Under the pieces are notes generated by a model. That model saw only the letters and a program-made list of their open reading frames with translations. It was not told where the DNA came from and ran no database searches. From Candidatus Eiseniibacteriota bacterium (GTDB lineage Bacteria > Eisenbacteria > RBG-16-71-46 > CAZAMP01): 64,000 nt of DNA. Location: NCBI GenBank assembly GCA_965224245.1, contig OZ245046.1, positions 4,704,001 to 4,768,000 on the forward strand, in the 5' to 3' direction. The translations under genes were made by a program, and so were the position numbers. Below are positions 1 to 64,000 of the stretch, piece by piece; positions within the stretch are counted from its first letter, which is position 1, and every line of letters starts with the position of its first letter.

Positions 1-763
1 GGTCGACCTGACGAACATCCCGACCTCGATGAACACGCTCGACGCGGCCACCACCGTGGGCGCCTTCACCCACAACTCGTGGACCGACGCCGAGAACGAG
101 TACTGCTACACCGGCGACGAGGTCAGCGGCGGCCCGGTGACGATCGTGAACGTGTCGAACCCGAGCAACATCTCGGTCGTCGGCTCGTGGTCGAACCCGG
201 ACGACCCCACCGCGACGATGCACAACGTCGTCGGCAAGGGCGACTACCTGTACATCGGGTGGTACCACTCGGGGTTCATCGTGCTCGACATCTCCGATCG
301 CGAGAATCCGTTTCGCACCGCGTACTACGACACGTACGCCGGCACCGGCAGCGGGTATGACGGCGGCTGGGGCTGCTACGTCGACGCGCCCTCGGGCAAC
401 ATCTACTACTCGGACATCAACAACGGCCTGTTCATCTTCGAGGTGGATCTCGGCATCGTGTCGGTGCCGGGCGCGTCGACTTCCACACCGATCCATCTGT
501 CGCCGGCCGCGCCGAACCCGATGCTGACCGAGGCGCTGATCCAGTTCGAGCTGAACGTGACCACCGAGGCACGGCTCACCGTGTACGACGCCCGCGGACG
601 ATTCGTGCGCGATCTCATGGACGGGGCACTCGGGGCGGGACCGCACGCGGTCACCTGGGATGCCCGCGACGCGAGCGGCAAGGCCACTTCGCCGGGCGTC
701 TACTACGTCACGCTGACGTCGGACGGCACGCGGCAGACGCAGAAGATCGTCCGCGCCCGGTAG
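1..763 (+). CDS. 5'-truncated secreted protein, LVIVD/choice-of-anchor-B-like repeats with C-terminal FlgD-Ig/T9SS-like sorting domain
   Basis: Frame is open to the window start. Repeat-like motifs HNSW, HNVVGKGDYLYIGWYHSG and YYDTY...GGWG, then PNP...VYDARGRFVR...WDARD..G...SPGVYY...QKIVRAR tail. Confidence 0.7.
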   Translation, partial: VDLTNIPTSMNTLDAATTVGAFTHNSWTDAENEYCYTGDEVSGGPVTIVNVSNPSNISVVGSWSNPDDPTATMHNVVGKGDYLYIGWYHSGFIVLDISDRENPFRTAYYDTYAGTGSGYDGGWGCYVDAPSGNIYYSDINNGLFIFEVDLGIVSVPGASTSTPIHLSPAAPNPMLTEALIQFELNVTTEARLTVYDARGRFVRDLMDGALGAGPHAVTWDARDASGKATSPGVYYVTLTSDGTRQTQKIVRAR

Positions 764-1061
764 CCGGACCGATCGATCGCCGGAGGCCGGCCCATCGCCG
801 CGTCTCCGGCGCCTCAGTGCTCATTTCCGCGCGGCGTTCGCGGCCGCGCGAGCACTACCACGCGACAGGCGATGCTCGGGCATCGATCCTCCCTGGGAGT
901 GCTGCGTCTTCTCGCACGACGGGGGCTGACCGGGATGGGCCGTGTACCCGGGTACACTCCCGAGCCACGCCGCCCCGCGTCGACACCCCGAATGGCGCAG
1001 CCTCCCTTGCCTCGAGACTGCGACCCTTGTTCTGTCAGATCGATGCCGTGGAAAGCTCGCC

Positions 1062-2207
1062 TCAGACGAACCGGCCCGCCCACAGGTCGTCCAGGAAGTC
1101 CTCCACGGGCAGAATCTCGACGTCGCCGTCCAGCCGACGCCGCGGCTCGGTAGCCACGACGAGCATCCGATCGAGATCCAGCTCTTCTCGCAGGTACGCG
1201 AGCCCGCGAAGGTCGCGCGGCGAGACACGGGACTTGGCCTTGACCTCGATCGCGATTCGATCCCCGACGAGAAAGTCGACCTCGATCCGCGACCGCGATC
1301 GCCAGTACGTCAGCGGGAGATCGCTCCGGACGTAGTCGAGCCTCGCCCGGAGCTCGAGAAACACCAGGTGCTCGAGCGCTCGACCGAACGTCTCGGAGCC
1401 GGCCCGGATCTCCGAGCGCCCGAGGAGCGTGTTGGCAACCCCCACGTCGAAGAAGTAGAACTTCGACGTCGCCACCGGCTTTCGCTTGACGGTCTTGGTG
1501 TACGCCGGGAGAAGGTGACCGATCAGCGTGTCCTCCAGCACCTGGAAGTACTCGCGCACCGTGCGCGGCGGCACGCCGGCGTCGTTGCCGACCGACGTGA
1601 AGTTCACCTGCTCGCCGTTGCTGGCGCCGGCCACGTCGAGAAAGCGAGAGAAGCGCTCGACGGACCTCGTCAGTCCCTCGTCGCGGATTTCCTCCCGGAG
1701 ATACGTGCCGACGTAGGCCTTCAGGTCCTCGTGCGGGGCCGGCGAGTCGATCACCGCCGGCAGGCTGCCGTGGTTCAGCCGATCGAGGAGTCGTCCGCGA
1801 CCGAGCTCGGCGTGCACCAGCGGGTGCAGATGGGTGACCCACGCCCGCCCGGCGAGAAGGTTGGCCCCGCCGCGCTTCAGCTTCCGAGCGCTGCTGCCGG
1901 TGAGTACGAAGCGCAGACCCGGGTGCCGCTCGATCATGAGGTGCACCTCGTCGAGAAGTCCGGGCAGCTTCTGAATCTCGTCGATGACGACGAGCCGGGC
2001 GTCCGGCGGGAGCGTCTGACGGATGTACTCGTTTCGCGTGCTCAGCTCGCGGAACGTGTCCGCTTCGAGCAGGTCGAAGAAGATCGCGTCCGGAAAGCGG
2101 CGGCGCAACAGCGTGCTCTTTCCGGTCTGCCGGGCGCCGAACAGGAAGAGCGACCGGTGACGCAGGAGCGATTTCAGATCCAGCTCACGTTCGTACATGT
2201 GGCTCAT
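1062..2207 (-). CDS. AAA+ ATPase with C-terminal DUF4143/PD-(D/E)XK-like domain (AAA_14 family)
   Basis: Walker A GARQTGKS, Walker B VIDEIQ, LTGSS, KFYFFDVG, YWRS...EVDF...IAIEVK. Confidence 0.85.
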   Translation of the reverse strand: MSHMYERELDLKSLLRHRSLFLFGARQTGKSTLLRRRFPDAIFFDLLEADTFRELSTRNEYIRQTLPPDARLVVIDEIQKLPGLLDEVHLMIERHPGLRFVLTGSSARKLKRGGANLLAGRAWVTHLHPLVHAELGRGRLLDRLNHGSLPAVIDSPAPHEDLKAYVGTYLREEIRDEGLTRSVERFSRFLDVAGASNGEQVNFTSVGNDAGVPPRTVREYFQVLEDTLIGHLLPAYTKTVKRKPVATSKFYFFDVGVANTLLGRSEIRAGSETFGRALEHLVFLELRARLDYVRSDLPLTYWRSRSRIEVDFLVGDRIAIEVKAKSRVSPRDLRGLAYLREELDLDRMLVVATEPRRRLDGDVEILPVEDFLDDLWAGRFV

Positions 2208-2228
2208 TGTGCCCGAGAATTCTGCAAT

Positions 2229-2247
2229 TCCGCAATTGAGTTGCGGA
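2229..2247. promoter_or_regulatory. Inverted repeat, candidate operator upstream of the AAA+ gene
   Basis: TCCGCAA-TTGAG-TTGCGGA dyad ~20 bp upstream of the start; an extra half-site TCTGCAA lies at 2221-2227. Confidence 0.4.
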
Positions 2248-2376
2248 TTTTAACTAACTATCGGCAACGTTGCTGCGGATATGCAGACTCCGGCGGAGCC
2301 GTACCGAGCAGAGCTGGTCCAATTCTGGGTCCGGAAGACTCGGGCCTCGCAGTTGGGGACGTCGGGTTGGATAGTA

Positions 2377-2389
2377 TAATATATTGATT
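2377..2389 (-). promoter_or_regulatory. IHF-consensus site in an AT-rich patch
   Basis: Minus strand reads AATCAATATATTA, matching WATCAANNNNTTR. Confidence 0.35.
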
Positions 2390-2539
2390 CTAAATCGGTT
2401 ACAAGGACGATCGCGTTCTCGCCCGGCCCGGAAGACCGAGCCTCGACTGGCGGACCGGGGAGCCGCCGAACCACGACACGACCGCCGGCAGGATAGGTCC
2501 CACGACGGGCACCGGGCCGCCCAGCCTGCCGGCCCGCGA

Positions 2540-4453
2540 CTAGTTTTTCTTCGGCGCCTTCGCCGCCGCCGCCTCGGTCAGGATGTCCTGCATCCGCTCG
2601 ACGAGGCGGTGCGGATCGGACAGATACCCGTCGGCCAGCATCGCGCCCTCGAAGATCTGCTCCACCGCCTGGGTCAGAAACGGGTCGGACCGGTCGGCCT
2701 TCGCGATGCTCGACAGGTGCGCGATCATCGGGTGCTTGGGATTGATCTCGAGCGTCTTCTTGGGGAGCTCGTGGTCCTTGTTGATGATGCGCATGAGCTT
2801 GTCCATGCCGCCCGACGCCCCGTCCTCGCTGACGAGACACGCTGCCGAGCTCACGAGCCGCTCGGACGACTTCACGTCCTTCACGCGATCGCCCAGGATC
2901 TTCTTGAAGATCGACGCCAGGGAGATGACCTCGGAGTCGTCCAGCGCCTCGGTCTTCGCGGCGTCGGTGTCCGCCTCGACGTCCGGCAGCTCGGAGAGGT
3001 CGTCCGGGTTCACCTGATCGGCCGACTTCAGGGGCTTGTCCTGGTACGTGCCGATCCCGTTCAGCACGAACTCGTCGGCCAGGTCGTAGAGGTACAGGAC
3101 CTCGACACCCTTCTTCCGGAACAGCTCCAGCCGGGGATCCCGCGCGAGCGCGTCGTGCGAGGAGCCCGAGAGGTAATACACGGCCTTCTGATTCTCGGGC
3201 ATCCGCGCCACGTACTCGGCGAGCCCGACCAGCTCGTCACCGCTCTCGGAGGCCGAGCTGTTGAAGCGATAGAGCTCGTTCAGTCGCTCGGCGTTCGCGA
3301 AGTCCATGTGACCTTCCTTGAGCATGCGCCCGTAGGTGGTCCAGAACGCCGCGTACCCCGCCTCGTCGTCCTTGGCCAGCTTCGCGAACCGATCGAGGAG
3401 CCGCTTGGTCAAGACGTCGCGGATCTTGATCATGTAGCGGTTCTCCTGCAGCGACTCGCGCGAGATGTTCAGCGGCAGGTCCTCGGACTCCACGACGCCG
3501 CGCACGAAGCGCAGGTACTTGGGCAGGAGGTCCTGGTTCTCGGCGTCGATCAGCACGCGCTTCACGTAGAGGTGAAGGCTCACCTCCTGCTCGCCGAACC
3601 CGAGGATCTCCTGGCTGGTCTTCGGCACGAAGAGCAGGGCCGAGAACTGGATCGGGCTGTCCGCCGACGTGTGCAGGCGGCAGACCGGATCCTCGCTGTC
3701 GTTGGTCAGGAAGTGGAAGAACTCGTTGTACTCCTCGTCCTTCAGCTGCGAGGGCTGCTCGCGCCAGAGGGCCTTCGTCTTGTTCTGCCGCTCGTTCTCG
3801 ATGAAGATCGGGAACGGGACGAAGTTCGAGTACTTCCGGATGGCGTCCTCGATCACGTACTTCTCGGCGAAGCGCTCCTCGCCCTTGCGGAGGACAGCCT
3901 CCACGCGCGTGCCGCGCGGGATGTCCGGGTCGTCGAGGATCTCCAGCGTGTACGTGCCGAGACCGTCGCTGGTCCAGCGGACGGGCTTCGCGTCCCGACG
4001 CGCCGATCGCGTGGTCAGGATCACCTTCTCCGCCGCCATGAACACCGAGTAGAACCCGATCCCGAAGCGGCCGATCAGGCTCATGTCCTTCTTCGCGGCC
4101 TCGCCCATCTTCTCCAGGAACTCCGCCGCGCCGGACCTGGCGATCGTGCCGATGTTCTCCTTCAGCTCGTCGTCGGTCATCCCGACGCCGGTGTCGGTGA
4201 TGATGAAGACCTTCTCGTCGTCGCGCTCCTCGGTCTCGATCTTGATCTGGTGCGCCAGATCGTCGTTCACGATCTCGGTGCCCTGGACCTCGAGGAAACG
4301 CACCTTCTCCAGCGCGTCGGCAGCGTTCGAGATGAGCTCCCGGATGAAGATGTCCTTGGACGTGTAGACCGAGTGAACCAGGATATCGAGAAGCTGGGCG
4401 ATGCCGGCCTGGAACTGGTACTCGGTCGGCGTCGACTGAGTCTCGCTCGCCAT
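2540..4453 (-). CDS. htpG: Molecular chaperone HtpG (Hsp90)
   Basis: IFIRELISNAADA, DTGVGMT, NIGTIARSG, IGRFGIGFYS, LPLNISRE and LEINPKHP motifs. Confidence 0.97.
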   Translation of the reverse strand: MASETQSTPTEYQFQAGIAQLLDILVHSVYTSKDIFIRELISNAADALEKVRFLEVQGTEIVNDDLAHQIKIETEERDDEKVFIITDTGVGMTDDELKENIGTIARSGAAEFLEKMGEAAKKDMSLIGRFGIGFYSVFMAAEKVILTTRSARRDAKPVRWTSDGLGTYTLEILDDPDIPRGTRVEAVLRKGEERFAEKYVIEDAIRKYSNFVPFPIFIENERQNKTKALWREQPSQLKDEEYNEFFHFLTNDSEDPVCRLHTSADSPIQFSALLFVPKTSQEILGFGEQEVSLHLYVKRVLIDAENQDLLPKYLRFVRGVVESEDLPLNISRESLQENRYMIKIRDVLTKRLLDRFAKLAKDDEAGYAAFWTTYGRMLKEGHMDFANAERLNELYRFNSSASESGDELVGLAEYVARMPENQKAVYYLSGSSHDALARDPRLELFRKKGVEVLYLYDLADEFVLNGIGTYQDKPLKSADQVNPDDLSELPDVEADTDAAKTEALDDSEVISLASIFKKILGDRVKDVKSSERLVSSAACLVSEDGASGGMDKLMRIINKDHELPKKTLEINPKHPMIAHLSSIAKADRSDPFLTQAVEQIFEGAMLADGYLSDPHRLVERMQDILTEAAAAKAPKKN

Positions 4454-4531
4454 GGGTCGTCACCTCCGGAGTGTTCGTATCGCGCGTCGGCGCGGGGCGC
4501 CTGGCCCCGCCCGGGATTTCGTCGGCGCGGG

Positions 4532-4560
4532 ATTCTATCGGCTCGGGGCGCCGCTGCCAA
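4532..4560 (-). promoter_or_regulatory. sigma70-type promoter for htpG
   Basis: Minus strand TTGGCA-N17-TAGAAT, ~80 bp upstream of the ATG. No CIRCE element seen. Confidence 0.5.
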
Positions 4561-4581
4561 GCCGGGCCGTCGGGCCGGGCC

Positions 4582-5688
4582 TCATCGGCTCTGGATGCCG
4601 ATCGTGAGGCTCCAGAGATCGTAGCGCCGGACCGGCACGAGGCGCTGCAGGTTGTCGTCGTAGCGGAGCTCGAGCGTCACCGCGGTCCGCTCGCCGACGC
4701 GCCGTGACACGCCCGCTGCCACGCCGTAGGCCAGGAAGTCGTCGCGCGTACGCTGACCGGGGGGCACCTCGTACGGGAAGTCGACGTAGTCGGCGTACAC
4801 GGACGTCCAGCCCACGTAGCCGATCCCAAGCTGCACGTACGGCTCGGTCGGACCGGGCAGCGGCGACACCCGCCCCAGACCGGAGAGGCTGAACACCGAC
4901 TCGGTCCGACCCGGGCGCCACCAGCCCACCTCGACCCCCACGTCCACGTGGGGCCGCAGCGGGCGCAGGATGGCCAGGCGGCCGCCGCCGCCCCCGTCCG
5001 GCGCCCGGGGATCGGCGCTCGCGGCCGCGCCCATCTGGACGTGTAGCGTGCCGAGAGGACGATCCCCGCGCAGCGACGGCGGTGCGTCCGCGGGCGCGTC
5101 GTCCGGATAGACTCGCTCCCACCGTTCGGCCACCCCCCCGAACACCCAGCCCACGGCCCGCCCCCCGAGGTACCCCACACCGATGCCGAGGGGCACGAGC
5201 ACCCAGCAGCCCGATTCGTCGGCGATGCCGCTGCAGTAGAGCGCGACCAGCGTCGCGTACCCGCCGAGACCGATCGCGCCGGCGACCCCGAGCGTGCGTC
5301 CCGCTGATCGGGCCGCGGTGGTCCTAGCCCAGATGCCGTCGACGTCGTCGATGGAGAGGCGCATCGGCCGGCCGGCGCTCGCCGCGCTCCCCGCTCGCCA
5401 GTCGCGGAGCTCGAGGGCGTCCACGTCCCAGCGGATGACCGTGCCCTCGACGGTGTCCCCGTCGCGCAGCGAGGCGCGGACACGCCGTCCGGGAGCGACC
5501 TCCGCCCGCGTGGCGAGGTCGGGCACCTCCGCGAGGTCGGGGCTTTCGGCGAGGTCGGGGACCTCGGCGGTCCCGACCGCGGCGGCGACCGCCACGGGGA
5601 GTGCGAGCAGGACGGCGACGCACCGGAGCCGGTGCACGCCGGCGCGCGTGCGCGGGGCGGGGGAGGTTTTGCGACTGCGCTGCAGCAT
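4582..5688 (-). CDS. Hypothetical exported protein with C-terminal outer-membrane beta-barrel-like domain
   Basis: Signal-like segment, AE(V/S)PDL x3 repeat, Gly-rich hydrophobic hairpin and amphipathic beta strands (PYVQLGIGY, ELRYD, WSLTIGI). Start codon uncertain. Confidence 0.55.
   Translation of the reverse strand: MLQRSRKTSPAPRTRAGVHRLRCVAVLLALPVAVAAAVGTAEVPDLAESPDLAEVPDLATRAEVAPGRRVRASLRDGDTVEGTVIRWDVDALELRDWRAGSAASAGRPMRLSIDDVDGIWARTTAARSAGRTLGVAGAIGLGGYATLVALYCSGIADESGCWVLVPLGIGVGYLGGRAVGWVFGGVAERWERVYPDDAPADAPPSLRGDRPLGTLHVQMGAAASADPRAPDGGGGGRLAILRPLRPHVDVGVEVGWWRPGRTESVFSLSGLGRVSPLPGPTEPYVQLGIGYVGWTSVYADYVDFPYEVPPGQRTRDDFLAYGVAAGVSRRVGERTAVTLELRYDDNLQRLVPVRRYDLWSLTIGIQSR
5513..5566 (-). 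repeat. 18-bp tandem repeat x3 encoding AE(V/S)PDL
   Basis: gcgaggtcgggcacctcc / gcgaggtcggggctttcg / gcgaggtcggggacctcg on the + strand. Confidence 0.8.
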
Positions 5689-5824
5689 GGGCTCGGTCCT
5701 CGCGTCGACCCGGGGACACCTCACGATCCCACAATCCCGCTCCCGAGGTCTAGACATCGCCGCGGTGGCGAACGAAGATCGTCTCGACGTGCCCTCGACC
5801 CCACGCGCGGAAGGAACATCCGAC

Positions 5825-6556
5825 ATGACCCGACGATCGACCGCCCTGGGCGCGGCCCTGCTCGCGATCATCCCGAGCTCGGCGAGCGTGGCCGACACCG
5901 CCGTGCTGAACCCGATTCTCGACAACACGCTCTACGAGCGTCCCGACGGCGCGATCAGCAACGGCGCCGGCGACCACATGTTCTCCGGCACCGCCAACGA
6001 CGGCGAGGTCCGGCGTGCGGTGCTCACGTTCGACCTCTCGTCGATTCCGCCCGGCGCCACGGTCAGCTCGGTGTCCCTGGCGCTGACGATGACGCGCACG
6101 ACCGCCGGCACCGAGACGCACGACCTGCACCGGATGAGCGCGAGCTGGGGAGAGGGCAGCAGCGACGCCATTCGCCAGGAGGGCGCCGGTGCCCCGTCCG
6201 CCGACGGCGACGCCACGTGGATCCATCAGTTCTTTCCGGACGTGATGTGGTCGACCCCCGGCGGGTCGTTCGCGACACCGGTCTCGGCGTCGACCGACGT
6301 CGCGGACGACGGAACCTACGTCTGGAGCGGCGCGGGCCTGATCTCAGACGTGGTGATCTGGCTGAACGACCCGGACGAGAACTTCGGGTGGATCCTGATC
6401 GGCAACGAGTCCAACGAGCGGACCGCCAAGCGCTTCTCGACCAAGGACAATCCCAGCAACGCCCAGTGGCCCACGTTGACGATCGATTACACGCCGATGT
6501 CGCCCACCGTGCCCGATTCGTGGAGCGGCGTGAAGTCGCACTACGGCACGAGATAG
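5825..6556 (+). CDS. Secreted DNRLRE-domain (CBM96-like) protein
   Basis: Signal peptide, DNTLYE, RRAVLTFDLSSIPPGATVSSVSL, W..NFGWIL, PTLTIDY; C-terminal SWSGVKSHY. Confidence 0.7.
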   Translation: MTRRSTALGAALLAIIPSSASVADTAVLNPILDNTLYERPDGAISNGAGDHMFSGTANDGEVRRAVLTFDLSSIPPGATVSSVSLALTMTRTTAGTETHDLHRMSASWGEGSSDAIRQEGAGAPSADGDATWIHQFFPDVMWSTPGGSFATPVSASTDVADDGTYVWSGAGLISDVVIWLNDPDENFGWILIGNESNERTAKRFSTKDNPSNAQWPTLTIDYTPMSPTVPDSWSGVKSHYGTR

Positions 6557-6674
6557 GGACTCCCGAGCGCGATCACGCTTCCCGGGGCGCCGCGTGGCTT
6601 GCAATCGTGGCGCGACACGTCTGGCTGGCGCCCGAGCTCGCGCTGTTCGCGACGTCGCAGCGCCACTCGCGCCA

Positions 6675-8033
6675 TCAGGTGATCCGGTACTTCTCGATGC
6701 GATAGACGAGGACGTGACGGGGGATCCCCAGGTACTCCGCGGTTCGCGTGCGGTTGCCGCCATGCTTGGCCAGCGCGCGCACGATCACCTCGCGCTCGAG
6801 ATCCGGAAGCGACAGGCCGTCGTCCGGGAGTGTTCCGAGGAACTCCCGGCGCTCGGACTCTCCGTCGGTCGCGTCCGACGGCATCTCGAGTCCCAGGCCG
6901 ATCTCGTCGAGCACGTCGCCGTCTCGAAGCAGCACCATGCGCTGGCACAGGTTCGCGAGCTCACGCACGTTGCCCGGCCACGGCCGCTCCATGAGCTTGC
7001 GGATCAGCCCCGGGCTCGATCGCACCGCGGCGCCCTTGGCGTACGTTTGCACGAAGTGCTCCCAGAGCGCCGGGATGTCCTCTCGACGCTCCCGCAGCGG
7101 AGGGATGTGCACGGGGATGACGTTCAGCCGGTAGAACAGATCCTCGCGAAAGCGACCCGCCTTCACGCGACGCTCGAGGTCCGCGTTGGTGGCGGCCACG
7201 AGTCGGACGTCCACCGCGACCGGTTTTCGATCCCCGATCACGTCGACCTCTCCGGTCTCGATGACCCGCAGCAGCTTCGCCTGCAGGTCCTCGGGGAGAT
7301 CGGCGACCTCGTCCAGGAGCAACGTCCCGCCCGACGCTTGCATGAAGCGGCCCGGCTTGTCGCGAACCGCACCCGTGAACGCGCCTCGAACGTGTCCGAA
7401 CAGCTCGGACTCCATGAGATCTCTCGGGATCGCCGCACAGTTGACGGCGACGAAGGGACGCTCCCAGCGGTCCGAATGCGCGTGGAGCGTCTTGGCAACC
7501 ACCTCCTTGCCGACACCGCTCTCGCCGGTGATCAGCACGGTGGCATCGGTCGTCGCGATGCGGCGGATCTTCTGCACGACGCTCTCCATGACCGGTGACA
7601 CGTGGATGAGCTCGGTGCGGCGCGCGCTCTCCCGCAATCGGTGACGAAGGGTCCGGTTTTCGTCTCGCAAGCGCCTCCGCTCGAGCGCCTGGTCGATCGT
7701 CAGCTTCAGCTCGTCGCGGTTGTAGGGCTTGGTGACGTAGTCGTCCGCGCCGAGCTTCATGACCTCGACGGCGTCCTCGATCGTTCCGAACGCGGTCACC
7801 ACGATGACCGGCAGGTCGGCGTCGATCTCCTTCACGCGCCGCACCACGTCCACGCCCCCCATCCCGGGCATCTTCAGGTCCGTCAAGACGACGTCGGGCT
7901 CGAACGCCTTCAGCCCGGCGAGACCCCTCTCGCCGCTTTCGAACGATTCCACTTCGTGATCGAGCTCCTGGAGCGTGAATGTCAGGACCTCGCGGAAGCC
8001 CGCATCGTCGTCGATCAGGAGAATCCTAGCCAT
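6675..8033 (-). CDS. sigma54-dependent response regulator (NtrC/ZraR family)
   Basis: Receiver (LIDDD, DLKMP, TKP), GESGVGKE, ESELFGH..GAFTGA, WPGNVREL, C-terminal Fis HTH. Confidence 0.95.
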   Translation of the reverse strand: MARILLIDDDAGFREVLTFTLQELDHEVESFESGERGLAGLKAFEPDVVLTDLKMPGMGGVDVVRRVKEIDADLPVIVVTAFGTIEDAVEVMKLGADDYVTKPYNRDELKLTIDQALERRRLRDENRTLRHRLRESARRTELIHVSPVMESVVQKIRRIATTDATVLITGESGVGKEVVAKTLHAHSDRWERPFVAVNCAAIPRDLMESELFGHVRGAFTGAVRDKPGRFMQASGGTLLLDEVADLPEDLQAKLLRVIETGEVDVIGDRKPVAVDVRLVAATNADLERRVKAGRFREDLFYRLNVIPVHIPPLRERREDIPALWEHFVQTYAKGAAVRSSPGLIRKLMERPWPGNVRELANLCQRMVLLRDGDVLDEIGLGLEMPSDATDGESERREFLGTLPDDGLSLPDLEREVIVRALAKHGGNRTRTAEYLGIPRHVLVYRIEKYRIT

Positions 8034-9093
8034 TGCTTCCTCGAAGCGGGATGTCGACCTCCACCAGAGCGCCGCCGCCGTCGGCGTTGGCGAGTCGAAT
8101 CTCTCCGCCGTGCAGCTCGATGATTCGATGCGAGACCGCGAGCCCGAGGCCCGAGCCGTGCTCCCGGGTCGTGAAGAAAGGTGTGAAGGCGTTCTCCAGC
8201 TCCTCGCTCGTGAAGCCGCGCCCGGAGTCCTCGACGCGAAGAACGAATCGATCTACGGTCGCGCGACACGACACGCGAACGGACCCGCCGTACCCGGCCG
8301 CCTGACACGCGTTCAGGAGCACGTTCAGCACGACCTGGCGCAGCTGCTCGCGATCGCCGCGCACCTCCGGGAGACCGGGCGGCGGCGGCTCGATCCGCAG
8401 CCGGGCGGCCTGCCCCTCGGTCTGTCCCTCGAGCAGCGCCACGACGTCCTCGATCTCGGCGGACATGTCGAAGTCTTCCCGATCGAGCCGCCGCGGACGC
8501 GCGAACGTCAGGAATCGCGTGAGGACGTTGTTCAGACGCTCGGACTCGTCGAGGAGGATTCTGAGCATCCGGTGCTTTCGATGATCCGGGGGGAAGTCGT
8601 CCGCGAGAATCTCCGCCGACCCCTTGATCGAGGCCAGAGGGTTCCGGATCTCGTGCGCGAGCCCCGCGGACAGCCGGCCGACCGCGGCCAGCTTGGCGGC
8701 CGTCAACAGCTGGCTCTCGGTGCTGCGGAGCTGCTCGATGCTGGCCTGGAGCTCGCGCTGCGTGCGGGTGAGCCGCGACACCAGCGATCCGGTGATCAGG
8801 CCCACCGCCAGGTACAGCAGCATCTCGAGCAGCTTCTCGGTGTTGTTGGCGGGGTCGGTCGTGATGTGTCCGAACGCGTGCGGGAAGTACGCGATGCACA
8901 CCACCGCGGCGGCCAGCAGGCCGCCCCGGAAGCCGTGGAGAAACGCGGCCAGGATGATCGGCAGGTAGTACAGACGCCGGTAGATGTCGTGCAGATGGTG
9001 CTCGTGCGTGCCGGTGGCATAGTGGAGCATCGTGATGGCGGCGATGACGGCGTACACACCAAGCGTGTACGCGGTTGTGGGTCGCCATGTCAC
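8026..9093 (-). CDS. Membrane sensor histidine kinase with His-rich N-terminal TM region
   Basis: AHEIRNPL H-box, N-box, DSGRG, FFTT, GSGLGL; TM segments containing HYATGTHEHHLH. Overlaps the regulator start. Confidence 0.93.
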   Translation of the reverse strand: MTWRPTTAYTLGVYAVIAAITMLHYATGTHEHHLHDIYRRLYYLPIILAAFLHGFRGGLLAAAVVCIAYFPHAFGHITTDPANNTEKLLEMLLYLAVGLITGSLVSRLTRTQRELQASIEQLRSTESQLLTAAKLAAVGRLSAGLAHEIRNPLASIKGSAEILADDFPPDHRKHRMLRILLDESERLNNVLTRFLTFARPRRLDREDFDMSAEIEDVVALLEGQTEGQAARLRIEPPPPGLPEVRGDREQLRQVVLNVLLNACQAAGYGGSVRVSCRATVDRFVLRVEDSGRGFTSEELENAFTPFFTTREHGSGLGLAVSHRIIELHGGEIRLANADGGGALVEVDIPLRGSNG

Positions 9094-9137
9094 GGGACGC
9101 GGCCTCCGCCAAAGGACCTCGAGTTCATCCCCATTGA

Positions 9138-9189
9138 GCTGAAGAATATCCTACAGCGCGCGGAGCGATGCTGAGGAATATTCTCTACC
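9138..9189. promoter_or_regulatory. Tandem dyad sites, candidate enhancer (UAS) for the sigma54 regulator
   Basis: GCTGAAGAATATCCTACAGC (9138-9157) and GCTGAGGAATATTCTCTAC (from 9170), 32 bp apart. Confidence 0.55.
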
Positions 9190-9310
9190 GGGGAGTCGAC
9201 TGACCTCCAATCCGAGAACCTCAGCCCTGCCTCTCTCGAAACCGTAATGGACTGTAAAAAATAATACTTACGACCTTGGCGGGATCCCTGTCGGCCCCGG
9301 ACGGCGCTTC

Positions 9311-9326
9311 TGGCGCGATGATTGCG
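9311..9326 (+). promoter_or_regulatory. sigma54 (-24/-12) promoter of the metal-efflux operon
   Basis: TGGCGCGATGATTGCG = GG-N10-GC, upstream of GGAGGA RBS and GTG at 9361. Confidence 0.8.
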
Positions 9327-9360
9327 TGGGATGAGGACCATCTACCGGGAGGACGATGAC

Positions 9361-9831
9361 GTGACCCAACACCCGACCAGATGGCACACCGCCTCGTGGC
9401 ACACGACCCCTCGCGGGTGGTGGCGGAGGGGCATCGCATCTCTCCTCTGTGCGCTCCTCGTCGCGAGCCCGGTGTCCAGCGCCGACGCCGCATGTGCGTG
9501 CGCGGACGACGACTCCGCGTGCTGCTCGACCGACTCCGGAGCCGAGGACACGTCGTGCTGCACGCCTCCCGACCCAACCGCGGACGCGCAGGACGCCTGC
9601 GCCACGTCGCGCACCTCTTGCGCGGCGACCGCCGAGTCACCGACGGCGCTCCCTCAGCGCACTCCCGCGGACGCTGGCGCCGACGCACCGGCGACGGGGT
9701 GGCTGCCGTGGGATACGCGCCCGGTCGGGCGCCTGCCGCACTCCGGAGCGGTGGACGTGTTCGCACGAGCGGCCCGAGATCGGGCGGCTCCCGTTCCCGC
9801 GCACATTCTCTTCTCGTCGCTCCTCATCTGA
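9361..9831 (+). CDS. Cys-rich exported leader protein of the metal-efflux operon
   Basis: RBS GGAGGA at 9348-9353; signal-like segment; CAC, CC, CC clusters; ends RAAPVPAHILFSSLLI. Confidence 0.6.
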   Translation: MTQHPTRWHTASWHTTPRGWWRRGIASLLCALLVASPVSSADAACACADDDSACCSTDSGAEDTSCCTPPDPTADAQDACATSRTSCAATAESPTALPQRTPADAGADAPATGWLPWDTRPVGRLPHSGAVDVFARAARDRAAPVPAHILFSSLLI

Positions 9832-9948
9832 TTCGATTCCGACCCTCACGGCGGGTCCGGTATCTGCCGGACGCCGGACGCCGAAGAACACCCACGACCA
9901 GCACCCGACTGAACCACCGACGCACACGCGTTGAAAGGACTCCGAGCA

Positions 9949-10677
9949 ATGAACCGCCAGAACCGACTCGCGAGACTCGTTGCGACCGCCGCCACGCTCC
10001 TGCTTGGCCTTCCGGCGATCGCGACCGCCACCGCCACGTCCAATCCCGCCACCTATCCACTGGACACTTGCATCATCTCCGGCGAGCGTCTGGGCGAAGA
10101 GGGTGATCCGGTCTCGAAGGTGTACGACGGGCGCGAGGTGCGCTTCTGCTGCAAGATGTGCGTGGGGGACTTCGAGAAGGACCCGGCGTCCCATCTCGGA
10201 ATGCTCGACCAGGCGATCATCGACGCGCAGCTCGAGGACTACCCGCTCGAAACCTGTGTCGTGAGCGGCGAGCCGCTGGAGGGCGACATGGGCGGGCCGG
10301 TCGACCACGTCATGGGCAATCGTCTCGTGCGGCTGTGCTGCAAGTCGTGCAAGAAGGACCTCGCCGCCGATCCGACCCCCTATCTCGAGAAGCTGGACGC
10401 GGCCGTGGTCGCCGCGCAGCGCGCTGACTACCCGGCCGGCACGTGTCCGATCTCCGGCATGGAGCTCGGGGCGATGGGCGAGCCCTACGACTACGTGTAC
10501 GCCGGGCGCCTCGTTCGCTTCTGCTGCGCGGGCTGCATCGACTCGTTCGACGAGAACCCGGAGGCCGCGATGGCTACCGTCTACGGCGGCGCCGCCGAAA
10601 CGCCGGAGATGCACGAGCACGCCGAGCATGCTGGGCACGGCGGTCATGCCCACGATCACCAGGACACACACCCGTGA
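9949..10677 (+). CDS. Periplasmic protein with three YHS/TRASH-like metal-binding repeats and a His-rich tail
   Basis: Three repeats of YP..TC..SG..L...GR.VR(F/L)CC..C; tail HEHAEHAGHGGHAHDH; signal peptide. Confidence 0.8.
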   Translation: MNRQNRLARLVATAATLLLGLPAIATATATSNPATYPLDTCIISGERLGEEGDPVSKVYDGREVRFCCKMCVGDFEKDPASHLGMLDQAIIDAQLEDYPLETCVVSGEPLEGDMGGPVDHVMGNRLVRLCCKSCKKDLAADPTPYLEKLDAAVVAAQRADYPAGTCPISGMELGAMGEPYDYVYAGRLVRFCCAGCIDSFDENPEAAMATVYGGAAETPEMHEHAEHAGHGGHAHDHQDTHP

Positions 10678-11441
10678 CACGGATCCTTGCCGCGATGATC
10701 ATCCTCAGCGCGCTCCTCTGGATGGCGCCGGGCGTGCTCGCTCACGAGACCGACGCCGCCGGGGACACGAGCGGAGCCGGTGCGTCGATCGGAAACGCCA
10801 TGTGTCCGGTGACGACCGACGAGTCGGCGGACCCCGCGATCTTCGTCGACTACCGGGGACGTCGGGTGTACTTCTGCTGCCCACGTTGCCGGAAGAAGTT
10901 CATCGACGACCCCGATGCCTACGTCGCGAACCTGTCCCCGGTGGCCGAGCACGCGGTGCTCGGCGAGGGCGCCGAGGCGCTCGACGGGCCGGCCCCGCCG
11001 GCCTTCGGCGCTCGCACCCTGCGGTTCGCCGGAAAGCTCCATCCGCTCGTCGTGCACTTTCCGATCGCGCTGCTGCTCACCGCGCTCGTCGTGGAGCTGC
11101 TCGGCCTGACGGTGAGCTCGGCGTCGCTCCGGGAGGTGGCTCGCGTGCTCGTCCTCGTGGGCGCTCCATCGGCGGCTGTCAGCGCGCTGCTCGGCTGGCT
11201 GGCCGCGCGGGGCGCGAGCTACCCGGAGGAGCTGGCTCGGGTTCTCACGCTGCATCGATGGCTGGGCACCGCGACCGCCGCGGTGGCGGTGGGCACACTC
11301 GTCCTGTCGGAGCGAGGCCGTCGTCACGGTCGTCACCACCGATCGCATGTCGTTCTCCTCGGCGTGACGGCTCTCCTCGCGGGGATCACCGGACACTTCG
11401 GGGGAACGCTGGTCCTCGGCCCGGAGCACTTCACATGGTAA
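10674..11441 (+). CDS. YHS domain fused to DUF2231-like membrane domain
   Basis: CPV...YRGRRVYFCCPRC, then HPLVVHFPIALL, H(RWLG) and GHFGG. GTGA overlap with the upstream gene. Confidence 0.8.
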   Translation: MTRILAAMIILSALLWMAPGVLAHETDAAGDTSGAGASIGNAMCPVTTDESADPAIFVDYRGRRVYFCCPRCRKKFIDDPDAYVANLSPVAEHAVLGEGAEALDGPAPPAFGARTLRFAGKLHPLVVHFPIALLLTALVVELLGLTVSSASLREVARVLVLVGAPSAAVSALLGWLAARGASYPEELARVLTLHRWLGTATAAVAVGTLVLSERGRRHGRHHRSHVVLLGVTALLAGITGHFGGTLVLGPEHFTW

Positions 11442-12823
11442 CGCGAGGGCAACATCGAGCAATCGGGATCGGCGCCATCGTCGTCGTCGCATTGCTGGCC
11501 GGCTGCGCCGGCGGCGACGCCGGCGCCCGCGGGCGCTGGAACGACACGCACGCCCGGTACTACGCGTCCCATCACGACGTCCAGGGTTCGGTGAGCCCCG
11601 ACACCACCGCGATCGAGGACCTCGAAGCACTCATCGTCACCGCCGAGTCCACGAGTCCCGCCCTCCGCGCGTCCTTCGATCGCTGGAAGGCCGCGCTCGA
11701 GCGAGTGCCACAGGCGACGGCGCTTCCCGACCCGCGAGTCTCGTATGCCTACTTCATCGAGCCGGTCGAGACGCGCGTCGGACCCCAGCGTCAGCGGTTC
11801 GGCATCTCGCAGACGATTCCGCTGTTCGGGAAGCTCGGGCTCCGCGGGGCGGTCGCGGTGAATGCCGCGAACGCCGCCGGCGCCGACTTCGAGGCGGCGC
11901 GGCTGGCGCTCCGCTTCCGTCTCACGAAGCTGTGGAACGACTACTACTACCTGAGCCGCGAGATCGCGATCACGGACGAGAACGTCCGGCTCCTGCAACG
12001 CCTCGAGAGCGTGGCGCTCTCGCAATATGCGGCGGGCGGCGCGAGTCACGGCGCCGTGATCCGGGCGCAGGTCGAGCTCGGCCGACTCGAGGATCGTCTT
12101 CTCACCGTGCGCGATCGACGCGGTCCGATCGTCGCCGCCCTGAACGCCGAGCTCGGGCGCTCCCCGGACGCCGTCATCCCGTCGCCCGTCGCCATCGACA
12201 CGACGTCGATCTCGCTGTCGGCGGACGCGCTCCGCGCCGCCCTCCTGGAACGAAATCCGGAGCTCACCGCCCGCACGTACCGGGAAGAGGAGGCGGCGGC
12301 GGGCGCACGGCTCGCCGGGAAGAGCGCGCTCCCGGACCTGACCCTGGGTGCCGAGTACATCGACACCGACGAGGCGCGCTTCCCGGACGTCGCGGACAGT
12401 GGGAAGGACGCCGCGGTCGCGCAGGCGAGCATCAACCTGCCGCTCTGGTTCGGCCGAACCCGGGCCGAGAAGGCACAGGCCGACGCCCGCCTCTCCGCCG
12501 CTCGTCACGACGTGGAGCAGCTGCGCAACCGACTGCTGTCCGATCTCGAGCAGGCGCTCTTCGACTACCGCGATTCGGAGCGCCGGGTGAACCTCTACGC
12601 CCTGACGCTGCTACCGAAGGCGCGACAGTCGCTGGCGGTCGCCGAGGACTCCTTCACGACGGGCAAGATGGACTTCCTCGATCTCGTCGATGCACAGCGG
12701 ACGTTGCTCGAGTTCCAGCTCGCGCACGAGCGCGCGCTCGTCGACCGATCCAACGCGCGCGCCCGACTCGATCAGATGACCGGCCTGGACATCGTCCGCG
12801 GCCCGGTGACGAAAGGAATGTAG
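11435..12823 (+). CDS. TolC-family outer-membrane efflux lipoprotein
   Basis: Lipobox LAGC; ALPDP..., QTIPLFGK, INLPLW and DFLDLVDAQRTLL motifs. Confidence 0.88.
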   Translation: MVTRGQHRAIGIGAIVVVALLAGCAGGDAGARGRWNDTHARYYASHHDVQGSVSPDTTAIEDLEALIVTAESTSPALRASFDRWKAALERVPQATALPDPRVSYAYFIEPVETRVGPQRQRFGISQTIPLFGKLGLRGAVAVNAANAAGADFEAARLALRFRLTKLWNDYYYLSREIAITDENVRLLQRLESVALSQYAAGGASHGAVIRAQVELGRLEDRLLTVRDRRGPIVAALNAELGRSPDAVIPSPVAIDTTSISLSADALRAALLERNPELTARTYREEEAAAGARLAGKSALPDLTLGAEYIDTDEARFPDVADSGKDAAVAQASINLPLWFGRTRAEKAQADARLSAARHDVEQLRNRLLSDLEQALFDYRDSERRVNLYALTLLPKARQSLAVAEDSFTTGKMDFLDLVDAQRTLLEFQLAHERALVDRSNARARLDQMTGLDIVRGPVTKGM

Positions 12824-12825
12824 TG

Positions 12826-14702
12826 ATGACGCCCGTGCACCGTAGCTGGGTTCGAGTGACGATCGTCGCCGTGGCAATCGTCGCTGCGTTCGCGCTCGGG
12901 CTGTCGCTCAGCCCGGGGAGCGATCGGTCAAACACGTCGATGACGTCCGAGGCGTCCGACACCGCCGCGGAGACGTGGACGTGCTCGATGCACCCGCAGA
13001 TTCAGATGCCGGGACCGGGCCAGTGCCCGATCTGCGGCATGGACCTGATCCCGCTCGCCGCCGAAGGTGGGAGTGACGCGAATCCTCGCTCGTTGACGCT
13101 GTCTCCCGCCGCGCGAAAGATCGCCGAGATCCAGACGACGCCCGTCGTGCGGCGACCGGTCGAGAAGACGCTCCGGATGGTCGGCAAGCTCGAGCCCGAC
13201 GAGACCCGCGTACGCGAGATCGCGGCATGGGTGTCGGGCCGCGTCGATCGACTCTACGTGGACTATACCGGCGTGACCGTGCACGCGGGCGAGAAGCTCT
13301 TCGACCTCTACAGCCCCGACCTCTACGCCGCACAGCAGGAGCTCTTGCAGGCGGTGGCGGCCTCGCGCGAGCTGTCCAGAAGCGATCTCGAGAGCACGCG
13401 CCGATCGGCCACGCGGACCGCGGAGGCGGCCCGTGAGCGGCTCCGACTCTGGGGACTGACCGGCCATCAGATCCAGGCGATCGAGCAGCGCGGAGAGCCG
13501 TCGGACCACGTCACGATCGTGGCGCCGACCGGTGGAGTCGTGCTGCACAAGAATGCCACCGAGGGGACTTACGTCCAGACCGGCACCAAGGTCTACACCA
13601 TCGCCGATCTGTCGGTCCTCTGGCTTCAGCTCAACGTCTACGAGTCCGATCTCGCGTGGCTGGAGACGGGGCAGCGCGTGGAGTTCGGGACCGACGCCTA
13701 TCCCGGTACGACCTTCGAGGGTACGGTCTCGTTCATCGATCCGCTTCTCGACGAGCGCACGCGCAGCGTCGAGGTGCGGGTCGACGTTCCCAACCCCGAC
13801 GCGCGACTCAAGCCGGGGATGTTCGCGCGGGCGGTCGTTCGCGCGTCGGTCGGTGCGGACACGGACGAACCCCCGCTGGTGATCCCCTCCTCGGCGCCGC
13901 TCGTCACCGGCACGCGTGCCGTCGTCTACGTCGAGGATCCGGACGAGCCGGGGCGCTACGAAGGGCGCGAGGTCATGCTCGGGCCGGAGGCAGACGGCTT
14001 CTATGTCGTTCTCGACGGTCTCGAGGTCGGTGACGCGGTCGTCGCCAACGGGAGCTTCAAGATCGACAGCGCGCTCCAGATCCTGGCCAAGCAGAGCATG
14101 ATGAGCCCCGAGGGAGGCGTCCGCGCGCCCGGGCACGAGCACGGCGAGACGCCACCGTCGACGATGGAGTCGATGGACCCCCCGGCCGAGCCGATCGCGA
14201 ACGTGCCCGACGAGTTCCGGCGGCAGCTCGATGACGTCGTCGCGGACTACCTGGCCCTGACCACGGCGTTGAGCCGAGACGACTTCGACGGCGCGAGGTC
14301 GGCGGCGGGCGCGCTCCCGACCGCCCTTCACGCGGTCGACGACGGGGCGCTCCCATCGGCCGGGCGCGCGCCGTGGTCACGCACAGCCTCGATCCTCGAG
14401 GCGGAATCCCGCTCGATCGCCTCCGCCTCGGACATCGAGACCGCACGCCGGATCTTCCACGCGCTCTCCGCGGAGATGATCCACACCGTCCGGCTGTTCG
14501 GCGCATCCGGTCGAACCCCGGTGTACGTGTACCACTGTCCGATGGCGATGGACGGCAGCGGCGGCGACTGGCTCCAGACCACCGAGGGCACCGAGAACCC
14601 GTACTACGGCTCGATGATGTTCCGGTGTGGTTCGCAGACCGAGACGCTGGTCGCCGGCTCCGATCCGGACGCGACCGGTGAGCCCGAGGCAGGAGACTCC
14701 CG

Positions 14703-14706
<4 letters not shown>
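12826..14706 (+). CDS. cusB: CusB-type RND periplasmic adaptor with heavy-metal-binding domain and C-terminal DUF3347-like domain
   Basis: WTCSMHPQI...CPICGMDL, YSPDLYAAQQEL, LKPGMF; C-terminal HCPMA...W.Q...ENPYYG.MMFRCG. Confidence 0.88.
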
Positions 14707-20791
<6,085 letters not shown>

Positions 20792-20806
20792 GGGAGGTCC
20801 AGATTC

Positions 20807-23101
20807 ATGCAGCGACGACTTCCCGTCTGGCTCGCCTGTCTCGTTCTCGCGGGAGCCGCCATCGCCGCTCACGCCGACTCCGGTGGTCCCCTCGTCACGC
20901 TGCACGCGCCGAACGGCGGAGAGAGCCTTCCCGCCGGCGACGTCCGTACCGTGTCCTGGTCCGCCGAGGACACCGACGGCATCGCCGGGGTCGATCTCTT
21001 CTACCGGGATGCCGGAGGTGCGGCCTGGACGATGATCGCGCGCGATCTGGCCGACACCGGCTCGTACGACTGGTTCGTCCCCGACACGCCGACCGAGGCG
21101 GCGCGGGTTCGCGTGCTCGTCCGCGACGCGCTCGGGAACCCCGGCGAGGACGTCTCGGACGGCGACTTCACGATCACGGCGCGGACGGGATCGACGGTCG
21201 CCACCCCGCTTCGCGACTTCCACCTGCCCGGATCGCAGCCGTTCGACGTGCCGGAGTTCCTGCCGAACGAGAACTGTGACAACTGCCACACCTTCGAGTC
21301 GACCGCGCCCGGGGACAGCTACCTGGGTACGATGATGGCGCACGCGGGCAAGGACCCGATCTTCCACGCGGCGCTCGCGGTCGCCGAGCAGGACGCGGCG
21401 TCGTCGGGAGACTTCTGCCTGCGCTGCCACACTCCGATGGGATGGCTGGCCGGTCGCAGCAATCCCACGTCGGGGCTCGCGTTGACCGATCAGGATCTGG
21501 AGAGCGTGTCCTGCCACTTCTGCCACCTGATGGTCGATCCCGATCACGACGCGTCCGACCCGCCCGTGGACGAGGAGGTGCTGGCACTCCTCGACGAGGT
21601 GCCGCCCGTGCCGGGGCTCGGCATGTACGTCGTCGATCCTCAGGATCGGCGGCGGGGACCGTACGACGACTCGCACACGCCGCACGGGCGCATCCCCTCG
21701 GCGTTCCATCGCGGAAGCGAGCTCTGCGGGACGTGTCACGACGTGTCGAACCCGGTCTTCGAGCGCATCTCGGGGGCCGAGTACGCGCTCGGCACGCTCG
21801 ATGCGCCGGCCCCCGACGTCACCGCGGGGCATCTGCTTCCGATCGAGCGCACGTACAGCGAGTGGCGCGCGTCCGCGTTCCCCGACGGTGTCTACGCCCC
21901 CGAGTTCGCCGGCAACCGGCCCGACGGTACGGTGTCGACCTGCGTCGACTGTCACATGGTCGACGTCCAGGCCAAGGGGTGCTTCTTCCCGTCGTCCCCG
22001 GTTCGCGAGGATCTCGCGCTGCACGAGTTCGCCGGGGGAAACACGTGGATGCCGCCGATCATGGCCCGGCTGTATCCGGACGACATCGCGGCCGAGCGCG
22101 CGGACTCGTCGGCGGCCCGCGCGGTGCGGATGCTCCGGAGGGCGGCGGTTCTCGGCACCAGCGTGGAGTCGGAGGCCGACTCGTTCCGGGTGTCGATCAC
22201 CGTCACCAACCGGACGGGGCACAAGCTTCCCACCGGCTACCCCGAGGGCCGACGCATGTGGCTCCACGTGGAGGCCTTCGACGATGCGATGCAGACGGTC
22301 TACGAGTCGGGCTCCTACGACGCGGCGACCGGGGTGCTGTCACACGACGAGGACGTCGTGGTCTACGAGGCCGAGCCCGGCATCTCGCATCGCACCGCCG
22401 CGCTGACGGGGCTGGCTCCCGGACCGTCGTTCCACTTCGTGCTCAACGACACGCTCTACGGGGACAACCGGATCCCGCCGATGGGCTTCGAGAACGCGGC
22501 GTTCGATGCGTTCGGCGGCCGGCCGGTGGAGGCCGGCGTCGCCGAGCGCTACGCCGACGGCCAGAGCTGGGATACGTCGTCCTACGCCCTCCCGGCCACC
22601 GCGCACACGGTCGTCACGACCCTGTACTACCAGACGACGAGCAAGGAGTACGTGGAGTTCCTGCGGGACGAGAACACGACGAACTCCGCCGGTCAGGACC
22701 TCTACGATCTCTGGGTCGCGAACGGTCGCGCCGCACCGGTGGTGATGGTCACCGACACGACGTACACCGATCCCGACACGCCGATCGACGAGGAGCCCGG
22801 CGCCGGCGACCCGCCCACGGTCGCGTTCCCGGCGGTGCGCGTGCTCCACAATCCGTTCGGCGCTCACGAGCCCCTCTCGTTGCGGCTGGATCTGGCCGTC
22901 GCCGCCGAGGTCACGCTCGCGATCTTCGACGTGCAGGGGCGAGAGATGGCCCGCGTGCCGTACGGGTCGCTCGGGGGAGGCGCTCACCGGTTGCGGTGGG
23001 ACGGCGTCACGGCCGGCAACGTCGCGTCTCCCGGCGTCTACTTCGCGCGGGTCGGGGTCGGGGATCGCACGTTCGTTCGCCGTGTGGTCCGCGTACGTTG
23101 A
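20807..23101 (+). CDS. Secreted pentaheme c-type cytochrome with N-terminal Ig-like domain and C-terminal FlgD-Ig/T9SS-like domain
   Basis: Signal peptide; PNGGE Ig domain; CDNCH, CLRCH, CHFCH, CGTCH, CVDCH; GHKLPTG; tail NPF...IFDVQGR...WDG...SPGVYF. Confidence 0.85.
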   Translation: MQRRLPVWLACLVLAGAAIAAHADSGGPLVTLHAPNGGESLPAGDVRTVSWSAEDTDGIAGVDLFYRDAGGAAWTMIARDLADTGSYDWFVPDTPTEAARVRVLVRDALGNPGEDVSDGDFTITARTGSTVATPLRDFHLPGSQPFDVPEFLPNENCDNCHTFESTAPGDSYLGTMMAHAGKDPIFHAALAVAEQDAASSGDFCLRCHTPMGWLAGRSNPTSGLALTDQDLESVSCHFCHLMVDPDHDASDPPVDEEVLALLDEVPPVPGLGMYVVDPQDRRRGPYDDSHTPHGRIPSAFHRGSELCGTCHDVSNPVFERISGAEYALGTLDAPAPDVTAGHLLPIERTYSEWRASAFPDGVYAPEFAGNRPDGTVSTCVDCHMVDVQAKGCFFPSSPVREDLALHEFAGGNTWMPPIMARLYPDDIAAERADSSAARAVRMLRRAAVLGTSVESEADSFRVSITVTNRTGHKLPTGYPEGRRMWLHVEAFDDAMQTVYESGSYDAATGVLSHDEDVVVYEAEPGISHRTAALTGLAPGPSFHFVLNDTLYGDNRIPPMGFENAAFDAFGGRPVEAGVAERYADGQSWDTSSYALPATAHTVVTTLYYQTTSKEYVEFLRDENTTNSAGQDLYDLWVANGRAAPVVMVTDTTYTDPDTPIDEEPGAGDPPTVAFPAVRVLHNPFGAHEPLSLRLDLAVAAEVTLAIFDVQGREMARVPYGSLGGGAHRLRWDGVTAGNVASPGVYFARVGVGDRTFVRRVVRVR

Positions 23102-23143
23102 CGTCGCGTGCGGGCTCGCGCGACGCACCGTCGCCGCCGAGGC

Positions 23144-24280
23144 TCACGAGTCACCCCCCGGTACGTCGGCCCGGTACAGCGCCCGGATCCACGGTCGCCA
23201 GCACGCGTGATCCACGAGGTCCGTGCTGTCACTGACGAGATCCAGGCCGCCGACGAGCGGTCGTGTCGTGAGCCCGCGCACGGTGGGATCGGTGATCTCG
23301 TCGGCGAGGGCGCGCGCGAACCCGTGCATCGCGATCACACGGAACGGGTGGCCGTGGAATCGCATCGCGCGCGTCGGCATCTCTCGCGTCAGTCCGAGGT
23401 CGCCGTGCGCGGCCGCGACGATCTCGTACGCCTCGACGAGGCCGGCCTCGCGACGGTCCCACGTGGGTGCCTGCATCGCGCTCGTCAGCGGACGCATCAG
23501 CGTCTCGGCCAGCGGCAGCTCGCCGAACGCCGTGCCGAACCACTTCGCGTAGGGTGCGTATCGGCGCGACATCAGGAACGTGAGGCGCATCAGATCGCGC
23601 ACCAGACGCGCCCCGATCACGGCCGAGCCCAGCTCGTCGCCCGCGATGCCGGCCCGGCCCATCAGGTGCTCGTCCTGACCGATTCGCGTCCACGCCGAGG
23701 CGAGCTGGTAGAGCCACACGTCCCTCGGGTAGTACTCGAACCGGTCACGGACCGCCCCGAGCCCGATGTCGTCATGGAAGATCGGCCCGCTCGTCACCGT
23801 GCGGAGGCGTTGCTCCGAGACGCTCAGCCAGTCCACCGGCGTGAGCGGCGTCGTCACGTCGACCCCGAGGTACGCGTCGAAGAAGCCGGGTACGGTGTGG
23901 ACCTCGACGCGGTGGTCGACCGGGCCCTCGGTGATCGGGGTGGGATGTCGGGTTCCGGGCTCGGCCGGGTCGGGTGTGTAGTGCGTCGGGACGCCGTCGA
24001 TCTCCACCGGAAGGCGGTGCGACATCACCCGCCGGATCGCGTCCGCACGATCCGCGTCCCTTTCCCGGACGAACAGCAGCACACGCGGGCCCCAGTGGTG
24101 ATCGGTGGACATCTCGTCGTCGTACCCCAGCACCTCCGAGCCCTGGTCGAGAAGACCGGCGGCGTGGGGGATCGAGTCCACGTGCTCGTCGAGAATCGGA
24201 GCCACGCAGGTGCGGTAGAGGAGCTCCGCGAGGCGCGCCCCCTCGCCCCGGGGCGCGCGATGCCCGTCGCCCGGGGTCAC
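23144..24280 (-). CDS. DUF4037-domain protein (nucleotidyltransferase-like)
   Basis: GSEVLGYDDEMSTDHHWGP, W...EQRL..VTSG.IFHD, YYPRDVW and YAPYAKW motifs. Confidence 0.75.
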   Translation of the reverse strand: MTPGDGHRAPRGEGARLAELLYRTCVAPILDEHVDSIPHAAGLLDQGSEVLGYDDEMSTDHHWGPRVLLFVRERDADRADAIRRVMSHRLPVEIDGVPTHYTPDPAEPGTRHPTPITEGPVDHRVEVHTVPGFFDAYLGVDVTTPLTPVDWLSVSEQRLRTVTSGPIFHDDIGLGAVRDRFEYYPRDVWLYQLASAWTRIGQDEHLMGRAGIAGDELGSAVIGARLVRDLMRLTFLMSRRYAPYAKWFGTAFGELPLAETLMRPLTSAMQAPTWDRREAGLVEAYEIVAAAHGDLGLTREMPTRAMRFHGHPFRVIAMHGFARALADEITDPTVRGLTTRPLVGGLDLVSDSTDLVDHACWRPWIRALYRADVPGGDS

Positions 24281-24765
24281 GACGGCCACCTCGGCCACCA
24301 GCGTCGCACCTCGCGCCGGTACGCCCGGTAGCTCTCGCCGAACCTCGCGTCCAGGCCCGGCTCCTCGACCCGGACCACGAACACGTGCGCGGCCATCGCC
24401 GCGATCAGCGTGAACACGAGCGCCATGGGCGAGCGCAGATGGAGCGCGAAGCCGCCGAGGAGCACGAGTCCGCCCACGTACATCGGGTTTCGAACGATCC
24501 GATAGGGCCCCAGGGCCACGAAGCGGCGCGGTGGATCGAACGGCGCCGGCGTCCCGTGGCCGCGCTGCACGAACGTGACGACGCACGCGAGCCCGAGCGC
24601 GGCGCCGAGCACCATCGCGACCGGCCCCACCGGCCGGAGGCCGGCCGGCAGCGATCCGCCGAGTCTGCCGTCGAGCCGGTGGGCGAGGTGGGCGAGGGCC
24701 GCGAAGAGGCCCACGAACGCCGAGCCGTAGATCGTGGCCCGGAGCGCGATGAAGGAGCGTGCCAT
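24277..24765 (-). CDS. Isoprenylcysteine carboxylmethyltransferase/PEMT-family membrane protein
   Basis: GTPAPFDPP, GPYRIVRNPMY, EEPGL..RFG.SY..Y...V.RW. Confidence 0.85.
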   Translation of the reverse strand: MARSFIALRATIYGSAFVGLFAALAHLAHRLDGRLGGSLPAGLRPVGPVAMVLGAALGLACVVTFVQRGHGTPAPFDPPRRFVALGPYRIVRNPMYVGGLVLLGGFALHLRSPMALVFTLIAAMAAHVFVVRVEEPGLDARFGESYRAYRREVRRWWPRWPS

Positions 24766-24906
24766 CGGTCCGCCCTGGTCGGTCGCCTCGCGGTGCCGAT
24801 CGGACGCCGGAGGCGGTATGATCCCCGACCGACACGGCAACGGGGGCGACGACGGCCGCGCCACGGGGACGCCTTCGAATCGTCATCACATTACCGGGAG
24901 GCTCAC

Positions 24907-25755
24907 GTGAGCATCAACACGAGACCGATGATCCTCGCCCTCGCCGCACTGGCGGCGGCGCCGACGCTCGCCCCGGCGGGTCCATCCGCCCACGATCTGG
25001 TCATCCGCGTGCTCGACGCCTACGAGTCCCGGCTCGCCGACATCGAGACCGTCACGATCACCCAGACGATGATGGGCATGGAGTCGCAGCTTCGCATGGA
25101 GAAGACCGTCGTCGACGGGCACGCGACGCTCATGACCACCGGCATGAGCTTCCAGGGCCGGGCGATGCCGATGCCGGAGGGGGCCGAGAAGCGAAGCTGG
25201 GCCACGCCGTTCGCCAGCCAGCGCGCCCTCGCCGATCACGCGACCCTCGACGGCTCGGAGACCGTGAACGGACACGCGTGCCACGTCGTGGTCGTCGAGG
25301 ATCTCGGGAGCGTCGACTTCATGCAGCCCCCCGCGATGGAGCAGGCCGGCGAGGTCGAGATGAAGTCCGGTCGGTTTCTCGTCGACGAGAAAGACCTCGT
25401 GATCCGCCGCATGGAGCTCTCCGGCGAGATGCAGGATCCCGAGGGAGCCGCGCAGCCCATCACGCTGACGATGACGTTCGACGACTACCGCGAGGTCGGC
25501 GGCTACCTCCACCCGTTTCACACGACGATGTCGGCCACCGGGGTCATGGAAGCGGAGGGAGCCGACATGGATCCCGAGGAGATGGCCGCGAACCTCGCCC
25601 AGGCGAAAGAGCAGATGGCCACGATGCCCGAGTCGATGAAGGGCATGATGAAGGCGCAGATCGAGCGCCTCGAGGCCATGCTGGAGGGCGGCGGCATGAC
25701 GATGGAGGTCATCGTCTCCGACGTCGCGGTCAACGAAGCCGCGTCGAGTCAGTAG
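24907..25755 (+). CDS. Met-rich exported protein, LolA/DUF4412-like fold possible
   Basis: RBS GGGAGG; signal peptide; GSETVNGHACHVV and FDDYREVGG..HP motifs. Confidence 0.55.
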   Translation: MSINTRPMILALAALAAAPTLAPAGPSAHDLVIRVLDAYESRLADIETVTITQTMMGMESQLRMEKTVVDGHATLMTTGMSFQGRAMPMPEGAEKRSWATPFASQRALADHATLDGSETVNGHACHVVVVEDLGSVDFMQPPAMEQAGEVEMKSGRFLVDEKDLVIRRMELSGEMQDPEGAAQPITLTMTFDDYREVGGYLHPFHTTMSATGVMEAEGADMDPEEMAANLAQAKEQMATMPESMKGMMKAQIERLEAMLEGGGMTMEVIVSDVAVNEAASSQ

Positions 25756-25821
25756 CCGGTTCCCCGGGTTCGCGACAGCGGCGGTGGCGATCGGGATGCG
25801 CCGGATGGAGCAGCGGCGGCC

Positions 25822-25849
25822 TTGCAGTGGCGGGTCACGACGCTATGAT
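25822..25849 (+). promoter_or_regulatory. sigma70-type promoter for amidohydrolase-alr
   Basis: TTGCAG-N16-TATGAT upstream of a strong GGAGGAGG RBS. Confidence 0.4.
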
Positions 25850-25872
25850 GCCCTCCGAGGGAGGAGGACATC

Positions 25873-27006
25873 GTGGATCTCGTGGACTTGCGTCATCGCC
25901 TGCATCGCTCTGCAGAGCCCAGCGGGGATGAGCGCGAGACGGCCGCGCTGATCGCCGACGCCCTCCGCGAGGCAGACGCCGACGAGCTCGTCACCGGCCT
26001 CGGCGGTCACGGGGTCGCCGCGGTGTTCGAGAGCGACACCCCCGGTCCCGTGGTGCTCCTTCGCGCCGAGCTCGACGGGCTGCCCATTCCCGATCGACCC
26101 GATCTCGAGTACGCGTCGGCACGATCGGGCGTCTCTCACAAGTGCGGACACGACGGCCACCTGACGATTCTCGTGGGCGCCGCCCGCGTTCTCGGCGAGC
26201 GCCGGCCCGTGCGAGGCCGGTGCATCGTGCTCGCGCAGCCGTCCGAGGAGAACGGCGCCGGCGCCCGACGGGTGCTGGACGATCCCGGGTTCACGCCGCT
26301 CCGACCCGATCGCTGTGCCGCGCTCCACAACCTCCCGGGCTTCCCGATGGGATCGGTGGTGATCCGCGCCGGCGCGTTCGCGAGCGCGTCGACCGGCCTC
26401 GTCGTCGAGCTGGAGGGCGCGACCAGCCACGCCGCCGAGCCCCGCGCGGGACGCAGCCCCGGGCTCGCGGTCGCCGAGCTGATCACGGGCTTCGGCGCGC
26501 TGCCCCAGAACGCCACCGACTTCACCGAATCGTCCAAGGTGACCATCGTGCACGCGCGCCTCGGGGAGCCGGCGTTCGGCACCAGCCCCGGCACCGCACG
26601 CGTGCTGGCCACGTTCCGGGCCCATACCCAGCCGGTGCTGGACCGGCTGCTCGATCGCGCGAGGCGCCTCGTCGACGGAACGGCGACCAAGTACGACCTC
26701 GAGGCCCGCGTCGAGCTGACCGAGACGTTTCCGGCCACCGTCAACGACCCGTCCCTGGTGGACGCGGTGCGGTCGGCGGTGTCGTCGGCCGGTCACCCGA
26801 TCGTCGAGCCCGAGCATCCGTTCCCGTGGTCCGAGGACTTCGGCCACTTCACCGCCGGCTCGCCCGGAATCCTGTTCGGGATCGGCTCGGGCGAGGATCA
26901 TCCCGCGCTCCACCACCCGAGCTACGATTTCCCGGACGCGCTGATCCCGACGGGCGTCGACGTCCTGATGCGGATCGCCGACGCCCTCGCGGACCATCCA
27001 TCATGA
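25873..27006 (+). CDS. M20D-family amidohydrolase
   Basis: LRAELDGLP, HKCGHDGH, QPSEE, HN.PG, SEDF and LHHP.YDF motifs. Confidence 0.9.
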   Translation: MDLVDLRHRLHRSAEPSGDERETAALIADALREADADELVTGLGGHGVAAVFESDTPGPVVLLRAELDGLPIPDRPDLEYASARSGVSHKCGHDGHLTILVGAARVLGERRPVRGRCIVLAQPSEENGAGARRVLDDPGFTPLRPDRCAALHNLPGFPMGSVVIRAGAFASASTGLVVELEGATSHAAEPRAGRSPGLAVAELITGFGALPQNATDFTESSKVTIVHARLGEPAFGTSPGTARVLATFRAHTQPVLDRLLDRARRLVDGTATKYDLEARVELTETFPATVNDPSLVDAVRSAVSSAGHPIVEPEHPFPWSEDFGHFTAGSPGILFGIGSGEDHPALHHPSYDFPDALIPTGVDVLMRIADALADHPS

Positions 27007-28169
27007 CGATCCGGCCGTCGTCCCACATCGAGCTCAGCCGCGCCGCGCTGGCGCGGAACGTCCGGTTCGTCAAGGCGCTCATCGGCTCGAACGTGACGCT
27101 GTCGTCCGTGGTCAAGGGAAACGCCTACGGACATCAGATCGAGGCGTACGTGCCCCTGGCCGAGGCGTGCGGCATTCGCCACTTCAGCGTGTTCAGCGCG
27201 GCCGAGGCCGAGAGGGTGCTCGGCTGCCGGACCGCCGACAGCACGATCCTGATCATGGGCGACATCCACGACGCGGATCTCCCGTGGGCGGCATCGGAGG
27301 GCATCGAGGTGGTCGTGTTCGATCTCGATCGCCTGGACGCCGCGATCCGCGCCGCCCGGAAGGTGGGACGCGCGCTGGGCGTCCACCTCGAGGTGGAGAC
27401 CGGACTCCACCGGACGGGCCTCTCGCCGCGCTCGCTGGAGGCGGCCGCGAGGCGACTTCACAAGCACCCGCGCGACGTCCAGGCCGCCGGTGTGTGCACG
27501 CACCTCGTGGGGGCCGAGTCGTCGAACAACTTCCACCGGATCGATCAGCAGCTCGATCGCTTCCGCGAGGCCACCGCGCAACTCGCGGCGATGAACGTGG
27601 CCCCGCCCCGCCACGTCGCGTGCTCCGCCGCGACGCTCACCATGCCCGAGACCACGATGGACATGGTTCGCGTCGGCATCGCCCTCTACGGCTACTGGCC
27701 GAGCGAGGAGACGCGGTTTCGCTACCTGGCCCGCGGCACGCGCCGGCGATCACCGCGCTACTCGCCCCTGACCCCGATCCTCACCTGGCGGAGCCGCATC
27801 ATGAATCTCAAGTCCGTGCGCTCGGGGCAGTTCATCGGCTACGGGTCGGCCTACCAGGCGTCGCGGACGATGCGCGTGGCCGCGGTGCCGGTCGGCTACT
27901 ACCACGGGTTCGGGCGGGACCTCAGCAACCGGGGACGCGTGCTGGTGCGCGGGGCGCGCTGCGGCGTCGTCGGTCTCGTCAACATGAGCATGCTCATGGT
28001 CGACGTCAGCGAGATACGGGGTGTCTCGGTCGGGGACGAGGTCGTGATCATCGGAGCCCAGGGCGAGCATCAGATCTCGGTGGGCTCGTTCGGCGAGCTC
28101 ACGCACGTGCTGAACTACGAGGTGCTGGTGAGCCTGCCCCAGGAGATCCCGCGCGTCATCGTCGACTGA
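27003..28169 (+). CDS. alr: Alanine racemase family PLP enzyme (copy 1)
   Basis: VVKGNAYGH PLP-Lys, HLEVETGLHRTG, VRVGIALYG, IGYG, PVGY. ATGA-coupled to the amidohydrolase. Confidence 0.88.
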   Translation: MTIRPSSHIELSRAALARNVRFVKALIGSNVTLSSVVKGNAYGHQIEAYVPLAEACGIRHFSVFSAAEAERVLGCRTADSTILIMGDIHDADLPWAASEGIEVVVFDLDRLDAAIRAARKVGRALGVHLEVETGLHRTGLSPRSLEAAARRLHKHPRDVQAAGVCTHLVGAESSNNFHRIDQQLDRFREATAQLAAMNVAPPRHVACSAATLTMPETTMDMVRVGIALYGYWPSEETRFRYLARGTRRRSPRYSPLTPILTWRSRIMNLKSVRSGQFIGYGSAYQASRTMRVAAVPVGYYHGFGRDLSNRGRVLVRGARCGVVGLVNMSMLMVDVSEIRGVSVGDEVVIIGAQGEHQISVGSFGELTHVLNYEVLVSLPQEIPRVIVD

Positions 28170-28219
28170 GCACGCGCGCCGCGCTCCAGATCCCGCACGC
28201 GCACGCGCCGCATGCGACG

Positions 28220-28723
28220 TCACGACGTCTTCAGGCGCATCTCCGCGTACTTCGTCGTGAATCCCAGTCGCTCGTAGAGCCGCTTGGCCGGGTTGTCGTA
28301 CTCGACGTGCAGCTTCACGTCGCCGGCGAGGTCGCGGACCGACTCGGTGATGATGCGACCGCCCAGTCCGGCTCCCCGGCACGAGGGATCGACCGAGACG
28401 AAGAGCAGGATGTTCGACGGGACGTAGCCCGCCATCCCGGTTCGCAGCATCAGGAGCGCGCCGACGAGGCGGCCGTCGAGCCCGGCCAACGTCAGGAAGC
28501 CCCCCTGCCCGGCGCCGGGGACGAATGCGTAGTCGAGCGCGCGGTTCACGTCGTCGAGCGAGTCGTGGTAGGGCTTCATCGTCTCGTGGAAGAACCGGGC
28601 CAGCGTGGTGCGATCGGCCCATGCCGGCAGGTCGCGCTCCTGCTCGACGCACACGAGGGTCACGCGGGTCGCGAGCGCCTTCGGATCGGATGTCGGGTCG
28701 TGTGTGGTTCCTTGCGAGGTCAT
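28220..28723 (-). CDS. GNAT N-acetyltransferase
   Basis: VDPSCRGAGLG, LHVEYDNPAKRLYERLGF; RBS GGAGGA. Confidence 0.88.
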   Translation of the reverse strand: MTSQGTTHDPTSDPKALATRVTLVCVEQERDLPAWADRTTLARFFHETMKPYHDSLDDVNRALDYAFVPGAGQGGFLTLAGLDGRLVGALLMLRTGMAGYVPSNILLFVSVDPSCRGAGLGGRIITESVRDLAGDVKLHVEYDNPAKRLYERLGFTTKYAEMRLKTS

Positions 28724-28778
28724 CGAGTCCTCCCGTGCGTGTATCGGGTCGACGGCAGATCGCCCGCGGGCGAGGTCG

Positions 28779-30041
28779 TCACGTCGTGTACTCCGAGTTG
28801 ATCCGAACGTACTCCACCGTGAGATCCGTCGTCAGGCGGCGCGCCGTCTCGTCTCCGCTGCCGAGGCTGAGGACGCTGGTCACGCGCCGTTCGGTCATCG
28901 CGCGGGCGACCGCCTCTCGATCGTCACCGACCGGAGCCCCCCGGCGATACACGTCGACCCCGGCGATCGACAGCGTCACCCGAGTGAGATCGATCGGCAC
29001 GCCCGCGTTACCGGCCGCGGCCAGGATGCGGCCCCAGTTGGGATCGCCGCCCGCCAGCGCGGTCTTCACGAGCGGTGAGCGCACGACGGCCTCGGCCACG
29101 CGCCGGGCGTCGTCTCGGCTCCTGGCGCCGATCACCGACAGGTCGAGGATCCGAGACGCCCCCTCGCCGTCGTCGATGATCTGATCGGCGAGCGCGTCGG
29201 CGACGTGCTGCATGGCGCCCTCCAGCACCCGGAGTCGCGCGTCGTCGGTCGAGCCGATGTCCGGGACGTCGGCGCCGCCCGCCAGCACGAGGACTGCGTC
29301 GTTGGTGCTCGTGTCTCCGTCGACGCTGATCTGATTGAACGAGCGGTCGACCACGCGCCTGAGCATCCTGTTCAGGATGAGGGGTCGCACCGGCGCGTCG
29401 GTTCCGAGCACCGCGAGCATGGTAGCCATGTTCGGGTGAATCATGCCGCTCCCCTTCGCGGTGCCGCCAACGGTGACCATGGTAGCGGAGTTCGACCCGG
29501 AGGACGGCAGCGTCACCGTGACCGCGGCAGTCTTGCGCGTGGTGTCGGTGGTGAGAATGGCCTCGGCGACGTCCACGCCGGCGTCGGGACGCAGCCGGGA
29601 GGCGGCGTCCTCGATGCCGTCGAGCACGATCCGGCGCGGGAGCGGCACCCCGATCACGCCGGTCGACAGCACGAGTGCGGGCCCACCGACCGCAGCCGAC
29701 GTCATACGCGCCATCTCGCGCGCCGTGGCCAGTCCGTCGTCGCCGGTCATCGCGTTCGCGTTGCCTGAGTTGATGACGATCGAGCGAGCGGCCGCGCGAT
29801 CGCGGAGCTGTGCCGACGTCACGAGCACCGGCGCGGCGGCGAGTCTGTTCTGCGTGAAGACGCCGCACGCGGTCCGGACGCCGTCGGCCACGATCAGGGC
29901 GAGGTCGGGACCGCCGCTGGGCTTCAGGCCGCACGACACGCCGGCGCCCGAGAGACCGGGCACGCTGAGAAGCGTCCCATCCGGGATCGGCCGGATCGAC
30001 TCGTCCAGGGACGTGCCCGGCTCGAGATCGGCGGTGCTCAT
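28779..30041 (-). CDS. argJ: Bifunctional ornithine acetyltransferase ArgJ
   Basis: NSGNANA, STGVIG, ILTTD, KGSGMIHPNMATML, DGDTSTND, DGEG, DPNWGRI, YVRINSEYTT. Confidence 0.96.
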   Translation of the reverse strand: MSTADLEPGTSLDESIRPIPDGTLLSVPGLSGAGVSCGLKPSGGPDLALIVADGVRTACGVFTQNRLAAAPVLVTSAQLRDRAAARSIVINSGNANAMTGDDGLATAREMARMTSAAVGGPALVLSTGVIGVPLPRRIVLDGIEDAASRLRPDAGVDVAEAILTTDTTRKTAAVTVTLPSSGSNSATMVTVGGTAKGSGMIHPNMATMLAVLGTDAPVRPLILNRMLRRVVDRSFNQISVDGDTSTNDAVLVLAGGADVPDIGSTDDARLRVLEGAMQHVADALADQIIDDGEGASRILDLSVIGARSRDDARRVAEAVVRSPLVKTALAGGDPNWGRILAAAGNAGVPIDLTRVTLSIAGVDVYRRGAPVGDDREAVARAMTERRVTSVLSLGSGDETARRLTTDLTVEYVRINSEYTT

Positions 30042-30610
30042 GCGCGCACCTCCCGCCTCGCGAATCGGCGGGCCGCCGGGGCGTACCGCGGACGAAGAGG
30101 GGACCCGTTCGTGGCGTGCGGTGCCGGGCGAACCATCGTGACGCGGCGCCGTCCGTTGACCGTGGTGGCACGCTGGGGGCGCATCAGCTCCTCGCGTGAC
30201 GCGGATCGGGCGAACCCGAGACGTTCGAAGAAGTCCGGGCGCACGGTCACGCAGTACAGGCTTCGACCTCGGCCCGCGCAGCGCTCGGCGAGCGTGCGGA
30301 CGATCAGCGATCCCACGCCGGCCCCGCGCGCCGATCGGTCCACGGCCACGCTCCGGAGCTCGTACGCACCGCCGGCCAGCGGGTGCAGCGCACCCGCGCC
30401 GACCACGCGGCCGCTCGGACGCTCGCGCACCACCGAGAACAGATGCCAGCTCCGCCGCACGACCTGCTCGGACAGCGGGATCGTCTCCGGGGCCGATGCG
30501 GCGAGGAGGCGCGTGATCTCGCCAGCATCGGCCTGGGTCGCGGGCTCGAGTGTGAACGCGATCTCACCCGCGTCGGCCGGCGGCGTGGCCGGCCCATTCG
30601 TGCGCGTCAT
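30038..30610 (-). CDS. Short GNAT, ArgA-like N-acetylglutamate synthase
   Basis: ELRSVAV...RGAGVG, T.RPDFFERLGF; lies between argD and argJ with coupled start/stop codons. Confidence 0.7.
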   Translation of the reverse strand: MTRTNGPATPPADAGEIAFTLEPATQADAGEITRLLAASAPETIPLSEQVVRRSWHLFSVVRERPSGRVVGAGALHPLAGGAYELRSVAVDRSARGAGVGSLIVRTLAERCAGRGRSLYCVTVRPDFFERLGFARSASREELMRPQRATTVNGRRRVTMVRPAPHATNGSPLRPRYAPAARRFARREVRA

Positions 30611-31902
30611 CACGATGCACCTCGCGGGGTGTCGCTCGTGTCCGCCACGCGTTCCAGCGCCGACGAGAACCGGGTGACCGCCTCGTCGATCTCCGCGTCG
30701 GACACGTTGAGCGGCGGCAGGAACCGGATCACGTCGCCGCCCGTGGGGACGACGAGAAGCCGCTCGGCGAGCGCGGCCGCGAGCACGTCGGTCGAGCGCT
30801 CGGTCTCGACCCCGATCATCAGGCCGAGGCCGCGGACGTCGCGAACCAGGGGACTGTGGATCTCGGAGAGCGCGCGCCGGAGCCGCCGTCCCTTGCGCCG
30901 CACGTCCTCGAGGAAGGTCTCGTCGGCGACGGTGCGCAGGACGAAGAGAGCCACCGATGTGACCAACGGTCCGCCACCGAACGTCGAGCCGTGCATGCCG
31001 GGCGTCACCGAGTCGGCCACGCGCGGTCCGAGGAGCGTCGCACCGATCGGGAGGCCGCCCGCGAGCGGCTTGGCCAGTGTCATGACGTCCGGCGTCACAC
31101 CGAGCTGCTCGTGTGCCCACAGGGCTCCGGTCCGTCCGAGCCCGCATTGCACCTCGTCGAAAACGAGCAGCGCACCCACGTCGTCGCATCGGCGACGGAT
31201 CGCGGCGAGCCACTCCGGATCGGCGGGGCGGATGCCGGATTCGCCCTGCACGGGCTCGAGCATGACGGCGGCCGTGGCCGGACTCAGACGATCGAGCGCG
31301 CTCGCGTCGTTCCAGGGCAGCCGCGCATAGCCGCCCGGCAGCGGCGTGAACGGCTCGCGGTGGTCGGGTCGGTCGGTGGCCGCCAGTGCACCCATCGTCC
31401 GACCGTGGAACGCGCCGCCGGCGTAGAGGATCTCGCGTCGTTGTGGGCCACCTCGGAGCCGGGCGAACTTGATCGCCGCCTCGTTGGCCTCGGCCCCGGA
31501 GTTCGCGAAGAACACGCGCGAGGCGAACGATCGCTCGACCAGGGCGGTCGCCAGCTCGATCGGAGGCTGCGTGTGATAGAGGTTCGACGTATGAACGAGC
31601 CCCTCGGCCGCGGCCCGAAGCGGTTCCCGGATGCCGCCGTGTCCGAGAGCCGTGACCGCGATCCCGCTGGTCATGTCGAGGTGACGCACGCCGGTGGAAT
31701 CGACGAGCCAGGCGCCCTCGCCCGCGACGAAGAGGACGTCCGGACGTACGTAGGTCCCGGCGAGGTTCGCGTGCGCCCGCGCGAGGCACGGATCGGGAGC
31801 CGGGGCGCTGGCCGTGTTCGCACCGGCGTCGGTCGTGCTCGCGCCGGTGGCGCTCGTGTCGGTCGTGCGGCGCGTGTGCGCGCTGGTGTCGGTCGTGCTC
31901 AT
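30610..31902 (-). CDS. argD: Acetylornithine aminotransferase
   Basis: SGIAVTALGH, HTSNLY, NSGAEANEAA, FHGRT, EPVQGESG, DEVQCGLGRTG, LAKPL, HGSTFGG. Confidence 0.93.
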   Translation of the reverse strand: MSTTDTSAHTRRTTDTSATGASTTDAGANTASAPAPDPCLARAHANLAGTYVRPDVLFVAGEGAWLVDSTGVRHLDMTSGIAVTALGHGGIREPLRAAAEGLVHTSNLYHTQPPIELATALVERSFASRVFFANSGAEANEAAIKFARLRGGPQRREILYAGGAFHGRTMGALAATDRPDHREPFTPLPGGYARLPWNDASALDRLSPATAAVMLEPVQGESGIRPADPEWLAAIRRRCDDVGALLVFDEVQCGLGRTGALWAHEQLGVTPDVMTLAKPLAGGLPIGATLLGPRVADSVTPGMHGSTFGGGPLVTSVALFVLRTVADETFLEDVRRKGRRLRRALSEIHSPLVRDVRGLGLMIGVETERSTDVLAAALAERLLVVPTGGDVIRFLPPLNVSDAEIDEAVTRFSSALERVADTSDTPRGAS

Positions 31903-32672
31903 GCGGTGAGTTCCGTGGCGGTGCCGGCCTGCATGCCCTGCAGGGTTCCGACGCGTATCTGGCGGACGCCGGCCTCGGAGGCGGCGATGGCCGAGCGCAG
32001 CTTCGGGATCATGCCGCCCGACACGACGTCGGGTCGCTCGAGGAGCGCGCGGGCCTCGGACACGTGAAGACGACTGGCGAAGCCACCGTCGGACGCGTCG
32101 GTGCGCACTCCCGGAACGTCGCTGACGAACTCCAGTCGGTCGGCGTGGATCGCCGACGCGATCGCGTCGGCCGCCATGTCGGCGTTCACGTTGACCGCGG
32201 ATTCGTCGGGACCCAGCGCCACCGGCGCGACGACCGGCGCAACCCCGAGCTCCAGCAACGCCTCCAGAGAGATCGCGGCCGTCTCCGGTCGCCCGCCGAC
32301 GCGACCCAGCCGCGCGCCGTCGATCAACGGTGCCCGCAGGAGCCCGAGATCGATTCCCGAGAAGCCCAGCGCGGGCACGCCGCGACGGACGAGCTCGGCG
32401 ACCAGCCGCTTGTTCACGAGACCGCATAGCACCATCACGGTGATGTCCATGCCTTCGGGCGAGGTCACGCGCAGTCCGTCGACCGTCTGATGCGCGACAC
32501 CCATCACATCGTGGAGCTTCCCGATGGCGGCTCCCCCACCGTGGACGAGCACGATGCGCTCGCCCGATCGGAAGCGGCGTCCGACGTAGTCGCAGAACTC
32601 CTGGACGTACGCCTCGCGCTCGAGATTGGCGCCTCCGACCTTGATGACCGTCGTGGTCATGTCCTTCGCCAC
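31899..32672 (-). CDS. argB: Acetylglutamate kinase
   Basis: VIKVGG, VHGGG, GLRVT, NVNAD, SDVPGV, GGMIPK. GTG start chosen from the GGAGG RBS. Confidence 0.92.
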   Translation of the reverse strand: MAKDMTTTVIKVGGANLEREAYVQEFCDYVGRRFRSGERIVLVHGGGAAIGKLHDVMGVAHQTVDGLRVTSPEGMDITVMVLCGLVNKRLVAELVRRGVPALGFSGIDLGLLRAPLIDGARLGRVGGRPETAAISLEALLELGVAPVVAPVALGPDESAVNVNADMAADAIASAIHADRLEFVSDVPGVRTDASDGGFASRLHVSEARALLERPDVVSGGMIPKLRSAIAASEAGVRQIRVGTLQGMQAGTATELTA

Positions 32673-32697
32673 GATCACCTCCATCCGGGCGGGCACG

Positions 32698-33747
32698 TCA
32701 CGCGGCCGCAGTGGGCAACGCGAGCCCGGTCGTCTCGGGCATGCCCCACATCACGTTGAAGTTCTGAATGGCCTGTCCGGCCGCACCCTTGGTCAGGTTG
32801 TCCAGTGCGCCGGTGATCACGACGTGGTCGGTTCCCTCGACGTCGTGCACCGAGAGCTGGACCTGGTTCGTCCGGGCCACCGCGCGAATGCGCGCCTCGC
32901 GACCGGGTGGGAGCACCTGGATGAAGGGCTCGTGCCGGTAGCGCTCGAACAGGACCGCGCGCACGCGCCCGGCGTCTCCGTCCGGGGTGCGCACGACGAT
33001 GGTTGACTGAATGCCCCGCTCGATCGGAGCGAGGTGCGGTGTGAACACGATCCGGTGCGATCGGCGTCCGACGCCGTCGAGAAACTGCTCGATCTCGGCC
33101 ACGTGCCGGTGTGAGCGACCGTGCTTGTACGCGCTGAGATCCTCGGACACGGCGCAGAAGTGGGTGCGTGCGGTCGGCACGCGTCCGGCCCCGGACACAC
33201 CCGACTTCGCGTCGATCACGGGATGGTCCTCCGCGAGGCCCTCGGCGGCGAGCGGTCCCAGCGCGATCTCCGACAGCGTCGCGAAGCAGCCCGGGTTCGC
33301 GACGACGGTCGCTCCGGCGAGCGCGGGGCGCACGTACTCGGTGAGCCCGTACACGGCATCGCGCGCCACCGAGTCCGAGCGCGGTGAGCCGTACACGGCC
33401 TCGTGGCTTCGCGGGTCCTTCAACCGGTGATCGCCCGAGAGGTCGACGACGCGCGCGTGCTCGACGCACCGGGCCGCGAGGTCGCCTGCGGTGCCGTGCG
33501 GCACGGCGAGGAAGACGGCGGCCGCCGACCGGACGTCGGCGTCGTCGGGATGCACGAGGGGGATCGGCGTCGCCGCCGGGTCGATCTCGTCCAGCGTCGA
33601 GCCGGCGTGCGCGCGCGACGTCGCGAACGAGAGCTCGACCGCGGGATGGGCGGCCAGAAGCGTCACGAGCTCGGTCCCGCTGGTCCCGCTCGCGCCGAAC
33701 ACGCCGACGGGAATGCGAGCATGCGGTCGTCGAGTGGTGTCTGTCAC
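32698..33747 (-). CDS. argC: N-acetyl-gamma-glutamyl-phosphate reductase
   Basis: GASG..G, DLSGDHR, ANPGCF, SGVSGAG, HRH..EI, DNLTKGAAGQA. Confidence 0.95.
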   Translation of the reverse strand: MTDTTRRPHARIPVGVFGASGTSGTELVTLLAAHPAVELSFATSRAHAGSTLDEIDPAATPIPLVHPDDADVRSAAAVFLAVPHGTAGDLAARCVEHARVVDLSGDHRLKDPRSHEAVYGSPRSDSVARDAVYGLTEYVRPALAGATVVANPGCFATLSEIALGPLAAEGLAEDHPVIDAKSGVSGAGRVPTARTHFCAVSEDLSAYKHGRSHRHVAEIEQFLDGVGRRSHRIVFTPHLAPIERGIQSTIVVRTPDGDAGRVRAVLFERYRHEPFIQVLPPGREARIRAVARTNQVQLSVHDVEGTDHVVITGALDNLTKGAAGQAIQNFNVMWGMPETTGLALPTAAA

Positions 33748-33814
33748 GTTCGATGCTCCAGGTGGTTGGGCGGTCGGCCGTTGAGTCGCCGGCCGACTTC
33801 CGGTAGTCGAGGTT

Positions 33815-33830
33815 TGCAAGGCGTGTGCCG
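33815..33830 (-). promoter_or_regulatory. sigma54 promoter for argC-B-D-A-J
   Basis: Minus strand CGGCACACGCCTTGCA (GG-N10-GC), ~70 bp upstream of argC. Confidence 0.8.
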
Positions 33831-33871
33831 GGGCGCCCAGAGCGCGCCGGAGCGCCCGCCTGGGCCCCCTC

Positions 33872-33903
33872 TGACCCAACGATGGGTCACGGGCGTCCCG
33901 ATC
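33872..33903. promoter_or_regulatory. Dyad, candidate enhancer site
   Basis: Perfect dyad TGACCCA-ACGA-TGGGTCA followed by CGGGCGTCCCGAT; a near-copy lies at 38454-38484. Confidence 0.65.
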
Positions 33904-33935
33904 GGCACCGATGTGCCATGCGTGACCCGTCTACG

Positions 33936-35144
33936 TCATCGCGTGACGAAGCGCGGGATCGAGGCCGGCAGCCGGCACGCGAACTCCGTGTTCAGCGCCG
34001 ACGTCATCTCGGCGAACGAGCTGATCGGGATGACGTGGTGCTTCTGCCGTCCCACGAGGACGACCTCGTCTCCGACGGCGACGTCCGCGATCGCCGTCAC
34101 GTCTACCATGAACAGGTTCATGTTCACGTGCCCCACCACCGGTGCGCGCCGCCCCCTCACGAGGACGGTGCCGCGATTGGACATCTCGCGAGGGTATCCG
34201 TTGGCGTATCCGACCGGGATCACAGCCAGCGTCATGTCCCGCGGCGCCTGATACGCCGTGCCGTAGCCGACGAACTCGTCCTGCCGGACGCACTTGAGAT
34301 GCATGACGTCGGTCTTCCAGGTGAGCACGCGCTGAAGCGGGTTCTCGCGCGCGTCGCTGGAGCGCAGGCGGTGGAGGTTTCGCATCTCGGGGCTCGGCCA
34401 GAATCCGTAGGACGCGACCCCGATCCGGACGAGGTCCATCGCGGCCTCCGGGCGCGACAGCGCTGCCGCCGAGGACGCGACGTGATAGCGTTCGGGACCG
34501 GTTCGTCTTCTCCTGAGCTTGGCCTCGATCTCCTTGAATCGCGTGATCTGCCGCACGATCCGGAAGTCGTTGGCGAGCGACTCCGCTCCGGCCAGATGCG
34601 TGCAGAGCCCGGCCCAGACCAGGTGCCGCCGGTTCTGGCCGAAGATGCGGAGCGCACGCGGGAGCTCGTCCAGCGGGAGTCCCGTGCGGTTCCCGCCGGT
34701 CTCGATCTCGAGATGAACGCGCGCCGGCCTCCCGACCGCCTTGGCGACCGACACCGCGCACTCGAGGCGCGGCAGGTCGTAGACGAAGAACTCGATGTCG
34801 TTATCGATCACCCACCGGAGGTCCTCGTCGTAGAGGATGCCCATGATCATGATCTTGCTCGCCTGCGACTTGACCTCGTCGACGAGGCTCGCTTCGAGCG
34901 ACGAGGCCACCGAGAAGTGCCGGACGTCACACGACTCGGCGATGCCGACGATGGGCTGGATGCCGTGCCCGTACGCGTTCGCCTTCACCACGACCGACAG
35001 GATCGGATGCGGCCCCACGCGCGACCGCACGTACGAGAGGTTGTTCCGGAACGCCGCGCGGCTCAGCTCGATCCGCGACGAGTGCCGGACGGGCGAGCCG
35101 GCGAGATCGCCCGGCTCGGGCCGCGGATCGTTCACGAGTGCCAT
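33936..35144 (-). CDS. alr: Alanine racemase family PLP enzyme (copy 2)
   Basis: VVKANAYGHG, HLEIETGGNRTG, THLAGAES, VRIG, VGYG, PVGYANG. Confidence 0.88.
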   Translation of the reverse strand: MALVNDPRPEPGDLAGSPVRHSSRIELSRAAFRNNLSYVRSRVGPHPILSVVVKANAYGHGIQPIVGIAESCDVRHFSVASSLEASLVDEVKSQASKIMIMGILYDEDLRWVIDNDIEFFVYDLPRLECAVSVAKAVGRPARVHLEIETGGNRTGLPLDELPRALRIFGQNRRHLVWAGLCTHLAGAESLANDFRIVRQITRFKEIEAKLRRRRTGPERYHVASSAAALSRPEAAMDLVRIGVASYGFWPSPEMRNLHRLRSSDARENPLQRVLTWKTDVMHLKCVRQDEFVGYGTAYQAPRDMTLAVIPVGYANGYPREMSNRGTVLVRGRRAPVVGHVNMNLFMVDVTAIADVAVGDEVVLVGRQKHHVIPISSFAEMTSALNTEFACRLPASIPRFVTR

Positions 35145-37102
35145 GTGTAGGACCGTCCCCAGGACGAGGCCGCCCGGCCGCTCACATGGGACACGAGGGT
35201 GTCCGGCACGGCATACGCGTCGCCCTCTTCCTGCGGATCGAAATGGAACGCGTAGAGTCGTGAGACGAAGTCGTCGATCCCGAGCGACGACTCGCCCGGC
35301 CGCTCGCCGTGTCCGAAGACGCTGGGCTCCACGCCGTCGCCCCAGTCCTGGCGGCCCTCGTCGTTCGGATTGAAGAAGTACACGCGGACGGTGTCGTCGG
35401 GGCGCTTGGCGATGCGCTGGATCGAGACGGCGTGCGGACCCAGGAGACGGCCGTGCACGTCGGTCACCATGATCCCGACCGGGTTGGGATACACGAGCTC
35501 GTGCCCATCGTTGTAGTCGGGGTGGTGGGTCGCGTAGAAGCGGCGCACGAACAGCGAATGGTGGCTCACGGTGACGGAGCTCGGATCCAGCGCCGACGCG
35601 AACCCGGGTGCGACCCACCGGCCGTACATTGCCGGGTTCACCCAGCGATGGGGATCGGTGTTCCGCCCGGCGGCCAGGCCCAGCATCGTCGCGTAGATCC
35701 GGTCCAGGTGGGGCACGAGCAGGAGCGACACCGGATCCAGATCCGATCCCGACTCCCCCGACGCCACGTCGGCGCACCGATCCGATCGCAGCTCCTGTCC
35801 CTCGAACTCGGCGGCCACGAAACCATCGCGGGCCGCGTTGGCGATCTTGCCCAGGAGCATTCCCGGTGCGTGCAGGCTCCAGAGGCTGATGCCTCGCGCC
35901 GCCTGGCACGTGGGACTGTTGCCTTGCCCGACGCCGAGCGGGAGACCCAGCACCAGGATCGCCCCGGAAACGAGGATGGCGTTCTCGGAGAGGCCTTCGT
36001 TCTCGGGTCGTGTCCGGATCAGCCGATCGGCCACGTCCGACAGCACGTCGAGCTGCAGCAGTCGCCGCAGCCCGGCCGCCACCTCCGGCCTCGCGAGAAG
36101 ATGGCGCTCGAGCAGCCCGACGAGTCCGAGGATCGTACGATGCGTGCCGGGGAAGACGGCCGCCTTCACGAGTGCGGCCGGGAGCTCGCCGCACTTGGCC
36201 GCGTGGGCGGCACCGGCCTCGTCGGCGCCGATCGCATCGCCGAGCTGCTCGGGCATGCGCCGCGCGACCGCCCGGAGCGCCACCGCGTGATAAGGGCTCG
36301 TGAGCCCGACCTCGCGCAACGACGCGCCGAAGCGCCGGCACTCCTGGAGGACTTCCCCGTCGTCGCACTCCGCGAGGCGCCGGCGATACGTGACCGGGTC
36401 GCCCGCCGCGGCGGCCAGTGGCGTCGCCGCCCCGAGGGCGGCGCCGTAGCTTCGGAGGGCGTCGCGAGCGCCGGGATCGGCGTCGGCGTCGGGCAGCAGC
36501 GCGGCCTGATCGACCAGGGTCGTGATTCGCGAATCCCGCACCGGTCTCTGAACGGTCATCAACCGGATCTCCTCGACCACGCTGGTCAGAAGCCTGTCGA
36601 GCGACAGCACGTCGCGGATCGCCGCGAACAGCCGCTCGGCGCGGTCGTAGAGCTTCGGTTGTCGGCGGCTCGCCTCGGAGTCCGCGGGGAACATCAGGTC
36701 CAGCGATCGCACGCAGACCTCGCGAAGGAAGCCCGCGGCATCCTCGGCCGAGAGATCGGGGTGATCGACGTCGCCGCGCGCGATCGCGAGCAGCCGGAGC
36801 TCGCTCATCGCCTCGACCGTCGGATAGACGCCGTCGCCGAGGAGCCCGTATCGGACGAGATCGGGCAGAAGCTTCGTCACGTCCTCCCACGGCCCACCGC
36901 GAAAGACCCCCACCGCGTCGAAGCGAGGGGCGCGTTCGAGGAGCGCCGCGAGGCCGCCATCGGTGTCCAGGAGATCGGAGCCCGCGGCGAACACCGGCTC
37001 CTGGTAACGGGCCTTCGCGAACGCGGGAGCGCGGTCGAGCTTCTCGATCGCCGCATCGAGCCTCGCCAGCGCCCCGGTGGACTCACGGGTCTCATGGGTC
37101 AT
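35132..37102 (-). CDS. Conserved hypothetical 656-aa protein with putative C-terminal papain/calpain-like Cys-His-Asn domain
   Basis: GQGNSPTCQAA, PHAVSI and YFFNPN in calpain-like order. ATGA-coupled to the ATP-grasp gene. Confidence 0.65.
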   Translation of the reverse strand: MTHETRESTGALARLDAAIEKLDRAPAFAKARYQEPVFAAGSDLLDTDGGLAALLERAPRFDAVGVFRGGPWEDVTKLLPDLVRYGLLGDGVYPTVEAMSELRLLAIARGDVDHPDLSAEDAAGFLREVCVRSLDLMFPADSEASRRQPKLYDRAERLFAAIRDVLSLDRLLTSVVEEIRLMTVQRPVRDSRITTLVDQAALLPDADADPGARDALRSYGAALGAATPLAAAAGDPVTYRRRLAECDDGEVLQECRRFGASLREVGLTSPYHAVALRAVARRMPEQLGDAIGADEAGAAHAAKCGELPAALVKAAVFPGTHRTILGLVGLLERHLLARPEVAAGLRRLLQLDVLSDVADRLIRTRPENEGLSENAILVSGAILVLGLPLGVGQGNSPTCQAARGISLWSLHAPGMLLGKIANAARDGFVAAEFEGQELRSDRCADVASGESGSDLDPVSLLLVPHLDRIYATMLGLAAGRNTDPHRWVNPAMYGRWVAPGFASALDPSSVTVSHHSLFVRRFYATHHPDYNDGHELVYPNPVGIMVTDVHGRLLGPHAVSIQRIAKRPDDTVRVYFFNPNDEGRQDWGDGVEPSVFGHGERPGESSLGIDDFVSRLYAFHFDPQEEGDAYAVPDTLVSHVSGRAASSWGRSYTWHS

Positions 37103-38349
37103 ACGTAGAAGTCCATCTCCTCGTAGCGGAGCAGGATCTCGCGAAGGCGATCGGGGTCGTCACCGAGAAAGTCCACCTTGCCGTAGTGGTCGCCGAAGCC
37201 AGCGCGCTCGCGGACCTTGGGCGTCACGGGCTCGAACAGGTTGTGACCGATGAAGTAGGGCTCGTCCTCGAGCGCCGGTGGAATCCGGAGCTCGTGCACC
37301 ATCGGCTTCTTCGGGTAGACGAGGAGGTTGCCCGCGTGGCCGCGCCGGCCCGTGACCTCGTCCGGGAAGAACGCCTCCAGCTCTTCGTCGGTGGTCAACG
37401 GATCGGACACGAGGATCTGCCCGGCGAATGCGTCGAAGCCGTAGGCCCGCTCGATCAGCTCGAAGATGTGCCCACCCGGAATGCGGGCGGCGACCTCGCC
37501 GAAGTTCAGCTCGCCGTCCTGATCCAGGAAGTACTCGGGGTGCAGGATGCCGTAGCGCACGCCGAACGACTTCACCAGATGCTCGACCGCCTTCCGGATG
37601 CGCGGCCGCACCTGCTCGAGCCGCGGCGTGGGCGGCATGAGCTGCGAGTGCCCGAGGTGCACGTACTCGTTGATGTTCAGGAAGCGAATGCGTCCGTCGT
37701 GCACGAAGACCTCGCACGAGAACTCCTGGCCGTTCAGGTGACTCTCCACGAGGCAGGGGAACGTGTCTTCGCCGAGGTCGTCGATGTCCTCCGGCGAACG
37801 GATCATTCGGTGACCGACGCTGCCCGCGGCGGATATGGGCTTCAGATGGACCGGAAACGGCGCCTCGCCCTCCAGCACGACCTCGGCCTCGTTGACGCGG
37901 GTGAAGAACCGGCGGACGGCGGCCCGCGAGTCGACCTCCTCGAACACGCCGACGCGAATGCCGCTCATCTGCGCCTTGCGCTTCATCATCGCCTTGTCGC
38001 GAAACAGGAGAGATCGATTGAACACGCGCGGGTCGTCACGGAACTCGGCGTTCAGCGCGCCGGCCCACTCGACGGTCTCCTCGTAGAGCGGCACCGCCAG
38101 CCGGACCTCGCGATCGGCAAGCATCCCCGAGAGCCGATGCGACTTCTCGTCCAGCCGATCGAACTCCCAGGGCACGGTCTCGATCCCGTCCCGTTCGGTC
38201 AATGCAGCGTAGTCCGGCGGCACGACGGCGACGAACCGATAGCCGAGGCGGGACGCCGCCTCCAGCGACTCGATGCAGTATCCGAGCAACGCGATCTTCC
38301 CCGGTCTTCCTGCGACGTTCGGAACGCCGCCGTGACCGTTGGCTTCCAT
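37099..38349 (-). CDS. ATP-grasp carboxylate-amine (amino-acid/peptide) ligase
   Basis: DKAMMK, LKP..AAGS.G, ESHL.GQEFSCE, HPEYF, FGEVAARIPGG; RBS AAAGGA. Confidence 0.85.
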   Translation of the reverse strand: MEANGHGGVPNVAGRPGKIALLGYCIESLEAASRLGYRFVAVVPPDYAALTERDGIETVPWEFDRLDEKSHRLSGMLADREVRLAVPLYEETVEWAGALNAEFRDDPRVFNRSLLFRDKAMMKRKAQMSGIRVGVFEEVDSRAAVRRFFTRVNEAEVVLEGEAPFPVHLKPISAAGSVGHRMIRSPEDIDDLGEDTFPCLVESHLNGQEFSCEVFVHDGRIRFLNINEYVHLGHSQLMPPTPRLEQVRPRIRKAVEHLVKSFGVRYGILHPEYFLDQDGELNFGEVAARIPGGHIFELIERAYGFDAFAGQILVSDPLTTDEELEAFFPDEVTGRRGHAGNLLVYPKKPMVHELRIPPALEDEPYFIGHNLFEPVTPKVRERAGFGDHYGKVDFLGDDPDRLREILLRYEEMDFYV

Positions 38350-38397
38350 GACGGGAGTCCTTTCTTCGGATCGGAAACGGATGTCGTTGCACAGTGC

Positions 38398-38413
38398 CGC
38401 AATTGACATGCCA
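38398..38413 (-). promoter_or_regulatory. sigma54 promoter for ATP-grasp / 656-aa / alr operon
   Basis: Minus strand TGGCATGTCAATTGCG (GG-N10-GC), ~50 bp upstream of the ATG. Confidence 0.85.
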
Positions 38414-38453
38414 TGCGTCGAGCTGTGATCATGTCGGCTGGATCGGTCGTCGA

Positions 38454-38484
38454 TGTCCCAATCGATGGGCCACGCGCGTCCGAT
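38454..38484. promoter_or_regulatory. Dyad, candidate enhancer site (second copy)
   Basis: TGTCCCA-ATCGA-TGGGCCA followed by CGCGCGTCCGAT; nearly the same offset from the sigma54 box as the 33872 copy. Confidence 0.65.
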
Positions 38485-38504
38485 ACCGCCCAGACGAGAC
38501 ACGT

Positions 38505-39956
38505 ATGTCCCCCGCAGACGCCCCTACCGAGAGCCGCACCCCCGCGAGAGTCGCGGTTCTGAACGCAGAGAAGCTCGAGGACGCCCTGGCCGACGATGCG
38601 CGCATGCTGCCGTCGCGCTTTCGCGACCTCGACACGCTCCTCGACCAGGCGCGCGAGATCCCGCCCCGTCTGTGTCTTCTCGGACCGGGGCTCAGCCCCG
38701 AGGAAATGCGCGAGCGCGTGGCCAGCCTGCGGCGGCACCTCCCGTTCACCGACGTCGTCGTCTGGCATCCCCGCGCGCCGGCCGAGGTCGTGCGGGCGGC
38801 GCTCCTCTCGGGGGCACGCGACGTTCTGCTCGACCCCGATCCCGCGCGCGCGGTCGTGCGGCTGCGGGATCTCCTCGAAGGGCAGCGGCTTCTTCCGCTG
38901 GTGCTCGCCGAGGAGGATCGAAGTGGCGGACGCTGGCGATTCGAGGGGCTCGTCTCCCGGAACCGCGAGATGTGGAGCATCTTCGAGACCGTGGCCCGGA
39001 CCGCATCGACCGACGCGACGATCCTCATTCTCGGCGAGACCGGCACCGGGAAGGACCTCGTGGCCCGCGCGATTCACGCGCGATCCGGGCGGCCGGGACG
39101 CTTCGTGGCCCTCAACTGCGGTGCCATTCCCGAGACGCTCATCGATTCCGAGCTGTTCGGACACGTCGAGGGCGCGTTCACCGGGGCCAAGGGATCCAAG
39201 CGCGGGCTCATCCGTCATGCCGAGGCCGGGACGCTGTTCCTCGACGAGATCGGAAACCTGCCGCAGGACGCCCAGAGCCGGCTGCTTCGCGTGCTGCAGA
39301 ACGGGGTGGTCCGCCCGGTCGGCGGCGAGGAAGAGCATCCGGTGGATGCGCGCGTGATCGCGGCCACGAGCAGCCCGCTGGACACCGCAGTCATGGATGG
39401 CACGTTCCGCGAGGATCTGCTCTATCGCATCGACGTGATCCGCCTGATCATTCCGCCACTCCGGGAACGTCTCGAGGATCTGATCTTCCTGTTCGGCATG
39501 TTCCTTCAGGAGCTTACCGAGCAGTACAACTGTGCGCGACCGAAGCTCGGCGACGACTTTCTCGACGCGCTGCAGGCGTACGAGTGGCCAGGAAACGTGC
39601 GCGAGCTCGAGAACTTCACCGAACGGCTCGTGCTCGCGCACTCGGGCTCACGCGTCACGCGCACTCACTTCCGCAAGCTCACGCGCACTTACCGCGGCCG
39701 GCAGAACGACGGCATCTCCGACGAGGACGATCGTGACGCGTCGCCGCGCGTGGCCGCCGCGTTCGATCCCGATCGAACGCTGGACGAGGTCACATCGGAG
39801 ATCGTGTCGGAGACCGAGCGTGCGTATCTCGAAGGCCTTCTGGCACATACGTCCGGTCGCGTGGGCGCCGCGGCCGAGCAGGCCGGCATCAGTCGCCGCA
39901 CGCTGCACCGGAAGCTCTCGCGTCACGGGATCGACAAGCGTCGCTTTCGTGGTTGA
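38505..39956 (+). CDS. sigma54-dependent enhancer-binding protein with degenerate receiver-like N-terminus
   Basis: GETGTGKD, SELFGH.EGAFTGA, FLDEIG, FREDL.YR, WPGNVREL, C-terminal HTH. Confidence 0.92.
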   Translation: MSPADAPTESRTPARVAVLNAEKLEDALADDARMLPSRFRDLDTLLDQAREIPPRLCLLGPGLSPEEMRERVASLRRHLPFTDVVVWHPRAPAEVVRAALLSGARDVLLDPDPARAVVRLRDLLEGQRLLPLVLAEEDRSGGRWRFEGLVSRNREMWSIFETVARTASTDATILILGETGTGKDLVARAIHARSGRPGRFVALNCGAIPETLIDSELFGHVEGAFTGAKGSKRGLIRHAEAGTLFLDEIGNLPQDAQSRLLRVLQNGVVRPVGGEEEHPVDARVIAATSSPLDTAVMDGTFREDLLYRIDVIRLIIPPLRERLEDLIFLFGMFLQELTEQYNCARPKLGDDFLDALQAYEWPGNVRELENFTERLVLAHSGSRVTRTHFRKLTRTYRGRQNDGISDEDDRDASPRVAAAFDPDRTLDEVTSEIVSETERAYLEGLLAHTSGRVGAAAEQAGISRRTLHRKLSRHGIDKRRFRG

Positions 39957-40158
39957 CCTAAATCCGTCCACTGGCAGCGCGTTCTCGCTCCAGGGCACGC
40001 GCCCGTGAAGGACGCACCGCATCTCGCACCGAGCCGAGCGGCACGTTCAACACGTTCGAGCAGGTCGCCTTGCGAAGAACACGAGGGTCCGTTAGACTGC
40101 GTGTCGTTCGCATGTCTCGCTCGAATCGTGCTCGGCACGATGAACGGAAAGTCTCGCC

Positions 40159-41316
40159 ATGAATCGCATCCTCATCAACCTGGATGCTCTCCACCACAAC
40201 ATCGAACGCGTCAACGAGCTGATGGCGGGTCACGGGGCCTCCTGGTCGCTCGTCACGAAGGTGCTGTGCGGACACACCGACACGATCCGCGCGCTGCGCG
40301 CGCTCGGTATCCGTTCGGTGGCCGACTCGCGCATCCGCAACCTGGATGCGGTCCGAGAGGTCGATCCGGACGTCGAGACGTGGTACCTGCGTCTTCCACA
40401 CATGACGGCCGTTCCCGACATCGTGCGCACGTCCAGCGTCTCGCTGAACAGCGAGATCGAGACCATCGAGGCGCTCAGCGAGGAGGCCGCGCGCCACGAC
40501 CGGTCGCACGGCGTGGTCGTCATGATCGAGCTGGGTGACCTGCGCGAAGGCGTGCTCCCCGGGTCGCTGATCGACTTCTATCGCCGTATCTTCCAGCTCG
40601 GGAACCTGCGGATCGTCGGCATCGGCGCCAACGTCGGATGCCTCTCGGGCACCGTGCCCAACGTGGATCAGTTCGTCCAGCTCATGCTCTACAAGGAGCT
40701 GCTCGAGCTGAAGTTCGAGCAGAAGCTCCCCCTGATCTCCGCCGGCACGAGCGTCGTGCTTCCGCTTCTCCTCGAGGGGTCGCTGCCCAGGGGCATCAAT
40801 CACTTCCGCATCGGTGAGGCGGTCTTTCTCGGCACCGATCTCGTCAACGGCGGCACCCTTCCCGGATTCCGCGACGACGCGATCACCGTGGAGGCCGAGA
40901 TCGCCGAGATCAAGGAGAAGGGGCTCACGCCCCTGGGCGACGTCACCGCCACCACGCCGTTCGAGTCGTTCCAGACCGACGACGCGCCGTCGCCGGGCGA
41001 GCGCGGCTTCCGGGCCGTCATCACGCTGGGGCAGCTCGACACCGAGGTACAGGGTCTGACGCCCGTCGATGCATCGCATCGCGTCGCCGGCGCCAGCAGC
41101 GACCTGACCGTGGTCAACCTCGGCCCGGACACCGGCGGACTCCACATCGGCGACGTGATCCGCTTCCGCCCCAACTACGGCGCCACGCTGCGGCTCATGA
41201 CGAACAAGTACATGGCCCGCGAGGTCACACCCTCCCTCGAGCGCTTCACCGCCGGCCTCGATCACGCGCTGCCGCACTCGTCGGTCATCGCCTCGTTCGG
41301 CGGTAATCCTCTCTAG
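40159..41316 (+). CDS. Alanine/ornithine racemase family PLP enzyme (Orr-like)
   Basis: VTKVLCG, ADSRIRNL, SLNSE, MIELGDLREG, GANVGC, ISAGTS, INHFRIGEA, GASSD. Confidence 0.82.
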   Translation: MNRILINLDALHHNIERVNELMAGHGASWSLVTKVLCGHTDTIRALRALGIRSVADSRIRNLDAVREVDPDVETWYLRLPHMTAVPDIVRTSSVSLNSEIETIEALSEEAARHDRSHGVVVMIELGDLREGVLPGSLIDFYRRIFQLGNLRIVGIGANVGCLSGTVPNVDQFVQLMLYKELLELKFEQKLPLISAGTSVVLPLLLEGSLPRGINHFRIGEAVFLGTDLVNGGTLPGFRDDAITVEAEIAEIKEKGLTPLGDVTATTPFESFQTDDAPSPGERGFRAVITLGQLDTEVQGLTPVDASHRVAGASSDLTVVNLGPDTGGLHIGDVIRFRPNYGATLRLMTNKYMAREVTPSLERFTAGLDHALPHSSVIASFGGNPL

Positions 41317-42746
41317 TGGGGGGCTTCGATCCCCAGACCTGGCAGTGGCTGATCGTCGGGGGCTACCTGGCGTTCATCTTCATCAAGGGCGTCCTGAAGG
41401 CCCGCGTGATCGACGAGGCCGACGACTTCCTCGTCGCCCGGCGCAACGTGCCCTGGCCGCTCCTGTTCGCCACGATGGGCGCCACGGTCATCGGCGGCGG
41501 CTACTCCATCGGCGCGGTCGGTCGCACGTTCGAGTGGGGCATCCTGATGGTCCTGGTCTCGATGGCCGGGTATCTGCACTTTCTGTTCTCGGGTCTCTTC
41601 GTCGCGCCCAAGTTCCGCGACGCGAAGCTCTACACCGTCGCGGGCTACTTCGGTCATCGCTTCGGAGAGGGTCCGCGCTTCGTCGTGCTCGTGGTGTCGG
41701 TGTTGTTCTCGGTGTTCATCGTGGCCGCTCAGATGGCCGCGTTCGGGTCGGTGCTGTCCACGCTGCTGCCCGAGTTCGCCGACAACCAGGCGGTGCTCCG
41801 CTGGGCGATCATCATCGGCGGGCTGCTGGTGGTCGTCTACAGCACCGCGGGCGGCCTGCTGGCGGTCATCTACACCGACGTCTACCAGTTCGTGATCCTG
41901 TTCCTCGGCTTCGCGCTGACCGCGGTGCTCTGCCTCCCCGAGATCTCCGACAGCTGGGGGCGCGTGCGGAGCACGATCCCCGACGATTTCTTCGCCCCGG
42001 ACGGCGGCAAGGGCGCCATCTTCCTGATCACGACGTTCCTGGCGTTCCTGTTCGGCGAGACGTTCGCACCCGGATACGCCACGCGATACTGCGTGGGCCG
42101 CTCCATCCGCGACACGAAGCTCGGCATCGCCGGCGTGGGGGCGTTTCTGACCGTCACGTTCCCGGTGATCATCTTCGTGGTCGCCCTCTACGCCCGCGTC
42201 TTCCATCCGGACATCGAGTCCCAGCAGTCGCTCCCCGTGGTCGTGCAGCAGCTCAACAATCCGATCGTGGGGGCGATCCTGGTGGCGGCGCTCCTGAGCG
42301 CGGTCATGTCGTCGGCGGACTCGGCGCTGAACTCGGCCACCGCCATCTTCGTGAAGGACCTCTTCGAGCATCAGCTGAAGCTGCGAGACACCGGCGACGG
42401 GCGCCTTCTCCGGTGGGCTCGCTACTGCTCGGCGGCGCTCGGAATAGTGGCCACGGCGATCGCCGTGGTGCAGCCGAACATCATCGATCTGCTCCTGTTC
42501 ACGTATCACGTGTGGGCGCCGGCAATCATCGTGCCCGTGGTGGTGGGGGTCTTCACCGAGGACCGCTCACCGGGGATGATCCGGACGATCCTGTGGACGA
42601 TGCTGGTGGCGATCACGGCCACGTTCGTCTACCGGACCACGCCGGCCGCCGAGAGCTTCGATCCGGCGGTGTTCGGCGTGGCGGTCTCGCTGGCGGCGTA
42701 CGTGGTGCTGCGACCGATCTTCCGCATGAGGACGCGGACCGTCTAG
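41316..42746 (+). CDS. Sodium:solute symporter (SSS family)
   Basis: Multiple TM helices; DFLVARR, YSTAGGLLAVIYTD.YQ, AVMSSADS. Confidence 0.9.
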   Translation: MGGFDPQTWQWLIVGGYLAFIFIKGVLKARVIDEADDFLVARRNVPWPLLFATMGATVIGGGYSIGAVGRTFEWGILMVLVSMAGYLHFLFSGLFVAPKFRDAKLYTVAGYFGHRFGEGPRFVVLVVSVLFSVFIVAAQMAAFGSVLSTLLPEFADNQAVLRWAIIIGGLLVVVYSTAGGLLAVIYTDVYQFVILFLGFALTAVLCLPEISDSWGRVRSTIPDDFFAPDGGKGAIFLITTFLAFLFGETFAPGYATRYCVGRSIRDTKLGIAGVGAFLTVTFPVIIFVVALYARVFHPDIESQQSLPVVVQQLNNPIVGAILVAALLSAVMSSADSALNSATAIFVKDLFEHQLKLRDTGDGRLLRWARYCSAALGIVATAIAVVQPNIIDLLLFTYHVWAPAIIVPVVVGVFTEDRSPGMIRTILWTMLVAITATFVYRTTPAAESFDPAVFGVAVSLAAYVVLRPIFRMRTRTV

Positions 42747-42764
42747 CCGCCGCTCACCGATCAC

Positions 42765-43193
42765 TCATCCGTTCTGCGCCTTCTCCCGCCGCTTGACGTG
42801 CGCCACCGACTCCTTCACCAGACGCCGGAGCACCTTCTCGTCCACGTCCTCCAGGCGATTGATGTAGAGGCACGACTTGCCCGTCTTGTGCTTCCCGAGC
42901 TTCGCCAGGAGGTCCTCGTAGCGTGTGAAGCCCGACATGATGTACAGCGTGAGGCTCGTCTTGCGCGGCGAGAACCCGGTGAGCATCCAGTCTCCCTCGC
43001 GACCGCTCTCGTACCGGTAGTGATACGAGCCGAATCCGACGATGCTGTCCCCCCACATCTCGGCCTTCTCGCCGGTCACCTCTTCCATCAGCGCCAGGAC
43101 CTTCATCGCGTCCTCGCGACGGCGTGGGTCCTCCACGCGCTTCAGGAACTGCGCGACGCTCTTGCGATTCCGCGCGGTCTTGAGATCTGCCAT
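42765..43193 (-). CDS. DUF1801-domain protein
   Basis: MWGDSIVGFGSYHYRY.SGR.G.W..TGFSPRK, LGKHKTGKSCLY. Confidence 0.85.
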   Translation of the reverse strand: MADLKTARNRKSVAQFLKRVEDPRRREDAMKVLALMEEVTGEKAEMWGDSIVGFGSYHYRYESGREGDWMLTGFSPRKTSLTLYIMSGFTRYEDLLAKLGKHKTGKSCLYINRLEDVDEKVLRRLVKESVAHVKRREKAQNG

Positions 43194-43266
43194 CGAGGAT
43201 CCTCCGGGAATCGGGGGTGGACGTCGGTTGCCGGACACGTGACCACGATCGCCGCCGTCTCGACGC

Positions 43267-43620
43267 TCATCTGTCAGACCAGACCGCCAGCTCGTTGCCG
43301 TTCGGATCGGCGAAGTGGAATCGCCGCCCGCCGGGAAACGAGAAGATGTCGGTGACGATGCGGCCGCCAGCGCCGACGACGGTCTCCCTGGTTCCCTCGA
43401 GATCCTCGGCGTACAGGATCACGAGAGCGCCGCCTGCCGCACGGCTCGAGGAGAGCGTGGAGTGGTAGAAGCCGCCGTCGAGCTTGCCGTCGGTGAAGGC
43501 GCGGTACTCCGGTCCGTAGTCGGTGAACGACCAGCCGAAGGCTTTCTCGTAGAACGCCTGGGTCGCGTCGAAGTCGGCGGCCGGAAACTCGACGTAGTCG
43601 ATCTTCTGATCCGTGGGCAT
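43267..43620 (-). CDS. VOC/glyoxalase family protein
   Basis: IDYVEF, FY..AFGW.F.DYG, FPGGRRFHF.DP.GNEL. Confidence 0.88.
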   Translation of the reverse strand: MPTDQKIDYVEFPAADFDATQAFYEKAFGWSFTDYGPEYRAFTDGKLDGGFYHSTLSSSRAAGGALVILYAEDLEGTRETVVGAGGRIVTDIFSFPGGRRFHFADPNGNELAVWSDR

Positions 43621-43919
43621 CGCGGGATCTCCTCGGGGAGGGTGTTCGAAGCGTCGACGGACCCTCGCGTCGGGGATCGCTGGGCCGCGCCCATGATACC
43701 CGGCTCCGCTCCGACCGGCACCCCCTGGATCGACCGCGACCGCGAGCCCCTGTAACGAACCGCCTGCCGGTCGATTACGCCAACCGGGGGTCGATCCGCG
43801 CCCGCGCGGGTGATGGGAGCGGCGCCTCGCGCACCGAAGCAACGTGGGGCTCGCGACTTCGAAGTGGGCTAAGATGACACGACGGCCGGACACACGTTTC
43901 GACACGAGGAGTCGCTTCA

Positions 43920-44315
43920 ATGGACCGTCGAGAGTTTCTCGCGAGGGCCTCCGTGGCCGCGACCTGGGCCGGCATCACCATCATCGTGTCCGGATGCTCC
44001 GACGACGACGAGCCCACCGCGCCGGAGGACACGGGATCGACCGACGTCATCGGCGTCGTCTCGGGCGGAGGACACACCCACTCGGGCGCACGGGTCACAG
44101 CGGCGCAGCTCATGGCGGGCGACGCGATCCGGCTCACGCTCACCGGCAGCGGGCACACCCACACCGTCGATCTCGACGCCGATCAGGTCATGCGGATCGC
44201 CGACGGCCTCCGGGTCACGCAGACCTCGAGCTCGGACGCCGGTCACACGCACTCGGTGGCGTTCAACTCGACGGCCGATCTACCGAGCCCGCCCCGGCCG
44301 GGCGTCGCGCCCTAG
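43920..44315 (+). CDS. Tat-exported lipoprotein with three GHTH motifs
   Basis: MDRREFL twin-arginine, VSGC lipobox, GHTH x3; RBS GAGGAG. Confidence 0.75.
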   Translation: MDRREFLARASVAATWAGITIIVSGCSDDDEPTAPEDTGSTDVIGVVSGGGHTHSGARVTAAQLMAGDAIRLTLTGSGHTHTVDLDADQVMRIADGLRVTQTSSSDAGHTHSVAFNSTADLPSPPRPGVAP

Positions 44316-44339
44316 CCACACACGCCACGGGCCGCGGGA

Positions 44340-45350
44340 TCACCGCTCCTCGCGCGCCGGCCGATCGACGAAGGAGATCGCGCGGGTGCCGCTCGCGAAG
44401 TCGTCCATTGACAGCTTCCAGCCCTCGCCGGGCCAGAGATACTCGACGGCCAGACGAGCCGGGTCGTAGACGGCGGTGTAGAGTGTTCCGAACCCGCGCG
44501 AGTAGCTCGTGTTGTAGAGCGGCGGCTCCAGGAACGCGTCGACCAGTCGTGCGCGGTCAATGCCCGGATTCTCGACCAGGCTCGCCAGCCTCGACTCCCG
44601 CGCCAGCGTGGCCGTCGCGGCGGCGTGGCGCGGCCACACGATGCGCTCCTGATGGTTCGTCGAGATGGCCGAGCGCGTCAGGCGCGGGGTCGCGTCCGGT
44701 CCGACGAACGCGGTCACGTGATCGCCGTGTCGATCCAGCACGAGCACGTTGTACGCCATGTGGAACGGCACGCGCATCAGAGCACGCTCGGCGTCGGCCG
44801 TCGTCTCGCACACCTCGAGGAGATACCGGAGGACGATGGGAGCCCCGAAGCCGACACCGGTTCCCTCCTTGCCCCCGAAGGCGAGCGACACCGCCAGGCC
44901 GGCGTCGTTGATTCCGTCGAGGACCCCGACCAGTCCGTCGGTCGACGCGATCACCGAGCGCGCCGACCAGCGACTCTTCAGGAAGACGCCCTCGAAGAGC
45001 TTCGGGCTGAAGTCGTAGTTGCGCACGAGAAAGGCCCGCTCTCGGCGACACGCCGCCTGCGAGCACGACGACAGGTACGGTGGCGGGCAGTACAGGCTCA
45101 GGAACCGGGCCTCGAGGTCGCCGCCTCCGACGAGCTCGACGAGTCGCTCCCAGATGGGCACGAGCTCGGGCATGAAGCGCCGGAGCGCCGACTCGCACGC
45201 CAGGTAGCTCGGCCGCGTGGCGTCCCCGCGAGACAGATACCAGCGGCGGTAGTCGGGCCAGAGCCCGGTGAACAGTGATCGCCACGCGTCTCCCGGGGAC
45301 GCCTCCTCCACGGCCCGGAACACGAACTCGGTGGTCTCGGGATCGCTCAC
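44340..45350 (-). CDS. C45-family Ntn-hydrolase/acyltransferase
   Basis: MPEL, CSQA nucleophile, LVRNYD, DGINDAGL.VSL, STNHQ, GFGTLYT. Confidence 0.82.
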   Translation of the reverse strand: MSDPETTEFVFRAVEEASPGDAWRSLFTGLWPDYRRWYLSRGDATRPSYLACESALRRFMPELVPIWERLVELVGGGDLEARFLSLYCPPPYLSSCSQAACRRERAFLVRNYDFSPKLFEGVFLKSRWSARSVIASTDGLVGVLDGINDAGLAVSLAFGGKEGTGVGFGAPIVLRYLLEVCETTADAERALMRVPFHMAYNVLVLDRHGDHVTAFVGPDATPRLTRSAISTNHQERIVWPRHAAATATLARESRLASLVENPGIDRARLVDAFLEPPLYNTSYSRGFGTLYTAVYDPARLAVEYLWPGEGWKLSMDDFASGTRAISFVDRPAREER

Positions 45351-46837
45351 AGGATCTTGAACGCTCCCGCCTCGAATGCCGCCGGCGACTGCTCGCGCTC
45401 GGGCACCGTGAGCGGGCGTCCCTCGTAGCGCCTGGAGAGCCCGCGAACGAAGGCGCGCGCGCGCTCGTTCAGCTGGAAGTCCTCGGTCATCAGACGTCCG
45501 CGCGTGACGAGGATGCCCAGGTCCGCGCCCTCGTACCGGTAGTCGCCGGGACCGGAGATCCGCAGCCAGAAGCCCTCGTTCTCGGTCTCGACGGCCCGGC
45601 GGTGATAGTCGAAGCGCGCGTACTCGAGCTCCCCGTTCGGCTGGAGCCGCCAGATGCCCGATTCCGGCGCGGCGGTCACCTGATCGACGTCGTCGCGCAC
45701 GTGCTTGACCACGAGCTGGCTCCACTCGTCGATGTTGTCCGGATCCGCCCACCGGCGGTTCAGGGCCTCGACGTCCAGCGAGAAGTCGACATCCGAGAAC
45801 TCGAGCAGATGAAACAGGAACAGCGGCGCGTCCGCGTGCGCGAAGGCCGCGTGGTTCGTGATCGTGCTGGCGCCGGTGATGCGCGGGTTCAGCTCGCCGA
45901 GATACATCTCGCCGCTGTCCTCGTCCACCAGGAAGTCCAGCTCGAAGTATCCGCGATAGCCCTCGGCGCGAAGCTGCTCACCGAACGCGAACGTGTAGTC
46001 GACGGCCTTCTTCCTGAGCTCGGGCGTGAACGCGTCGGGGAAGATCTCGTTGCCGCACCAGCCGCCCTTGTACGGCGTGAGCTCACGGAACCCGACCAGC
46101 TCGGTCATCAGGGGTCCCACGATGGTGCCCGCCTTCGTCGTGCACGCCTCGATCGCCGAGCCCTTGCAGCGGATGCGCTTCATGATCTTCACCTCGGGCT
46201 CGGCGGCGATCTCCTCGGCATGCTTCTGGTAGTCGGCCTCGCTGGAGACGAAGAACGTCGTGTGTCCCGAATCGCCGAACGCGGTCTGGATCACCAGATC
46301 GGACCCGAGCGGCCCGGCCGCCTCGACGAGATCCTGCCAGCTCTCGACCTTGGCCAGCACGTTGGGGACACTGGGCACGCCCGCGCGGTCCCCGATGCGC
46401 ACGGTCTCGACCTTGTTGTCGGCTTTGCTGCGCAGCGCCGCCGGCGGGAACCACACGCTCAGTCCGAGGTCCCGACAGATCGACTCGGTCTCCTCGTCGA
46501 ACATCAGGAACACCGCCTTGCCGAGATCGGCTTGGGACAGCCCACGCTCGCGGGCTGCGGCCCGGCGCCTGACGAAGTCCACGACCTCCTTGTGCTGAAG
46601 GAGGTAGTTGACGATGTCCTCGATCGACTCGAACTCGCGGTGCGGCGCCTCGGACGGGGTGAAGGTGTTCGGGTGGCGCCCGTCGAAGCAATCGATGTAC
46701 GTGATGTGCCGGAAGTTCCGGACCCACTCGTCGATGCCGAGCAGGTTGAAGTTCGTCGCGCTCACGAAGTAGATCGGGGTCTCGTTGCGGTGAAAGAACC
46801 GGCGAATGTCGGAGATGCCGTCCAGCTTCTTCTTCAT
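45347..46837 (-). CDS. ATP-grasp (biotin-carboxylase-like) ligase
   Basis: DNKVET.R, GDSGHTTFF, GWCGN, GYFELDFL, YLGELNPRITG. Confidence 0.8.
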   Translation of the reverse strand: MKKKLDGISDIRRFFHRNETPIYFVSATNFNLLGIDEWVRNFRHITYIDCFDGRHPNTFTPSEAPHREFESIEDIVNYLLQHKEVVDFVRRRAAARERGLSQADLGKAVFLMFDEETESICRDLGLSVWFPPAALRSKADNKVETVRIGDRAGVPSVPNVLAKVESWQDLVEAAGPLGSDLVIQTAFGDSGHTTFFVSSEADYQKHAEEIAAEPEVKIMKRIRCKGSAIEACTTKAGTIVGPLMTELVGFRELTPYKGGWCGNEIFPDAFTPELRKKAVDYTFAFGEQLRAEGYRGYFELDFLVDEDSGEMYLGELNPRITGASTITNHAAFAHADAPLFLFHLLEFSDVDFSLDVEALNRRWADPDNIDEWSQLVVKHVRDDVDQVTAAPESGIWRLQPNGELEYARFDYHRRAVETENEGFWLRISGPGDYRYEGADLGILVTRGRLMTEDFQLNERARAFVRGLSRRYEGRPLTVPEREQSPAAFEAGAFKIL

Positions 46838-49611
46838 GGCTCGTCCTTTGGGCTGCGGGCGAGAGCCGCCTCGGTGAACACGCGGATGCCGAGCTCGGGG
46901 CGGTACCCGTGCACCTCCTTGGTGTCGAGGGCGCGCAGGAAGGCGAGTATGTCCGCGCTCACGATCTGACCCGGAACGAGCACCGGAAATCCCGGCGGAT
47001 ACGGCGTGAGGTAGCTCGCGGCCACGAGCTCGCGGCCACCTTGCATGATCTCGTCGATCTCGGGCTCGTCGATGCGCAGGTACTCGCAGCAGTCCTCGTC
47101 GGTGCCCAGGAAGTACGCCCGGCGGACGTCTCCCTCGGGCGTGTCCGAGGAGTCGCCGGCTCTGAACGCCGCGTGGAACGCGCTGAAATCCGGCAACGGC
47201 GGCAGCTCGTCCACGAGCCGGGCCGTCCTGCGTTCGCGCGCGCGCCGCTCGTACGGGCTCTCGTCCTCCGAGCGGTCCTCGAAGTCCTTGGCCAGCCGCA
47301 CCAGGGCGTTGATCAGGTGGGCGACCGAGCTCCGCGTGGTGCCGATGTTCGTCATGAACAGGCACGTGTTCCGCGTCGTCTTGTTGACTTGAATGCCGTG
47401 ACGCCCCATCAGGAACGTCTTCTTGAACGTGTCCCCGTCCACGCCGGTGTCTCCGATGTAGAGCGTCAGACGGGTGGGGTCCAGCACGAACTCGTCCTGC
47501 TCCCACGAGTCGAGCATCGGACACCAGCCTCGGTCGAGATCGTAGAAGGCCTCGACCCCCGACGGCCGGTACTCGGGCTTCACCAGATCGCGGATCGTCA
47601 GGAACCGGAACCACCTGCGCAGCAGCGGATGCGAGGCCACCGTCTCGCGAAGCGTCATCGCCAGCTCGATCTGCTTGCCGACCATCTCGTAGCCTTCCAG
47701 CTCGGCCTGTCGCCGACCGAGGTCGAGGCTGGCCAGCACCTGGTAGTTCGGCGACGTGGACGTGTGCGTCATGTAGGCGTCGCGGAACGCACCGTCGATG
47801 CGCTGGAAGTCCTGGTCGTAGACGTGGATCATCGATCCCTGGCGAAGCGAGGTCAGCGTCTTGTGTGTCGACTGGGTGGCGAAGACGCGGACGCGCACGC
47901 GGGACGGGTCGGGCATCGCGTCGGGATCACTGGCCGTCGCCCGGGCCATCGCGTACTCCGGCGAACGGTATCGCTTCCGCAACAGGTGGGCCGCGTACAT
48001 GGCCGTCCGGCGCCGATGCGTGGGTGAGAACCGCGCAAAGGCGAACCAGGCCTCGTCCCACAGGAACGCCAGGTCCGGCTTGATGGCCAGGCAGGCCTCC
48101 ATGACGCGGGCAGGATGGTAGATGATGCCGTCGAAGGTGCAGTTGGTGAGAATCACCATCTTCACCCGGTCCAGCTTTCCGGCCGCCTCCAGGCGCCGCA
48201 GCATGCCGGTGACCTCGGACGTCGGAACGCCCCCGTACATCGAGAACTCGTGGAGCGGGTACGCCTCGAGGTAGATCACCTCGGCACCGGCCAGCGTCAG
48301 CGCGTAGTGATGCGACTTGTGGCAGTCGCGATCGACGAGCACGAGATCGCCCGGCCGCACCATGGCCTGCACGACGATCTTGTTCGCGGCGGTGGTCCCG
48401 TTGGTCACGAAGTACGACCGACGGGCGCCGAACGCCCGCGCCGCTCGCTCCTGGGCCTCCTTGATCGGGCCGTGCGGATCCAGGAGCGAATCGAGACCGC
48501 CGGACGTGGCGGAGGTCTCGGCGAGGAAGATGTTCTTCCCGTAGAACTGGATCATGTCCTGGATCCAGTTCGACCGCACGATCGACTTGCCGCGCGAGAT
48601 CGGCAGCGCGTGAAACACCCCGGTCGGTTGCTCGGCGTAACGGCGAAGCGCCTTGAAGAATGGGGTCCGGTTCCGCTCGCGGACGCCGCGGATGATGCTG
48701 AGGTGCAGCTCGAGGTAGTCCTCCTGCCGGTAGAAGACGCGGCGGAACGGCGAGTCCGTCTTGCCCGCGGTCACCTCGACCGACCCGTCGGTGACCAGAT
48801 ACAGGTCCAGCTCGGGTCGAAGCTCGTCGATCGTGGTGGCGAGGGCCTCGGCCCGGTCGATCGCCCGGTCACCCCCGAGCTTCGATCGATCGACGGCCCG
48901 TAGCCACCGGTTCAGCTCGTCCAGCTCGTTCCGGGACTCGAAGGGGAACCCGTAGCGCACCACCACCGACTGGATGTTGAAGTTGAAGAGCACGGCGATG
49001 ATGGCGTCCTCGAAGCTCGGGACCAGCACCACGTCGTAGATGAACGGGTCTTCCGGCCGGCGCATCGACCGGAGCCCCTGCCGCAGCCGCTCCTCGCCCG
49101 AGACGCTCTGCTGATCGACGACGAGAATCTCGAAGTAGGGCCGGCTGAACTCCTCGGGGGATCCCCACGAGTCGAGCGCGTCACGCGCCTCCTCGTCCTC
49201 GTCCCAGTCCTGGAGGTCGCCCAGGGGAATGGCGCGGCGGCGGTAGCTCTGGCTGGCCAGCGCGCGCACGATCCGCTCGACGGTGCGCGCCATCTCGGGA
49301 TACTCCTCGCGCTGGAACAGCCGCTCCAGCGTCGAGAAGCCCTCGCGGCCGGGAAACGCCCAGTAGGCCTCGATGGGCCGCAGCACCGAGAGCTTTCGCG
49401 TGACCTCCTCGCGCATCGCGTCGATCTCGTCGCCTCTCGACAGACGCAGGATGGCCGGCTGGAGCTCGTTCCACGTGTCCATGCGCAGCCGAGACGCGTG
49501 CAGGTGCGCGCTCAGCGACGGCACCGGAGCCGGGGAGCTGGAGGCCGATGGGTCGACGGACTCGCGCACGGCTCCCTCCACCCCGGAGCCGACGCGACGC
49601 GAGTCGCTCAT
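46834..49611 (-). CDS. Orn/Lys/Arg decarboxylase (fold-type I PLP) with N-terminal extension
   Basis: FVTNGT, DRDCHKSHH, TNCTFDG, WDEAW, TQSTHKT, TSTSPNY, LDPTR, PYPPGFP. Confidence 0.9.
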   Translation of the reverse strand: MSDSRRVGSGVEGAVRESVDPSASSSPAPVPSLSAHLHASRLRMDTWNELQPAILRLSRGDEIDAMREEVTRKLSVLRPIEAYWAFPGREGFSTLERLFQREEYPEMARTVERIVRALASQSYRRRAIPLGDLQDWDEDEEARDALDSWGSPEEFSRPYFEILVVDQQSVSGEERLRQGLRSMRRPEDPFIYDVVLVPSFEDAIIAVLFNFNIQSVVVRYGFPFESRNELDELNRWLRAVDRSKLGGDRAIDRAEALATTIDELRPELDLYLVTDGSVEVTAGKTDSPFRRVFYRQEDYLELHLSIIRGVRERNRTPFFKALRRYAEQPTGVFHALPISRGKSIVRSNWIQDMIQFYGKNIFLAETSATSGGLDSLLDPHGPIKEAQERAARAFGARRSYFVTNGTTAANKIVVQAMVRPGDLVLVDRDCHKSHHYALTLAGAEVIYLEAYPLHEFSMYGGVPTSEVTGMLRRLEAAGKLDRVKMVILTNCTFDGIIYHPARVMEACLAIKPDLAFLWDEAWFAFARFSPTHRRRTAMYAAHLLRKRYRSPEYAMARATASDPDAMPDPSRVRVRVFATQSTHKTLTSLRQGSMIHVYDQDFQRIDGAFRDAYMTHTSTSPNYQVLASLDLGRRQAELEGYEMVGKQIELAMTLRETVASHPLLRRWFRFLTIRDLVKPEYRPSGVEAFYDLDRGWCPMLDSWEQDEFVLDPTRLTLYIGDTGVDGDTFKKTFLMGRHGIQVNKTTRNTCLFMTNIGTTRSSVAHLINALVRLAKDFEDRSEDESPYERRARERRTARLVDELPPLPDFSAFHAAFRAGDSSDTPEGDVRRAYFLGTDEDCCEYLRIDEPEIDEIMQGGRELVAASYLTPYPPGFPVLVPGQIVSADILAFLRALDTKEVHGYRPELGIRVFTEAALARSPKDEP

Positions 49612-50492
49612 GTATCGCTCCCGGCCGTCGCGCCGCGACGAGCCCGGGACGGCGTGACCAGCGGGCCCAGGCTCTCCAGGTAGGCTGTCGCCTCCGGATC
49701 GTCCCGGTAGAGCGTGAAGTCGACATCTCGATCCCGGAAGCTCTTGAGCACCTGACCGAGGCCGAAGAGTCCCGATTCGCGATTCGTGCGGATCGTCTCG
49801 AAGTTGACCGTTACCGGGATGAACTCCTCGCCCGACCCTGCCACGTACGCCGCGGTGCCGGTCGGACGGACGACGATCGAGCGGCCGGTGCCGCCGGCGC
49901 CGATGCCGTTCACGTCGAAGAAGAAGCACTGGCTCGTGGCCGCGGATGCGCGCGCGATCGCCAGCTCGACGTCGCGGTCGATGGTGTCGGTCAGCGACGG
50001 GTGCAAGATCACCTCGGCGCCCCGCGCCGCGAGGGTGCGCGTGGTCTCGGGGAACCACATGTCGTAGCAGATCGACAGACCGAACCGGCCCACGTCGGGC
50101 ACGTCGAACGTCAGGAACTCGGTTCCCGCGGTGACGCCCGCCTCGTAAGGACGGAACGGGAACATCTTCCGGTAGCGTCCGACGACCTCGCCGTCGGGAT
50201 TGATCACCGAGGCCGTGTTGTACACGCGGTCACCGCTCTTCTCGAACATCGAGCCGGGGATGAGCCACAGCCGGTGCGCCGCCGCCATCGCGCGAAATCG
50301 CTCCTCGGCCGGGCCGGGCAGCGGCTGCGCATGCGCGGTGGAGGCGCCGAACGGCGCGAGCTCACTGAACACGACCATCTCGACCCATGGGAAGCGCACC
50401 ATCAGCGCGTCGAGCTTGGCCTGCATGTAGTCGATGTTGTCGTGACCGAAGCGCACGTGCATCTGGATGCACGCGACCGCAAAGTCCTTCAT
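49608..50492 (-). CDS. Carbon-nitrogen hydrolase (nitrilase superfamily)
   Basis: Glu-Lys-Cys triad in FSEL, YRKM and ICYD. Confidence 0.9.
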   Translation of the reverse strand: MKDFAVACIQMHVRFGHDNIDYMQAKLDALMVRFPWVEMVVFSELAPFGASTAHAQPLPGPAEERFRAMAAAHRLWLIPGSMFEKSGDRVYNTASVINPDGEVVGRYRKMFPFRPYEAGVTAGTEFLTFDVPDVGRFGLSICYDMWFPETTRTLAARGAEVILHPSLTDTIDRDVELAIARASAATSQCFFFDVNGIGAGGTGRSIVVRPTGTAAYVAGSGEEFIPVTVNFETIRTNRESGLFGLGQVLKSFRDRDVDFTLYRDDPEATAYLESLGPLVTPSRARRGATAGSDT

Positions 50493-51781
50493 GCGTTCGC
50501 CACCACTTCCGAGAGAGAGGTCCGGATGATGTCGAGGCCCTCGTCGAGGATCGCGTCGGGGGCCGTGAGCGGTACCAGCATCCGGAGCACGTTGCCGTGG
50601 ATGCCGCAGGAGAGCAGCACGAGCCCGTGCTCCAGCGCTTGCGCCGCGACCGCGCGCGCGAGGTCGGGGGCGGGCGTTCGAGCGGCGGCGTCGGATACCA
50701 GCTCGATCGCGCACATTGCGCCCAGTCCACGCACGTCGCCGATGCAGTCGAAGCCGTCCTGGGTGCGCATCCGCTCGAACGCGGCGGTGAGTCGATCGCC
50801 GATCGCCTCCGCGCGCGCGAGCAGGTGCTCCTCGTCGATGATGTCCAGCACCGCCAGCGCCGCCGCACAGGCCACCGGGTTGCCGCCGTATGTGCCCCCG
50901 AGACCGCCCGAATGGGGCGCGTCCATGATCGACGCGGTTCCGATGACGCCCGAGAGCGGGAGCCCGGCGGCCAGGCTCTTGGCGACCGTGATCAGATCGG
51001 GCACGACGCCCGCGTGCTCGATCGCGAACAGTCGCCCGGTGCGCGCGAACCCGCTCTGCACCTCGTCGGCCACGAAGACGATCCCGTGGGTGTCACACAG
51101 CTCGCGCAGCCGCCGGAGGAAGCTCGGGGGCGCCACGTAGAACCCCCCCTCGCCCAGGACCGGCTCGATGACGATCGCGGCGACTCGCTCGGGCTCGATG
51201 TCGACCTTGAAGAGCTGCTCGATCGCACCAAAGACGTGCTCCTCGTCGACACCGTGGTACGCGATCGGAAACGGCACGTGATGGACGTCGCCGGGAAACG
51301 GCCCAAAACCGATCTTGTACGGGGCCACCTTGCCCGTCATGGCCAGCGTCAGGAGCGTGCGCCCGTGGAACCCGCCTCCGAACGTGATCACACCCGGCCG
51401 GCCCGTGTGGGCACGCGCGATCTTGACCGCGTTCTCGACCGCCTCGGCCCCGGTCGAGAAGAAGGCCGTCTTCCGGGGCACGTCGCCGGGCGCCAGGGCG
51501 TTCAGGCGCTCGGCGAGGGCGACGTACGGCTCGTACGGCATCACCTGGAAGCTCGTGTGCGTGTACCGGCGCATCTGGCTCTCGACCGCGGCCACGACCT
51601 TCGGGTGCGAGTGCCCCACGTTGAGCACCGCGATGCCGCCGGCGAAGTCGACGTAGCGCCGGCCCTCGACGTCCCAGATCTCGGCGTTCAGGGCGCGATC
51701 GGGGAAGATCATCCCGGCGTGCGCGACACCGCGCGGTATGGCCTCGCGGCGGCGTGTGGTCAGGTCGACATCTCGGCTCAC
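50489..51781 (-). CDS. gabT: 4-aminobutyrate/5-aminovalerate aminotransferase
   Basis: DFAGGIAVLNVGH, TGAEAVENAVKIAR, FHGRT, EPVLGEGGF, DEVQSGFARTG, AKSLA, GGTYGGNP. Confidence 0.9.
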   Translation of the reverse strand: MSRDVDLTTRRREAIPRGVAHAGMIFPDRALNAEIWDVEGRRYVDFAGGIAVLNVGHSHPKVVAAVESQMRRYTHTSFQVMPYEPYVALAERLNALAPGDVPRKTAFFSTGAEAVENAVKIARAHTGRPGVITFGGGFHGRTLLTLAMTGKVAPYKIGFGPFPGDVHHVPFPIAYHGVDEEHVFGAIEQLFKVDIEPERVAAIVIEPVLGEGGFYVAPPSFLRRLRELCDTHGIVFVADEVQSGFARTGRLFAIEHAGVVPDLITVAKSLAAGLPLSGVIGTASIMDAPHSGGLGGTYGGNPVACAAALAVLDIIDEEHLLARAEAIGDRLTAAFERMRTQDGFDCIGDVRGLGAMCAIELVSDAAARTPAPDLARAVAAQALEHGLVLLSCGIHGNVLRMLVPLTAPDAILDEGLDIIRTSLSEVVANA

Positions 51782-52097
51782 GGGTGCCCTTTCATTCGCA
51801 TCGGCGTCGGCTGCGTGTCGGGGGTGGTTGGCGCCGAGCGCTCGGTCGGCCATGCTCGGGGTTCGGCTCTCGTTCGGTCGCTCGTCCGGGACGACATAGC
51901 CTAGCGTCTATCCGCGGCGGACGCCAGTGGGCGGCGCGCCGGGAGGTGGACGTTCGGAGATGTGGCAATTGGGGCGTTTCCCCGACGTCCAACCGTGGTA
52001 CAAGCGTTCCCGGTCGATGGTTTCAACGTTCTGTCCGAGCCACGGGGCCCCGGCGCTCCGATGACGCCCGGATCGCACCCGATCGAGGAGCCCCCCG

Positions 52098-52925
52098 ATG
52101 CCACCCCGCTCCGAGAGCCGAACGCTCGCGGTCTTCGTCGACTTCGAGAACCTCGCGCTCGCGTTCAAGGACGACCGCCGCGTGTCGTTCGACATCAATC
52201 GCGTTCTCGACCGCTTGCTCGAGAAGGGCAACGTCGTCGTCCGGAAGGCCTACGCCGACTGGAGCCGGTTTCGTCACTACACCCAGTCCATGCACGAGGC
52301 CGGCTTCGAGCTGCAGGAGATTCCCAAGCGCTCGATGACCGGGAAGAACTCGGCCGACATCCGACTCGTCGTGGACGCGCTGGACCTCGGCTATGGAAAG
52401 GAGCACATCGACACGTTCGTGATCGTGTCCGGCGACAGCGACTTCTCCCCGCTCGTGGCCAAGCTCCGCGAGAACGGGAAGATCGTCATCGGGCTGGGCA
52501 TGCGCGACTCCACCTCGCAGCTCCTGGCCGATCACTGCGACGAGTTCCTGTTCTACGACGACCTCGAGGGCGAGAAGGACAAGGAGACCGTGGAGACGCC
52601 GTCGTCCATCCCGTCCGAGAAGCGCGATGCCTGGCAGCTCCTGTTCGAGACGATCCGCGCGCTCCAGCGCGAGGGTGAGACCGCCCACTCGTCGCGCATC
52701 AAGGACACGATGAAGCGGAAGCGCCCGTCGTTCAGCGAGTCGGCGTACGGATACCGATCGTTCACCGAGCTCCTGGAGGACGCCCAGGCCGCCGGCTTCA
52801 TCGAGCTGGACGTGGACGAGCGCAGCGGAACCTACAAGGTGACGAAGATGCGAAGCTCGCGCCGCCGGCGCGTCTCGAGCGCGCGCTCGCGCAAGAAGAC
52901 CAAGCGAAAGACGGCGGCGACCTGA
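52098..52925 (+). CDS. NYN (LabA/DUF88) domain protein with OST-HTH/LOTUS C-terminus
   Basis: VFVDFEN, KAYADW, KNSADI, VSGDSDF, CDEF; P.F.E..YGY.SF..LL. Confidence 0.9.
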   Translation: MPPRSESRTLAVFVDFENLALAFKDDRRVSFDINRVLDRLLEKGNVVVRKAYADWSRFRHYTQSMHEAGFELQEIPKRSMTGKNSADIRLVVDALDLGYGKEHIDTFVIVSGDSDFSPLVAKLRENGKIVIGLGMRDSTSQLLADHCDEFLFYDDLEGEKDKETVETPSSIPSEKRDAWQLLFETIRALQREGETAHSSRIKDTMKRKRPSFSESAYGYRSFTELLEDAQAAGFIELDVDERSGTYKVTKMRSSRRRRVSSARSRKKTKRKTAAT

Positions 52926-52958
52926 TCGGCGGTCGCCGCGTCGGGCTCGGATACGGCG

Positions 52959-53780
52959 TCAGTTGCCGTTGTAGCCGAACTCGCGCGTGAGGAGCATGCG
53001 CTTCCAGTGGCTCTCGCGCTGGAAGACGCCCTCGCGGTCGGTGTGGGTGTCGGCGATCTCGAGGATCGCGTACCGAAACCCCTTGGCGCGATCCTCGCCG
53101 TGCTCTCGCAGAACGCGCCGGAGCTCGACGTTGCCGCCGTGCCCGGTGGCCGCGTAGGCGCTCCAGCGCCCCCAGATTCCGGCGTCGCCGTACGCGCTGC
53201 CGACGTAGGCCTTCCCGTTCGCGGTGTCGGTGATCAGATAGACCCCGGCCACGGACGACAGCGCGGCCCGCCACGACGGGACCCGCTGGCTCACGATCAG
53301 GTCGAGCGTCGGCTTGTCGACGACCACGTTCGAGTACCCGGGGAACTCGCACACGGAGAGACGCTCGGACCGGAGCTCCACGACCTCCATCGACGAGACC
53401 CAGGGCTCGGCGTTGAGATACGGCTGCCGTCCGGGGCGCGCGAACGCCACGATCGCGCGCCCGACGAGCGCCTGACAGCTCTCGAGCGGCGCCAGCTCGT
53501 ACCGGATCGCGTACGCGGCGGACCCGTCGGTCTCGTGGCATCCCTCCGACCGATAGGCGCCCGCGAAGAGCCACGCTCCGGGGGCGGACAGCTTGATCAG
53601 GGAGATCACGTACTGGCGCTCGAAGTTGCGGCGGGTCTGACGGGATTGCCAGGCGTCGAAGTCCCCGGCGAGGAACACGTCGAGCGGGTTCTCGACCCCG
53701 TTGCCGGTGGCGAGGTGGATCTTGCACGCCGACGGCTCCAGCGACGGCTCGGCGAGGCGGATGATGTCGAAGAGCTGCAT
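52959..53780 (-). CDS. GIY-YIG nuclease family protein
   Basis: GVYLI.D..NGK.YVGSA.G..GI.GRW, ILE, RE.HWK..L.TR..G.N. Confidence 0.85.
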   Translation of the reverse strand: MQLFDIIRLAEPSLEPSACKIHLATGNGVENPLDVFLAGDFDAWQSRQTRRNFERQYVISLIKLSAPGAWLFAGAYRSEGCHETDGSAAYAIRYELAPLESCQALVGRAIVAFARPGRQPYLNAEPWVSSMEVVELRSERLSVCEFPGYSNVVVDKPTLDLIVSQRVPSWRAALSSVAGVYLITDTANGKAYVGSAYGDAGIWGRWSAYAATGHGGNVELRRVLREHGEDRAKGFRYAILEIADTHTDREGVFQRESHWKRMLLTREFGYNGN

Positions 53781-54049
53781 CGGAGCCGTCCGGCGTTCGG
53801 TTGACGGTCGTCGTCGCGACGCGCGATCCACGGTGGCGACGATTCATTCTCATTCTCGACGCGTCTCCGGCGCCGGCTCGCATCTCAGACGGTCGGCGGC
53901 CGAGATCGGCCGCGTACGGTGAGGCTGGGTGGTGCCCGCCGAGCTGCCGATTCGTGTCACTACGGACGACGGCCGCCGGGGTCCTTCCCGGCGGCTCACA
54001 CGGACGCGCTGGCGTGCAGTTCACGCGCTCGACGACCCGCGGAGGCATC

Positions 54050-54781
54050 ATGAGCCGCATCGCGATCGGCCACGGAAGTGAATGGCACCTCATGCGACAC
54101 CTCGCGTACCACCGCGCGACGCTGACGGCCGCGGTCGAGCGCGAGGTCGGGTGTGCCGGCACGCGCTGGCTGGACTTTCCCTACGCTCCGCGTCGGGAGC
54201 TGCTGGACGCCGAGTGGCGCGGCCTCGACTTCCTCGACCCCGATCACCCCGCGCGGACCGCGTGGACGTCCTACTGGCCCCGCACGGGCTCGCCGCAGTG
54301 CTGGGACGCGGTCGGGCTGGCCCGCGCGAGCGGGCGCGACGAGTGGCTGCTCGTGGAGGCGAAGGCGAACGTGGAGGAGCTCGCGAGCCACTGCTGCGCG
54401 AGAGATCCGGGATCGCGCCAGCTCATCGCCGAGGCGTTCGATTCCACGCGGGAGCGCATGGGCGTCTCGTGCGGACCGGACGCGTGGCTGTCACCGTATT
54501 ATCAGTACGCGAATCGGCTGGCCTGCCTCTCGTTCCTGGAGTCTGAGCGGGTGCCGGCCCGGATCGTGAACCTGTGCTTCGTGGGAGATCGTCGAGACCG
54601 GGTGACGTGTCCCAGCTCCGCGGACGAGTGGCGGTCTCACCTCCGCGTGGTGCACGCGCATCTCGGGCTGACCGGTGAGTCGGATCTGGAGGCGCGGGTT
54701 CATCACGTGTTCGTGCCGGTGGCCGGTGAGGAGACGGCCGCTCCCAGGGTGCCCGCGCGGCGCGTGCGGGCGCTGGGGTAG
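54050..54781 (+). CDS. Hypothetical protein with PD-(D/E)XK-like motif
   Basis: RBS GGAGG; WP..G.PQCWDAVG...LLVEAKA..EE, YYQYANRLA.L. Confidence 0.6.
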   Translation: MSRIAIGHGSEWHLMRHLAYHRATLTAAVEREVGCAGTRWLDFPYAPRRELLDAEWRGLDFLDPDHPARTAWTSYWPRTGSPQCWDAVGLARASGRDEWLLVEAKANVEELASHCCARDPGSRQLIAEAFDSTRERMGVSCGPDAWLSPYYQYANRLACLSFLESERVPARIVNLCFVGDRRDRVTCPSSADEWRSHLRVVHAHLGLTGESDLEARVHHVFVPVAGEETAAPRVPARRVRALG

Positions 54782-54868
54782 GCAGCGTCGGCACGCCGCA
54801 CGTCTTCTCGATCCTCGTCCGGTCACGACACCCGGTACCTCGACGGCCTGAGCGCTCGCCCCTGACCC

Positions 54869-55666
54869 TCACTTCTGCACCGCCGGGACCCACGCCGTCG
54901 TCCGCCCCCCGATCGTGTCGAACGCCAGCGCGTCGCCTCCGCGGGTCCTTGCGCCCCGGCGCTTCCCCCACCGCACGTGGAAGAGCCACGTCCGCGGGAA
55001 CCGCTGGTCATCGGCCCCCACGTCGCACGCCTTCCGCACCACGGCCGACAGCCGCGTCCGGAGTCGCCGGATCTCGCCCGGCGCCAGCTCAGAGGCCAGG
55101 CGCCGCGGATCGATCCTCGCCTGGAACAGCACCTCGTCGGCGATCCAGTTCCCGACCCCGGCGAAGAGCGACTGGTCCAGGAGCACCGCTTTGATGGGAG
55201 CGCGTCGCCGGCCGAGCCGCTGGCCCAGCACCGCCGCCGACGGGAGATCGATCATCGGATCGAAGCCGAGCGCGCTGATCGGGGGCTCGCTCGCCGGATC
55301 GTCCCTGAGACGGATCCGTCCCAGTCGACGCTTGTTCGTCATGGCCAGCCGGGTGCCGTCGTCGGTCACGAGCTCGATCTTCCAGAATCGCGGCCGGTCG
55401 CGCGCGGCCCGGTAGATCCGAAGCGACCCGGTCATCCCGAAGTGGAACACCGGCCACGGCCGCCGGTCGAGCTCGAGCCACAGGTGCTTGCCTCGCCGGC
55501 CGCTCCCGACCACGGTCCGGTTCATCAGGGCACGCCGAACGCGAGGTCGGCTGACCGCCTCGTACACGATGGGGTCGTCCGCAACCGCCACGCCGACGAT
55601 CCGCCGTCCCACCAGGTGGTGGGCCGCGAGCCCTCGTGCGGTCTCCACCTCGGGCAGCTCGGGCAT
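54869..55666 (-). CDS. mutM: Fpg/Nei DNA glycosylase lacking the Cys4 zinc finger
   Basis: N-terminal MPELPEVE, RRGK, HFGMTG, LLDQ...AGVGNWIADE; C-terminus GGRTTAWVPAVQ has no Cys. Confidence 0.88.
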   Translation of the reverse strand: MPELPEVETARGLAAHHLVGRRIVGVAVADDPIVYEAVSRPRVRRALMNRTVVGSGRRGKHLWLELDRRPWPVFHFGMTGSLRIYRAARDRPRFWKIELVTDDGTRLAMTNKRRLGRIRLRDDPASEPPISALGFDPMIDLPSAAVLGQRLGRRRAPIKAVLLDQSLFAGVGNWIADEVLFQARIDPRRLASELAPGEIRRLRTRLSAVVRKACDVGADDQRFPRTWLFHVRWGKRRGARTRGGDALAFDTIGGRTTAWVPAVQK

Positions 55667-55797
55667 GGAGAACTCCTGTTCGGCAAACGCACGTCGAGAG
55701 CGTGGGCAAGGGGCGCCCGCGGCGTCAAGGCCCGAGCGGGTTCTGCTAGAATGCGCGCACGCACGGCGTCTTTCGCCGACCAGAAGGAGGCGCGGAC

Positions 55798-55914
55798 ATG
55801 TCGAAGGAACGGGACAAGGGCAAGGGTGGCAAGCAGAACAAGCCCAAGCTGACCGCCGCCCAGAAGAAGGAGAAGAAGAAGAAGGAGCGCGAGGAGAAGG
55901 AGCGCAAGAAGTAG
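55798..55914 (+). CDS. 38-aa Lys/Glu-rich small basic protein (absent from the ORF track)
   Basis: RBS AAGGAGG at 55784-55790; extended -10 TGCTAGAAT at 55744-55752; MSKERDKGKGGKQNKPKLTAAQKKEKKKKEREEKERKK. Confidence 0.7.
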   Translation: MSKERDKGKGGKQNKPKLTAAQKKEKKKKEREEKERKK

Positions 55915-56022
55915 CGCATCCACCCCCGCGAGGAGCCGGCGTTCCGCGTCCACGCGCGTCCGGGTGGTCGTCCGATCGGCTCGGCGCACCGGCGCGGCTC
56001 CCCCGACACAAAGGATCACGAC

Positions 56023-57435
56023 ATGGATGACGACGTGTTCACGATGACGGGGGCTCGAGTCGTCGGGCGTGCGAACGCCCGCGCGACCGGCCGCACGAAG
56101 CGGCGCGCTCTCCCCGGGATCACCCGGCGCATGCGGGTCCACGCGATGGCAACCGGTCTCGCCGCTCTCACCGTGGCCGCGCTCACCGCCGGCGCGGCCG
56201 GCGCCGCCGGTGCAGGGGACGCCACCGGCGGACGCGATCTCGGCCGCGGCGGCCCCCTCCAATGGGTGGCCGGCGCGGACACGCCGGGCGACGCACTCGA
56301 CGTGTCCATCGCCGGATCCTACGCGTACGTGGCCGATCGCGAGGGCGGACTCCAGGTCATCGACATCGGCAATCCCGAGGATCCCCAGCTCGTCGGCAAC
56401 ATGGAGACTCCCAGCGAGGCCCTGGACGGTCACGTCAGCGGGGGACACGTCTACGTGGCGACGCGTGCCGACGGCCTCGTCGTGGCCGATCTCTCGACCC
56501 CCACGAGCCCGATGATCGTCGGCAGCGTGCCCACGACGGGCTCGGCCATCGGTCTGGTCGTCTCCGGCCAGTACGCGTACGTGGCCGATCGCGAGTCCGG
56601 ACTCCAGGTCGTCGACGTATCCGATCCGTCTTTTCCCGTCATCGTGGGAACCGCCGACACTCCGTACCGGGCCACCGACGTCGCCGTCGCGGGATCGATC
56701 GCCTACGTGGCCGACGTGCTGGGGGGTCTACAGATCATCGACGTGAGCGTCCCCACGAACCCGATGATCATCGCCGCCGAGCCCACGGTCCGCGCGATCG
56801 GCGTGGCGGTGTCCGATACCGTCGCGTACGTCATCGGCGACGGGCTCCACACCATCGACGTCGGCAATCCGGCGCTGCCGCAGGTGCTCGGGAGCGCGCC
56901 GACGTTCGACGTGGACCCTCGCGATGTCACCGTGGACGGCCGATACGTGTACCTCGTCGACTCGGTCCACGGTCTTCAGGTCGTCGACGTCATCGAACCC
57001 GCGAGCCCGCTGATCTTCGCCGAGCTCGCGACCGACGGCAGCGCATCGGGTGTGGTCATCTCCGATACGTTCGCGTTCGTGGCGGACGGAGAGGCCGGAC
57101 TCGAGGTGATCGACGTGACCCCGCTGACGCTCATCGTGACCGATGGGCCTGGCGGCGCGCCGGGCGCAACGTCGCCGTCGATCGTCGGGACACCGTTCCC
57201 GCGACCGGCCGGCCATCTCGTCACGACGCGACTGCGGCTCGACGCCGCCACCGACGTTCGGGTGACGCTGTACGACGTGGCCGGCCGCCGACTGGAGACG
57301 ATCCTCGACCGGCGGCTTTCCGCCGGCACGCACGCCGTGAAGTGGGCGCGAGGGACGGTGCCGCCCGGCGTATACGTGCTTCGCGTCGATCTCGGCGGGC
57401 GAACCGCCACGCGGCGGGTCGTTCTCGCTCCGTAG
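56023..57435 (+). CDS. LVIVD-repeat secreted protein with T9SS-like C-terminal domain
   Basis: About 7 repeats of YAYVAD...GLQV(I/V)D(V/I)S.P..P; tail LYDVAGRR...PGVYVL. Start may be further downstream. Confidence 0.85.
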   Translation: MDDDVFTMTGARVVGRANARATGRTKRRALPGITRRMRVHAMATGLAALTVAALTAGAAGAAGAGDATGGRDLGRGGPLQWVAGADTPGDALDVSIAGSYAYVADREGGLQVIDIGNPEDPQLVGNMETPSEALDGHVSGGHVYVATRADGLVVADLSTPTSPMIVGSVPTTGSAIGLVVSGQYAYVADRESGLQVVDVSDPSFPVIVGTADTPYRATDVAVAGSIAYVADVLGGLQIIDVSVPTNPMIIAAEPTVRAIGVAVSDTVAYVIGDGLHTIDVGNPALPQVLGSAPTFDVDPRDVTVDGRYVYLVDSVHGLQVVDVIEPASPLIFAELATDGSASGVVISDTFAFVADGEAGLEVIDVTPLTLIVTDGPGGAPGATSPSIVGTPFPRPAGHLVTTRLRLDAATDVRVTLYDVAGRRLETILDRRLSAGTHAVKWARGTVPPGVYVLRVDLGGRTATRRVVLAP

Positions 57436-57578
57436 CGCACCCCGGTCGGTGACGCCACGGGGTGATGTGGCTGGAATCCGCCCCATGCCTGGCACCGAAG
57501 ATGCTCCATATCCTCCCGGTCGTTTCACGCCTCGACATGACGCTTCCAGCGTTCGATGCGATAACGAGGAGGTACGGG

Positions 57579-58451
57579 ATGAGATCGAGCCAGTTCGCCG
57601 GCGCCCTGCCGAGCGTGCTCGTCGCATGCGCGCTCGTGGCGGGGTGCGGCAACGACGCGACCGGCCCCGGTGAGGCCACCACGGGTCGGGTCGCCCTTCA
57701 CCTGACGGACGCGCCGTTTCCGTTCGACATGGTCGACTCGACCAACGTCGTCCTGGACAGCGTCAGCGTTCACTACGAAGGAGACGACGGCAGCGAGGGG
57801 TTCGTGACCGTGGACCTCGCGTCCCGGGAGATCAACCTCCTGGATCTGCAGAACGGCGTCACCGATTCGCTGACCACCGTCGAGCTTCCCGTGGGAGTGG
57901 TGGACCAGATCCGGCTTCACGTCTCCGACGCGACGATCGTGCTGTCGGACACCCGTGTGTTCCCGCTCGACATTCCGAGCGGCTCCAGCAGCGGAGTGAA
58001 GGCCTTTCCCGAGCCGCCGATCGACGTCGTGGGTGACGCGACGTCGGACCTGCTGCTCGACTTCGACGTGTCGCGGTCGTTCAGTGCGGTCCCGTCGTCT
58101 CCGACCCGGGTCGACGACATCGAGCGCTTCCACTTCCACCCGGTCATCAAGGTGACCAACCTGGAGACCGCGGGATCGATCCGCGGCGTGGCCTGGAACG
58201 ACAACGGGACGCCGTCGGACACGAGCGATGACAGGCGTCTGGAGGCGGTCACGGTCGTCGTCTGGCAGGATGGCGCGGAGGTCACCACCTCGTTCACGAG
58301 GCTGGACGGGTCGTTCGTCGTCCTCGGGCTCAACCCCGGCGCCTACATGCTCGAGGCGTCCGCGCTCGGCTTCGCCAACTCCACGACGCCGGCGACCGTC
58401 ACCTCCGGCAACGACACCGTCGTCAACCTCATGCTCTCCGCCGCGCCGTAG
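57579..58451 (+). CDS. DUF4382-domain lipoprotein with carboxypeptidase-regulatory-like C-domain
   Basis: RBS GAGGAGG; lipobox VAGC; LTDAP, NLLDL.NG, QIRL, PSG..SG.K, LDFDVSRSF. Confidence 0.82.
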   Translation: MRSSQFAGALPSVLVACALVAGCGNDATGPGEATTGRVALHLTDAPFPFDMVDSTNVVLDSVSVHYEGDDGSEGFVTVDLASREINLLDLQNGVTDSLTTVELPVGVVDQIRLHVSDATIVLSDTRVFPLDIPSGSSSGVKAFPEPPIDVVGDATSDLLLDFDVSRSFSAVPSSPTRVDDIERFHFHPVIKVTNLETAGSIRGVAWNDNGTPSDTSDDRRLEAVTVVVWQDGAEVTTSFTRLDGSFVVLGLNPGAYMLEASALGFANSTTPATVTSGNDTVVNLMLSAAP

Positions 58452-58474
58452 CGGCACCTCGTCTCCCGCCCCGC

Positions 58475-58508
58475 CCGGGTGATCGACGGCCCGCCGTCGA
58501 TCACCCGG
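58475..58508. terminator. Perfect 15-bp stem hairpin after the DUF4382 gene
   Basis: CCGGGTGATCGACGG-CCCG-CCGTCGATCACCCGG; no U-tract. Confidence 0.5.
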
Positions 58509-58716
58509 TGTGCCGGTCTCACACCCGCACCATGCCGACGGCCGATCCCGGCCACGCCGGTCGCGAGGCGAACGGGGATCATGCATGCCCTGCGCGGATT
58601 CGCGATCTGCAATGCCCGCACGGCGGCGTAAACGAGCCCCGGCACCGGTCGACACCCCCCGCCTGGTCAACATAACTCCTTTGTTGAAAATATCTTACGG
58701 CGCGCGCCAGTTTTCG

Positions 58717-58732
58717 TGGCACGACGCGTGCG
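58717..58732 (+). promoter_or_regulatory. Candidate sigma54 promoter for the Ig-repeat/PorV/TPR operon
   Basis: TGGCACGACGCGTGCG (GG-N10-GC), preceded by an AT-rich tract at ~58670-58697. Confidence 0.6.
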
Positions 58733-58825
58733 ACATGCGGCGGCCCTGCGAGCGGGTCCAGAACTCAACCTCCGGTGGCCGAGCCCGGTCATCGGATAAA
58801 GAGCCCACTCGGGGAGGAAGACCTC

Positions 58826-61800
58826 GTGAAGACTTTCGCGTCACTGCTCCGCGTGTCGTCGCTCTGCGCGGCCGCGGCTCTGATGTCTCTGGCGAGCAAC
58901 GCCGCGGTTGCGGGTCCATATTCCCGCCTCCAGGTGCTGTTGCCCGGCGAGACGGCGGCGCCCGGTACTCCGTCCGGAAAGGCCGGGAGTCCGCAATCGC
59001 AGACATCCGGCATTCCCTTCGACGTTCGGATTCGTGCGTGCGACTCCGACTGGAGCACCGTGACGTCGGTTACGAACCTGATCGACATCTCGAGCTCCGA
59101 CGGAACGGCCGTGTTGCCGCCCGACGTGACGCTGTTCGCCGGCGAGGCGACGGTCAGCGTCACGATCAACGCTTCGGGCACGTTCCTGGTCTCCGCGGAC
59201 GACCTGTCCGACACGTCGATCCCGATCGCAGACTCCACGCCGTTCCAGGCGTTTCGCCTGCAGGGCTTCGAGTTCGATCGCATCAACCAGAAGAACCAGT
59301 ACGCCGGCGTGCCGATGCCCATCACCGTGCGCGCGGTGGATCCGACGGGCGCACTCGTCTCCGGCTTCGACGGAGAGGTTCGCCTGCGTCAGATCACGAG
59401 CTACGGCGAGGGGCGGATCGAGCCGAGCGTGGTGACCCTGTCCAACGGCGTCTGGTCCGGCGACGTGGCGAACTTCCGCGCCGACGAGACGTCGATCAGT
59501 CGCGGCAACGTGAACATCCTCGCGGAGCTGCCGGCCGACCCGTCGTCCAACGGTCTCAGCGATCCCTTCGTCGTGCATCCCGGCGCGCATGCTCGCGTGC
59601 AGCTCGTGGTCCCGGGTCAGAACCCGGCTCCCGGCAGCCTGAGCGGCGTCATCGGCACACCGGGCTCGCAGTCGGTCGGTCAGAACTTCCTCGTGACGGT
59701 GTTCGCCACCGACGAGTACTGGAACCCGCTCCCGAGCACCGACCAGGTCCGGATCACGTCGAGCGACGCGGGCGCCACGACGCCGGTCACCGGCGCGCTC
59801 GTCGACGGCTACGCCGAGTTCACGATCGCGTTCGGGACGACCGGCTCTCAGACGCTCACCATCACCGATCAGACGAACGGCGCGATCCAGGGCATGACGT
59901 CACCGCCGATCGCGGTCACGGCGTCGGGCACCCATCACTTCGAGATCGATCCGATCACGGGACCCATCACGGCGGGCACGTCCGCCCCGGTCACCATTCG
60001 CGCGGTCGACTCCGGCGGCAACCCGAGTGGGGACTTCGCCGGTGACGCGATCCTCACCGCGAACACGGGTGCCGGCAGCGTGACCCCGACGCTCATCACG
60101 TTCGTCGGCGGCGTGTGGAGCGGCGACGTGACGTTCCGCGGCGCCGGCGGCGCCGTGTCGCTGAGCTGCTCGGACTTCTCGAGTCCGCCTCACACCGGTA
60201 CCAGCGCGTCCTTCGAGGTCGTGCCCGGTCCGTATGCTCAGCTGCAGATCCTGCTTCCGGGCGAGTCGCCCCGAGGGGGAACCGATGACGGCGTCGAGGG
60301 CGTCCCGAGTGCCCAGAGCGCCGGCACCGGCTTCGACGTTCGCGTCCGCGCGGTCGACGCGTGGTGGAACCTCGTGCCCGGCATCGACCACGCGGTCGTG
60401 CTCGGCTCGTCCGATCCGTTCGTCTCGGGCACCGACGGGCTCGCGCTCGTCAACGGCGAGCTGGTCGCCCCGGTCACGCTCTTCGCGGCCGGCACCCAGC
60501 ACTTCATGGTCACGGACGCGGATGATCCGTCGATCGCCGAGTCCAGCTCGCATCCGGTCGCGGTGAGCTCGGGGCCCTACACCAACCTCGTCCTGGTGCT
60601 GCCGGGCGAGACGCTGGCGCCGGGCAGCGAGGACGGCTCCGACGGAGAGGCCGTGGACCAGTCCATCAACTTCAGCTTCACGGGGCAGGTGTACGCCACC
60701 GACCAGTGGTTCAACGCGGTCAGCGAGGTCACCGACGTCGTCCGTGCGACGTCCACCGATCCGCTCGCGGAGCTGCCGGGCGACACGCCGCTCGTGAACG
60801 GCGTCGCGGACCTGACGTTCCGCCTGGCGACCGGTGGCTACCAGCAGATCACGGTCGAGAACGTGACGCAGCCCACGATGCCGGTCTCCACGAGCCAGGT
60901 GCGGGCGATCACGTCCGGCTTCCATCTCGAGGCCGACGTGACCCCGACCGAGGTCGAGGCGGGCGAGATCTTCACGCTGACGGTGCGCGTCACGAACGAC
61001 GCGGGCGCCGTGATCGAGGAGGTCAACTCCACGGCCTCGCTGACCGTGAGGCACGCCGAGACGTCGGAGCCCGGTCGCGGCTCGCTGTCGACGACGCAGT
61101 TCCAGCTGATCGGCGGCCAGCGCACGCTCGAGCTGACGTACTCGGCCGCCGAGCCGATCGTGCTCGTGGTGCAGGACGACGCCGGCAACGACCCGGGCAT
61201 CACCGAGGTGATCACGGTGTCACCCGGCCCACCGGCGTCGATCGACATGACGGCCAGCGCCACGTGGGTCCGTGGGAACCGGACGGCGGCGATCGTGGCC
61301 CGCGTGATCGACGCGCACGGCAACGGCGTGCCCGTGATCCCGGTGAGCTTCGTGCTCGAGGAGGGAGCGGGAACGCTCACTCAGGTCGACCTGGAGACCG
61401 CCGAGGACGGTGTCGCCGCCGCCGAGTATCTGACCCCGCGACACCCCGAGACCGCGATCATCCGTGCGGAATCGGGGACGCTCGTCGCGCGGCACGAGGT
61501 CGAGACCGCGCTCGTGGATCCCAGCGCGTCCCCCGGATCGATCACGAGCTATCCGAACCCGTTCCATCCCGACGAGCTGGACGCGACGCTCGCGTACAAG
61601 CTCGCGGACGATGCCAGCGTCACGATCGAGTTCTACACGCTGAGCGGAACCCTCGTCCGGACCGAGAGCTTCGACAACGGCGCTCCCGGAGGACGAGCGG
61701 GTCTCAACGAGTTCCGGTGGGATGGTCTAAACGGTCAGGGCCGTGAGGTCGCGAGCGGCACGTACGTCGTGCAGCTCACGGCCACCGGATCCGGCGAAAC

Positions 61801-61840
61801 CTTGCACCGCATGCGTCACCGCGTCGCGGTGGTTCGATGA
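58826..61840 (+). CDS. Large secreted Ig-like repeat protein with C-terminal FlgD-Ig/T9SS-like domain
   Basis: Signal peptide; four repeats G(P/A)(Y/H)..(L/V)..(L/V)(L/V)PG(E/Q); Big_1-like D..GNGV; YPNPF...WDG.N..G..VASGTY. Confidence 0.8.
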   Translation: MKTFASLLRVSSLCAAAALMSLASNAAVAGPYSRLQVLLPGETAAPGTPSGKAGSPQSQTSGIPFDVRIRACDSDWSTVTSVTNLIDISSSDGTAVLPPDVTLFAGEATVSVTINASGTFLVSADDLSDTSIPIADSTPFQAFRLQGFEFDRINQKNQYAGVPMPITVRAVDPTGALVSGFDGEVRLRQITSYGEGRIEPSVVTLSNGVWSGDVANFRADETSISRGNVNILAELPADPSSNGLSDPFVVHPGAHARVQLVVPGQNPAPGSLSGVIGTPGSQSVGQNFLVTVFATDEYWNPLPSTDQVRITSSDAGATTPVTGALVDGYAEFTIAFGTTGSQTLTITDQTNGAIQGMTSPPIAVTASGTHHFEIDPITGPITAGTSAPVTIRAVDSGGNPSGDFAGDAILTANTGAGSVTPTLITFVGGVWSGDVTFRGAGGAVSLSCSDFSSPPHTGTSASFEVVPGPYAQLQILLPGESPRGGTDDGVEGVPSAQSAGTGFDVRVRAVDAWWNLVPGIDHAVVLGSSDPFVSGTDGLALVNGELVAPVTLFAAGTQHFMVTDADDPSIAESSSHPVAVSSGPYTNLVLVLPGETLAPGSEDGSDGEAVDQSINFSFTGQVYATDQWFNAVSEVTDVVRATSTDPLAELPGDTPLVNGVADLTFRLATGGYQQITVENVTQPTMPVSTSQVRAITSGFHLEADVTPTEVEAGEIFTLTVRVTNDAGAVIEEVNSTASLTVRHAETSEPGRGSLSTTQFQLIGGQRTLELTYSAAEPIVLVVQDDAGNDPGITEVITVSPGPPASIDMTASATWVRGNRTAAIVARVIDAHGNGVPVIPVSFVLEEGAGTLTQVDLETAEDGVAAAEYLTPRHPETAIIRAESGTLVARHEVETALVDPSASPGSITSYPNPFHPDELDATLAYKLADDASVTIEFYTLSGTLVRTESFDNGAPGGRAGLNEFRWDGLNGQGREVASGTYVVQLTATGSGETLHRMRHRVAVVR

Positions 61841-61857
61841 TGGGGGAGGTATCCACG

Positions 61858-63117
61858 ATGCAGCTCCGCGTAGCACACGCTGCCAGAGCGTCAATGGTCT
61901 CCGCGGCGTGTCTGATCTTCACGACGGCCACGGTGCAGGCTGGCGAGGAGGGTGGTGGGCTCCCCGGTGACTGGCTGGCGCGCTTCGACAGCGCCCGGTC
62001 GGTCGGTATCGGCGGCGCGATGGTGGCGCTCGGCGAAGAGCCCCTCAGCGCGTTCTGGAACCCGGCGGGCTTGTCGTTCGCCGACCGGAACGAGGCACGC
62101 TTCGAGACCGCCCGCCTGTTCGAGGGAACGTCGGTCAATGCGGCGAGCATGATGATCCCGGGCAGCTCGCGACCGAGCCTCGGCGTCTCGGTGCTCGCGC
62201 TGAGCTCCGGAGAGATCCAGCGTACGAGCGAGCTGAACGAGCCTCTGGGCACGTTCAACGAGTCGCAGATGGCGTTTCTTCTCTCGACGTCGAAGCTGCT
62301 GTCGCCCGGGCTCGCGCTCGGCCTGAACCTCAAGTTCGTGCGGCAGAGCCTCGAGGAGTTCGGCGACTTCGGGTACGGGGCCGACCTCGGCATCCTGTAC
62401 GACCTCTCGCCGCGCATTCGCGTCGGGGCGTCGCTTCTGAACATCGGGGGCCCGAGCCTCACGCTCCGCGAGACCGAGGAGTCGTTTCCGGCCGAGTTCC
62501 GGACGGGTGTGTCGTTCCGGAGCTCCTCGGGCAAGGCGCTGCTCACCGCCGAGTTCGATCATCGTGAAGGGACCGGCAGCGAGCTTCGGAGCGGTGCCGA
62601 GTACTGGCTGCACCGATCGATGGCCCTGCGTATCGGGTACGACGCGTCGGAGCCCTCGGGTGGCGTCAGCGTCCGTCCGGGCGAGAACACGCAGTTCGAC
62701 TACGGAATCGTCGACCACGAGCTGGGTGCGGTGCATCGCATCGGCTTCTCGTATCGGTTCGGTGGCTTCTTCGCCAGCTCGTCGGCGGACCCGCAGGTGT
62801 TCTCGCCGCTCGGCGACCGTCCAGTGTCGCGCGTTCAGCTCCGCACGCGGACGAAGAGCGAGACCCAGGACTGGACGCTGTCCTTCGTCGACAAGTTCGA
62901 CAACCTGGTGCGGCGGTACAGCGGTCAAGGCACCCCGCCGGCGCACGTGATCTGGGACGGCAAGAACGACAACGGACTTCCGCTGCCCGACGGCACGTAC
63001 CGGTATCAGCTGACCGTGCGCGACGCAGACGGTCGGCAGATCGAGGGCAGCCCGGGTGAGATCCAGATCGACACGGACGGGCCGCGCGGCAACGGCGCCG
63101 ACGTCGAGATCGGCTGA
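61858..63117 (+). CDS. PorV/PorQ-family outer-membrane barrel fused to a C-terminal FlgD-Ig domain
   Basis: ARSVGIGGA..A....SAFWNPAGL, GLNLK, ADLG, GAEYW, LRIGY, HRIGFSYRFG, then WDGK.DNG..LPDGTY.Y.L.V.D. Confidence 0.75.
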   Translation: MQLRVAHAARASMVSAACLIFTTATVQAGEEGGGLPGDWLARFDSARSVGIGGAMVALGEEPLSAFWNPAGLSFADRNEARFETARLFEGTSVNAASMMIPGSSRPSLGVSVLALSSGEIQRTSELNEPLGTFNESQMAFLLSTSKLLSPGLALGLNLKFVRQSLEEFGDFGYGADLGILYDLSPRIRVGASLLNIGGPSLTLRETEESFPAEFRTGVSFRSSSGKALLTAEFDHREGTGSELRSGAEYWLHRSMALRIGYDASEPSGGVSVRPGENTQFDYGIVDHELGAVHRIGFSYRFGGFFASSSADPQVFSPLGDRPVSRVQLRTRTKSETQDWTLSFVDKFDNLVRRYSGQGTPPAHVIWDGKNDNGLPLPDGTYRYQLTVRDADGRQIEGSPGEIQIDTDGPRGNGADVEIG

Positions 63118-63137
63118 GTACGATGGGAGAGTCACAG

Positions 63138-64000
63138 ATGGATACCGCGCACGGTTCCGCACGCACGCGGACGATGCTCCGTGCCCGACTCGCGTCCTTC
63201 GCCATGGCGACGCTCGCGGTCGCGGTCACCGGAACGGCGTCCGCCGGCTCGGACACCGATCAGCCCGCTTCCGCGCCCTCGAGCGCAATGCGGCTGGGCA
63301 TGGAGATCGAGAGCCTGCGAGGGACGGGCTCGGTCCCGGCGGCCGCGACGCTCGACGACCTGCGGGGTCGCCTGACCGCCGCGCTGGACGCCGCGACGGA
63401 GAAGATCGACCGGGGTGCCATTCGGCTGCTCCTGGCCGAGGTCTCGATCGCGGAAGGGCGCTCCTCCGACGCCGATCGGCTCCTGCGCGATGCCGAACGC
63501 GATCTGGACAGCGATGCCTTCGACGACGACTTCGCGGCGCTCCGCACCCTCGTGCAGGAGCTGTCCGGCGACGACGCGCGTGCGGACGAGGCGTGGGAGA
63601 AGTGGCTCTCGCGTCACGAGACGAGCGCGCTCTCCGAGCGCGTCGCGCTGGCTCGCGTGTGGAACGCGGTCCGGCGCGGCGACGCCGCGGCCGCCGAGAC
63701 CCGACTCACGGCGCTCACCGCCGAACGCACCTGGATGATGGAGGATCCGGACGTTCGGCTCGCGTCGGCGACGGTTGCCTGGATGCGGAGCGACTTCGAC
63801 GCGGCCCTGAAGATCCTGGGGCCGAACCCGGATCGCCCCATGGAGGGCTATCTCGCCGCGATGTGCATGGAGGCCACCGGCCAGACGTTGCCCGCCGCGG
63901 CGGCGTTCCAGGACGTGGCCAACCGACATCCGGACTCGCCGTTTCGTGATCACGCCCTGTTCCGCAAGGCCGACATCTTCCGTCGCAGCGGTGCGTTCCG
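63138..64000 (+). CDS. 3'-truncated exported TPR-repeat protein (absent from the ORF track)
   Basis: Open frame from ATG 63138 to the window end; signal peptide; helical repeats such as AAAAFQDVANRHPDSPFRDHALFRKAD. Confidence 0.7.
   Translation, partial: MDTAHGSARTRTMLRARLASFAMATLAVAVTGTASAGSDTDQPASAPSSAMRLGMEIESLRGTGSVPAAATLDDLRGRLTAALDAATEKIDRGAIRLLLAEVSIAEGRSSDADRLLRDAERDLDSDAFDDDFAALRTLVQELSGDDARADEAWEKWLSRHETSALSERVALARVWNAVRRGDAAAAETRLTALTAERTWMMEDPDVRLASATVAWMRSDFDAALKILGPNPDRPMEGYLAAMCMEATGQTLPAAAAFQDVANRHPDSPFRDHALFRKADIFRRSGAF

Follow-up and report, generated by a model that had tools for sequence, protein, structure and literature searches.

A predicted calpain-like cysteine enzyme of an apparently unnamed family, encoded behind an ATP-grasp ligase in a Candidatus Eiseniibacteriota genome

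Results

Gene organization at the locus

The window analysed here is a stretch of 64,000 nucleotides from a Candidatus Eiseniibacteriota bacterium, in which the gene for a 656-aa protein follows an ATP-grasp ligase gene on the minus strand (Table 1). The span singled out by the original prediction, 35340-35930, takes in only the catalytic part of the 656-aa gene. The proposed translational coupling of the two genes has a real counterpart in the DNA, where the stop codon of the ligase and the start codon of the 656-aa gene share bases (ATGA). The ligase scores above the cut-off of its Pfam family (37.2 bits against 27), and its best PDB match is 4wd3, titled 'L-amino acid ligase' (E 4.7e-8), with 3vot also listed, while its NCBIfam matches lie far under the cut-offs (best, 52 bits against 625).

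The arginine-biosynthesis genes of the window exceed their NCBIfam cut-offs in bits (argC, 320 vs 233.6; argB, 186 vs 151; argD, 415 vs 410; ArgJ, 427 vs 351). Because the argC among them is the only one above the cut-off in the genome, the idea that these genes form a dedicated second copy was rejected for this genome. The genome has three alr-family genes, the alanine-racemase paralogue among them, and the window also holds an M20 amidohydrolase and three PLP racemases near the pair.

Upstream of the ligase, the candidate promoter element TGGCATgtcaaTTGC differs by one mismatch from the sigma-54 consensus. Across the window the number of sigma-54-type matches is at the level of chance (41 vs 38 expected), so that the support for this element comes only from its position and from the divergent activator gene. 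The true start of the activator is probably later than 38394.

Table 1. Features of the locus, with positions in the window
Feature	Positions	Strand	Residues or codon	Basis or remark
argC, argB, argD, GNAT, argJ, directly downstream of the pair	28779..33879	-		NCBIfam
Alanine-racemase paralogue	33936..35144	-		TIGR00492, 266.5 bits (cut-off 168); start overlaps end of 656-aa gene
656-aa protein (P0001), whole gene including stop codon	35132..37102	-		ORF and translation
Predicted papain-like (clan CA, calpain-like) catalytic domain	35135..35944	-	residues 387-656
Asn578, putative third triad residue, just past strand 572-577	35369..35371	-	AAT	52/54
YFFNPN motif			residues 575-580
His557, putative general base, within strand 553-566	35432..35434	-	CAC	53/54
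PHAVSI motif			residues 556-561
Cys399, putative nucleophile, directly ahead of helix 400-411	35906..35908	-	TGC	54/54
Gln393, putative oxyanion-hole residue, 6 residues ahead of Cys	35924..35926	-	CAA	invariant in 28, 48 and 54 sequences
GQGNSPTC motif			residues 392-399
Predicted all-helical N-terminal domain	35945..37102	-	residues 1-386	helices only up to residue 386 in full model
ATP-grasp ligase	37099..38349	-	416 aa from ATG at 38349	Pfam ATP-grasp_4, 2.9e-9
Divergent sigma-54-dependent transcriptional activator	38394..39956	+		Sigma54_activat, 3.3e-62, and HTH_8
Candidate sigma-54-type -24/-12 element TGGCATgtcaaTTGC	38399..38413	-		~50 nt upstream of ATP-grasp ATG

Spread of the family and pairing with the ligase

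A search that scored 8000 candidates returned 813 homologues of the 656-aa protein at E<=1e-3, and wherever a source named one of the 120 listed, the name is 'hypothetical protein'. Relatives are encoded in at least 580 stretches of a species-genome collection with one genome per species. The family profile matches 305 of 1.84 billion cluster representatives, and the 150 listed ones resemble members or fragments of the same family, which leaves the family without detectable sequence kin. As far as can be seen, it is unnamed. Many carriers belong to genera of salt lakes, saline soils or the sea (Halobacillus, Pontibacillus, Planococcus, Vreelandella/Halomonas, Marinobacter, Wenzhouxiangella and Fodinibius), and several are strains in culture.

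Neighbourhoods were counted in 80 loci kept out of at least 580. An ATP-grasp gene lies directly upstream and on the same strand in 70 of the 77 evaluable loci, with an estimated median gap of 54 nt between ligase and 656-aa gene. For 36 loci, the pairwise distances among the ligases correlate with those among the 656-aa proteins (r = 0.74; 0 of 2000 permutations reached as high a value). Fusions of the two proteins were not seen among proteins of 1149-3280 residues, which is weak evidence, and none of ligase-plus-656 size occurs among the 150 listed cluster representatives, the longest being 745 aa. In the explanation that we prefer on balance, the 656-aa protein would be a fixed partner of an L-amino-acid-ligase-type ATP-grasp enzyme, and since the gene for its C-terminal domain sits nearly always just behind this ATP-dependent ligase, the two enzymes probably produce a small peptide and modify it.

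The remaining surroundings are more variable. A related sigma-54 activator occurs near the pair in 10/80 loci, a deacetylase-family gene adjoins it in 9/80, and a GNAT gene directly precedes the ligase in 8/80 and directly follows the 656-aa gene in one more (L010); alr comes after the 656-aa gene in 5/80 other loci, and most loci have no arginine genes nearby. Three Bacillota loci hold ligase-less copies, which adjoin a divergent M20 'dipeptidase' (in L034, 720 bits against a cut-off of 441), and genes for ectoine synthase, a mechanosensitive channel or a Na+/H+ exchanger adjoin the family in some loci. Neighbours other than the ligase differ between lineages, and the context therefore does not fix the substrate.

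Conservation of the putative catalytic residues

The Gln, Cys, His and Asn codons named in the original prediction were all recovered at their coordinates on the minus-strand 656-aa reading frame, and alignments of 28, 48 and 54 homologous sequences bore out the expectation that these residues are invariant or nearly so. All four fall among the 40 invariant columns of the 282 in an alignment of 48 C-terminal domains, which are 42-63% identical to the window protein, paralogues included. In 54 maximally diverse representatives of 50%-identity clusters (28-55% identical, fragments included), Q393 and C399 are present throughout, H557 is missing once, and N578 is replaced twice, by one Asp and one Ser. 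Asp is the usual alternative to Asn in papain-like triads. Asn580 is as conserved as Asn578 (52/54, with one Gln and one His as exceptions) and, judging from the alignment, may be the third triad residue in its place. Among the six cysteines of the window protein, C399 is the sole conserved one, at 100% of 36 sequences compared with 3-14% for the others. The Q/C/H/N pattern exceeds chance.

A papain-like fold predicted for the C-terminal domain

The C-terminal domain is better conserved than the N-terminal one (46/270 invariant columns vs 16/386), and its predicted structure agrees with the papain-like fold that had been proposed for it. In confident models, the Cys sits at the start of a helix, with the Gln six positions ahead of it, the His lies in a strand and the Asn ends the next strand; models and alignment together give the Cys-His-Asn order of clan CA. 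The modelled domain resembles solved clan CA structures, and all non-helical structural matches of the 656-aa protein are papain-like enzymes. The two-subdomain protease core of calpain is the closest fold, calpain cores being the closest structures across the whole domain. In Foldseek, the first 19 matches shown were all to calpain cores, the best with E 5.6e-4 over ~280 columns, and most of those after them were to cathepsin B, Der p 1, bleomycin hydrolase and staphopain. In a second structural comparison the top 17 were again calpain cores, with 195-215 of 282 residues aligned. In the alignment with bleomycin hydrolase 7v5s (model 11..255 against chain 59..432), C399 falls on Cys73, provided that the alignment has no gap in its first 14 residues. 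The title of entry 7v5s names a C73A mutant. Within the explanation that we prefer on balance, these models suggest a papain/calpain-type cysteine enzyme, though a very divergent one, for residues 387-656.

The large helical N-terminal domain that had been anticipated likewise appears in the full-length model. Solved structures match it only as short helical hairpins at about residues 167-225, the ESM Atlas gave no named cluster for it, and relatives of the domain could not be recognised.

None of the sequence methods that we used ties the family to any papain-like family. The window protein matched no family in Pfam and NCBIfam, and 28 family members searched against Pfam at E<=10 hit no papain-like family, matching instead 14 unrelated families with one member each. 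Calpain C2 (PF00648) was matched neither by the 28 members at E<=10 nor by the window protein at E<=0.1. A PF00648 search of 206 genomes of the phylum, including that of the window, gave 0 matches; the controls were also silent at the threshold, and the result has no bearing on absence. Five actinomycete genomes gave one sub-threshold match. Peptidase C39 (PF03412) and phytochelatin synthase C83 (PF05023) were likewise unmatched in the 28 members, as were Alpha-E (PF04168) and Transglut_core at E<=10. By hhalign, the 48-sequence domain profile reached a probability of 0.6% against 19 C39 domains, and the full-length profile one of 0.2% against 6 Alpha-E domains, a small alignment. PDB sequence searches returned 0 matches with the 656-aa protein, 0 with the C-domain profile, and with the full-length profile only 8 weak helical matches (E>=0.32). 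The nearest named ESM Atlas clusters, RHS_repeat/LysM (0.76) and Peptidase_C2 (0.75), serve as leads only.

Discussion

Proposed function and alternatives

We hypothesize, with a confidence only slightly on the favourable side, that the 656-aa protein is a cytoplasmic two-domain clan CA enzyme of a new family that processes the product of the ligase, either as a thiol amidase or as a transpeptidase. In this scheme, the ligase would spend ATP to couple a carboxylate to an amine, yielding an N-acyl amino acid or a small peptide. Cys399, positioned at the start of its helix, would serve as nucleophile, with His557 in a beta-strand as base, Asn578 on the next strand orienting His557, and Gln393 forming the oxyanion hole. 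The cysteine domain would attack an amide of the ligase product or of its precursor, giving a thioester on Cys399, whose resolution by water would make the protein an amidase or peptidase (trimming or turnover) and by an amine a transpeptidase. The analysis shows the conservation of the residues, the predicted fold and the pairing of the genes; catalysis by the 656-aa protein, the identity of its substrate and the hydrolase-versus-transferase outcome we infer. Small peptides or N-acyl amino acids are suggested as substrate by the gene context, and we lean towards a hydrolase in view of the M20 dipeptidase beside the ligase-less copies, the M20 and PLP racemase genes of the window, and the GNAT and deacetylase neighbours.

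Other functions can be envisaged for the same pair. The ATP-grasp enzyme might tag a protein with an amino acid or peptide that the cysteine domain takes off again, similar to prokaryotic systems of ATP-grasp and transglutaminase-like peptidase or to tubulin tyrosine ligase and the cysteine carboxypeptidase that opposes it. Proteins or peptides are the substrates of the nearest folds (calpain, C39, UfSP, ZUFSP and staphopain), the large helical domain could hold a protein substrate, and a predicted bacterial transglutaminase-like peptidase is described in the relevant passage of PMC3495828 as reversing tags added by ATP-grasp enzymes. We nevertheless consider such a peptidase unlikely, as the ligase resembles the free-amino-acid ligases 4wd3 and 3vot more than ATP-grasp enzymes of the RimK, TTL or circularly permuted type, the Pfam and hhalign comparisons above gave no Alpha-E domain, and no conserved third gene for a possible target protein was seen in the 80 loci. 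Cys399 might alternatively accept an acyl group, be it from the acyl-phosphate of the ligase, from a thioester or from what the ligase makes, and hand it on to an amine. The papain-fold enzymes BtrH and phytochelatin synthase carry out acyl transfer to an amine through a cysteine in this way; however, structural matches of this kind score no better than peptidases, no carrier-protein or thioester-forming gene is conserved nearby, and the ligase-less copies adjoin a dipeptidase, suggesting breakdown and not synthesis. A papain-fold acyltransferase or amide synthase is thus also improbable.

By analogy with the small and large subunits of carbamoyl-phosphate synthetase, the Cys-His domain might hydrolyse glutamine and supply ammonia with which the ATP-grasp enzyme would amidate a carboxylate. 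ATP-grasp enzymes with a cysteine amidotransferase partner exist, and the arginine-biosynthesis neighbours in the window would fit such nitrogen chemistry, but the arginine genes are missing near most loci, no glutamine amidotransferase fold appeared among the matches shown, and a normal carB lies elsewhere in the genome, making this a very improbable role. The presence of this carB also led us to reject the idea that the pair replaces carbamoyl-phosphate synthetase. It is hard to credit at all that the protein keeps a papain-like shape only, as a non-catalytic scaffold or regulator of the ligase. The divergent representative P0175, which keeps the Cys and lacks His557 and Asn578, would suit such a role; against it stand the retention of Q393, C399 and, with one exception, H557 down to 28% identity, and the fact that the C-terminal domain is the most conserved part of the protein.

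Under the preferred explanation, a thiol amidase or transpeptidase acting on the ligase product, the papain-like superfamily would gain a new family, one tied to a free-amino-acid-type ATP-grasp ligase. The salt-habitat carriers, together with the ectoine-synthase, channel and exchanger neighbours, suggest that the product could be an unrecognised osmolyte or nitrogen store. A more speculative proposal, which we regard as doubtful, is a previously undescribed, horizontally spread two-enzyme pathway, mainly of salt-adapted bacteria, that makes a small peptide or N-acyl-amino-acid solute. The calpain-like domain would then work in biosynthesis and not as a protease, serving like phytochelatin synthase as a transpeptidase or acyltransferase that uses a thioester on Cys399.

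Comparison with known systems

Calpain cores (MEROPS C2, PF00648; 6bjd, 1ziv, 7w7o and 2p0r) share ~12-14% identity with the C-terminal domain in structural alignments. The 656-aa protein differs from calpains in carrying a 386-residue helical N-terminal domain instead of the calpain accessory domains, in the motif NPN where calpain has NPW, and in its pairing with a ligase. The C39 domains of bacteriocin ABC exporters (ComA 5xe8, PCAT1 8vp3 and LahT 6mpz) cover about half of the C-terminal domain, and neither an ABC transporter nor a leader peptide is seen at the 656-aa gene. In phytochelatin synthase and Alr0975 (MEROPS C83; 2btw and 6tho) the third triad residue is Asp; the 656-aa family does not match PF05023, and neither glutathione nor transpeptidation is indicated for the 656-aa protein.

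We found no published description of a papain-like family paired with a free-amino-acid-type ATP-grasp enzyme in a search that lay outside the 2009 survey of ATP-grasp contexts. In the passages that cite Iyer et al. 2009 (PMC3495828 and PMC10318531), bacterial systems are predicted to combine an ATP-grasp enzyme, Alpha-E and a transglutaminase-like peptidase. As presented there, such systems share with the present pair the genetic coupling of an ATP-grasp ligase to a thiol enzyme of the papain superfamily, and their peptidase is predicted to reverse the ligase product. The pair differs from them, as far as these passages describe them, in having an ATP-grasp_4 enzyme similar to L-amino acid ligases and no Alpha-E or Transglut_core match.

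Glutathionylspermidine synthetase/amidase of E. coli combines an ATP-dependent amide-forming synthetase with a Cys-His amidase that breaks the amide so formed. That enzyme is a single fused protein with a CHAP amidase, whereas the system considered here consists of two genes and has a calpain-like domain. Likened by description only, it would be the nearest functional analogy to a ligase paired with a putative thiol amidase.

Conserved residues and gene structure

The 656-aa protein had been predicted to carry a papain/calpain-like catalytic triad and to be translationally coupled to the ATP-grasp gene upstream. Translation of the open reading frame reproduces the positions proposed for the GQGNSPTC, PHAVSI and YFFNPN motifs, and its ATG overlaps the ATP-grasp stop (ATGA), which bears out the coupling; at its other end, the alanine-racemase gene downstream begins before the 656-aa frame has ended, so that start and stop overlap. 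We identified 813 homologues at E<=1e-3 among 8000 candidates scored (wherever a source names one of the 120 listed, the name is 'hypothetical protein'), and at least 580 confirmed stretches encoding relatives in a one-genome-per-species collection.

The expected conservation of Gln, Cys, His and Asn was also found. Q393, C399, H557, N578 and N580 are invariant in 28 of 28 diverse full-length homologues (38-69% identical), and the first four are among the 40 invariant columns of 282 in 48 C-terminal domains (42-63% identical, paralogues included). Across 54 sequences that each represent a 50%-identity cluster (28-55% identical, with fragments counted), Q393 and C399 are each kept in 54, H557 in 53, and N578 and N580 in 52. 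N578 is replaced once by Asp and once by Ser, and N580 once by Gln and once by His. Because Asp is the usual alternative to Asn at the third position of papain-like triads, we provisionally prefer N578 to N580 as the candidate third triad residue. Of the six cysteines in the protein, C399 alone is conserved, and invariant columns number 46 of 270 in the C-terminal part versus 16 of 386 N-terminally. The last ~30 residues are missing from a set of representatives about 589-624 aa long, among them the divergent P0175 (611 aa). P0175 retains the Gln and Cys, has Leu in place of His557 and Ser in place of Asn578, and is altered at several further invariant positions; it may be an inactive offshoot.

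Positions of features in the window
Feature	Position (nt)	Strand	Basis
656-aa ORF	35132..37102	-	translation of window DNA
GQGNSPTC (residues 392-399)	Gln393 35924-35926; Cys399 35906-35908	-	ORF translation
PHAVSI (residues 556-561)	His557 35432-35434	-	ORF translation
YFFNPN (residues 575-580)	Asn578 35369-35371	-	ORF translation
argC-argB-argD-GNAT-argJ, behind the pair and alr	28779-33879	-	family matches
alr paralogue	33936-35144	-	alr family
alr paralogue	27021-28166	+	alr family
M20 amidohydrolase	25873-27003	+	TIGR01891 192 bits, over cut-off
Putative sigma-54-type -24/-12 element TGGCATgtcaaTTGC, about 50 nt upstream of ligase start	38399-38413	-	one mismatch
Second putative sigma-54-type -24/-12 element, just upstream of argC	33816-33830	-	one mismatch
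Orr-like racemase	40159-41316	+	278.6 bits, under 480 cut-off
C45-family autoproteolytic acyltransferase/hydrolase, 6 kb from the pair	44343-45752	-	
1074-aa ORF, middle resembling Orn/Lys/Arg decarboxylases	46834-50058	-	far under family cut-offs

Predicted fold

The full-length AlphaFold model (mean pLDDT 88.5, pTM 0.84) is helical as far as residue 386, in keeping with the large helical N-domain of the original prediction. In this model, C399 directly precedes helix 400-411, H557 lies within strand 553-566 and N578 sits just past strand 572-577. A separate model of residues 375-656 based on 48 sequences (pLDDT 88.7, pTM 0.88) agrees with it. Calpain protease cores rank first, weakly (E about 1e-2), when the full model is searched with Foldseek, and make up the best 19 matches listed for the domain model (top match 1ziv, E 5.6e-4), with alignments of about 280 columns and TM 0.36-0.41; after them, among the matches listed, come mainly cathepsin B, Der p 1, bleomycin hydrolase and staphopain. 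VIA-align, a search independent of Foldseek, compared the domain model with 48,161 chains, and the 50 matches listed are ones that we take, by entry titles or general knowledge, to be papain-like enzymes throughout. For human bleomycin hydrolase (7v5s), the printed ranges align model residue 11 to chain residue 59, and domain residue 25 (C399) would match Cys73, the mutated residue named in the entry title, if these 14 residues are ungapped. The models and both searches support the papain-like fold that had been proposed, and the conserved Gln/Cys/His/Asn set lies within this predicted fold.

A separate family and its distribution

Neither Pfam nor NCBIfam holds a family for the 656-aa protein. 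Pfam searches of 28 members at E<=10 gave nothing beyond scattered single matches to unrelated families, and PDB profile searches with the C-terminal domain returned zero matches. When 1.84 billion cluster representatives were searched with the family profile, 305 matched; the 150 listed contain no other family, all being full-length members or pieces of this one. Given the lack of a sequence tie to any known family, the 656-aa proteins are therefore a separate family with a predicted clan-CA fold, outside C2, C39 and C83. No printed description of the family was found in a literature search, which did not cover Iyer and colleagues' 2009 survey. Membership in C39 was considered directly and rejected (hhalign probability of 0.6% against 19 C39 domains).

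In a tree of 48 C-terminal domains, Nocardia and Mycolicibacter (loci L049 and L070) nest with starred support in a gammaproteobacterial clade, as does a Desulfobacteraceae MAG, a placement that suggests transfer between phyla. Ligase-less copies arose more than once in the same tree. Together with the family's presence in only 5 of 206 genomes of the window's own phylum, the tree points to an accessory, horizontally moved module.

Pairing with an ATP-grasp ligase

The pairing of the 656-aa gene with a gene for a probable free-amino-acid-type ligase is fixed: 70 of 77 evaluable loci carry a homologue of the window ligase directly upstream in the same orientation (upstream DNA was too short to judge in 3 of the 80), at a median estimated gap of 54 nt. 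These ligase homologues are 44-68% identical in a 36-sequence alignment, and their pairwise distances correlate with those of the 656-aa protein (r = 0.74, 36 loci; none of 2000 permutations as high), which shows joint inheritance of the two proteins, not contact. The window ligase matches Pfam ATP-grasp_4 and, among solved structures, comes closest to two L-amino-acid ligases, 4wd3 (E 4.7e-8) and 3vot; every NCBIfam match is far under its cut-off. The ligase most likely begins at ATG 38349, which is preceded by a purine-rich stretch, giving 416 aa.

Genomic context

In the window, the minus-strand order is ATP-grasp, 656-aa gene, alr, argC, argB, argD, GNAT, argJ. This argC is the only one in the genome over the family cut-off, which rules out a spare copy of the arg genes; the pair therefore heads the housekeeping arginine operon. 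Two of the genome's three alr-family genes lie in the window, and the M20 amidohydrolase, which also resembles the N-acetyl-diaminobutyrate deacetylase DoeB2 (under its cut-off), ends where the second of them starts. The two alr paralogues and the Orr-like gene place three PLP racemase genes inside 15 kb. The element TGGCATgtcaaTTGC faces the divergent sigma-54 activator, past which lie the Orr-like racemase and a sodium/solute symporter. Sigma-54-type elements were scored against a -24/-12 consensus, and window-wide matches occur at chance (41 vs 38 expected), so it is position, and not the match itself, that argues for both elements. The 1074-aa ORF has a long N-terminal extension. A distant relative of the C45-family protein (25-26% identical) is encoded divergently beside the ligase in three Pontibacillus loci (L003 3266-4315, minus strand; L005; L006).

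Across the 80 loci, the context outside the pair varies by lineage. Ten, from Myxococcota, Planctomycetota and unclassified MAGs, have a sigma-54 activator close to the pair. A GNAT gene directly precedes the ligase in 8 and, in a ninth, directly follows the 656-aa gene; a deacetylase-family gene adjoins the pair in 9, an alanine racemase directly follows the 656-aa gene in 5, and arginine-biosynthesis genes are nearby in some. No further common neighbour was found in the Bacillota, gammaproteobacterial and actinomycete loci annotated or screened.

Seven loci lack a neighbouring ligase: six are solo copies and one is a Methylophaga locus (L047) with a second, ligase-linked copy nearby. A divergent M20 'dipeptidase' gene (PRK08201; about 4270-5700, minus strand) accompanies three solo copies (L034, L036, L038), that of L034 scoring 720 bits against a cut-off of 441. 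L036 also carries a CBS-PAS sigma-54 activator resembling PrdR, under its cut-off. Osmotic-stress genes adjoin family members in some loci: the solo Methylophaga copy follows ectoine-synthase and MscS-type mechanosensitive-channel genes (L047 3408-7929), an MscK-like channel gene lies downstream in a Vreelandella locus that has a ligase (L046 8832-12179), and another solo-copy locus carries a Na+/H+ exchanger gene (L039 9180-10874).

Proposed function and comparison with known systems

We hypothesize that the ligase would make a small amide, either a dipeptide or an N-acyl amino acid, and that Cys399 would attack the amide of this product to form a thioester, which water or an amine would then resolve. 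We lean towards hydrolysis or trimming as the putative reaction, because ligase-less copies retain the catalytic residues and adjoin dipeptidases.

The main rival is that the 656-aa protein acts as a protein-tag eraser, a role described for ATP-grasp and transglutaminase-like systems (PMC3495828); the ligase type counts against it here, as do the missing Alpha-E domain and the fact that no third gene is conserved. Instead of hydrolysis or trimming, the Cys399 thioester may be resolved by transfer, the chemistry of phytochelatin synthase and BtrH (PMC10318531).
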